Positions 1-64,000 of a stretch of 64,000 nt of DNA are shown piece after piece. The notes beneath the pieces are model-generated. The model saw nothing but the letters and a program-made list of their open reading frames with translations, was not told where the DNA came from and did not search any database. Source of the stretch: Ylistrum balloti (Eukaryota). The stretch spans positions 620,001 through 684,000 of the forward strand of contig NW_026782612.1 of the NCBI RefSeq assembly GCF_031769215.1, in the 5' to 3' direction. The stretch's first letter is position 1. Each line of letters begins with the position of its first letter. A program made the position numbers and the translations under genes.

Positions 1-930
1 CCATGTTACTTTATTGAATAAAGCCATGTTACTTTATTGAATAAAGCCATGTTACTTTATTGAATAAAGACATATGTTACTTTATGGAATAACGTCAAAT
101 TCTACTATTAAAGTAATCTGTTACTTTCTTTGACTATAATCCTATGTAAATTTTATTGATTAAAGTCGTAGGTTATTTTTATTGAATAAAGTCAAATGAT
201 ACTTTTGTTTAAGTCAGGTACTATTTTTATTGATTAAAGTCATATATTACATGTATTTGATAAAGTCATGTTATATTTATTTGATAAAGTCATATGTTAC
301 ATTTATTGATTAAAGTCATATATTACATGTATTTGATAAAGTCATATGTTACATTTATTGATTAAAGTCATACGTTTCATTTATTTGATAAAGTCATATG
401 TTACATTTATTGATTAAAGTCATACGTTTCATTTATTTGATAAAGTCATATGTTACATTTATTGATTAAAGTCATATATTACATGTATTTGATAAAGTCA
501 TATGTTACATTTATTGATTAAAGTCATATATTACATGCATTTGATAAAGTCATATGTTACATTTATTGATTAAAGTCATACGTTTCATTTATTTGATAAA
601 GTCATATGTTACATTTATTGATTAAAGTCATATATTACATGTATTTGATAAAGTCATATGTTACATTTATTGATTAAAGTCATACGTTTCATTTATTTGA
701 TAAAGTCATGTTATATTTATTTGATAAAGTCATATATTACATTTATTTGATAAAGTCATATGCTACATCTCTTTAATAGTCATATGCTACATCTATTTGA
801 TAAAGTCATATGCTAAATCTATTTAATAAAGTCATATATCACATTTATTTTATCAAATCATATGATACATTTATTTAATAAAGTCAGATGCTACATCTAT
901 TTGATAAAGTCATATGTTACATTTATTTAA
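1..930. repeat. AT-rich minisatellite, ~26-bp unit (23-bp at the left end)
   Basis: Repeated ataaagtcatatgttacatttattga. It ends just before the splice acceptor at 953. Confidence 0.95.
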
Positions 931-953
931 TAAAATCACATGTTGCTTTTCAG

Positions 954-2844
954 GTGGTTTTCTTATCACAATGAACATCTCATCTAATGACATCGGTGAA
1001 ACATGCTTACCAATAGACAAAGGGGTTCCCCACTTTGCCAGCTTCTGGTCAGATATGAAAAAAGAGGGTCTGATAACACAGGTTTGCAGTTTTAATTTTG
1101 AAATTTACCTTTTAATAATCTAAATCGTTAGTGACAATCCCGATCCTTCGATTTGTGAATTGTTACAGACGTGTCGCAGACAGGAGAAGCTACAGTTAAT
1201 AAGTTTTTCTGATATATGTGTGTCTCCACCTTTTATCTTATTGGTGTTGTCTTTCATTTTACCTGTCTGTTTGTCTCTCGCGGAGTAAAGATAGCAATTA
1301 TATGTTATATGCCATTATACAATATTAATTTCGTTATGATATATTTAACGGATTTACGCCATCTTGGAAGATTGGAATGAAACCACCAACAATACAGAAC
1401 AGCAACATGATATTGATAATCTATAATCAATATTCTGAAGTTAGTACGTTAAGCTGTTGGTAACATATGAAAGCATTTTCTTTGTTTCCCTTGAGTTGAC
1501 TAAAACAAAACAAAAAAGCAAAAAAAAAAAAAAAAAAAAAGGAGAAATAAATAAGAGGCTTAAGTCAAAGATTTAAAAGCATATTTATTCGCAGGACGAA
1601 TACATAGCAACGAACTTCAACAGCCACTACATGAGAACGCCAGCTGATTTTGCGGAGCCATTCAGCAGCGATATCCCAGAAGTAATGGGCCTAGGCTTGG
1701 AACTTGTGTCTTTGAGATCAGTGAAACACTACCTGCAAAAACCAGTATTTCAAATTGGTAACAAAGGTTAATTGAAATACATATTTACTTACCTATTTCA
1801 GTAAGCATAACATTTTAGCACGAGTGTTCTATTTTAGTGACCCGACATCCACAACGGCGGAGTCCAATCCTTGAAATGTTATATTTTTTTGAAAGCAGTA
1901 CTGGATCACAGATCAACACGAGCAGTTAATTGCTAAATAGTTAAAATATTAGGATAAATAATTTGCAATATACTGAACCTTATTTTCAATATTTAAAGGG
2001 CATAAAAATTCTTAAATTAGTGGACATTTGAATTCGTGAATTATGAGTACTCATGAAATCAACGAAAATAAAAGTACTCACAAAAATTAGTATTTTTACA
2101 GTAATATTTATAGTTAGGCTTTAGCGCGAAATTTTAGGCCCCGCAAAAACAAGCACGATTCACTCACATGGCCGATCATCATATAAGACATGACTCCGGA
2201 AAAGAAACATAACAAGCCGTCCTCTGTCATCTTATTTTTTTCCTTTATCATATCCGATGAAACACATCAATTAAAAAACTTAAGACAGAACTTATATGTT
2301 TTCCTGAACAATAAATTACTAATTAAGATACTTTTTATTAAACATTTACAATTACGTTACGTATTTTGGAACCAATTGATTTTTTTTACATGTTTAGCGA
2401 AGAGATATAAAAAAGTAAAAAAATAGAAATGCACTTGTCACAGCCACTATTTTGTTAAGAATCTCTGTTACAACAAATTCAGCAACGAAGAAAAATAATA
2501 ACGAATCAATGTAGATTGTCTGTCGTTTGAGAACTCCTTATCAGTATTATCTTCTTGGAGGAATGAGCAATGATATAAGAATGTATTAATCTCAAGGGTT
2601 TGTTACAGATGACAACGAAAAGCTAGAGTATTCCAGGGAAACAGTTGCTATGATTTACCCTTGGATGCATCACGTGCTTTACGGGGGATTGTCTAAAAAA
2701 AGAACCGAGGAGGAGAAAGAAAGGATCATTGATAAATTCTTTTCAAGATTACAGATGTATGCGTTTGAACATTCTGCACACAAACCGTACCTCATCTTTA
2801 CAGAAGTAATTGTCAAAAAATGTCAAAGACATGATGTAAAATAA
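954..2844 (+). CDS. SABATH / Methyltransf_7 family SAM-dependent carboxyl methyltransferase, last three coding exons (5' part lies outside the window)
   Basis: Exons 954-1081, 1595-1757 and 2609-2844 have AG/GT ends and compatible phases (0, then 1). Joined protein: GGFLITMNISSNDIGETCLPIDKGVPHFASFWSDMKKEGLITQ|DEYIATNFNSHYMRTPADFAEPFSSDIPEVMGLGLELVSLRSVKHYLQKPVFQI|DDNEKLEYSRETVAMIYPWMHHVLYGGLSKKRTEEEKERIIDKFFSRLQ...KCQRHDVK*. This resembles the SABATH C-terminal half (GG-x-hydrophobic; W-x-D-M-x-x-E-G-L-I; N-x-P-x-Y-x-R-T; E-I-I-D-x-F-F-x-R). Confidence 0.8.
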
Positions 2845-5267
2845 GGATGAGAAATACTAAAAATCATCTTCATTTTTACTTTGGTTTTAAGTTTTCGTCT
2901 TTGTAGAAGCCAGAGAGGTATGATTCTTGCATTGAAATGGTATTTTATAGTGTCATCACACTGAAATGTTACAATGAAGACGTAGTTCAGCACGGCGTTT
3001 CGTCGTTGACGTAATATTAACAACGGGCTCTCGGTTTCCTGTGCATTCTGCTCAGTGCTGAGTGTTAAGTACGGACAGAAAACATCCTTTTTAGTGACTT
3101 TCGTACATGCCAGACAGATCAGAGTGAGGTTATGTCCAAAGAGACGGTCTTATGAACAGATAGAGAAAATACAAAGACCCTCTAGTTTAGGCAACATTTC
3201 GTAACATGAAATAAGATCTTTCAGTACAAATAACTTATCAATGATGACGTTTATGCGTTTTTCAGCAAACGACGTTTCGAAAGAACAAATGTCATTTTGA
3301 TATAAAGTTGGGTATAATAACGTTAAATTTACACCAATTTTACAACTATTCTTGTTATAGATATCAAATTCTTTCTTAGTTTTGTTTTCAACGTAGAAGA
3401 GGTGGAATGGAACGGCATTGTATTTCCATTACAGTGAGGAAGGAATCATCGATTAGACTCCAGCTATGATACAAGCTATAGCGAAAATCAAAGTTTTGTG
3501 TTGTTATTTTTTTCTCATCACACTAATAAAATATCTTGATAACGTGATCTTTTAGAAAAAGTAGGAAAAATTGCAGAAAACATGTTGAAATTAAATGGAT
3601 GTATTTACTCCACGATCATGAGAAGAATTATGTGTGACAAAGACCCTAGACGTTCACGCAATATCATATTTATTTGACGATTCATCGCCACGCGAACAGC
3701 TAAGGCCAACTGATGGCAGAGAGTCGTTGTAATACCTGGTGTTATCCCATCGAACAACATACGGAAGACTCGCCATCTTCCTGAGAAAATTTTACCGCTA
3801 GATGTCGTTGTACACATCGATTTGTTTGTTTCTTTGTTTTTGTGATGTTCATATTTTGTCCTTTCTACATCGACTCTGAGATTGAATAAATATTTTATTG
3901 ACACGTATGCATAATACACAGACAAGATTCCGTAAGAATCAATCTAATACATGTAATATTATAACTTTGACAATAAAATTGCCACAACTATTGTTCCAAG
4001 TTGACGACCTCTCTAATAAAATGTTTCTTGAAATGCAGATTTAGTTTCGTACGAATAGTTGAAAAAATACCAGCGACCATTATAAAATTCTATGGAGAAA
4101 CATAGCGTTACACTGTAGATGTGTGTTACGTTTTAGTACAGTGTTAAGTTGTAAGATTGCAGAAACAGATCATATTATGTGTTTTGATTTAGATAGATAT
4201 TCTTAAGGAAAGGATTCGTGAAATTGATGATACAGAAACTATAACAAGAAAAGTTTCCTACAGGATACTCCATTTAGAAAGAGTCTAATTTTACCGGAAG
4301 TAAGGTTTATACAGTAACTGTACGATCTGCGTTCGCGTACGTATAAGTAGTCCACGTGACCTGGAGATGTATATTAATACGTAAAGTCAACAACTTACTT
4401 AAGAGCTGGAGTGGTTTCAGGTTTATCCGATCGGTTTACATACATGGACCTGCTTACAAAAAGTCAATGTACCTGCAAAACAGTGACACTGTCGCTAACA
4501 TATTTTTCCTTGACCTAGATTTTAACTTTTCGAAAGTAAAACAAACATAGTTAATGACCCCATGTTTTCACAAACGAACCTGTATTTTTGCTTTCGTTTT
4601 TGTAAAGGGGCCCGAGATAGGTGTATCAGAATAGTTATTGTTACTATCATTTAATCAATTTCGAGCATATGTGATAAGCAATGCTTTTAAATATTATCAT
4701 ATGTACTTGAACGATGAATTTCTTAAAGAAACGTTAATGTGAATACTGTTTATGGTAACGAATAATTTGAAAATTCTCTCTACAAACAAAAATAGATAAA
4801 TAAATAAAAAAATCAATAAATCAAAATAAAAAAATGTTGATTTGCCTGGACGTGTTAATCACCAGAAAAAAAAGATCGTATGTTTCGGTTCAATATGAAA
4901 TGTTTATGTTCAACTATTGACATATCAAACTGGCTAGTGACGCAGTTAGACTCCCCCCGTGCTTCCATCCGACGAACTGATTGATGAACGACATAAATTG
5001 AAAAATCTTGTCTCACAGTTGTAGTAAAATTAATCGAGTTTGTCAGGTAACCCCGGGAGATAATATAAAATACAAGATAAGAAAATAAAATAATATCCGG
5101 ATACGAATTGTTGACGATGATAATTAGAACGGGTATAATTGGAATACAATTGTTATTTAAAAAAAAAAAAACATAAAAAAAAAAAAAAAAAAGATATATA
5201 TTGTTCTCTGTTGTACAAAAAAAAATACTGATAGTTTCCCTTTATAGGCCTCGTGCATGAGCCGAAG

Positions 5268-5270
<3 letters not shown>

Positions 5271-5322
<52 letters not shown>
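5271..5322. repeat. (AT)n microsatellite
   Basis: Direct reading. Confidence 0.98.
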
Positions 5323-5325
<3 letters not shown>

Positions 5326-5374
5326 TTCTTCTGTGTACACGATGCATTAGGCCTTGGTGTACATGACCATCAAC

Positions 5375-5453
5375 ATGTCTCCTCGAAATGGAATTATTTC
5401 CAATCGTTTCTACTTCACATTGGTCGGATTGATATTGATAACGCCATCTGAGG
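5375..5453 (+). CDS. CUB-Ig gene, first coding exon (signal peptide)
   Basis: ATG at 5375, hydrophobic stretch FYFTLVGLILIT, strong donor GAG G|gtaagt, phase 1 matches exon 8805. Confidence 0.7.
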
Positions 5454-8400
5454 GTAAGTGACATTAATAGTTTCTGGGAAAAAAACCAGATACGAAGTAT
5501 TTGAATTTCCATCATTACCATGTTGAAAATGAATCCTAATTTGTTTTCTTGTTTGTTTTCTGTGTAAGCATGTTTTCTTGATGAATCACTGTATATAAGT
5601 GAAAATAAAATCACTTTTGAAAAACATTTTTAAAAAATCGGCAATTAATCTGAATACAAAATCAAATATGGGTATTAAAATCATTCAAGCGTAAAAGTCG
5701 GTATCCACCGAAGAGTTCCACGAACTTTCCCGTCATTTGTATATTGTATCTAATTGAAAAATCAAACTGAAAATTGTTCTGAAAATCTCATCACTTAGAA
5801 ATCACCCAATCTCGTAATGCCGAGTTTTTCACAAATACAGAAGGAAAGATTTCTCAATAACGACGTTCCTGGTCTTAAAATCAACTCAACCATGACAGCA
5901 GTTTTATCCCCAGTTAGCCAACGACTTTATTCGTAGATGATCGAAAATGATTTATTGAAAATAATTGATTAATTGGAAAAAAAAAATAAATAAAAAACAA
6001 ACAAAAATTATGTTGTTCCCTATTTTTTTCTTAGTTATGTATCTATAGCCTTACAATATGTGAAATATATTTAAATCTTCTGATTCAAAACTTTTGCCGA
6101 TGTAATGACGGATACAAGTAGTCAGAATTATGTTAGGAAGCAAATATTCTTTATTTATTTGTTGATATTTAACTTCTTGGGTTTAAGAATACCGGCAAAA
6201 TGAACGAAAATGGAACACCTAAGACATATGATGATCTTGCGGTTTAATTACCAGTTCCAGATGATTTTTTATCATGAATATCTTATCATACATTAATAGG
6301 GGATAGTCTTTGTTTCTTGGTGAATATTTACATTTAATCAAACAGGATGAGAAATTTGATACGATAAATATTTCCAAATCAATCGACATACAATAAGTGA
6401 ATACACATCAAGAGCACGGCAAGGCGAGAGTTTGTTACTAATTCAAAAGTCTAACTCTACCAGAGTTGTCGTTCCTGAATTTCGCAATGGATTCTGGGAG
6501 ATTTGTTATCAGTGATCTGATTGGTCAAAATGAATTGAAAAATCAGAACTTCATATTTTCTCTCAGTAAACAGACCACAAGGTTTACACAATAAAACTTC
6601 ATTAAAACTAAGAAAAATAAAATAGGTTCTTAGTAAATTAATTTTGACGTTTCATTGTTTCGTGTTTACAAGGAAGTACATATTCTTTGTAAATTATATT
6701 TTCATTTTCTTTTCAAATACTTTTTCTTTGTAGATCTGAAGTGTTAAAATGTATTTCTGATATAAAGGTGATGACTACCATTTAAGACTTATTTCACCTC
6801 TATCGTACTTTTTACTTTTTTAATTTACAAATGTTAAAGTTTTACAATGCACTACAAAAACGATTGAAAAATCAGGCGGTAACATCTTAGTAAAGACGAC
6901 TGCTTATAGACAAACGAATACATATATTCTATGCATATTAAATGATAGATACGACGCATGCCAAACGATGAATTATAAACTGCATCGTACATCTAGACAT
7001 TTGGCACGGTGCTACTTCGAGCCTCATGTATGCAGACTAAACTATGACGTCAGAAAAGCAAACGAAATATATCAATAATAAATAATTTATCGTATATTTT
7101 ACATAGTGTTGTAATAACTTGTACCCACCAATTCTGTTGCTGATAATTATGGCAATAAATATATGTTTAAATCGAATTAATCAGCATTTCGGCCCTTAAC
7201 ATCACTAGAAGGACGAAACAGCTGTTTGATATAGTTTTATTAGTTAGCCGACTCTTTTGGATCTAGTTCTAAATCAGTATTGAAAAATGTTACTCATATG
7301 TGTATCTACTGTACAATCCCAGTTAAACTCGAGATAATTTACAGTTTATGTCACCATGTTACATATATCGGGTTATTTCGACACCTTCTCAAATCATGTC
7401 TACATCTTTAGCTTTAAATACGTTCATCATTAGTGTAAGTGGTCGGGTGGCGCAGTGGTAACGCGCTCGTCTTTCACCTAACCGCTCCGTGTTCGATTTC
7501 CGGAACGGACGTGAAAAAGTATGGGGTTACCTGCCCGACCACCTGGGTTTCCCCCGGGAATTCTGGTTTCCTCCTATAGTAAGACCCCTCCCATCTGGGC
7601 GAACAAGAGTGATTAATACAAAAATAAATAAAGTGTATATTATATATAAATCATAACTGAATGATAGAAAAACGTTATCCTAATGAAGCCGTTTAGATCT
7701 GATAATCTTTCTACACATTCGACGAAATGAGCCTGGCGTCGTTCCAAATATCTCTGTGTCACGTGATACAAAGTTTTAATTAAAGTGCAAACATGTACTT
7801 GCCGCCTTATTAATTCATTTATACAAAAATAACATAGTTCTACATTCTGTGCATATATTTTAATACACATTTAAATTCACATGCATAATCATTCATTTGC
7901 CGACATGATAGCCAATCAAAAGTAACATAACAAACAGCGACGTCATGCTATATCATAAGAACTAACCAATAACAGCGCTTGTTTCAGGTAAGATTTAATA
8001 ATATATCATAATTTTCGTGCGAAATGTCGGCAACTGACAGACAAATTAGAATGGTACAGATTGATGAAGATTATGGAGACGTTTACTGTCATCATTATGA
8101 TCTCATCGAACAATATTCTATTGAAGCTGGACTTGGATTGACCAAGATTTTCATGGCGGGTTTCGTCGATGAAAAAGAAGACACTTACCCTTCCGGAACA
8201 CCAGGGCCCGTGTTCATGAAACCGTTCTCATGTTCAAGCATGGATTTCGTGCTCAAGCCTTATGTCTTGTTTAAGTTAAAAATTAATAAATAAGAATGAT
8301 TTTGCCGAAGATTTAAATACAATTTTGAAAGGACTTCAAGTCAAATCTATATTCAAGGTTTAAATTTCACATTTGTATTATTTTATATTATTTAGGTGAA

Positions 8401-11400
8401 TTATAAAAAAAATTGCTTGAGCACAAAATCTATGCTTGGGCATGATAATTTCATGGCGGGTTTCGTCGATGAAACAGAAGACACTTATCCTTCTGGAACA
8501 CCTGGTCTTATTGTCCCCGTAAAGTTATTATTGAGTTCTGATTTCTTTGAGATTTCGGTATTTTCTCTGTTGTTATTGATATGATAAACCCTGGAAAATA
8601 GATCTAGTCTGAGTTATGTCCAATCTAGACTTTGGAAGTCCATTTCATAGCCTGGGCTGTACATGTGTAGACATTCAATACTTCAAGTACAGCGACAGGA
8701 GGTCAATTAGTTGAAATAGTAGCAGTAACAAGTAAGAAAGTTTAAATATTAACTAGATCATTAACCTAAGAATTAATTCAAATGACCTTTTTTTTCATTT
8801 GCAGGTTTCGTCAGATCGCACAATTGCCCTGGAAGCCCGCAATACGTGAAGTCCAGTAAACGTTACACAGAGATTGACATTGTTACACGTGCTAGGTATC
8901 ACATTCAGTCCAGTTAATGATTATCTCCTGTGTTTAAAATTCAAGGCCATTAGTATCACTGACGAATCCTACAAGGACAAAATAGCTGTATGATGTAGTA
9001 TCACTGACGAATCCTACAAGGACGAAACAGCTGTATGATGTAGTATCACTGACGACTCCTACAAGGACAAAATAGCTGTATGGTGTAGTATCACTGACGA
9101 GTCCTAGAAGGACAAAACAGCTGTATGATGTAGCATCACTGACGAGTGCTAGACGGACGAAACAGCTGTATGATGTAGTATCACTGACGAATCCTAGAAG
9201 GACGAAATAGCTGTTGGATATAGTATAACTGACGAGTCCTAAGAGGACGAAACAGCTGTATAATATAGTATCACTGACGAGTCCTAGAAGGACGAAACAG
9301 CTGTATGATGTAGTATCACTGACGAGTCCTAGAAGGACGAAACAGGTGTATGATGTAGCATCACTGATCAGTCCTAGAAGGACGAAACAGCTGTATGATG
9401 TAGCAACACTAATTCTTTACTGTGAATAGTGATAATTACTTAGTAGGTATTCTTCTACAGACTTCACAGCATGCTGTTTACTTCTAGGTCTAATCCGAGT
9501 AACTGTACTTGGATCATAGAACGAGATGACTGTAACGGTGTTGGGGTAGAGGTTGACGTCCAGGGATTGGCCCGTCGTAACGACTATTCCCTACACATCA
9601 ACATCTACGATGGTAGGAAATGCTTACTATATAGTCCGGTGTGTATAAATCCTGGGTAACTTTTCTGGTAGGATATGCTGGTGTGTATAAACCCTGGGTA
9701 ACTTTTCTGGTAGGACATGATTACTATATAGTCTGGTGTGTATAAACCCTGGGTAACTTTTCTGGTAAGACATGATAACTATATAGTCTCGTGTGTATAA
9801 ACCATAGGTAACTTTTCTGATAGGATTACTACATGCTGGTGTGTATAAACCCTGGGTAACTTTTCTGGTAGGACATATATATAGTCTCGTGTGTATAAAC
9901 CCTAGGTAACTTTTCTGATAGGACATGCTGGTGTGTATACACCCTAGGTAACATTCCTGGTAAGACATGATTACTATATAGTCTGGTGTGTATAAACCCT
10001 AGGTAACTTTTCTGATAGGACATGCTGGTGTGTATAAACACTGGGTAACTTTTCTGGTAGGACATGCTGGTGTGTATAAACCCTAGGTAACTTTTCTGGT
10101 AGGACATGATTACTATATAGTCTGGTGTGTATAAACCCAGGGTAACTTTTCTGGTAGGACATGGTTACTATATGGTCTGGTGTGTATAAACCCTAGGTAA
10201 CTTTTCTGATAGGACATGCTGGTGTGTATAAACACTGGGTAACTTTTCTGGTAGGATATGCTGGTGTGTATAAACAATGGGTAACTTTTCTGGTAGGACA
10301 TGATTACTATATAGTCTGGTGTGTATAAACCCAGGGTAACATTTCTGGTAGGACATACTGATGTGTATAAACCCAGGGTAACTTTTCTGGTAGGATATGC
10401 TGGTGTATATAAACCCTAGGTAACTTTTCTGGTCGGACATGATTACTATATAGTCTGGTGTGTATAAACCCTGGGTAACTTTTCTGGTAGGAAATGATTA
10501 CTATATAGTCCTGTGTGTATAAACCCTGGGTAACTTTTCTGGTAAGACATGATAACTATATAGTCTCGTGTGTATAAACCCTAGGTAACTTTTCTGATAG
10601 GACATGCTGGTGTGTATACACCCTAGGTAACTTTTCTGATAGGACATGCTGGTGTGTATACACCCTAGGTAACATTCCTGGTAAGACATGATTACTATAT
10701 AGTCTGGTGTGTATAAACCCTGGGTAACTTTTCTGGTAGGAAATGATTACTATATAGTCCGGTGTGTATAAACCCTGGGTAACTTTTCTGGTAAGACATG
10801 ATAACTATATAGTCTCGTGTGTATAAACCATAGGTAACTTTTCTGATAGGACATGCTGGTGTGTATAAACCCTGGGTAACTTTTCTGGTAAGACATGATA
10901 ACTATATAGTCTCGTGTGTATAAACCCTAGGTAACTTTTCTGATAGGACATGCTGGTGTGTATACACCCTAGGTAACATTCCTGGTAAGACATGATTACT
11001 ATATAGTCTGGTGTGTATAAACCCTAGGTAACTTTTCTGATAGGACATGCTGGTGTGTATAAACACTGGGTAACTTTTCTGGTAGGACATGCTGGTGTGT
11101 ATAAACCCTAGGTAACTTTTCTGGTAGGACATGATTACTATATAGTCTGGTGTGTATAAACCCAGGGTAACTTTTCTGGTAGGACATGGTTACTATATGG
11201 TCTGGTGTGTATAAACCCTAGGTAACTTTTCTGATAGGACATGCTGGTGTGTATAAACACTGGGTAACTTTTCTGGTAGGATATGCTGGTGTGTATAAAC
11301 ACTGGGTAACTTTTCTGGTAGGACATGATAACTATATAGTCTGGTGTGTATAAACCCTAGGTAACTTTTCTGATAGGACATGCTGGTGTGTATAAACCCT

Positions 11401-14400
11401 GGGTAACTTTTCTGGTAGGACATGCTGGTGTGTATAAACCCTAGGTAACATTCCTGGTAAGACATGATAACTATATAGTCTCGTGTGTATAAACCCTAGG
11501 TAACTTTTCTGATAGGACATGCTGGTGTGTATACACCCTAGGTAACATTCCTGGTAAGACATGATTACTATATAGTCTGGTGTGTATAAACCCTGGGTAA
11601 CTTTTCTGGTAGGAAATGATTACTATATAGTCCGGTGTGTATAAACCCTGGGTAACTTTTCTGGTAGGACATGCTGGTGTGTATAAACCCTGGGTAACTT
11701 TTCTGGTAGGACATGATTACTATATAGTCTGGTGTGTATAAACCCTGGGTAACTTTTCTGGTAGGATATGCTGGTGTGTATAAACACTGGGTAACTTTTC
11801 TGGTAGGGCATGCTGGTGTGTATAAACCCTAGGTAACTTTTCTGGTAGGATATGCTGGTGTGCATAAACACTGGGTAACTTTTCTGGTAGGGCATGCTGG
11901 TGTGTATAAACACTGGGTAACTTTTCTGGTAGGATATGCTGGTGTGTATAAACCCTAGTTAACTTTTCTGGTAAGACATGATTACTATATAGTCTGCTGA
12001 TAAATTCTATCCATGACCGAAAAAATCAAGGTAACAATTCCAAAACCTCTGATCTTATAATGATAATTAAAAGTGATTATAAATAATGGATATATCTGAT
12101 ATTAGAGGTACGTAGGCTTCATACATGTGCTGATTGTCACATTTTCTTTGACGTTGCAGGATTGTCTTCAATGTACCCAACCATTGCAACGTATGTCAAA
12201 CACCGATATAGCAATAGTGAGAGAAGCTTTGGGCCAAGACGGTCGTCTGGAAGATTTTTAACCATAGTGTTTACAGTCCGGGGTGATCACTACAGTCAGC
12301 GTAATTTTCAGTTCCGTTATCGTAATACACCCAAAGGCGAGTTGTTTAGTAATCTTCAATATCCCTTATAATTATGATGTTGACTGAACTGTTATGTTTT
12401 TGATAATGATGTTCTGAATGATGACCATAAGGAAAAGAGTATTATGTTGCTTAATGACAATATTATAGTTTATCGAGAATATTTCCCCGCGGGCATGTAG
12501 GTATATTTGTTGTGGGATGTATGTTTAAAGATGTCCATTGTCGTGAATTAGTTATCTAATCAGTGATTAACGTACCATCGTGTAGATGGCAGCACGTGAT
12601 ATCTAAATATAGACATATACCTAGCTACTCAAGCCATAAATAACTGAACACCAATCCATCAAAATCCAAAAGGAAATAAGATGATAGACCCAATAAAGAG
12701 TAAGAAATTTAAGTGTAAAGTTTCTACACTATCTTGTTCATCAAACCAAATTACATCAATTTTGGTGTAAACACTTCTATTCTATGTATGCTGACCATCC
12801 CGACTAAAATTATTTTCAAACCTGAAGTTCATTGAATATCATGGTTAGTTCACCCCCAAGCCTCAATTTTCACATGCATTTTGAACAATTTAATTTTTCT
12901 ACATTCGCCTTCAGGGTGTAAGCATATTGACCCCTGCCTAGTTCCAGAGTGACGAAACATCTTTACAATGCAGTTTAATAATTTCATTTATGCTTAATTC
13001 TCAATTTGTATCGAGAAGTAATGTTCTGTTATGTGACTTTTGTTACTTCAGAGAATAACTTGTTACTGTTGTAGGTCTGTTGCCTTCGGACACAGAAAAT
13101 GGAAAGATTGAGAATTCCGTTTCTGATACGTGTGGAGATGAATTCCTAATTGCATACCAAACACCGAACGTTGTCACATCTCCAGGATACCCTCGAGAAT
13201 ACGGCAAGTAAGAGAAGATGATACCATTTAAAAATGGTTATGCCCCTTGATCGAATGATTGGGGGCATATTGTGTTGTGATGTCTGTTTGTTTGTTTTTC
13301 ATCTGTCAACTTTACCCTCGCATATAACTATTGTACCGTAATAGGTTGGGCTTTCATATTTGGCATGTGTGTTCCTTGTGAAAAGACCTTTCTGGCGGTA
13401 CGATTTTTTTTATCATGTGACCGTGACCATGATTTTTGATCTACATTTGAAAAACTTAAACACTGGCCTTAACTTTGTATTGTAAGAGGTACGCTTTAAT
13501 ATTTGACAGAGTTACGCCCCTTGAACTTAGCAATTTCCAATAATCATCACCGCAATGACATTATTGGTTCAAAAAGTGTGCTTCCAATTTTCACATGCCT
13601 TACACAGTACAGTTTTAATGCCCCACTTCAGATTTTCGTTGCAAACGGGGACATAATGTTTCATATACACATCTTGTTGATATGAAAATAAAGACGTGTA
13701 AGATATTTGATCACCATTAAATGAAAATCAGATATATTATTTGGCGTGTAATAAGATAATTAAAACCTTGTCTATGAATAACAATTAACATTAACAAATT
13801 TCTTTTTTCTAAAGATCACTGAAAAAAACTCTCGGACTTCAAAAATGTATTTATGTCGTAATAAAGCTGTTTTATGTATGTATTCAAATGAAATAAATAC
13901 GGCGATATTGCACATTTCTTCAGAATGTGAGGAAATGTGAAAACGGATTTCCGAACAGAACCAACACTTTCGGAAACTATTCGTTAATTTCCGTCGAGGA
14001 AATGTGAAATCGGATTTCCGAATAGAACCGACATTAATCGGAAAGTATTCGTTAATTTCCGTCAGACTTTTTGACACTTTGAATGTCAGCATTACCTCGA
14101 TATTATTAGATATATGAATGTATCACTAACTGTGAAAGATGCCTGAAATTGCTTTATTTCAGCTCACTGGACTGTAAGTGGACGATAAAATCTGATGACA
14201 TCTGCAATGATGACGTCATACATGTCACAATCCATTCTTTTTCACTAGAGGAAACGTACGACCACCTTGTCATCTACAACGGTATGTGACGTCATCAAGC
14301 CTGTTGATAGGCCTATTTGATTCGCTTTACAACAAATAAACAGATACTTAAAATGATAGGTATTAATCAAAATACTATCATTCTCATGTGTACTTTATGT

Positions 14401-17400
14401 ACGTATATCGTCAACAAATAGAAAGCAATCAAGTTTCATATATAGAACTCTAGAGGCTAATTAAAAAACCAGAAGCGAATTTTAATTAGCTTCTTGATCA
14501 CGTGTGACTCTCAATCGGTGATACCGAGTTTGTGATCATCTGATCATGTTTCACTCAATCGGTGATACCGAGTTTGTGATCATCTGATCAAGTTTCACTC
14601 AATCGGTGATACCGAGTTTGTGATCATCTGATCAAGTTACTCAATCGGTGATACCGAGTTTGTGATCTTCTGATCAAGTTTCACTCAATCGGTGATACCG
14701 AGTTTGTGATCATCTGATCATGTTTCACTCAATCGGTGATACCGAGTTTGTGATCTTCTGATCATGTTTCACTCAATCGGTGATACCGAGTTTGTGATCA
14801 TCTGATCATGTTTCACTCAATCGGTGATACCGAGTTTGTGATCATCTGATCAAGTTTCACTCAATCGGTGATACCGAGTTTGTTATCATCTGATCAAGTT
14901 TCACTCAATCGGTGATACCGAGTTTGTGATCATCTGATCATGTTTCACTCAATCGGTGATACCGAGTTTGTGATCATCTGATCATGTTTCACTCAATCGG
15001 TGATACCGAGTTTGTGATCTTCTGATCAAGTTTCACTCAATCGGTGATACCCAGTTTGTGATCATCTGATCAAGTTTCACTCAATCGGTGATACCGAGTT
15101 TGTGATCTTCTGATCAAGTTTCACTCAATCGGTGATACCGAGTTTGTTATCATCTGATCATGTTTCACTCAATCGGTGATACCGAGTTTGTGATCTTCTG
15201 ATCAAGTTTCACTCAACCGGTGATACCGAGTTTGTGATCATCTGATCAAGTTTCACTCAATCGGTGATACCGAGTTTGTGATCTTCTGATCAAGTTTCAC
15301 TCAACCGGTGATACCGAGTTTGTGATCTTCTGATCAAGTTTCACTCAACCGGTGATAATGAGTTTGTGATCTTCTGATCAAGTTTCACTCAACCGGTGAT
15401 ACCGAGTTTGTGATCTTCTGATCAAGTTTCACTCAACCGGTGATAATGAGTTTGTGATCTTCTGATAAAGTTTCACTCAATCGGTGATACCGAGTTTGTG
15501 ATCATCTGATCAAGTTTCACTCAACCGGTGATACCGAGTTTGTGATCATCTGATCAAGTTTCACTCAATCGGTGATACCGAGTTTGTGATCATCTGATCA
15601 AGTTTCACTCAATCGGTGATACCGAGTTTGTGATCATCTGATCAAGTTTCACTCAATCGGTGATACCGAGTTTGTGATCATCTGATCATGTTTCACTCAA
15701 TCGGTGATAATGAGTTTGTGATCATCTGATCAAGTTTCACTCAATCGGTGATACCGAGTTTGTGATCATCTGATCATGTTTCACTCAATCGGTGATAATG
15801 AGTTTGTGATCTTCTGATCAAGTTTCACTCAATCGGTGATACCGAGTTTGTGATCATCTGATCAAGTTTCACTCAATCGGTGATACCGAGTTTGTGATCA
15901 TCTGATCAAGTTTCACTCAATCGGTGATACCGAGTTTGTTATCATCTGATCAAGTTTCACTCAATCGGTGATACCGAGTTTGTTATCATCTGATAAAGTT
16001 TCACTCAATCGGTGATACCGAGTTTGTGATCTTCTGATCAAGTTTCACTCAATCGGTGATACCGAGTTTGTGATCATCTGATCAAGTTTCACTCAATCGG
16101 TGATACCGAGTTTGTGATCTTCTGATCATGTTTCACTCAATCGGTGATACCGAGTTTGTGATCATCTGATCAAGTTTCACTCAATCGGTGATACCGAGTT
16201 TGTAATCTTTTGATCAGGTGTTTTTTTAATAAAAAATGCCAAGTTTTTAACCCTGTCACGTGTGTCACTCAATAAGTGATTCTGATTTTGTAATTTTTTG
16301 ATCACGTGTCACTCAGGTAGTGATTTCGAGTTTGTATTCTTTTGAGCAATTGTCATGCAACAGGTGATAGCGAGAATGAAATATATTGTTCATGTGTGTT
16401 TCTCAATAGGTGATACCGCGTTTGACCCCGTGTTGATCAAGTTATCCGGAAATGTGGAGCCTCAGTTGATCACGTCTTCTGGAACCTCAATTGTTATCGA
16501 GTTTAAGACTGACGACACAGCATCAGGACGAGGCTTTCATTTGTCATACACCCGAATGAGGCGTATTATGAGACTTTCTATACAATAACTCACTACATGA
16601 TGTTTTATAGAGGGTACGAGATGGTACAGAATCGACAGAATTTTTCTTCTGAACTATAATTCTTTATACACATAATTAGTGTGACGAGATGGTAAGATAA
16701 TACCATCGCTTTTTGGTACTGGACAGTTGCCTTTACATATGTATAAAGCATGATTCTGTACCATCTCGGACACTCTATACAACAGAGCTAACACACTTCA
16801 CGCTGGTCATTTGTCTAATGAAGGTGACAGTATCGTCATCGAAACGCCACACTTAAATATTTTACTTATGTGTAATAAGACTAAATAAAGCTATATATTA
16901 TTTTTATATCTATCCTTGATTGACGTCGTTTGTTTAATTTGATAAACTTGGATAATTCTAATATATTTACATTTCAGCGACTCCTACACTGTCAGAGTCG
17001 GTAGCTATCAAAATGACCGAACGCTCGGCGGACTTGTCAGTGGATTTCACATCGAGTACACCACACCGTAAGGTGTATTGGAGTAGAAATGACGTCATCA
17101 TTCACCAAGACGAAAAACACATATTCACCGTCACCCCAGCTAAGGTTAGAATGGAGCCGGAGACTGACGTCACCGTGGAGGGATTCACAGCCAAGCTCAT
17201 AATAACGAACCCAGATTCACAAGATATTGGCATGTACAAAATAGCAGTCGTGAACGAGTTTGGTGTTGGAGAACGTACTGTCAATCTTAGAAGAAATTCA
17301 GGTAATCTAATTACATGTTGAAGATAAATAAATTTATCCTGTACCTGGCACCACCGTTGTCGGGATACACCTGCCACATATATGTTTGCTGTATTCGGCA

Positions 17401-20400
17401 GTGAAGGAAAACAGCTGTATTTTAGCACGTGCGGTAATTCGACAGAATTACTCTCTGAATTAACTTGAATATTACGTTTAGAAAAATGAATAGTTGTTGC
17501 AGTAAGCAATTTGACATGTTGTAATGAACATATTGATCTATGAAAATTCATAAAATCGCTGTTCTATCAGATAAAGTTTAGAACTATATTTCCGTGCGGA
17601 AGAATTATTTTGGCATCCATCGGGCAAAATTCAGCGTAACGTCGACGTCAGCTAAACGAAGATTGAACAGCTTGATTTTCAGTCAATGTTGCAGGATAAA
17701 TAGAATATATGGTCAGTGTCTTAAAATACAATCTGTATTATGGCTCGGTACTGAAAGACAAAAGATGCTCCCAAGAGGCTCGCCACTTTGCTCTTTCGTC
17801 ACCCTCGCCAAAATACAGCTTATAGTTTAAGACACTGACCATGTATCTCTATGTATCTGCTTGTTTTAGATAATAAACTAGATTAATTTCAATATTTCCA
17901 TTTGATAATTTCTTTATCTTCCATCAACTTTTTATGAGAAGCAATTCCACCATATGAAGTAATAAATGTTAATGTTGCAGTTCCTGTTGTACAGAATTAT
18001 GCCGTGTTTCCAGAAAATGCTTCGATTACAGTCACTTTTGCTGCATACCCAAACTTCAAGGTAATATACATTTACAACATAGTCTCTATTTATAGCATAT
18101 TTATACTGTCATTTTTTGTTTTAATGGATACTGCTTTGAATACTAAGATTTCGGAATATAACCATCGAGATAATAATGCCCTATAACATGACAGATCGTT
18201 TTTAACCAAACTGAATAATGACGTCTCTCTTGCAGAGTAAAACAATCAGTTCTGGTTAATTAACTTGTGATTTAATTATATTTTCATTGTCATGTATAGT
18301 CAGCAGACATCACATTTTCACAGAAATTGTTACGAATCAATGTAGAGCAGACATTACTTTAAAGATGACGAAAATTGTTTTTTATCATATTTGCTGAAAA
18401 ATCGATCACGTGATAAAGGAATCTTTAGTTCGTTTTCATTTGATAAGTGATTTATGAAACATGTCAGGATTTTTTTTCGTTTCTGTAGGCCTCTTTGTCG
18501 AGCTGAAAGGAAAAAGAAGTTCTTAGGCTTGTTTCAAAAAATTCACTTATCAAACGGAACCTCTCGCAGGATCATATACTTACATGACGTAATGGACATT
18601 TTAAATCTAGTTTTGTAGGTTGGATAATTCCTGCATGTACTTTTCCTTTTCAGAAAATAATTAAATCCTTAATACCGATGATGTAAGCCAACCTTAGGGG
18701 TTAAAATCTGAAATGTTGGAGAAATAAATATTTATCATCTTAAAAGATGAGATAAAAATAATACTTAGTATTACAATGTAACTGGAATTTACAAATTATT
18801 CTTGAAAAAGTATAGAATCAACGAATTATGTAAAATGTCTTTATAAATTAGAAATTGAACAAATGATCTTTTAAGTGTATTTGCAATGTTCTATCATACA
18901 CTTTGTAAACTATTTCTATATACTAGATACAAAAATTTAAACAGATTGATCCTTTGAAACAAAGTTCGACGTGTCAGACCTTTTTCTCTTGATGGTTATT
19001 AAAATAAAACCATTGGATATTTGTGTCATTTTGTTAGGCTGAATGGTACAAGACACAACGCATCCTCGCTTCCGGAAGTGACGTACATATAACAACGGAG
19101 TTTGTTGAAAATTATGAAAACGGAAATGACGACATGGCCATTTATAAATCCGTTCTGAGTCCAGCATTCCCAACAGAGAATGACTACGGGGAATACAGGT
19201 TTATAATCAGGAACGATTTGGGGACGTCCGAAATTTACATACACATGGATTTCCCCGCATCAGGTAGAAAGTAAAGAAATTATCTAATATACAATTAAGA
19301 AAAAATCTGGTAATCTATCCTGTTGCACGACATTCAAGGTACTTAAATTATTGGCATTTTTTGCCAATTTATGATCTATCCTGGTTCCACATCTTTCGTC
19401 TTCTTGTACCTTCATTCGTCCGTCTGAAGTGTTATCATTTTTGCATCACTATATGTGAACATCGTTTAGCAAAAATGATTTCATATAAAAACAATTAACT
19501 CAGGTCTTTCTGATTGTCAGAATACCGAATGTTCATAAGTCCGCCATGTTTATTTTTCTATCAGTCTCAAAATTGAGAAAAACAAAAAATAGAGATAATC
19601 GGAAATCTGCATTAAAAAAAAACGTTAAAAGGACCTGTAAATAGAATCATAATTCAAACATTTTGCCGGAAATGATTTGAAGATCAATGGAGTATTTCTG
19701 AACAAAATGACAAACTTTAACCGTCGCAATCCTGACTGACCACCTGTTGACCATAACGTTGGAATGCAGTTCGTGATTCGTAAAAAATGAACATGAAAAT
19801 ATTTCCCCTATATCTTGTAATAGACGGTGTGAGAATTTATCAAAGAATAGAGTCCGTTATACACGTCAACTTATAAACATGAACTTTGGTATGTATCTAT
19901 ATTTAATTAATTGATTCACAACACAAAAAGTGGAGTGTATTCTTTTCATTAACAGAGTTCATTTCCCTTGTTGTGTATTGGCTCAATAACATAAAATTGA
20001 TATTAGAAAGTTTATCCTTAAATGAAAATGATGTTTTTGGCTTAACAGAATCAACAAATTAGTTTACATACATTAGAAACGCATCTTTCCTTTTATATTC
20101 GTGTGTAAGGCAGCGTTTTACACAAGCAATTGTCGCATGGCCTTAGTCATCCAATGTCTTTATTTCAGAACTTCCAAAAATATTGGCGACTCCTTCACCC
20201 GTGAAGCTAAGTAACAGAAATCTGACTCTTTCGGTGAATTTTGACTCAAATATCGCGTATCCAACGATAAAATGGTATCATGGAGGCAATCGCTTGGAGA
20301 AATCATCCAAATACCGTCCCTATGCGAAATGGCAAGGGATTTCCGCCCAGGATTGGTCCACAAACGGATATCCGGTTGCTGTAACTTTAACAGAGTTCAA

Positions 20401-23400
20401 ACGCATTTCAACAACACATCAAGGTCACACTAACAATAGTAGCAATAGTAATGGCTATGACTGCCCTACCATCGGCGGTGATAGATCGTCAACACAACCT
20501 GCTTCTAGCTATGTTGCTATGCTTACTATATCTGACGTAACTCCCGAGGACTTTGGCGTCTACCGTGTAGTTGTAGAGAATGGCGCTGGGATATCGCGCC
20601 ACGTTATTGACGTCATCGCGCCGGAAGGTATTGTGGGTTTTTTTTATAACGCATGCGTAATCAAGTTTCTATGATTTCAAAATATCGTAGACTATCATCT
20701 ACACTTCCAAAATCGCTTGCTTGAATATAAATGTGTTTAAGCAATAATTGATAAATAGTCAGAATGTTTGGATCTATCTTGTTAATACATGTAGCTTTGT
20801 ATCAGTAAGATATATTTTTGCTGTATTCCGGCATTGACAGCGGAAAAGACAGCCCCATACATAGTTAAGTATACACATTGACTTCATTTAATGGAATCAG
20901 TTTCGGTTAAGATTAAACAAAGGACACACAAATAGCACACTTTAATACAAATTTAGAGTTAGATACAGTAGAGTTGGATTAAACTGCATCATACATCTGA
21001 TTTTTCCTTCGTCAATCGTCAGTCGTGGTGCTAACGGCCTCGAAACGAAAGCCAATCGAAAGAAATGTTAAACGTATAAGGGGAGTTGTACTAGCCCCAT
21101 AATTCAGTAGATATCATTTCTTTTCTCAACGACAAACAATTTCCATATATTGAAAAGTTGAAGATCATTTCTTTTTATTTTTAACATAAGTATACACTCT
21201 GCTCTAGTATTTCCTCATGTCACGTGCAACCAGGCGGACACAATAAGACTTACATGTAACGTCACTGCCTGTTCTTCAAGTAACCAATCCTGGATTCATT
21301 CCTACGATGGTGAGACCGTTAGGTACCTTCCCGGGCATCAAGATGGATCAATCAACACTCTGACAATCCCTCTGTGCATGCATTCGGACGCAGGCACTTA
21401 CACGTGTGTTGCTACGGAAAAAGAAACCGGAAATGACGTGGCTATTCAGCATGATAAAACTACACTCACAGTTAGAGGTACGGGAAATAACGAAAATGGT
21501 TGCATTGTCTCTGATATATTATATGCAAGAAGTGAACACAGCTTGATCCTACAGTGAAAACAATTGATGTCGCCACTTTATTTATAAAAAAAAGTTAATT
21601 ATATAGTATATATCTACATACACGCATAGGCTTAAATGTATGACATTTATAAAAGTTTCGTTCAATGACGATTTGTCTATTGTATTTCATTCGATAAACG
21701 ACTACTGATAGTAACTCTGATAACCAAATGCCCATCTGAATTGACGTAATGCACTGTTTAATGTGTCGACAAAATGACCCCAGCAATTTTGTATTGTGGT
21801 TAAATCGCCGTCCTTGTGTTGACAAAGATGTCCTTTCATTAAAAATTAAAAGTAAAGAAAGCCTTTATAATTTACTTTACTAATTCCTAATAATTAATTC
21901 AATCATTGAAAAACATACGAAATAATACGATGGTAGTCTTTTATTTTCAGCTGTCCCTGTGATTCTCGAATCCACTGTAGACATCATGAGAAACACCTTA
22001 CACATTGAAGTACCATTCTTTTCTTATCCTCCTCATCACCGAATCACTTGGTACAGAAATAGAGACCAGATCAGTTCATCTTCTAAAATCACCATGGTAA
22101 CAAAATCACGTGACGTGGTTCTACCGATGCATGGAAAGACATGTAGACAGGCGGGTCACGTGACCTCTATCACATTGTCCTCACTAGATGGAAGAGACTT
22201 TGGGATATATAAGATTACAGTCTCAAATGAAATGGGAATTTCCGAGCATATCATCGAAGTTCAAAATCCTGAGTATGGTATGTACATTCATTTTGTTATA
22301 AATGAAACATAATTCAAACTCACAAGGTGTAACGTGCCAATTTATGCTTCATCGAAGAAACCCACCATGTTAATATGAGTCAATCCATGCCAAAACAACG
22401 ACACTCTGATACATACTTACAGCAACGTCCAATTTATGCTTCATCCTATTACTATAATGATATTGAAATCATGACGCTTATTGCACAGCTAAGTGACGAG
22501 CTGTTCTTGAAGGTGTAGGAAAAGATAGTGATAAGTGGTTGATGAAAGGAATCGGTTATATCGTTAATTTTAAATTCTGAAAGGTACACCAAATAGGCAA
22601 AGTGAACAAATCAGGTCATCGTTATAGAACAAAGTACATTATGGAATTCTGTAAATTTTGATATAGTGTCATAGATATGATAGCAGACCACAATGACCAA
22701 AGTTAGACGAGAAAACAATTAAGATTGGTCATCGAGAGTTAATTTTGAAAATATGTCTTGGTCTTAAATTAAAAGAAAAACATTACCGATAAAGACGGCG
22801 AACAACAGCAGTTACGGAAATTTAATCTTAATTTGGTGACGTTCTTTGATAATGAAAATATACGCGCCTCTAAAATACATGCAAATCTCTACGGCCATAC
22901 GTAGGTTTAGAAGTGTTACCAGTATGAAACCTATCATTTTCAGAATTAAAAATGTTCTGTGTTTAAAGTCCGCCAAACTCTTGTGACCATCGCTATTTTT
23001 CAGATAATCAAATGTGTCCCTTTACTTAACGATCTGTTTAGAAATAGCTATAGATATGGCACATGCGGATATTTCACCACCTCTAACAGCTGTGTGAAGG
23101 ACAGTCATACTTCTCTATACATGCCATTCAAGTGAGTTTAGAAAATCGGCCTTTACAGACAGGTGACTGAGACAAGTTTGAGTGTAGTTTCATTTTGGAT
23201 ATGGCTCTACTGTATCTAATATTACACTTGTACTGAATAATCTACTTACCTTTGTGCATTTGAACAAATCTGTGTGATTTATTTAAAAAACGTGACGGAA
23301 TGTTAAATATTTCAGCCAATCCTGTATCTTCAAATCACGTCAGCGTTTCACATGATGGCGGATCTGCAATACTCCGTGTAGTCTTCTTCTCCTACTACAA

Positions 23401-24506
23401 CAAATTCAGTGTGGATTGGTCCTTTAATGGAAAGGAGGTGCGGGAAAATCATCCTGTCAATAAATACGAAATTGAGACTGGTTCCTCCACTTTTTCCTAC
23501 AGTGATGATACAGTTGTGAGAATCATGCGTGAGCAATCTACCACCCTCACTGTCACGTGTGTTTCAGATGAGGATTACGGGAGGTATGACGTCGTTGTGT
23601 CAAATAAGGCGGGAAAAGCAGTAATCCCAGTGTGGTTAGCGAAACCTGACCAAGGTATTTATAGATAAATATCATAAACAATAAAGATGGTAATTTATGG
23701 ATCGATTTTATGATAAATATAGATATTTTGTCATACTGGTCTTATCATTGTCTTTCTTTCTTTTTTTCTTTTCTTTCTTTCTTTCCTCGCATTGTTCAAA
23801 AGAAGAAGAAAAAGGAAAGAAAAAAACTGATCCAAACACAAAATAAACCGGTGCTTCGGAAATATCGACCCATTGTTTGACGCCGGATAGTTCTGACATT
23901 ACAATTGTCAACCAGATTAAATTTCATACTGTTAACTAGTAAGAATCGCCTACCATCTCAAATTGTGTTTAATTATTAAATAGGTTAAAAAAACTGAAAC
24001 ATACTAAAAAAAATTGATGGAAAATTATCTCACTCAAACCTCTAGATATGTGCTGAACTTCAAATACTATTTTAAAGAGGGTTTCTACTTGAAATATCTA
24101 ATGAGTTGAGCGGCAAAACCTCGATACCGTTCTTGCAATTTGTGCAAAGTGAAAGTGAAACTTGATCTTCTACTACCAACAGGTGTTCCTGAGATCGTAG
24201 GGGATATTGTTACAGACGTCAAAAATTCAACAGGGGAGATAAATGCGACATTCTTATCCTCGCCAAGTTATACATTCATCAGATGGTTAAAAGAGGGTAA
24301 GGAAATAGAAAATGATTCTTCTAAATATAGGATCTTAAACGAGAACATCGATATTGATGTCCCCTCCGATGGGGAAACAATGGCGAAAATAGGAACCATA
24401 ACGAGGCTGAGTGTGACGTCACTCGAGGACAAAGACTATGGGCGCTACACAGTTCAAATCTTCAACAAAGTTGGAATGACTGACAGATCTGTGAAACTGG
24501 ACGAAG
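5375..24506 (+). CDS. Secreted or cell-surface protein: signal peptide, 2 CUB-type domains, 7 Ig-like domains (15 exons, about 1,075 aa so far; terminal exon uncertain)
   Basis: Exons 5375-5453, 8805-8895, 9488-9612, 12160-12336, 13075-13207, 14163-14281, 16410-16562, 16978-17301, 17981-18060, 19038-19263, 20169-20627, 21208-21477, 21951-22277, 23316-23654 and 24183-24506 join into one open frame of 3,226 nt with all phases consistent. N-terminus MSPRNGIISNRFYFTLVGLILITPSEG is signal-peptide-like. CUB motifs: CG...TSPGYPREYGNSLDCKWTI...SFSLEETYDHLVIYNG...SSGTSIVIEFKTD...GRGFHLSY. Ig motifs: W at strand C and D-x-G-x-Y-x-x-x-V-x-N-x-x-G at strand F. Confidence 0.85.
7201..7230 (+). ncRNA. Solitary internally deleted hammerhead relic of the same family
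   Basis: atcact-agaaggacgaaacagctgtttgat matches the array unit but lacks gacgagtcct. The upstream flank ggcccttaacatcact resembles the array's ggccattagtatcact. Confidence 0.6.
7441..7633 (+). mobile_element. tRNA-derived SINE (V/Meta-domain-like)
   Basis: Pol III A box TGGCGCAGTGG, B box GTTCGATT, central GGGTTTCCCCCGGGAATTCTGGTTTCCTCC motif and AATAAA-rich tail. Related copies lie at ~25955 and ~41332. Confidence 0.75.
8203..8448. mobile_element. Second copy of the same MITE, right TIR truncated
   Basis: Colinear similarity to 26329-26597 along the whole length. Confidence 0.7.
8805..12336 (+). CDS. CUB-Ig gene, divergent first CUB-like domain (exons 8805-8895, 9488-9612, 12160-12336)
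   Basis: ...SNPSNCTWIIERDDC...LHINIYDG...SSGRFLTIVFTVRGDHYSQRNFQFRY follows the CUB pattern (NCxWxI; IYDG; SSGxxLxIxF; F-x-F-x-Y). Confidence 0.7.
8951..9410 (+). ncRNA. Tandem array of ten 45-nt minimal type I hammerhead ribozyme units, intronic and sense to the CUB-Ig gene
   Basis: Unit tagtATCA-CTGACGA-GTCCT-aga-AGGAC-GAAA-C-AGCT-GTA-TGATg has the hammerhead core (CUGANGA, GAAA, NUH), stem I atca/tgat, stem II gtcct/aggac, and a 2-bp stem III with a palindromic AGCT loop. The unit at 9266-9310 is fully canonical. Confidence 0.85.
9613..11995. repeat. Composite 42/55-bp minisatellite with a ~1,025-bp higher-order duplication
   Basis: ctggtgtgtataaaccctgggtaacttttctggtaggacatg, with or without attactatatagt. 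Identical artefact ORFs start at 9974/10999 and near-identical ones at 10113/11138. Confidence 0.95.
13075..16562 (+). CDS. CUB-Ig gene, second canonical CUB domain (exons 13075-13207, 14163-14281, 16410-16562)
   Basis: TCGDEFLIAYQTPNVVTSPGYPREYGN|SLDCKWTIKSDDICNDDVIHVTIHSFSLEETYDHLVIYN|GDTAFDPVLIKLSGNVEPQLITSSGTSIVIEFKTDDTASGRGFHLSY. Confidence 0.85.
13238..13678. mobile_element. Non-autonomous Helentron/HINE-like interspersed repeat of the molluscan type
   Basis: ttatgcccc...gggggcatattg start, (gtct/gttt)n tract, tgaccgtgacc motif and ggggacata...tacacatcttgtt end. Recognised from memory of mollusc repeat families, not searched. Confidence 0.5.
13928..14064. repeat. ~68-bp tandem duplication
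   Basis: gaggaaatgtgaaa.cggatttccgaa...ttcgttaatttccgtc occurs twice. Confidence 0.8.
14500..16220. repeat. 44-bp minisatellite (~39 copies)
   Basis: tcactcaatcggtgataccgagtttgtgatcatctgatcaagtt. Confidence 0.95.
16978..24506 (+). CDS. CUB-Ig gene, seven Ig-like domains (mostly one domain per phase-1 exon; Ig2 is split over 17981-18060 and 19038-19263)
   Basis: F-strand motifs: DIGMYKIAVVNEFG, DYGEYRFIIRNDLG, DFGVYRVVVENGAG, DAGTYTCVA, DFGIYKITVSNEMG, DYGRYDVVVSNKAG, DYGRYTVQIFNKVG. Confidence 0.85.
17709..17842. mobile_element. Small foldback/MITE-like element
   Basis: Perfect 17-bp inverted repeat atggtcagtgtcttaaa (17709-17725) and tttaagacactgaccat (17826-17842), extending imperfectly inward. 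Confidence 0.55.
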
Positions 24507-25954
24507 GTGAATATCAATGAATGTTTTTCAATGGAGGCATAACAGAAGGAAATGAATACCTATAGCTCTTTCTATATAGACAAGTATATCACATTTCGTT
24601 CCGGATAACGCCTCCATAGTTTTCTAGTTGCCCTTATGTATTGTATGTTTGAGTACAAATAGGTGAAATTTCAGTATATTCTCACTTTCCTTCTTTTGTT
24701 AAATATTATAAAGATGATTTTTTTTTAATTATCAGGTAAAATATCAAATGGTTTAGTTTAGTTTTAACATGTTTGAAAAAAAATCGGCATCAAACATGAA
24801 CGACTGTTTAATATGATTTATTTTTTATTTACAGTATGCACGCTATAACCTTTAAAGTAATGTGGTGTTGGCATCATGAGGAACTAATGAGAAAATTCTA
24901 CCGCAAAGACTCTGATAACAATGAAACTCCCGAGGCGGATTTTCAGCTGTTCCTGAAATACAACGATAAACACCACAGCTACAATATGTAGTGTTGACTG
25001 TCTGTATCTATACTGTTACGTATAACCTCATTTATTCTGTTATTTTATTTGTCACTTGAGCAGTGCATTCTGTGCTTTATACTGTTCTGCGTGTACAGTT
25101 ATTGTTGTGAAACATTTTTGCGGAGGAAGTGGAGGTAAGGTCCAGATAATGGACGCCGTGGTCGACTCCATCACCGAAGCAGTTCCTACGTTACTGATAC
25201 CGTTAACAAAGCACAACATTAGCAACAATATGATACTGTATAGTTGTTAAAGTTCAGGGGCTGATATTTGCCCAGTTATTCCAGATATATATTTTGATCT
25301 ATGTTAATTGTTTGGTGGGTAGTTAATCTCGCGTAATGTAAGATGGCCGCGAATAAAGCGAAATTCATATCCCTTAAATATTACCCATTATAAAGTATAT
25401 TGCTAATCTGAGGTTGTAAAACAACACTTTTGTTAAAGATGAATTGTTTACCTTTGTCTCCTTTACTGATCATGCAGTCAGAAATCATTTCAGACTGATT
25501 TGGCAGTGTGCCATAACCATGACGGTTTTTATTCTTTATCAAGTCTTTATCAGGTCTTTATCAGGTCTTTATCAAGTCCAGCAATCTGTCTAATGATAAC
25601 AAAACGGTGATAGTTCGGTGGCAATTGTCGCTTCCTGTCAAGTAAAATTGGAGATATTATTTTTTTTTTCTAAATCACTTCAAGAAAATTTCAAATATTT
25701 ATTCCTTTTCCAAAACCAAATGTACATTAAATGTAAACTTTCTTAAATCATTACCTAGAGTAACAATATGTTTAATACTGACTTAGAATCTATAGTGTGT
25801 AATATTGAATGAGACCTTTACTGAGTGAGTTTTTTTATTAATTCATTGTTTTTGCTTGAAATATTATCAATAATGAATAACAATTAAGCAATAAAAAGGT
25901 TTTCTGTGTTCAGAAAACCATAAAAGCAAACAATATCATATTCGTTTTGTTTTG

Positions 25955-26135
25955 GGTTGTCGGATGGCGCAGTGGTAACGCACTCGCATCTCACCTGACC
26001 GTCAGGGGTTCGATTCCCGGAATGGATATAAAAAGGTATGGGGAGTTCTGCCCGACCACGCGCGCTTCCATCAGGGCGAACAAGGGTGATTTATATAAGT
26101 TGGGAAAACAATTGTAGTAAAATAAATAAAGTTTA
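25955..26135 (+). mobile_element. tRNA-derived SINE, internally deleted copy
   Basis: Same head (tggcgcagtggtaacgcactcg...gttcgattcccggaa) and tail (gggcgaacaagggtgatt...aataaataaag) as the 7441 copy. The central domain is missing. Confidence 0.7.
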
Positions 26136-26328
26136 TTGTTATTATTGTGTTTTCATGAAGACCCATCTTTGATATGAATAACTAAAGAATTACTTACATG
26201 GAAGCAGAATCTGAATTCAAACTCAAATTCCATTAAATAATGGCAAAATATGACAAAACAAAAACAGGTAGAGCCAAATGAAAAAGATTTACAAAGAGAC
26301 TTCTGAAAAAGCACAAGGGGAATAAAAC

Positions 26329-26597
26329 CAGGGCCCGTATTCATAAAACCGTTCTCACGCTCAAGCATGAATTTTGTGCCCAAGTCTTATGTCTTGGTTA
26401 AGTTAAAAATCAATAAATAAGGCTAATTTTGCCAAAGATTAAAAAAAAATGAGAGAACTTCAAGTCAAAGTTATATTCAATGTTTATATCTGACATTTGT
26501 ATTACTTTATATGATTTAGTCGAATTATAAAAAAAATCTGATTGAGCACAAAATCTATGCTTGAGCATGTGGATGGTTTAATGAATATAGACCCAGG
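26329..26597. mobile_element. MITE with ~55-bp imperfect terminal inverted repeats
   Basis: Left end cagggcccgtattcataaaaccgttctcacgctcaagcatgaattttgtgcccaa is the approximate reverse complement of the right end ttgagcacaaaatctatgcttgagcatgtggatggtttaatgaatatagacccag. A second copy starts at 8203. Confidence 0.75.
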
Positions 26598-26789
26598 TGT
26601 TCCGGCAGAGTACGCGTATTCTGCTGTATCAACGACACATACTTAACGGTCGTCAGCGAGTTCGAATTTCCGCCATTAAATAAGGATAAAATAAGATAGA
26701 TATATTTGGAATAAAAATCCATAAAGAAAACCAGTGTCAATTACAGAAACGTTTAAAGTTAAATCATGAAAACATTTGAGCCATAAAAC

Positions 26790-26950
26790 ATAAAGAGCAC
26801 GCGAAGTTCCTTATTATCTCTTTCAAATATATTGATGACGTCTTTAAATAGCAAGAGATTTATTGACCATCTCCTTAATATATACATACCAGAATCGGCC
26901 ATCATGGCCACTAGACCGATAATCAACATGGACATCAATCCTTCAAACTG
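26790..26950 (+). mobile_element. Degenerate Penelope-like (PLE) reverse transcriptase fragment
   Basis: AKFLIISFKYIDDV, then a frameshift to SLNSKRFIDHLLNIYIPE, resembling the PLE RT motif FRYIDDVLSLNNSKFxDYLxxIYPxEL. Confidence 0.6.
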
Positions 26951-28519
26951 TATGATAAACCACAATTTGCATGTCATATTGGCTTGTCATCCAACATCAG
27001 TCTCATTGTGCATGGTTTCAAATTACTTACGTCACAATCAATATATGTGACAAATGTGGATGAAGGACGTCGGTAATGAATGACAAACACCTAATACCGT
27101 AACCAGGAAAGAAGAAGAATGACATTATGAATCTGAAGGGCGATTTCTAGAAACTTCCTCCCTTACTGCTGCATCAAGGTGAGGTCGGCACTATTGACAA
27201 TTTAACGAATTTTGTAACGAGAATGTAAGGACATTTGAGAAAGGACTAGAATTGTTTGGTTCTGTCAATGAAGCTAATTTATTCAAAAACAATTATTTAT
27301 AATGATTAAGTTATTGTACAATAACAACCAAATTAAAAAAAAAGACAGGTAAGGCAAAAAAAAAAAAATAAAAACACTGTGTTTCCAGTTTTGTCTAAAA
27401 ATATGGTCGGTACGTCGTTTTTTTATCATTATTGGAAAACAATGTTATCTTGCTTTGATGCAGACTTCTTAAGTACCATATGTTGATTAGGGAATGTTAG
27501 GAGCTGTTTATGAAATGTTTATGAAGGTATGACCATCACAATCTGTAGGTACATCTATGCTGTCTGATTTTTAAAAAGGACGGTCTTGTCGAGTTTCTTT
27601 CCTTATGTATTGTGTTACAGCATTATGGTACTCTGTTTCCTTTGACTTTTTTACTACACAAATACACGATGATAAAGAAATGTACAAACTTAGTTTTTAA
27701 CTTTTTTTCATCAGAATTTACATATTATATATATTTACGGAGAAGTAGAATCATACTCAGGAAATGTATTTGACATATGTTTATAACTTCACAAACATCA
27801 AGTTTTCCTTTTTTTCAAAAGGTTTCGAGAGAGTGTTTGACTTCGGTCTGTATAGATATATATTCACTCAGACGTGAAGAACCATCCATATCTTAGATTA
27901 GACTTAATTCTGTTTGTTGTATTTAAGTAAAATATTCAATGACAACTCAACATGATATATAGGAATGTTGTATTGCATCTACACAGTAGACAGGAAAAGA
28001 AATTATTAGACCCAGAACTGCTGTATCATTTTATAAAAACATGTGAAAAAGGCAATACCAAAATCTAGTAAAAAGGTTTGATTTTTTAAAATCAAAAGAT
28101 ACTTCATTAAATCACCAAAACATGTTAATTGATGAAAACAAAAACTAATTATCAACTTCTATTAGTTAAGAATATGCCAATCACGGATATAGCTACTACG
28201 GTACAGTTTTCGTGCAAACACTGCTTCAGGTGACAAAGCAAATTTGTGTTTTGTTAGAGGCAGGATATCGTGGTTATCGTGAAGCTGTTGGTAACACCTA
28301 GTGACTTACGGCACCAAAAACAAAGGGAGACACTGTAACGGTACAATAATGTTAATGTTAGTTAGTAAAATTAGTTTTGATATTATTTTTACATTATGTA
28401 TATGTCAAACGCCTGAGTGAATTTGCCTCAGAGTACTGTTACCTCTGTGAATTGCCAGAAAACAAACCATGAGCAAATATATTTATATTAATTTTTTTTT
28501 TTTTCAAAATGTTGAACAA

Positions 28520-29520
28520 ATAGGAGACTGTAGCAAAAAATAGGGACTGTAGCAGAAATATAGAGGCAGTAGCAAATATACAGGGACGGTAGGAAATATA
28601 GGGACGGTAGCAAAAATATAGGGACGGTAGCAAACATATAGGGACGGTAGCAAAAAATAGGGACTGTAGCAGAAATATAGAGGCAGTAGCAAAAATATAG
28701 GGACGGTAGCGAAATATAGGGACGGTGGCAAAAATATAGGGACGGAAGCAAAAATATAGGGACGGAAGCAAACATATAGCGACGGTAGCAAAAAATAGGG
28801 ACTGAAGCAGAAATATAGAGGCAGTAGCAAAAATATAGGGACGGTAGCGAAATATAGGGACGGTGGCAAAAATATAGGGACGGTAGCGAAATATAGGGAC
28901 GGTGGCAAAAACATATGGACGGTAGCAAAAATATAGGGACGGAAGCAAACATATAGGGACGGTAGCAAAAAATAGGGACTGTAGCAGAAATATAGAGGCA
29001 GTAGCAAAAATATAGGGACGGTGGCAAAAATATAGGGACGGTAGCGAAATATAGGGACGGTGGCAAAAATATAGGGACGGTAGAAAAATATAGGGACGGT
29101 AGGAAATATAGGGACGGTAGCAAAAATATAGGGACGGAAGCAAACATATAGGGACGGTAGCAAAAATATAAGGACGATAGCAAACATATAGGGACGGTAG
29201 CAAAAATATAGGGACGGTAGGAAATATAGGGACGGTAATAAAAACATAGGGACGGTAGCAACAAATAGGGACGGTAGCAAAACTATAGGGACGGTAGCGA
29301 AATATAGGGACGGTGGGAAATATAGGGACGGTAGCAAAAATATAGGGACGGTAGCAAAAATATAGGGACGGTAGCAACAAATATAGCGACGGTAGCGAAA
29401 TATAGGGACGGTAGGAAATATAGGGACGGTAGCAAAAATATAAGGACGATAGCAAACATATAGGGACGGTAGCAAAAATATAGGGACGGTAGCGAAATAT
29501 AGGGACGGTAGCAAAAATAC
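28520..29520. repeat. ~20-22-bp minisatellite
   Basis: aaaaatatagggacggtagc variants. Source of the 258-338 aa artefact ORFs. Confidence 0.95.
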
Positions 29521-30124
29521 AACACTTTGTCTAGGAGATACCTATCATTTATATCAATATTCACCAGCCGTTTTTTTAGTCATCACTCTTTTTTCACGAA
29601 TTTCTTCCACTGGCAACCGTCCAAGAACCCGAGGTCCTAATGGTGGCTACCATGGCGGCGTCAATAGTTCAATTTAATTCTTAGTTGCTCAATAAAATAC
29701 AAATGCTATCTTCACCAAACTTGCGTAGTAGTTATATAAAAACAAAACATCTTAGTACACTTACTCAAAGAAATCTATAACATATAGTTGATGACATGTA
29801 ATTATACTTTGTTAATTAATTGTGTCATGTTAAAATTTCCGTTTATCTTGTTGTTGAGCTTTATTTTTCTCGAAGCTGTCACAACCAAGCATTAAATATA
29901 TCTATATATGTACCTCAGTATAATCATCCTGATTTATGTTTCAAATCAAGAATTTCACCATCAGTTTATTGTAAATTTTTATCTGTCGAACTAAATGTTA
30001 AATTTTATTTCATCAAAATAAAAACATTTAAAATACAATGTTATATTTTAGAAGTTTTAGATGTCTGTGCCCCTGCATCCAAAGTAGAAAATTTCCACGC
30101 GGCCTAATTTCCGGATAATTATTA

Positions 30125-31970
30125 CACATTGAAGACATTATGTACGTGTTAGACAAAACAACTTTGCCGGAGGCAGAGAGGCATGTGATGGAGAAGAAAA
30201 CAATACTGATACTTGGGGAGGAGCAGGTGGAATACAAGGCCACTAGGACTACTATAAAGAATTACGGAATCAAAGTTTGTTTCCCTTTTCCTCAAATTCT
30301 TGAATACATTTAGTATTATGCATACCTCTGGTGATTGACTCCGCCCCTCTGTATATATACATTTATTATTATGCATACCTCTGATATTTAACTCCGCCTC
30401 TCTGTATATATACATTTAGTATTATGCATACCTCTGATTATTAACTCCGCCCGTCTCTATATATAACTCCACCCCTCTGTATATATATATTTAGTATAAT
30501 GGATACTCTGGTTATTAACTCCGCCCCTCTGTATATATCCATTTAGTAATATGTATACCTCTGGTAAGAAACTCCGGTCCTCTGTATATATGCATGTAGT
30601 ATTATGCATACCTCTGGTAAGTAACTCCGGTTCTCTGTATACATAACTCCGCCCCTCTGTATATATACATGTATTATTATGCATACATCTGGTAATTAAC
30701 ATCGCCCCTCTCTATATATATACATTTAATATTATGCATACATCTGGTAATTGACTCCGCCCCTCTGTATATAAACATGTAGTATTATGCATACATCTGG
30801 TAATTAACACCGCCCCTCTCTATATATACATTTAATATTATGCATACATCTGGTAATTAACTCCGCCCCTCTGTACATATATGTATTCAGTAGGTATGTT
30901 CTCTACGATAAGACGGCATGGATCCGTGTAATTAAGATGTGCATTTGAACAAAATCGCGGGACAAATATTTGCGGGTTTCCCTGTCGTTTCCTGTTCTAG
31001 GAGATTAAATCCGTCCTTTAAAAATATTTGAGAGTATATCTTTATGTAAGTAATATTCATAAGGGTTGTATTTCTTATTACCAACAGCTTCACCAATTCT
31101 AGTGATAATAACGGAACGTAGTTTTATTTTGCAGCTCATCCTTGTCGATACCAAGCCCAATCCATACTCAGCGGACGATATATACAGATACATACAGTTT
31201 GATTTTTCTGATCACCGACAGGACGAAACTCATGCCGAACAAATAATTCAAACATTAGCAACTGAAAATCTATCCATAGATGGATGCTGCACGTTCACTG
31301 ATGCATGTGGACCGCTAACAGCTTCTTTGTGTGAAAAGCTTTTACTGTCAGGAGGCGCTGGAATAGCCGGAGCAAGGAGAGTCCGGAACAAAAGTTTAAC
31401 TCATAAACACTTACGGAAACAAGTCAATGGCGTTTATTTACACCCAAGATCGCATAAATACGCGGGTAGGTCAGTTAAGATAAATTGCGAGGAAACTTTG
31501 AAATCGGCAATCAAATCACTTGGATTGCCTGTCATATATAAACCTGAGAATGGACAAAATGCAAACGGCGTCATGCTGATCCGGAACATTGAAGAATGTG
31601 GTCACCTCTCCAAAAAACTAAACACTCTGCTTAAAATTTGAAATTCAATGGTGATGATGGAATTTTTCGATGGCACTGAACACGACATCGAGGTGATCAT
31701 TTATCAAGGTGAGGTCCTTGCCGCTTTTGTATCATATAATGGACCCACAGGACCAGAGTCATTTTCAGAAACGTCCATGTCCTTGCCTTCATGTCTGCCT
31801 CTAAACAAAAGAGCACCTCTCACGGAAGCTGCTTCAGCCTGCTGCATTGACGTCGGGCTACGCAACGGCGTTTTTAACGTTGAAATGAAGATGACGTCAT
31901 CAGGCCCAAAGCTGCTTAAGATCAATGGATCAACTTAATGAGATGTGCAACGAGTATGATACGCGTCTAT
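30125..31970 (+). pseudogene. CARNS1: Carnosine synthase 1 (ATP-grasp)-like pseudogene fragment, two exons (~30125-30274 and 31135-~31970)
   Basis: MEKKTILILGEEQVEYKATRTTIKNYGIK|LILVDTKPN...IQFDFSDHRQDETHAEQI...IDGCCTFTDAC...LPVIYKPENGQNANGVML...*NSMVMMEFFDGTEHDIEVIIYQGEVLAAFVSYNGPT...GVFNVEMKMTSSGPKLLKING closely parallels the CARNS1 C-terminal ATP-grasp region. Lesions: in-frame TGA at 31639-31641, TAA upstream of 30125, and an early TAA at 31936-31938. Confidence 0.8.
30300..30880. repeat. ~53-bp minisatellite in the CARNS1-like intron
   Basis: attatgcatacctctggtaattaactccgcccctctgtatatatacatttagt variants. Confidence 0.9.
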
Positions 31971-33019
31971 TGATCGCCATTTTAAGGTCATGTGACACCA
32001 TGGGTCAGGATAACAAACACATCTGAAAATAACATATAATTATTCATCTGTTTTTATGTGGATATGGTTATTTATCAAGAAAAGTTATATTCCTTGAGTG
32101 GATGCCGAAGGAATTTTTAAAGCTTGATAAAAAATCGTATACAACTACTAATGGGCCAGTAAGTTTTATATAACATTTCCAACACATGTTCACAGTACAA
32201 CAAAAAATATCAGTCACTGTCACTGCAGAGTTAAACATCTAAATAAAGGATGGAAGTCATTATGTACTGTTAAGGATTCAACAAAATTAATACAAAAATG
32301 CGTTCCAAGATACGACAATCTACAACTCCTCTTCATTCGATTATTTTCTGAATATCGTCTACAAATTATTCAAGCAAAATTTGAAGGAAGTTCTTTGTTA
32401 CTATATTTGGGTACGAACGAGGTTTTGGATCGTTGTTGATATCATATTTAAAGAAGATGGGACAACTTAGTATCGGTCAGTCAGAAAAATACAGATATAG
32501 CATAGGTTTTTAATATTATTGTAAATACAGAGATCAGTTCATTGAGATTCCATTGTACTTTGTTCAGTATCATTGATCTGTCAGTCATACCTTCGTCGTT
32601 ATGATATAAATAGAAACATCCAGTGACGTCACACTCAGCCTCATTATGGCTGCCGTTTTACCATTACTGAGTACTTTCATATGAGTTTATTTCTGTTTTG
32701 TTTTGTTTTGTTTTTTTTAAACATTATATACATCTACAATATGAAGGCTTACAAGAGTCGGAACCCTAACAATTGTTCAATTTCCAACTGTAAAATGGCA
32801 TGTAGGTATATATAAACAACAAAATACCATATACAAATAGGTCATTTGGCTTTTAATTCATAAAAATATCTATTAATTCAAAGTGACCACGATTTATTGT
32901 ATTTCTCTTCTTACCATTGACCTTGATAATATCAAGGTTAAACATGTAATATATATATATATAGATATCTGTATGAAACACAAGACAGCACAAGTGTAAA
33001 AACATACATAGAAATAGCT

Positions 33020-34210
33020 AGGTAACAGGTGTAATTCTGGTGTACATACATGTAGATATCACTAGGTTACAAGTGTAATTCTGGTGTACATACATGTAGA
33101 TATCACTAGGTTACAGGTGTAATTCTAGTGTACATACATGTAGATATCACTAGGTTACATGTGTAATTCTGGTGTACATACATGTAGATATCACTAGGTT
33201 ACAAGTGTAATTCTGGTGTACATACATGTAGACATCACTAGGTTACAAGTGTAATTCTGGTGTACATACATGTAGACATCACTAGGTTACATGTGTAATT
33301 CTGGTGTACATACATGTAGATATCACTAGGTTACAGGTGTAATTCTGGAGTACATACATGTAGATATCACTAGGTTACAGGTGTAATTCTGGAGTACATA
33401 CATGTAGATATCACTAGGTTACAGGTGTAATTCTGGAGTACATACATGTAGACATCACTAGGTTACAGGTGTAATTCTAGTGTACATACATGTAGACATC
33501 ACTAGGTTACAGGTGTAATTCTGGTGTACATACATGTAGACATCACTAGGTTACAGGTGTAATTCTGGTGTACATACATGTAGACATCACTAGGTTACAG
33601 GTGTAATTCTGGTGTACATACATGTAGATATCACTAGGTTACAGGTGTAATTCTGGTGTACATACATGTAGACATCACTAGGTTACAGGTGTAATTCTGG
33701 AGTACATACATGTAGATATCACTAGGTTACAGGTGTAATTGTACATACATGTAGATATCACTAGGTTACAGGTGTAATTCTGGTGTACATACATGTAGAT
33801 ATCACTAGGTTACAGGTGTAATTCTAGTGTACATACATGTAGATATCACTAGGTTACAGGTGTAATTCTGGTGTACATACATGTAGATATCACTAGGTTA
33901 GGTTACAGGTGTAATTCTGGTGTACATACATGTAGATATCACTAGGTTACAGGTGTAATTCTGGTGTACATACATGTAGATATCACTAGGTTACAGGTGT
34001 AATTCTATGTACATACATGTAGACATCACTAGGTTACAGGTGTAATTCTGGTGTACATACATGTAGATATCACTAGGTTACAGGTGTAATTCTGGTGTAC
34101 ATACATGTAGATATCACTAGGTTACAGGTGTAATTCTAGTGTACATACATGTAGATATAGCTAGGTTATGTGTGTGATTCGAGTGTTCATACATGTAGAT
34201 ATCGCTAGGT
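33020..34210. repeat. 44-bp minisatellite
   Basis: ggtgtaattctggtgtacatacatgtagatatcactaggttaca. Confidence 0.95.
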
Positions 34211-34314
34211 TATGTGTTTGTTCTATATTTAGAGACATGTCACCCAATGACTGCACATCATCTCATAACTATAATTCTATACACATGTACTACACCTGTA
34301 TGTACCTGTAAATG

Positions 34315-34520
34315 CCTTTATCACACCTGTTTACACCTTTATTACACCTGTTTACACCTTTATTACACCTGTTTACACCTTTATCACACCTGTTTACACC
34401 TTTATTACACCTGTTTACACCTTTATTACACCTGTTTACACCTTTATTACACCTGTTTACACCTTTATCACACCTGTTTACACCTTTATCACACCTGTTT
34501 ACACCTTTATTACACCTGTA
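34315..34520. repeat. 21-bp minisatellite
   Basis: cacctgtttacacctttatta. Confidence 0.95.
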
Positions 34521-37500
34521 TATACAAGCACATAACCTCTAAACACCTATCTTTTATATGTGTATACATTTGTACTACACATGCATACACCTGTACCACA
34601 CCTGTATTACACAGTATAACCAAGAAGGTATGTAGTTAATGTGATGCTAGAATCTACAAACATATACAAAGCTAGTGATATACACAAAACATTAGTTCAC
34701 CATATAGATAGTCAGACAAATGAAATCTGTGTTACCAAGTATGCCAAAATTCAAGCCAGCATATTTGTACGACACAATCAAATTTTTTAAAACTATTTTT
34801 TCAACATGAAATCTTTGCAACTGATATTAAGATATACCTTAAACGACATTTAACTTGTGTCAAATTGAAAAGATAGAATTGTCTCCCTTTGCTTAAGATA
34901 AATCCAGAAGAGTTGTTTCCCTTAGGTTAAGACTTCAGTGTTTTAATTAATTATAATCATGATTAAAAAAAATTAAGACAAATGCCATAAAATTGATGCT
35001 ACCTAAAACCAATGTAATCTGTAACATCATACTTACAAAATTTAAAATCAAATTCCTTTAAACATTACTGAAACCAAATCAGACAAATATATTATACAAT
35101 AAAAAAAGACGTGAGTTATGTCCCTTATCACTGTGGGAAGAAAAAGAAAGTCTGTGTAGATTTATGGTAAATTGGCACAAATATTTATCTTCAAACCTAG
35201 AACAGTTGACCGAACTATGAAAACTCAGCCTCTTCATTGACATATATTTTACATAAAATTCCTACCTTATTGACGTAATTTGTTTGGATAGTTAAACAGA
35301 ATAGATAGAATAAAACAGAAACAGAAAAAATGTTTCAAAAACAAAATTTTCTTACATATCTTGAAACAACTTTTTGTAAATCTTTCTATTTTTGAAGCAA
35401 CTTTCCCGAAGGCCATTTGTTATTAAATTTTGTTTATAATATAATTTTGATAATATGGTATGAGAACACTGTTGGCTTTAACTTCAATTAGTATGTACAG
35501 TCTGAATATACGTAAAAATCAATTTGGGGTGAAAATAAAGAGAATTATAATACAAGAGACACATAACAACACATTAGTATATAATATTTAACAAATTATA
35601 CTCAAGGGATAACACACAAGTAAGGCACTGTTATCAACTTCATTCATTTCCGTGTTTAAAATTAAATTCAATAATTGTATATCACATACATATTATTCTC
35701 AGACAATAATATTAAAACCAGAAAACATATATATATATCTACTGATAAATATTTTGTTCAAAACTCAAATTATTTCCCTTGAAAATAAATATTTGGCAAT
35801 TATATTCATACAGGCAAATCAAGCAATACTAATTTGTACAAATTCTGAAGTCCTCCTGATGTAAGAAACCACTACCAGTTTTCAGAGAAGTTAAATTGGC
35901 AGCATTAAAGTTAATTTTTTGTCTTTCTTCTCATGCTATTTATTCTTCGCTAAGTTTTCTTATTTTGAAAATTTGACAATTTAGATTTTGTATATGAGTA
36001 TCTGTATCCCCTAAGATAGCTATAATCAGAGCCTTCTATAGAAAAAAGCTAGAAGGTTCGGAATAGGGGACAGCAACTTCATATACTACCGGGCCAATCA
36101 GCTACCTTTACCATCTCTTAAACAAACAATGTTGTTTTTGAAATGATAATTTTATCTTCTGAGTGAACATTTCACCCTATCATGTTAGTCTTAACTAGAA
36201 TATTTGCTAATGAATTGTAATATGTGTGAGATTCGTATAATACCTGGTTGCGTTTTCTCAAGACTGTTCTATGGTACTTAATTTGATCCCAGAAAGTTGA
36301 TCAAAGTCACACGTCATCAGCTAGTTCTGTAACGAATTCTAGAAGGAACAGAGAAATATGGCCAGCCCATGCTGTGGCTCAAACTGGTGACTGATCACTT
36401 TCTATAGGAAGAACACCAATCAGAATACATTGTTTATCTCGAGCCAGGATAATTAAGTAAGGTATCAGGTACATGCAGAAATTACTGCTACATTTTCCAG
36501 GTGTGAATTATTCTTATGACTTTTAGATTGTTCCTTCTATTTCTTAGATATTAAATTTTTTCTCGCATACTTCACTGTGGGATCCTGTATTTTCTGGAGA
36601 TGGAACAAGATTTTATCCGACAGGGTAAGAAATGAACCCTGGCATAAAAACCATGCTGGAAATTGATTCAGTCATCAATTTCAACGCACATTTCATGGGA
36701 CACTGATGATGAAAGAATAATTAGGCTTCCCAACAATAATAATTTGTTTATGTTTTCTAAAGTATCCAGCATGGGTCTTTTCCATGGATGGACAGGGATA
36801 TTTAGAACTGAATGTTAAAAGTTTGGCTGGTCAGGGTGAGGCTTGAACTGACCACCCAATCTTTTCCACTAAAATTAAGATAATTCTGTCCATGAAGCAG
36901 ACTTACTCAATCTTCAATCAAGAAATTTTATATTGAAAAAAAAAAAAAAAAATTCAACTTAACAAAGGGATTAAGACATATGAGGATACCAAATGTTCAT
37001 CTCAGCATGGCCGTTCAGAAATATCACAGTTAAACATCTGTAAGTTTGTAAAACAACTGTGTTGAAAGTCTGAGCAAACATTGTTAATATACGCTATTGC
37101 TATTTCAAGAACACAATGGACATATACACGAAAGATGTCACAAAACGTTTCTACGACAACTGCCTATAAGATGTCATATGTTAAATATTCTGAAACCATT
37201 CGCAAGTCTAAAACTGTTCAACAGTCCAAAACTGTTCAAAACTCTAAAACAGTTCGCCAGTCTAAAGCTGTTCACAAGTCCATAACCGTTTATCAGTTTA
37301 AAAATGTTCACAAGTCTGAAAGCAATCAACATTCTTAAAGTCCCACATGATTAAAATTACATATGAAACATGTCTAAAGCATATTACAACAATTTTTGTC
37401 TAGATATCTATTTGATATACATGAATTGTAGACTTGGTAAATTCCCTAAAAAAGAAAACCCAAACATTAAGCCAAGAAAATATAAAATATATGTGTAATG

Positions 37501-38335
37501 AGCATGAAAGGATGATTTTTTTTTAATGCTGATATTGAAAATAAAATTTAAGAGAAATTTTCTAATAATAACAAGAAAGTGATGATTTGAATAAAATGTT
37601 ATAAAAAGAAAAATCAATCAATTTCAGTAATAAATGTATGAAAAATGATCATTGTTTTTCCTTTGGTCGATTTATTTAACAAATATATTGAAATCTGTAA
37701 CATTGAAGTTATTTATTTTGAAAAAGAAAATCAATTAAATACCAGCTGTCAACAGCTGATAATATCTTTTTTGATAAAAGAAAAATCGATGTTAATGAGA
37801 ACCTCAACAAAATGATAAAGATGTATACTGAATAATATATCTGTTAAAAACAGAAAAAAAAATTGAAAAACCCAACTTAGAGCACTTATGTCATCTGTGT
37901 AATCTATAATAACATCAAAATTACTCAATAACTAAATATTCTTTGTTAAAAACAAACAACATGTAGATCTGGACAATTAGTTTATATAAAAACAATTTTA
38001 GTTACATACACTAAAGCATTTTCTTAGTTCAGCAGATATAGTAGGAGTTATCTCCCTTGGTTTCACTCTTTGGCTTTCATAGCTATCCGATTCAATGGAC
38101 TGATCTATAGACAATAGTTATAAATGTAGTGAAAATCAAAAAGAATATATTTGTGACCAGATCCTGTTCCATATTTCAGTATATGGTACAATATACATTA
38201 TCTACACAGCTTGACCATTAAGTGTACATTTGAAAATTTTGCTACTAAATCACATCCCACAAGAAATCACATTTATGCAAACAACAACCCACTCTCCTGT
38301 AAAAGAAGTATCTCTCTTTACTTTCTCACTGTTTC

Positions 38336-41947
<3,612 letters not shown>

Positions 41948-41950
<3 letters not shown>

Positions 41951-42780
41951 CTGAAACATTAGTGGTCAACATTAGTATATTGTTGATAAAACAGTAGACT
42001 GACCACCGGTCATCTCTGTTACTGAGGCTGAAACAGAGTGGTCAACATTAGTATATTGTTGATAAAACAGTAGACTGACCACCGGTCATCTGTGTTACTG
42101 AGGCTGAAACAGAGTGGGCAACATTAGTATATTTTGATAAAACAGCAGACTGACCACCAGTCATCTGTGTTACTGAGGCTGAAACAGAGTGGGCAACATG
42201 AGTATATTGCTGTTATAACAGCAGACTAACCATCGGTCATCTGTGTTACTGAGGCTGAAACAGAGTGGGCAACATTAGTATATTTTGATAAAACAGCAGA
42301 CTGACCACCAGTCATCTGTGTTACTGAAGCTGCAACAGAGTGGTCAACATTAGTATATTTTGATAAAACAGTAGACTGACCACCGGTCATCTGTGTTACT
42401 GAGGCTGAAACAGAGTGGTCAACATTAGTATATTTTGATAAAACAACAGACTGACCACCGGTCATCTGTGTTACTGAAGCTGAAACAGAATGGTCATAAT
42501 ATAGTATATTGTTGATAAAACACTCTATTCTGCCATATCTCTGTACTGAAGGCTGAAAATATATAACAAGTATATTGCTGTTATAACAGCAGACTAAACA
42601 TGTGTTACTGAGGCTATGTTTATATATTTTGATGTTAATACATGTTACAGTATGTCTGTCAGCTGTGTTACTGAGGCAATTTTGTTGTGGTCAACATTAG
42701 TATATTGTTGATAAAACAGTAAACTGACCACCAGTCATCTCTGTTACTGAAGCTGAAACAGAATGGTCATCATATAGAAG
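41948..42780. repeat. 76-bp minisatellite that includes the PHLDB 3' splice site
   Basis: aggctgaaacagagtggtcaacattagtatattgttgataaaacagtagactgaccaccggtcatctgtgttactg, about 8 copies plus remnants. Confidence 0.9.
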
Positions 42781-43417
42781 ACTGACCTTTGTTAAGTCAT
42801 TATCAAACACTCTATTCTGCCATATTTGTGCAATTTGTGAAAATATATAACAAGCTGTGGTACTTCGTACAAACATGAAGTAAGACGGCTATGTTTATAT
42901 AGATCTTCTGATGTTATATACATGTTACAGTATGTCTGTAGCTTTACTAGCAATTTTGTTGTTGGCAACATTCAAAAATACATGTGAACAAAGCTGAATC
43001 TGTGTCCAGGGAGTCAGCCAGGTCCTCATCTTACAGAACAAAATCTGTAAACAGGAAATATATATCATGTTTTATAATTACTTATGTCAGGTATATCAAA
43101 CCATGGAATGGTATAGATTTACAGTCTAAAGGTAGCTTTGATTAAACGAGCAAAGCTTTACAAATTTTAGCACAGCAAACGTGTCAACATTTGTATGCCA
43201 ATATTTATAGAATTTTAATTTCACTTAATCGAGATGTATTGTTATTAAGATCTATACTTACATCTATTTTGATCTGAATCGTTAGCCTACTTTCTGTTAA
43301 GGTTGAAATGTAAACAGTTTATTATACTTTAATTATTGAGGCCTGTAGATCACATCACAGATAACAATAGTGTATGGTTCACCTTTACTGTCGTACTACA
43401 TACACTGTCTCAGGCAA

Positions 43418-44292
43418 AGGTGTTACCAATGATACACTACTGTTCCAAGGTGTTACCAATGATACACTACTGTTCCAAGGTGTTACCAATGATACACTAC
43501 TGTTCCAAGGTGTTACCAATGATACACTACTGTTCCAAGGTGTTACCAATGATACACTACTGTTCCAAGGTGTTACCAATGATACACTACTGTTCCAAGG
43601 TGTTACCAATGATACACTACTGTTCCAAGGTGTTACCAATGATACACTACTGTTCCAAGGTGTTACCAATGATACACTACTGTTCCAAGGTGTTACCAAT
43701 GATACACTACTGTTCCAAGGTGTTACCAATGATACACTACTGTTCCAAGGTGTTACCAACTACTGATACCACTACTGTTCCAAGGTGTTACCAATGATAC
43801 ACTACTGTTCCAAGGTGTTACCAATGATACACTACTGTTCCAAGGTGTTACCAATGATACACTACTGTTCCAAGGTGTTACCAATGATAAACTACTGTTC
43901 CAAGGTGTTACCAATGATAAACTACTGTTCCAAGGTGTTACCAATGATAAACTACTGTTCCAAGGTGTTACCAATGATACACTACTGTTCCAAGGTGTTA
44001 CCAATGATACACTACTGTTCCAAGGTGTTACCAATGATACACTACTGTTCCAAGGTGTTACCAATGATACACTACTGTTCCAAGGTGTTACCAATGATAC
44101 ACTACTGTTCCAAGGTGTTACCAATGATACACTACTGTTCCAAGGTGTTACCAATGATACACTACTGTTCCAAGGTGTTACCAATGATACACTACTGTTC
44201 CAAGGTGTTACCAATGATACACTACTGTTCCAAGGTGTTACCAATGATACACTACTGTTCCAAGGTGTTACCAATGATACACTACTGTTCCA
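43418..44292. repeat. Near-perfect 30-bp minisatellite
   Basis: aaggtgttaccaatgatacactactgttcc, about 29 copies. Confidence 0.97.
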
Positions 44293-44691
44293 TGTCAAGG
44301 TGATCAATACTAACGTTTGAAAGTCCTTACATATCATATCTCAGTACGATCACCAAATCTCTCAGATTCTATTTTTGTAACATAAAACCTATGATAAAGA
44401 ACCACATGGCCAACTTTAAGATACCATGCTTGTTACACTGGTGGTATGTGGAACACAAAAATGACAATTATCAAATCATAACTTTGATACTATTTTCAAT
44501 ACAAACGGATCTCTAGATTTTCTCCGAAAGCCTTGGTATATGTGACCAAAGACTGTGTCAGAATCAATAGGTCTTTAACATTGTTACACCATTGAATATA
44601 AGGTTGTGATATTAAATACGATCATGTGAAGGACATGTTAAAGGCTTGTAATGGAATTAACAGTATGTACATCCTCTGTTTCCAGTCTTAC

Positions 44692-44837
44692 CTGTAACCA
44701 TTCATGGGGCGCCCGCAGAACCAGCAGTGTTCAAGCTGGAACCCGCGGGCAATAGCTTGTTTGGCTGCCACATCTCTCACCCGCGGCGAAGAAAACCCAT
44801 TCTTATTCTTCAGTTCATTTAATTTAGAGAAATCCAT
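44692..44837 (-). CDS. PHLDB: Upstream PHLDB coding exon, possibly an alternative start exon (MDFSKLNELKNKNGF...HCWFCGRPMNGYS)
   Basis: Open frame from ATG at 44837 to a strong donor TAC AG|gtaag. Phase 2 matches the exon starting at 41950. There is an in-frame TGA a short distance upstream of the ATG. Confidence 0.55.
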
Positions 44838-46944
44838 AGTCACAGTATTATAAGACAAACCCAGTCTGTTTTGTCATAAATCCTCAGACTCCCCATAATG
44901 TTTGGACACAGAAACAATGGTTCAATCAGGTGATATCCAGGACGAGTGACAGCTATTTAACATTAAATCCTTCTTAACTTTTCCTTCATACTTGGTAAGA
45001 CTTTCACACTGGATTCAGAGTCTGTCACAGCTGTCAGTGAGTAATCGTGTTCAGTATTATGATCACCTGTGAAACAGAATTTCCTGATGTCAGAGGTGAC
45101 TCAGTGCACCACTGAAGAAATTATCCTTATTATGTAGACTGCACACGTTAATTCCTACGTCTGTCATACAAGGACACTTTACTAAATTACTAAATTCATA
45201 GGCAACACATTGCTCAAGAATTTAGTGATTTGCATACTTTAAGAGGTGATATATATAAAACTATCTGTACTGCCAAAATCAAGCTATTTATATGATGGTG
45301 TCATTTAGGTGAACTCTGACCTTTGATTTATGAAATTAGAGTAAACCAATTAACATCCTTATCACCCAAACATGACCTTTGAACTATTATACCTAGCTGT
45401 CACACAATAACCAATGAACTATCATTCATTTCAGACAGCAAATAACTTCTGATCAAAAACACAACCACCACATCACCTTTCTTTAGCTGTCTGATGTTCT
45501 TCTAGCCCCAGACCAATATTAAATTTAAACATTGATAGACTATGTGCATGGACTAAACGCACTGTTCCCTGATTACGTAGGATGATTTCCTCCGGTCACC
45601 CTTCCTGAATCTTGCCTGACCAACACGGCCATTCAAATACACATTTTGTTCCAAAAATATCAAAAACCTTCAACTCACGCGAAGTTCCACCTTACATCTC
45701 CCTCTACTCCAAACACAGCCAGGCACCTGAACTGTATAAATCATTTTTGACCGATTTTTTCATGTCAAATCTGTACCCTATTAATTCTTTGAGTTGAAAT
45801 TTGAACTGTTAATTGAAATCTATTAAACACAGCAATAGGATAGGATCAAATTGTACCAGTGTTTCATTGACGACTGTTGGAATTGCATGTTTCTTAACCA
45901 TTTTTCATATTACCATTGATTAATTCCAGCCACAATCTCAGTTAAGGAACCTGAATGTTGGAGCCGCTGAAGAACCAGTATCGTAGCTCCTACACAAAAT
46001 GAATCGGTATTTACAAGAGAAATATCCCGACCCATGGGATTGAAGTGGAATTTCGAGTTACGTCATCTCACGATATTTGTTGAATCACGGTATGTTAGGC
46101 CACGAATGAAAAATGAATTAACACCTACAATTCACACTATGGTATCCAAATGTAGCCGTTAAGAGTGGTCAAAACAATGGAGAAGTGTGATTGTATCCGA
46201 CGTCTAATATTATACCGTTAACCCCTACACAATATGCTGGTAAAATGTCCTCTCAAAGAACAGTAGATTTCAAAAACACGCCAAATCAGAAATCATTAAA
46301 CATATTTATAGTCCTGCACCAATTAATCTAATTTAATAGACTTTATAGAAATATCCCGAACAATAAGTTAGCATGGAAGATTCCAATGATAAACTTTAGG
46401 GGTGACAGGTTTTACTCATTGGAACTTTCGAACAGTGTAATAGAAAAGGAACATATTTTGCTAAGAAAACAAATTACAAATTATAACGTATAACATGTGT
46501 TTATGATAAGTAATACTTAATGGACATTAGTCAGGTTTTCATAAAATCATTTTTTACAGGAATATCTACTGATCTTGTGTATCATGGGCACAAATTGCTT
46601 GAACATTTTATATATCAAAAACAAATGTTTTGGCATCAAAATGGTTATTATCACAAGTTTGTACATTTTCTCCTGCATACATTAACAAGCTATGTAATAA
46701 AATGTGAATTCCATTGAGAATCAACATCTGAACATTTACCCAATTATACGTTTTGATATTTCTTTTAATGGATGAGAGTTCTAAACCAACAGAAACTCTG
46801 AAAAAGAAGGTCACAAATCTACCAGCCTACCAACTTTTTAAACTACAGTAAAATATTTCTTCTATTACCAAGATTTTAAACCTGCCAAAAATATAAATAC
46901 ATTTAGTGTTACAGCAGGACTTACAAATCTAGATTAGGGTGTGT

Positions 46945-47210
46945 TTGCTATACAGCTAGAGAACAAATTCTGTGTTACCTGTTTGCTATACAGCTAGAGT
47001 ACAAATTCTGTGTTTCCTGTTTTCTATACAGCTAGAGTACAAATTCTGTGTTTCCTGTTTGCTATACAGCTAGAGTACAAATTCTGTATTTCCTGTTTGC
47101 TATACAGCTAGAGTACAAATTCTGTGTTTCCTGTTTGCTATACAGCTAGAGTACAAATTCTGTGTTTCCTGTTTGCTATACAGCTAGAGTACAAATTCTG
47201 TGTTTCCTGT
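46945..47210. repeat. 38-bp minisatellite
   Basis: gtttgctatacagctagagtacaaattctgtgtttcct. Confidence 0.95.
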
Positions 47211-47789
47211 AACTCTCTGTTAAGTCATATGTACAAGCAGCTGATTCTGATGAAAATATTCATCAATAATTTATTCTATACACGTTATCTCTGACAGTCT
47301 ACAAAAATCTACATTATATCTGCTACAGTCTACACAAAAATCTATCAAAAATACAATAAAAAAATCAATCCTACTGACAAACTGCAGTGTTATCTTAACA
47401 GACTGTAATGGATACAAAATACTAATTCTAGTGAGAAATAGGGATACACCTCTGTATCATATTACATATCAACTTATTGATTTCCGAACCAGGTGGGTGT
47501 ATGCATAGAATTTCTGAACCATTGCATGTATATATTAAAATCCCTATATGTAAATATGCTGCATTTATTTCACCAGTACGACAGTTGTTTTTTCATCAGA
47601 AGTCTTATAAGATACTAAAATTCCTACATTTTCAATCTCTCACAGCATTTTTCATTCTTTATATATTTCCTATCTGCTTTTTATCTGATAATAATATTCT
47701 CTGATTTTCTACTCCCAAACAAAACCTTATTCAATATTTCCCACTTCAAAAGCCATTGCTGATATTTTCCTCATCAAAATCATTACTGC

Positions 47790-48630
47790 TGATTTCTCTC
47801 ATCAAATAATGACATTGCAGATATTTCCCACATCAAAAGCATTAGCGATATTTCCCACAACAAAAAACATTGTAGATATTTCCCACATCAAAAAACATTG
47901 TAGATATTTCCTACATCAAAAAACATTGTAGATATTTCCCACATCAAAAGCATTGCAGATATTTCCCACATCAAAAAACATTGTAGATATTTCCTAAATC
48001 AAAAACATTGTAGATATTTCCCACATCAAATGAGATTGCAGATATTTCCTTCATCAAAAAACATTGTAGATATTTCCCACATCAAATGACATTGCAGATA
48101 TTTCCCACATCAAAAGCATTAGCGATATTTCCCACATCAAAAAACATTGTAGATATCTCCCACATCAAAAAACATTGTAGATATTTCCCACATCAGATGA
48201 CATTGCAGATATTTCCCACATCAAGAGACATTGTAGATATCTCCCACATCAAAAAACATTGTAGATATTTCCCACATCAGATGACATTGCAGATATTTCC
48301 CACATCAAGAGACATTGTAGATATTTCCCACATCAAAAAACATTGTAGATATTTCCTAAATCAAAAACATTGTAGATATTTCCCACATCAAATGAGATTG
48401 CAGATATTTCCTTCATCAAAAAACATTGTAGATATTTCCCACATCAAATGACATTGCAGATATTTCCCACATCAAAAGCATTAGCGATATTTCCCACATC
48501 AAAAAACATTGTAGATATCTCCCACATCAAAAAACATTGTAGATATTTCCCACATCAGATGACATTGCAGATATTTCCCACATCAAGAGACATTGTAGAT
48601 ATTTCCCACATCAAGAGACATTGTAGGAAT
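47790..48630. repeat. ~28-bp minisatellite with a 362-bp higher-order duplication
   Basis: gatatttcccacatcaaaaaacattgta. Duplicated artefact ORFs start at 48086 and 48448. Confidence 0.93.
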
Positions 48631-50319
48631 TCTCCGCATTAAACACATAGCTGCTATTTCTCACTCAACATAAAAATAAAAAAACAGAAATCAACCTTTA
48701 TAATTATCATCAATTACACAAATTGACATGCTTCATTCCAACACCAGACAAACCGCCAGCACTTCCCATACATTAATAGACCACTGCTGTTCCACATCAG
48801 GAACACATTACATAATTGATAAGATTTTTCCACATCTAATCTGAACAAGCCCATTACAATTTTCCATACATGAATACAACCCAACACTATTTAGGTAAAC
48901 AAATTTTCCTGGGTATAAACAACGAAATCATAATTTCATCTTGGCCAGTTTGAAAAAGCGAAACAATGGTTTATTATAAGACAACCCTATCGAGGTCCTT
49001 CATTAAACACATAATTATATCACCAGTCTGAAGTCAACTTTTCCACAAATCCTCAGCACATGTTGATGTTTATAGATGAGCCATTCCCGTGGAACACATA
49101 CTGATAGCTTTACCATCGCCAACGGAAACAATTATAACAACGAGAACTCTCCTAGAAGAGTCGAGTCTGGACAAGGCTACATAAAGCAACCAATTATATG
49201 AAAAGCACCATATTAACGCTTCTGAGTGCAGATAAGTCCCCAGGGCGGGGGAGATGTTGGGTCCTCTCCTGTTCATTTGTGCAGCAAAATGGTGTTTTGA
49301 ATGACAAAACAGACTTATTTCTTTAGAAGATAATTAGACAATTAATTCTGATGTGACAGTATCTAGGCTTGGCAGAGGTGCTACATCACATCGATTAACA
49401 GCAAGGAGAGATCTAACTTGTGGACAATAATCTGACCACAGATAGAAACTAGTGTGATATGCTAGACTGTGCACATATTTTTTTTTTTTATTATAAATGG
49501 TTTTTCATCATGTTTTTATTTATTTTTTTTTTCAAATGGTTCAAATTTTCAATTTAACAAGAAGCATGACACAAAAAGGATTACTTTTAGTACCAAAGTG
49601 TGAAATGTTTAACTATACTTTTCCTGTTAATATAATTTGAAGGTTTTCCATAAGTTTTCCCAGTCCTGAATATTTAGATAAAATAAAATTTCATGACAAT
49701 TAACAAGATTTACGATATTCTTCATTTATTCAGCCATGACACCATGTCTGATAAATAGCCCACCCCGTATGTCTGTCTTTGTTTAAACAGGTTACCAACT
49801 TTGGCACTATTAGACCATGTTCTGTGACCTTGAGCCAGATTTTCAGCAATGACTCTAATCAACTTTATATTCCAATATAAAAGGTTATCTTTGGTTACAT
49901 CAGTTTATCCACAGAAACATCAGACATCTAAAGACTTAAACACTACAGCAGTAATATAACTTAAAAGTCAACCAGAACAATGATATTAAAAGTCTGTCAG
50001 AAACAGTATAGAAAGATATGTATCTTCTTAACTATAACACACATCAAAGTACATCACCTTGTTACCTATTGTTGAGAAATCTCAATTGATGGTTTTAATT
50101 ATCAATGTTAACTTTATCTTATAGGTGATATTGATAAACTATATTATTTTGATAATAGGATGGTGGTATCTTTTTAATGTAGAGGAGTGATTTTTTCAAC
50201 AAGTCATATTTCAACTTTGAATCAAGATCTGTCCACAGAGAATAATTCATCAAGATTAACTACAAACAGTTATGTCCCGTAATTGACTGTTTGGATAAAA
50301 TGGCAGAAGATGACCTTTC

Positions 50320-52310
50320 AGTGACTGGGTTTAACTGATATACAGTATACAGACAGATATACACTGACCGCAGATGACCAGTGACTGGGTTTAACTGATA
50401 TACAGTATACAGACAGATATACACTGAACGGAGATGACCAGTGACTTGGTTTATGTGATGTACAGTATACAGACAGATAAACACTGACCAGAGATGACCA
50501 GTGACTTGGTTTATCTGATATACAGTATACAGACAGATAAACACTGACCGGAGATGACCAGTGACTGGGTTTAACTGATGTACAGTATACAGACAGATAA
50601 ACACTGACCAGAGATGACCAGTGACTTGGTTTATCTGATATACAGTATACAGACAGATAAACACTGACCGGAGATGACCAGTGACTGGGTTTAAACTCTG
50701 ACCAGAGATGACCAGTGACTTGGTTTATCTGATATACAGTATACAGACAGATAAACACTGACCAGAGATGACCAGTGACTGGGTTTAACTGATATACAGT
50801 ATACAGACAGATAAACACTGACCAGAGATGACCAGTGACTGGGTTTATGTGATGCACAGTATACAGACAGATATACACTGACCAGAGATGACCAGTGACT
50901 GGGTTTATGTGATGTACTGTATACAGACAGATAAACACTGACCGGAGATGACCAGTGACTGGGTTTAACTGATGTTCAGTATAAAGACAGATAAACTCTG
51001 ACCAGAGATGACCAGGGACTGGGGTAAACTGATATACAGTATACAGACAGATAAATACTGACCAGAGATGACCAGTGACTGGGTTTAACTGATATACAGT
51101 ATACAGACAGATAAACACTGACCGGAGATGACCAGTGACTGGGTTTAACTGATGTTCAGTATAAAGACAGATAAACTCTGACCAGAGATGACCAGGGACT
51201 GGGGTAAACTGATGTACAGTATACAGACAGATAAACACTGACCGGAGATGACCAGTGACTTGGTTTATCTGATGTACAGTATACAGACAGATATACACTG
51301 ACCAGAGATGACCAGTGACTTGGTTTATCTGATGTACAGTATACAGACAGATAAACTCTGACCAGAGATGACCAGTGACTGGGTTTAACTGATATACAGT
51401 ATACAGACAGATAAACTCTGACCGGAGATGACCAGTGACTGGGTTTAACTGATATACAGTATACAGACAGATATACACTGACCGGAGATGACCAGTGACT
51501 GGGTTTAACTGATATACAGTATACAGACAGATAAACACTGACCGCAGATGACCAGTGACTGGGTTTAACTGATGTACAGTATACAGACAGATATACACTG
51601 ACCAGAGATGACCAGTGACTGGGTTTAACTGATATACAGTATACAGACAGATAAACTCTGACTGCAGATGACCAGTGACTGGGTTTAACTGATGTACAGT
51701 ATACAGACAGATAAACACTGACCAGAGATGACCAGTTACTGGGTTTATCTGATGTTCAGTATACAGACAGATAAACTCTGACCAGAGATGACCAGTGACT
51801 GGGTTTAACTGATATACAGTATACAGACAGATATACACTGACCGGAGATGACCAGTGACTGGGTTTAACTGATATACAGTATACAGACAGATAAACACTG
51901 ACCGCAGATGACCAGTGACTGGGTTTAACTGATGTTCAGTATACAGACGGATAAACACTGACCAGAGATGACCAGTGACTGGGTTTATCTGTTGTACAGT
52001 ATACAGACAGATAAACTCTGACTGCAGATGACCAGTTACTGGGTTTAACTGATGTACTGTATACAGACAGATAAACTCTGACCAGAGATGACCAGTGACT
52101 GGGTTTATCTGATGTACAGTATACAGACAGATAAACTCTGACTGCAGATGACCAGTGACTGGGTTTAACTGATGTACAGTATACAGACAGATAAACACTG
52201 ATCGGAGATGACCAGTGACTGGGTTTAACTGATATACAGTATACAGACAGATATACACTGACCGGAGATGACCAGTGACTTGGTTTAACTGATGTTCAGT
52301 ATAAAGACTG
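50320..52310. repeat. 60-bp minisatellite
   Basis: cagtatacagacagataaacactgaccggagatgaccagtgactgggtttaactgatgta. Source of the 668-aa artefact ORF. Confidence 0.95.
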
Positions 52311-53654
52311 AAAACTGCTGCCAAAACATAATGGATTCATTAACTACACAAAAGAATGCCAGTCTACATGGTACCTTCTCTACAATCATTAACCGCGGTA
52401 ATAAAGACGACATCACAGCCATTCCTACACCTCCAAACAATTTCAGCGTTCAGCTGACATCACTATAGGTATCTGAACAACCCCTAGGCACTAACACAAT
52501 CTAATGGAGTCTTGCACTACGCATACTTTTTATTTTCGAAAGGAAATGGTAGACAAATGTTTAGTTAAGTGAAACAGTCTGGTATTTATTAGACTTGTGT
52601 GTACAGTTTACAGACCTACGTCGAGACAGTATTATTTTGGATTTTACATGCCTTGGCCATTTGTCATTGACTTAATGTTACACTGCTGTATATATCTACA
52701 CTAACAGAAAACCGGCCGAAATATAAGTCACATGACAGTGATTCATTACTCTATTTCAGATAATGTTTTAGTTTTAGTTTTGAACTTAGCATCCAACTTC
52801 AACAACAACAAACTGTCTTTTAGTTAATTTCCGAAAAAAATGACGGGAAAGGAAAATTAACAACCCGTAAATATTTGTGATGAAAATATCTCAATTGACT
52901 CTCCATCTTATCTCACAATATTTTTCAGAATATTCTGGATTAATTTTGTATGAAACTTTAACTCTTAAAATCAACTCCTTTAGTTACATAACAAATGAGA
53001 TTTGACAGGCATTCGAGTGCTATACACAGAAATTCACTATAATATTGTTGGAAAGTTGACAGAACCATCTGGAAAATTTAAAACCAGATATTTATGGTGA
53101 CAGAAGAGAACATGTAAAAACACTTAAAGTCAGACACTAATGCATTTTTATTCTAAATATTTGTACTAACAAACTCCAATATGCCAGTCAATCTAATGTA
53201 TATCGTTTAAGATCTCAGATTGGTATTACGTAGAAACAAAATGTTTTAAGTACACACTGTTGATGCTACATCTATATTCTCATGGCAGATTTTGAAGACT
53301 TTCAGTCTACTTCTATGTCACTTCCATATTTATTCAGTAATAAGCCCATGCCTGGTAATAAGACCACCCCAATTCTTGTAGTTTTAATAAGTAATAAGTC
53401 CATTTGATACCTCAAAGGCTATGAAGAAACTATCCTATTGATTTTAGGTATAAATATAGTATGAAAATAACTTCACAGCCTCGCAGTTTGGCAGACTAAA
53501 GAAAACATGCTCACCTAACAATAGGAATTCCCCCAAAACTGACCAATGGCTATCATTCATTTCTAACCAACAGAAATACAGTGTAAAATCTGTAAATTAC
53601 TTTTACGTAAGACATGTAAGTCATGGGACATTAATAGGAAAGATTTACAGGAAA

Positions 53655-54790
53655 AAGTTACCATATAGAGAGATAATCTAAGGATCACCCCCTGTAACCT
53701 AAAACACTATACTACACACTCTCACGCACTACCTGGGTACAGAAAATAGTTACCATATAGAGAGATAATCTAAGGATCACCCCCTGTAACCTAAAACACT
53801 ATACTACACACTCTCACGCACTACCTGGGTACAGAAAATAGTTACCATATAGAGAGATAATCTAAGGATCACCCCCTGTAACCTAAAACACTATACTACA
53901 CACTCTCACGCACTACCTGGGTACAGAAAATAGTTACCATATAGAGAGATAATCTAAGGATCACCCCCTGTAACCTAAAACACTATACTACACACTCTCA
54001 CGCACTACCTGGGTACAGAAAATAGTTACCATATAGAGAGATAATCTAAGGATCACCCCCTGTAACCTATAACACTATACTACACACTCTCACGCACTAC
54101 CTGGGTACAGAAAATAGTTACCATATAGAGAGATAATCTAAGGATCACCCCCTGTAACCTATAACACTATACTACACACTCTCACGCACTACCAGGGTAC
54201 AGAAAAAAGTTACCATACAGGGAGATAATCTAAGGATCACCCCCTGTAACCTATAACACTATACTACACACTCTCACGCACTACCTGGGTACAGAAAATA
54301 GTTACCATACAGGGAGATAATCCAAGGATCACCCCCTGTAACCTATAACACAATACTACACACTCTCACGCACTACCTGGGTACAGAAAATAGTTACCAT
54401 ACAGGGAGATAATCCAAGGATCACCCCCTGTAACCTATAACACAATACTACACACTCTCACGCACTACCTGGGTACAGAAAATAGTTACCATACAGGGAG
54501 ATAATCCAAGGATCACCCCCTGTAACCTATAACACAATACTACACACTCTCATGCACTACCTGGGTACAGAAAATAGTTACCATACAGGGAGATAATCCA
54601 AGGATCACTCCCTGTAACCTATAACACAATACTACACACTCTCACGCACTACCTGGGTACAGAAAATAGTTACCATACAGGGAGATAATCCAAGGATCAC
54701 CCCCTGTAACCTATAACACAATACTACACACTCTCATGCACTACCTGGGCAGAGAAAGTAGTAACCATACAGGGAGATAATCCAAGGATT
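53655..54790. repeat. 92-bp tandem repeat (~12 copies)
   Basis: gttaccatatagagagataatctaaggatcaccccctgtaacc...ctacctgggtacagaaaata. Confidence 0.95.
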
Positions 54791-57639
54791 TTTGTGGCTT
54801 GTCTATAACCACTTAAACAGATAATGTGTTTATATAAAGAATATTTCATGTAATACAGTATAAAGTCTATGTCGACTGATTAACGTAACTTATACCAACG
54901 CTGTACAGTCTACCATAACATTCAACCAGTCATACCAGTTACAAACATTCTATAGGGAACTTTGTTAACTATATCCACATGTTTACTTACATAATTAAAC
55001 CATAGTCCTCAGCAAATCTTTACTTTCATGTTTTATAAATCCTAAAAGATCTTCATGACGAATACTTATGACTAACTATGAATACTGATGTTATTTTCCG
55101 TGTATGATTTCAAGAACGACCTTGAAAATATTTTGTTTTCTTTTCAGGATCTGACATAAAAGCCATGGCATTGAGGAAAAAAAACCCATTATAATTAATT
55201 TTTTTTTTCTTTTTTTTCTACAAATTTTTTCATCAATTTCAGAATATAAGCCTATTACCGAACCAATGTCTACATAGCCACAGATGATTTTGTAATCACG
55301 CTCAGCAATCAACATCAATAACCCTAACATCGGTCGAAAGCCATTTCTCATTTAGCTATTATAATACCTGAATTAAATTTCACCTGTTAACGACATTAGG
55401 TGATAAAAAATAGTCCATTACCTGCATGAAGGTAATAAAATGATAGAGATTCTGTCCAGGTTAGATAATTTCCTGTATTAAACTATCAATCTCCATTGGA
55501 TCGCTCCATCAGTCTTCGACAGAAAGCCCCCACACAGGTAAAAGCTCGTTAACAACAAGTAATCTTTGATCTTGGGCACAGAGGTAAACACTCCTGGTGA
55601 CCATAATAAATTGTTTCTTTCCTGTTTCTAAAAATTTGGAATTGAAAATGAAACAAATCAGACAACAGATCGATGTTGATTTGAATCTAGTGTGGTATCC
55701 CTATCAGGAAAATCTGGTTTAAACTTTTGTTTTATGGAGTTTAATGGCCTTACAACAGACACATGGTTCTATGAAAAACCGACACCAAAAATGGAAAATA
55801 AAGCGGAGAATTAAAACAGTAGACAAGAGAGGAAAATCCAGAATCCCAGGTACTCCAGTGGAGTACATCTACGTCAGTCCTGATGTTATGTTTGTAACAT
55901 CAAGGTACTCTGCTGTATACTGGAAAGTTCTGCCAGTTTCATTTTAAACTTTTTTAATTTTAATTTTAAAATAATAGAAAGGTTGAAATAAGTTGTTTAA
56001 GATTAAAACTTTAGCCTGGCAGAAATGAATGTGTTTTTAATATTATGACGTAATTTGAAATATCTCTTTTATATATATATATATATATGACTATTAATGA
56101 CATAAACAAAATTAAAATCTATTTAAAATTCAAAAAGGTCTTTTCACTGACATCACCTTAGGTTGGGATACTATCTGTTAAACTATAGATTTTAAGTATG
56201 ATGCTTCCTAGAAACCGATAAATCTGTAGACATTACAAATCAATCCGCATTGGTGAGAGTCTGGAAACCATAAACAAGACGACACGACATCTCAATCAGT
56301 ATAGTAGTCCAAGCCATACACAGGTTCGATAACCTATAACAATATGTACAACTGTGAAACTATGACATCATCTGACCATTGTTACAATGTGATCACACCA
56401 GTTTATCAATTACACAGAATATATCAGATTTATCCAGGAACATGTATGTCATTAGATTCAAAACAGAATGTTCTCAACATGTCTATATCAACTAATGCCT
56501 TCTTTACTCTCGTCACAAAATCTTCCATTGAAAGCGAAATGTCATCTTCAAAATCACGGAATATTGTGATCTTTACATTTATCAAGATATGCCATCTTTA
56601 CATTTATCAAAGTATAACATCTTTACATTATCAAGGGAAGACATTTTTACATTTATCAATATAGGTGATGGCTTCATATTCATAAAAAACATCAATCTTT
56701 ACATTTATGTGGAAAGCACTTTTACATTGTGAGCTGTCCACTCTATTCCTCCCTCCCATCATTAATCTGATTCGCTAACACCTCAGATTTCTACAGATCT
56801 CACTCTTTCTATACTAAACCTTTCCCTAGTAACACGTCCATGGTAAATCCACTTAAACTTCACTTTCTGTTAATTGCTATACAATGATCATTTGATCAGG
56901 ATCCACAATGGTCACCTTGACTCCTACACAATGACCACTGCCCTTTGAACAGAACAAAATGGTCACCACTTTTAAGGTAAGTCTGTAAACATTTACAGAG
57001 TGCAATATCGAAATCCAGAATTGACAAAAAACGTGGAAAGCCACATCATCAGCACATCATTACAGCCACACATCCTCTCAGTTCTTCTCATTTATACATA
57101 TGGGAGTTAGCACCAGGCTTACAAACAGCTACAGCAGCTTTACTCCATCAAACAACATCTCATAGATATACATAGTCCGTCAACTGTTGTCAATAGCCCA
57201 GCCCAGCACATTGTGATTATTGATGATTTACAAAGCTACAGATATACTCAGCTCTGTACTAGATTGCCCCACTCCCAGCAATAAACAGCTGTAAAAGACA
57301 GCACTCAGTACTAAGCCTCTACTAACATAGCTACATTGAAGACTATTATTCTGTACAGAAAGGTGTCCAAATAGAGGAGATAAATACGGTGATCTCTGAC
57401 TACAAACAATCTATACTACTTCAGGTAATACAGGTCATGCTTGCGTTGATCAATTTCATTTCCTTCATCAATATATCATGTTTTATTAAAATTTTTTGGT
57501 GTTAGATTGTTTGTGTATCAAGTAGTGCAATCAATTATAGGATGCTGGAGAACAATTCAAGTACATCAAAATGCAGTATGGAAAATAACAATTACTAAAA
57601 GTGATCAACGGTCTGGAGGACTCAAGATAATAAAGAGAT

Positions 57640-58640
57640 TACCTGTTATCAAAAATAGCCTATCATAAGAGACCTCCTCTGATTAAAGACATCTGTTATT
57701 AGAGACCTCCTGTAATCAGTGATCACCAGTCATTAGAAACCACCTGTCATCAGAGACCACTTGACATATAGGATATTGCCTGTCATAAGAGACCGCCTTT
57801 CATGAGAGATCACCCGTCATTAGAGACTGCCTCTCAATAGAGACCACCTCTTATTGGAGACTGCTTGTCATTAGAGACCACCTCTTATTAGAGACCACCT
57901 GTCATTAGAGACCACTTCTCATTTGAGACCACCTCTCAAAAGAGACCACCTCTTATAAGAGACCACCTGTCATTAGAGACCACTTCACATTAGAGACCAT
58001 CTCTTATTAGAGAAAACCTCTCATCAGAGACCACCTCTTATTAAATACCGCCTGTCATTAGATAATTGCTTGACATTAGAAATAATTTCTCATTAGAGAC
58101 CATCTCTCATTAGAGACTGCCTGTCATTAAAGACCACTTGTTTTTAGAGACCGCCTGTCATCAGATATTGCCTGTCATTAGAGACCACCTCTCAAAAGAG
58201 ACCACCTTTTATTAGAGAAAACCTCTCATCAGAGACCACCTCTTTTTAAATACCGCCTGTCATTAGATAATTGCCTGACATTAAAAATAATTTCTCATTA
58301 GAGACCATCTCTCATTAGAGACTGCCTGTCATTAAAGACCACTTGTTTTTAGAGACCGCCTGTCATCAGATATTGCCTGTCATTAGAGACCACCTCTCAA
58401 AAGAGACCACCTTTTATTAGAGAAAACCTCTCATCAGAGACCACCTCTTATTAAATACCGCCTGTCATTAGATAATTGCCTGACATTAGAAATAATTTCT
58501 CATTAGAGACCATCTCTCATTAGAGACTGCCTGTCATCAGATATTGCCTGTCATTAGAGACCACCTATCAATAGAGACTACCTCTCATTAGAGACTGCCT
58601 GTCATTAGAGACCATCTCTCATTAGAAACCACCTGATATA
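57640..58640. repeat. Degenerate short-period repeat (tcattagagaccacct) with higher-order duplication
   Basis: Many gagaccacc/gagactgcc motifs. Long blocks are duplicated about 209 bp apart. Confidence 0.8.
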
Positions 58641-59294
58641 TACAATACCTGTGAGAAGAGACCATTTGTCACACATCCTAGTGTTTCAAACTTGATGTTT
58701 ACTTAATGTTTTCATAAGAAATGTTCATCCCAGTTATTCTGTTTCCTATCTTACTTGGATTTCAGCCTTAAGTTTGGAATGAACATCAATCTTAAAAGAT
58801 TTTAAGGGTATATAGTAAAAACTGAATTAGTATGTGAACAATGTGCCATATCATTGAAAAGTGACAAATAAGAGATATGAATATGATAATATCCCAATGG
58901 TGATTCAGGGATATATGAACATTTACGGCAGTACAGCAACACCACAGGATTAAAAGGGATTTTCTTTTGGGATATGACTTTCAAAAGATCATACAGCAAA
59001 AGAGCCTGTCTCGCTGTAAACACAGATGTTGTAAAGACTTTCAGTGACACTGATCTGGATATCTATAAAACCAGAGATCTGACCCAAGTGTTTCTAAACC
59101 CCTGATTGATTCAGTGTCACATTAACAGTCATTGGAGCGTTTAATGTAGGACAAGTTTTCCTGATTTGATACACACCTGGTCGTGAAGTGTTGTTAATCC
59201 CTGTCACTGATCAATATGGTCCCAGGTATGGTCGTTTACAGACATCAAGTACCCACTTAATACCTGCCATTAAGTAATTGATTCTACAAGACAG

Positions 59295-59998
59295 TTAAAC
59301 ATCAGTGACCACAGTCCAGTTACAATACTGGACAGGTAAACATCAGTGACCACAGTCCAGCTAAAATACTGGACAGGTAAACATCAGTAACCACAGTCCA
59401 GCACAGTCCAGTTACAATACTGGACAGGTAAACATCAGTAACCACAGTCCAGCACAGTCCAGTTACAATACTGGACAGGTAAACATCAGTGACCACAGTC
59501 CAGTTACAATACTGGACAGGTAAACATCAGTGACCACAGTCCAGTTACAATACTGGACAGGTAAACATCAGTGACCACAGTCCAGTTACAATACTGGACA
59601 GGTAAACATCAGTGTTACAATACTGGACAGGTAAACATCAGTGACCACAGTCCAGCTAAAATACTGGACAGGTAAACATCAGTGACCACAGTCCAGCTAA
59701 AATACTGGACAGGTAAACATCAGTGACCACAGTCCAGCTAAAATACTGGACAGGTAAACATCAGTGACCACAGTCCAGCTAAAATACTGGACAGGTAAAC
59801 ATCAGTGACCACAGTCCAGTTAAAATACTGGACAGGTAAACATCAGTGACCACAGTCCAGCTAAAATACTGGACAGGTAAACATCAGTGACCACAGTCCA
59901 GCTAAAATACTGGACAGGTCAACATCAGTGACCACAGTCCAGCTAAAATACTGGACAGGTAAACATCAGTGACCACAGTCCAGCTAAAATACTGGATG
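59295..59998. repeat. 41-bp minisatellite with an internal hairpin
   Basis: acatcagtgaccacaGTCCAGctaaaataCTGGACaggtaa. Confidence 0.93.
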
Positions 59999-60134
59999 AT
60001 TTTTATCAAATCTATTTGGAACCTTACTGCTTTGTATCATTAATTAAGACATCTCAATGTGCAATTGATATTGCAGCAGTTCAGATTACATAAGAAAAAA
60101 TCATCTAAAATTAATTAATCAAAAATTATTTATA

Positions 60135-60380
60135 AATCACTGTAATCGGGATCGTTAAGATCACGGTAATCGGGATCGTTAAGATCACTGTAATCGGGAT
60201 CGTTAAGATCACGGTAATCGAGATCGTTAAGATCACGGTAATCGAGATCGTTAAGATCACGGATCACGGTAATCGAGATCGTTAAGATCACGGTTATCGA
60301 GATCGTTAAGATCACGGATCACGGTAATCAGGATCGTTAAGATCACGGTAATCGGGATCGTTAAGATCACAGTAATTAAG
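60135..60380. repeat. 24-bp minisatellite
   Basis: gatcgttaagatcacggtaatcgg. Confidence 0.93.
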
Positions 60381-60727
60381 ACTAATAATAATTAATACTA
60401 GGTAAGATTAAGATTTTGATTAATAGAAACTTTGTGGTATTTCAAATCTCTTTCATTCAGTCAAATATCTCTTAGTTATGCCATTTTAACAATAAATGAA
60501 AACATGAAAATCTAATTTCTTTTAATGACGTACTGACAGTCAACATTCAATCTGCATCAAAGATTTTAGTTTCATATGGTAAAGATGAATACTGAAAATA
60601 ACAATTCATATTTCAAAAAGTGTAATTTGATTTTCTTTGCTTAAAAAGATTTGATAGACACAGATAGACTGAAATTTCTATCAAATCTGACGAAAAGTAC
60701 AATCATACTAAATGCCATCATATCATA

Positions 60728-61720
60728 TAAAGTTGTAGTAAATGTCCTTCTCATACGATAAAATATAAAGTTGTAGTAAAGCTTTTATCATATGACAGAA
60801 AGTAAAGTTGTAGTAAATGTTCTTGTCATATAAAAAAATTATAGTTGAAGTAAATGTCCTTCTTATACGATAAAATATAAAGCTGTAGTAAAATTTTTAT
60901 CATATGACAGAAAGTAAAGTTGTAGTAAATGTTCTTGTCATATAAAAAAATTATAGTTGTAGTAAATGTCCTTCTCATACGATAAAATATAAAGTTGTAG
61001 TAAAGCTTTTATCATATGACAGAAAGTAAAGTTGTAGTAAATGTTCTTGTCATATAAAAAAATTATAGTTGTAGTAAATGTCCTTCTCATACGATAAAAT
61101 ATAAAGTTGTAGTAAAGCTTATATCATATGACAGAAAGTAAAGTTGTAGTAAATGTTCTTGTCATATAAAAAAATTATAGTTGTAGTAAATGTCCTTCTC
61201 ATACGATAAAATATAAAGTTGTAGTAAAGCTTTTATCATATGACAGAAAGTAAAGTTGTAGTAAATGTTCTTGTCATATAAAAAAATTATAGTTGTAGTA
61301 AATGTCCTTCTCATACGATAAAATATAAAGTTGTAGTAAAGCTTATATCATATGACAGAAAGTAAAGTTGTAGTAAATGTTCTTGTCATATAAAAAAATT
61401 ATAGTTCTAGTAAATGTCCTTCTCATACGATGAAATATAAAGCTGTAGTAAAGTTTTTATCATATGACAGAAAGTAAAATTGTAGTAAATTTCCTTCTCA
61501 TAGGATAGAAAGTAAAATTGTAGAAAATGTCCTTTTCATAGGATAGAAAGTAAAATTGTAGTAAATGTCCTTCTCATAGGATAGAAAATACAACTGTAGT
61601 AAACGTCCTTCTCATATGAAAGACAGTAAAGTTGTAGTGAATGTCTTTCTCATTGGACAGAAACTACATTTGTAGTAAATGTCCTTCTCATATGATGGAA
61701 AGTAAAACTTGTAAATGTCC
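60728..61720. repeat. ~37-bp monomers organised as a 112-bp trimeric higher-order repeat
   Basis: aaagttgtagtaaa core with three alternating spacers. The period of the tgtccttc variant is 112 bp. Confidence 0.9.
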
Positions 61721-62909
61721 ACATCTGATCAAAATTCTTTTTTTTTTACATTTGCTATCAGTCACTCTGCCAACTCAACTGGAACAAAAGAAATGTTGTC
61801 ATACCCAAGTGCATATTTCCAATTCCTGTTCGAGTGATTGTTCCTGAAACATGCCATGTTATATCATAATTGGATGTATTAGCAATATTTGTCATCCTCG
61901 AGTTACGGAACAATTCCACGAGGGACCATAAATCTCTGATCAAGGTATTGAGTGTGCTGTCCTTTTCATGTTTTTGCAAGTCGATTACTTAATGGATGTT
62001 TCTACTCACAGCAGACATCATAATGGCATGCACAATAGTCTTACATTACAGCATTCAATAACTACTCTCTCTTTACAAATGTACTTTTCGTTATTTACAC
62101 ATCATCAAACATGTCGCTCTAAACTGGCATGACATTGTTTCATGCTTTCAAGTGATAGTCAGTTTGTGTTATTTTTAGCTCTTTTTTGTTAAATAGTTTA
62201 AATTTAATTTTTTACATCCTTTTTTGATGTTGAACTTGAAACAATTAAATTTTAAGTACACAATTACATTAAGATTGGTGACATTTACAGGTAACTTATA
62301 GGTTGTCACTCTGTATGGATTCACATTTACTGTAAAGGACAGGAAGTTGGGTTTAGAATTTATTTCTCTCAGAATTAGTTAAACATCAAATAGACGACAG
62401 TTTGTAAACACCGACGGCTCATGTATACTTGACTTATCCAAGAATTCTGTCAAAAGCCAACCTTTTAATCTAAAGTGCCATTTTTTTTTTTTTTTTTAAT
62501 TCACTGAATTGATCTGATTGAATCTATCTCCATTCCCTGCTGGTGTTTAAGTTTAGACTGACTATACTATATAAATCTGTAATGGTACATGTATAACAAT
62601 AACCTTGTTCCAGTGATTTTTGAGCTCGAGATGTCTTGCTAAAATATAGCAATTATTGCAAAGTCGAAAATTCATCATTGCGTTTATTTTTTAAAAAGTC
62701 ATATTAAATCTTTGTCATTTTTGAGTAGAGAAACTACCTCCAAAATAAAGACATTCATCTGATAGTCTCTAGAGAATTCAGAGTGGTCATTTGTTGTACA
62801 CAACACACATGTAACTAATTTATAATGCTAAACTGGCAAATAATAACATTTGTTATCTTTTGTGTTTGGTCTGAGAGAGAGGGAAAATCTCACAAAAATG
62901 ATGACAGTA

Positions 62910-64000
62910 TATGTCATCACCCTGTGGGAAGGGATATCTTATCACCCTGTGGGAGGGGGAGGGGAATATCTCGTCAACCTATGGGAGGGGGAGGGAATAT
63001 CTCATCAACCTTTGGGAGGGGAATATCTCATCACCCTGTGGGAGGGGGGAGGGGAATATGTCATCAACCTGTGGGAGGGGAATATCTCATCAACCTGTGG
63101 GAGGGGGGAGGGGAATATGTCATCAACCTGTGGGAGGGAATATCTCATCACCCTGTGGGAGGGGGGAGGGGAATATGTCATCAACCTGTGGGAGGGAATA
63201 TCTCATCACCCTGTGGGAGGGGGGAGGGGAATATGTCAGCAACCTGTGGGAGGGGGAGGGGAATATTTCATCAACCTGTGGGAGGGGGATATCTCATCAA
63301 CCTGTGGGAGGGGGATATCTCATCAACCTGTGGGAGGGGGAGGGAAATATCTCATCAACCTGTGGGAGGGGGAGGGAAATATCTCATCACCCTGTGGGAG
63401 GGGAAGAGGAATATCTCATCAACCTGTGAGAGGGGAATATCTCATCATCCTGTGGGAGGGGGAGGGGAATATCTCATCACCCTGTGGGAGGAGGAGGGGA
63501 ATATCTCATCACCCTGTGGGAGGGGGAGGGGAATATCTCATCACCCTGTGGGAGGGGGAGGGGAATATCTCATCACCCTGTGGGAGGGGGATATCTCATC
63601 ACCCTGTGGGAGGGGGAGTTGAATATCTCATCACCCTGTGGGAGGGGGAGGGGAATATCTCATCACCCTGTGGGAGGGGGAGGTGAATATGTCATCAACC
63701 TGTGGGAGGGGGAGGTGAATATGTCATCAACCTGTGGGAGGGGGAGGGGAATATCTCATCACCCTGTGGGAGGGGAATATCTCATCACCCTGTGGGAGGG
63801 GAATATCTCATCACCCTGTGGGAGGGGGAGGTGAATATGTCATCACCCTGTGGGAGGGGGAGGGGAATATCTCATCACCCTGTGGGAGGGAATATCTCAT
63901 CACCCTGTGGGAGGGGGAGTTGAATATCTCATCACCCTGTGGGAGGGGGAGGGGAATATCTCATCACCCTGTGGGAGGGGGAGGTGAATATGTCATCAAC
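62910..64000. repeat. G-rich ~27-32-bp minisatellite running off the window end
   Basis: tcatcaccctgtgggagggggaggggaatatc. Source of the 116-278 aa artefact ORFs. Confidence 0.95.

Follow-up and report, generated by a model that had tools for sequence, protein, structure and literature searches.

Does an intronic array of back-to-back hammerhead ribozymes, whose repeat unit is hardly longer than the ribozyme itself, represent a minimal replicating RNA or a source of small RNAs, as an earlier note on this DNA had suggested, or was the ribozyme multiplied as DNA within something larger? We analysed the 64-kb stretch that contains the array (the window); all features described below lie on the forward strand. 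TRF placed the array at 8951-9410, with 10.2 head-to-tail copies, a period of 45, 90% matches and 0% indels, and the ten units previously read from the letters were thereby confirmed. A type I hammerhead takes up 44 of the 45 nt of each unit and one base lies outside it, so that the monomer is, as had been claimed, essentially only ribozyme. The Rfam covariance-model search that the note had proposed gave a Hammerhead_1 (RF00163) match of 35.6 bits at 9223-9266 (unit 7), above the gathering threshold of 34 bits. This was the only one of the ten units to pass the curated threshold; weaker matches were obtained at 9268-9311 (unit 8, 30.7 bits), 9313-9356 (unit 9, 26.0 bits) and 9358-9401 (unit 10, 25.7 bits).

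Eight matches to a pattern of core and stem II were found, all inside the array and none elsewhere in the 64 kb, and 100 shuffles of the sequence returned 0.00 matches. Standard pairs filled 93.8% of the predicted pair cells across units. The array thus shows the invariant core of the type I hammerhead (C3 U4 G5 A6 G8 A9, G12 A13 A14 and A15.1-U16.1), its H17 site and three helices, and reaches the gathering score through unit 7. It is at the same time a minisatellite, defined as a DNA-level tandem repeat with units of ~10-100 bp: the units run head to tail at one locus between unique flanks, and share variants. Contigs from independent DNA runs, from two labelled organisms, connect the unique flanks to the first unit (8408-9002) and to the last (9381-9640), with three differences each; the array is therefore not an assembly artefact.

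The condition of the single units varied widely. Unit 8 (9266-9310) is identical to the array consensus, and its letters bear out the layout described earlier: a stem I of 5-6 bp with a U-G pair, the core CUGACGA, stem II (GUCCU-AGA-AGGAC), and then GAAA, a 2-bp stem III, an AGCU loop and GUA with A17 at 9305, the core being intact. Unit 7 (9221-9265; A17 at 9260) also keeps its core, together with the single stem I mismatch reported before, an A-A. The core is intact in unit 9 (9311-9355), where the palindrome is broken (AGGU loop), and in unit 5 (9131-9175), where stem II is weakened both by the mismatch already noted (G-G) and by a loop change that had been missed. Within units 1-4 (8951-9130), G12A occurs in units 1, 3 and 4, and G10.1 is replaced by A or C in units 1, 2 and 3; judging by these lesions the four units are catalytically dead or impaired. 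Unit 6 (9176-9220) combines G10.1A and C15.2U with a GUU triplet and an altered 3' arm of stem I, and unit 10 (9356-9400) reads CUGAUCA (C7U and G8C), a dead core. A partial eleventh unit (TAGCAACACT) and a possible decayed 3' tail of the family (TAATTC..TACTGT) occupy 9401-9440. The core lesions earlier ascribed to the remaining units are present as G12A and G8C, but it had been overlooked that units 1, 2, 3 and 6 have A or C in place of G10.1. All 11 invariant core bases are complete in units 2, 5, 6, 7, 8 and 9; only four of the ten units (5, 7, 8 and 9) have both this core and the G10.1:C11.1 pair, and six have lesions at essential positions.

Folding calculations were performed for single units and for unit junctions. 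A lone unit is predicted to misfold, the type I hammerhead having -2.4 kcal/mol against -9.4 kcal/mol for the MFE structure. At the junction of two consensus units the MFE structure (-15.9 kcal/mol) is a type III-like hammerhead, in which the neighbouring ACAGCUGU palindromes pair across the junction. Such a fold spans 9298-9348, with the palindromes of units 8 and 9 as stem III, the hairpin UGAUG-UAG-UAUCA as stem I, the core of unit 9 and a predicted cut after 9305. It gave the top Hammerhead_3 (RF00008) score; the best junction matches were 40.8, 39.2, 34.5 and 32.8 bits, and none reached the 48.5-bit threshold for type III membership. Since the junction fold is the MFE and scores 40.8 bits, the pairing in cis proposed earlier is plausible, and in the model it is the thermodynamically favoured route to a ribozyme. 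Neighbouring units in array RNA are thus predicted to be able to form type III-like or double hammerheads. No compensatory pairs were observed in the helices among array units, as expected of copies that are 90% identical.

The intron containing the array (8896-9487, 592 nt, GT..AG) separates two coding exons, one encoding the first part of a CUB-like domain (8805-8895) and the other a CUB-like segment with a C-x-W-I-I motif (9488-9612); a third exon (12160-12340), identified by homologue alignment, completes the domain. Splice sites, a frame that stays open across the join and continuous alignment of the join with homologues P0003 and P0004 uphold the intronic location claimed before and place the array on the sense strand. 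Searches of Pfam and PDB with the 71-aa two-exon peptide alone gave no match; the gene model was confirmed by homologue alignment, and the host is a bivalve gene with CUB and immunoglobulin (Ig) domains. A homologous gene (L004) has an intron of ~593 nt at the same position, in which neither a hammerhead nor an array was found, indicating that the array is a later insertion into an old intron. Conservation of the intronic site between species, as for amniote HH9/HH10, is likewise not seen, the homologue intron having no hammerhead. We also considered that the intron had been gained with the element (an "introner"), as both intron ends read CTAG followed by GT and the intron start, GTATCAC, resembles the unit. 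This likeness does not go beyond chance (score 13; random median 16), and the idea was rejected, since the homologue has the intron at the same codon position without a hammerhead.

The 45-nt unit belongs to a family that is present in the DNA runs at roughly 10^4-10^5 copies, an estimate obtained from summed contig depths, which are not a copy number. Word depth was 11-20 in the unique flanks and 0.85-1.19 million in the array bins. In each run, 70-166 contigs exit the unit into one common 5' leader and one common 3' tail, between which family units usually sit. A remnant of this leader abuts the first unit at 8925-8950 (local alignment to the loose-end consensus; score 28, reached by 0.05% of random windows); the tail match after the array (to 9440) was not significant. 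Because the array lies where the hammerhead of a dispersed leader-hammerhead-tail element normally sits, it is not a satellite standing free of any context, and the description "no cargo" holds for the 45-nt repeat unit and fails for the carrier element. As a family member the locus is unremarkable and in part dead. With regard to a tRNA-derived (SINE-type) origin of the carrier, ARAGORN, which covers the tRNA type, found no tRNA-like sequence in the window. Scans of prokaryote genomes and viral contigs for the unit found nothing, and the metagenome scan returned only a retrozyme-like repeat in three lake contigs (L001-L003), a 565-nt tandem unit with the same core, stem II and palindrome. These perfect-core hammerheads of retrozyme type also fall below the Rfam threshold, and a sub-threshold score therefore says little.

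We then compared substitutions in the core with those at other sites. Core sites were changed in 4 of 110 cases and other sites in 25 of 340 (p=0.26), or in 8 of 130 and 21 of 320 (p=1.0) if positions 10.1 and 11.1 are counted in the core. Core positions mutate as often as others, which argues that there has been no selection for catalysis. All four invariant-core lesions lie in two CpG dinucleotides, C7-G8 and C11.1-G12. Four changes recur in three units apiece, namely G12A, C15.2U, a G-to-C change in loop 2 (UACAA) and G10.1A, and even in the bin where the G12A variant prevails the depth was 0.41-0.62 million; on the evidence of these sequences, dead variants were copied too. Similarity between units was not significantly related to their distance (Spearman 0.09, permutation p=0.27). 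It may be added that recurrent mutation at a CpG could mimic a common G12A without the copying of dead units. Tandem arrays with units of 17-205 bp make up 31.6% of the window, and none of the some twenty other arrays matches any Rfam ribozyme family.

Among known systems, the metazoan non-LTR retrozymes (Cervera & de la Peña, 2020, PMC7229834) share with the array head-to-tail genomic repeats, each with a canonical type I hammerhead, a helix II of 4-5 bp, a helix III of 1-2 bp with a palindromic loop, low GC (42-44% here), very high copy number and occurrence in molluscs. Their monomers, in contrast, measure ~170-400 nt (350-390 bp in Mytilus), close to the ~150-400 nt stated earlier, and have a self-paired non-ribozyme body, whereas the array unit is the ribozyme alone and, at 45 nt, lies far below the described range. 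Retrozymes are themselves the element and are expressed as monomer-length circRNA; the array is embedded in an element with leader and tail. The minimal hammerheads of Penelope-like elements (Cervera & de la Peña, 2014, PMC4209133) resemble it in their weak helix III and predicted activity only when paired and, like the family, are dispersed and numerous in invertebrate genomes. They differ in a helix II of 7-8 bp and in lacking helix III nucleotides, the helices of the array being of the canonical retrozyme type, and they sit in pseudo-LTRs ~3 kb apart that flank an RT/GIY-YIG ORF. Among ORFs of at least 130 aa in the 64 kb, a cut-off above the size of short degraded fragments, no Penelope RT and GIY-YIG ORF was found, the ORFs being host-gene exons, a PH-domain ORF and frames through tandem repeats.

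Newt satellite 2, Schistosoma Sm-alpha and Dolichopoda pDo500 are, as cited in PMC7229834, also tandem DNA repeats whose transcripts contain hammerheads, but with monomers of ~330-500 bp consisting of one ribozyme and a long spacer, which the array lacks. Activity of the newt and avocado-viroid ribozymes requires a double hammerhead, formed through an extended helix III (Forster et al., 1988, as cited in PMC4209133). Ordinary minisatellites inside bivalve mobile elements likewise repeat some tens of bp about ten times, with common variants and unique flanks; what sets the array apart is that its unit makes up an entire self-cleaving ribozyme motif, the two ends of which pair as stem I. Known animal hammerhead tandem repeats thus have monomers of 170-500 nt, and no description of arrays repeating a bare 45-nt ribozyme was found in the literature searched.

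Taken together, we think it probable that the array is a hammerhead-only minisatellite, which arose when the hammerhead of a dispersed element, retrozyme-like or Penelope-associated, was expanded at the DNA level, and is no working mini-replicon. An abundant non-coding element, consisting of the leader, one canonical metazoan type I hammerhead and the tail, would have inserted into the old CUB/Ig intron. Slippage or unequal exchange at the DNA level would then have multiplied the element's 45-bp hammerhead segment on the spot, just as it would have filled about one-third of the window with other minisatellites, and a TAG(Y) direct repeat flanking the single hammerhead presumably set the unit at exactly 45 bp. 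The array would be transcribed within the host pre-mRNA, where the palindromes of neighbouring units may pair into type III-like or double hammerheads, while the rest would have lost catalysis and be in decay, to which the two CpGs that coincide with core bases G8 and G12 would contribute. Most likely the array has no host function. An exact match of unit and ribozyme, on the other hand, is also what an RNA-level process of self-cleavage, circularisation and rolling-circle reverse transcription would be expected to produce.

The match of unit and ribozyme, the MFE junction fold, the abundance of the family and the published spread of retrozymes as tandem hammerhead repeats through circRNAs (PMC7229834) would all suit an active minimal retrozyme, whose transcripts cleave themselves into 45-nt RNAs and circles that a Penelope-like RT copies by rolling circle, thereby spreading arrays. 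We regard this as improbable, because the array sits in its normal slot between leader and tail rather than at a fresh target site, dead variants appear to have been amplified, minimal hammerheads that lack loop-loop contacts show poor cleavage, dimers included (PMC4209133), and the literature searched records no 45-nt circRNA; the working retrozyme or small-RNA source originally envisaged is not supported, as six of the ten units are lesioned and the core is unprotected from mutation. Quite improbable, too, is the specific scheme in which the 45-nt unit is the smallest retrozyme-like replicon, cleaved at junctions into circles that resist cleavage because helix III of the monomer is too weak, with rolling-circle reverse transcription rebuilding the arrays. 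If true, this would be the genomic counterpart of the "protoviroid" idea, a ribozyme that is the whole genome.

An entirely inert fossil, a real hammerhead sequence that is cleaved in no arrangement and persists as junk, would account for the weak monomer fold, the single unit above the Rfam threshold, the short stem I without evident loop-loop contacts and the low in vitro activity of minimal variants (PMC4209133). It nevertheless seems unlikely, given that in units 7-9 the cores are perfect, the GUA sites undamaged and the junction fold stable, and that low scores say little in view of the lake contigs. That the host has exapted the ribozyme, with self-cleavage tuning how the CUB/Ig gene is spliced or expressed, or with release of a functional small RNA, could be argued from its sense orientation in an intron of an expressed-looking gene and from the conserved intronic hammerheads of amniotes (as cited in PMC7229834 and PMC3088659). 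This is very improbable: the homologue intron at the same position has no array, the units are largely damaged with an unconstrained core, this is one copy in a family of 10^4-10^5, and in vertebrates introns are depleted of retrozymes (bioRxiv 10.64898/2026.07.22.740005).

If the hammerhead-only minisatellite family truly comprises 10^4-10^5 units, it would amount to a natural collection of thousands of hammerhead junctions, double or type III, that lack spacers, and would allow a direct test of whether hammerhead-repeat amplification needs ribozyme activity, which in the 45-nt family it appears not to. It would also offer a case in which two essential core bases lie in CpGs prone to methylation, an arrangement that would rapidly inactivate ribozymes. 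The main value of the locus itself lies in its datable history, that of a late insertion into an old intron.

Tandem Repeats Finder reported at 8951-9410 a repeat with a period of 45 nt (10.2 copies, 90% matches, 0 indels). In the hammerhead register, with unit starts at 8953 + 45i, each unit is made up of the stem I 5' arm GUAUCA, the core segment CUGACGA, stem II (GUCC(U), loop, (A)GGAC), GAAA, stem III with its loop (C, loop AGCU, G), the cleavage triplet end UA (A17), the stem I 3' arm UGAUGU and a single linker A. Since every segment but the linker belongs to the ribozyme, a type I hammerhead accounts for 44 of the 45 nt, in agreement with the earlier note, which had described a monomer consisting of the ribozyme alone. 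With curated thresholds, the covariance search proposed in that note gave a sole Rfam match in the 64 kb, Hammerhead_1 at 9223-9266 (35.6 bits, threshold 34). Permissive thresholds gave Hammerhead_1 in three further units (30.7, 26.0 and 25.7 bits, all below 34) and Hammerhead_3 across several unit junctions (39.2, 34.5 and 32.8 bits, threshold 48.5); junction 8/9 scanned alone scored 40.8 bits for Hammerhead_3, also below 48.5. A core-plus-stem II pattern matched eight times in the array and not at all in the rest of the window (0.00 expected), and contigs of independent DNA runs join unique flank to the first and last units. The ten-unit hammerhead array is genuine.

The array lies within a GT..AG intron of 592 nt (8896-9487, + strand), as had been proposed. 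The exons at 8805-8895, 9488-9612 and 12160-12340 (all +) each contribute part of one CUB-like domain, whose open frame aligns without a break over both splice joins to the N-terminal ends of the database proteins P0003 and P0004, two homologues. Downstream, 14110-24517 on the same strand contains a further CUB domain (25.3 bits in Pfam) and no fewer than five immunoglobulin (I-set) exons. It is this continuous alignment, and the further domains on the same strand, that place the array in an intron in the sense orientation. At L004, the genomic locus of P0004 (assembly GCA_041381155.1), an intron of about 593 nt occupies the identical position, and no hammerhead or tandem array was found within it. 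The intron is old and the hammerhead element arrived later; the shared position predates the insertion if L004 is an orthologue, and equally if it is a paralogue. Creation of the intron by the element is ruled out by the same comparison. L004 is minisatellite-rich at 9938-13800 and 25050-25365, with 118 copies of a 33-nt unit within the gene, 12 of a 41-nt unit and 7 of a 45-nt unit that is not a hammerhead. Further along the window are ATP-grasp-like exons (31063-31935, +) and an ORF clearly encoding a PH domain (38339-39010, -; 69 bits).

Family abundance and flanks were read from contigs of the DNA runs, where 31-mer contigs merge single copies with array ends. Word depth was 11-20 in the unique flanks, 0.85-1.19 million in the bin of unit 8, which is the array consensus, and 0.41-0.62 million in the bin where the G12A variant predominates (9080-9138), among the deepest in these runs. 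Summed contig depth, itself not a copy number, points to roughly 10^4-10^5 copies of the unit. In each run, 70-166 contigs exit the unit into a shared 5' leader (..CCTCCTAGGCTTCAAAATTTAGGCCCT-TAGC-ATCAC..), and a similar number exit into a shared 3' tail (..TGATG-YAG-TTTAATTCATTG..), with a TAG(Y) repeat on both sides of a single hammerhead, 45 nt apart. This one leader and one tail indicate that the hammerhead normally lies inside a dispersed leader-hammerhead-tail element, whose hammerhead slot the array fills. The 5' flank in the window (8925-8950) matches the leader with a score of 28, which 0.05% of random windows attain; the match of the 3' flank to the family tail was not significant. 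Two-unit pieces and diverged flanks were present in a marine plankton metagenome. Just upstream of the host exon, 8136-8548 is a second dispersed repeat (summed contig depth 5,000-16,000, against 11-20 for unique flanks) with direct repeats of 57 nt at 8149 and 8449, spaced by 300 nt, and inverted arms of 34 nt at 8225-8258 and 8415-8448. A Pfam search with its open frame gave no match, and a few contigs run straight from it into hammerhead units at other genomic sites.

The invariant core and G10.1:C11.1 are intact in units 5, 7, 8 and 9; stem II is weakened in unit 5, stem I has a single mismatch in unit 7 and the palindrome is broken in unit 9. G12A is found in units 1, 3 and 4, unit 10 has the core CUGAUCA (C7U, G8C), and G10.1 is replaced by A or C in units 1, 2, 3 and 6. 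The core has no protection from mutation: substitutions fall on 4 of 110 invariant core sites and 25 of 340 sites elsewhere (Fisher p = 0.26), or, with 10.1/11.1 counted as core, on 8 of 130 and 21 of 320 (p = 1.0). No compensatory changes were found in the helices among the array units, and helix conservation is simple descent. The unit has two CpGs only, C7-G8 and C11.1-G12 (unit offsets 10-11 and 25-26; 8953-9401), both on essential core bases. Each of the four invariant-core lesions falls at one of them, G12A in its three occurrences being a CpG-to-CpA transition; these lesions may reflect methylation-driven decay.

The earlier note had also suggested that neighbouring palindromes pair in cis, and predicted folds favour this. 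As an isolated monomer, unit 8 reaches only -2.4 kcal/mol in the type I hammerhead fold, against a minimum of -9.4 kcal/mol for a misfold pairing core CUG with palindrome CAG. At a junction, a 5-bp hairpin (UGAUG-UAG-UAUCA) is predicted between the 3' arm of one unit (n) and the 5' arm of the next (n+1), and an 8-bp helix III between the two ACAGCUGU palindromes, with the GUA of unit n opposite the core of unit n+1. In-cis pairing would be the favoured route to a ribozyme because the monomer hammerhead is weak and this type III-like fold is the minimum for a consensus/consensus junction (-15.9 kcal/mol). It follows the classical logic of the double hammerhead (Forster et al., 1988, as relayed in PMC4209133). 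An intact core with acceptable stem I and helix III is predicted only for cleavage after 9260, with the core from unit 8, and after 9305, with the core from unit 9, the remaining junctions relying on G12A, G8C or G10.1-lesioned cores or on poor stems. Around units 7-9, the intronic RNA could plausibly undergo some slow self-cleavage.

The locus is one ordinary, partly decayed family member. The array probably arose at the DNA level, by in-place expansion of the hammerhead segment within a retrozyme-like or Penelope-associated element, because the array is located between the leader and tail of that element, because dead variants are common to several units and abundant genome-wide, because the core is unprotected, and because about twenty other, non-ribozyme minisatellites (units of 17-205 bp) bring tandem arrays to 31.6% of the window. 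The TAG(Y) bracket at 45-nt spacing would let slipped-strand duplication yield the exact unit. Among the other arrays are three of 44 nt (14510-16216, 33018-34212 and 39539-41151) and a 42/55-nt compound array that fills the next intron of the host gene (9638-11996). No other minisatellite of the window matched an Rfam ribozyme family, and at E <= 1 the non-hammerhead arrays matched no family at all, save simple repeats near 5250-5340 and 23750-23830 with weak sub-threshold miRNA matches.

A wholly inert fossil would differ from such an expansion solely in whether any unit still cleaves; with two junctions predicted to be competent, we regard it as unlikely. The minimal retrozyme-like unit of the earlier note, as a working retrozyme producing 45-nt circles, would draw on the same junction folds, and is somewhat less likely still. 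Exaptation of an intronic ribozyme by the host would suit the sense orientation, and is very improbable given a core open to mutation.

The unit has the helix set of the 'canonical' metazoan type I hammerhead, in which helix I has about 6 bp, helix II has 4 bp and helix III has 1-2 bp with a palindromic loop (PMC4209133). For metazoan retrozymes, the literature gives monomers of about 170-400 nt (PMC7229834); the array unit is 45 nt. Introns are depleted of vertebrate retrozymes (bioRxiv 10.64898/2026.07.22.740005). Hammerheads of PLEs are located in pseudo-LTRs flanking the RT/endonuclease ORF (PMC4209133, PMC6765202, PMC8557442). Our literature search found no published description of arrays with a bare ribozyme as the repeat unit. 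Three lake metagenome contigs (L001-L003) carry a 565-nt tandem unit that shares core, stem II and ACAGCUGU palindrome with the window unit and differs from it in stem I (GCAAUG/CAUUGC); their type I hammerhead has a perfect core yet falls below the Rfam gathering score. On L003 (1-1839) the unit is repeated head-to-tail in 3.25 copies at 98-100% identity, and the repeat may be a retrozyme, or else a circular replicon that assembly has turned into a concatemer.
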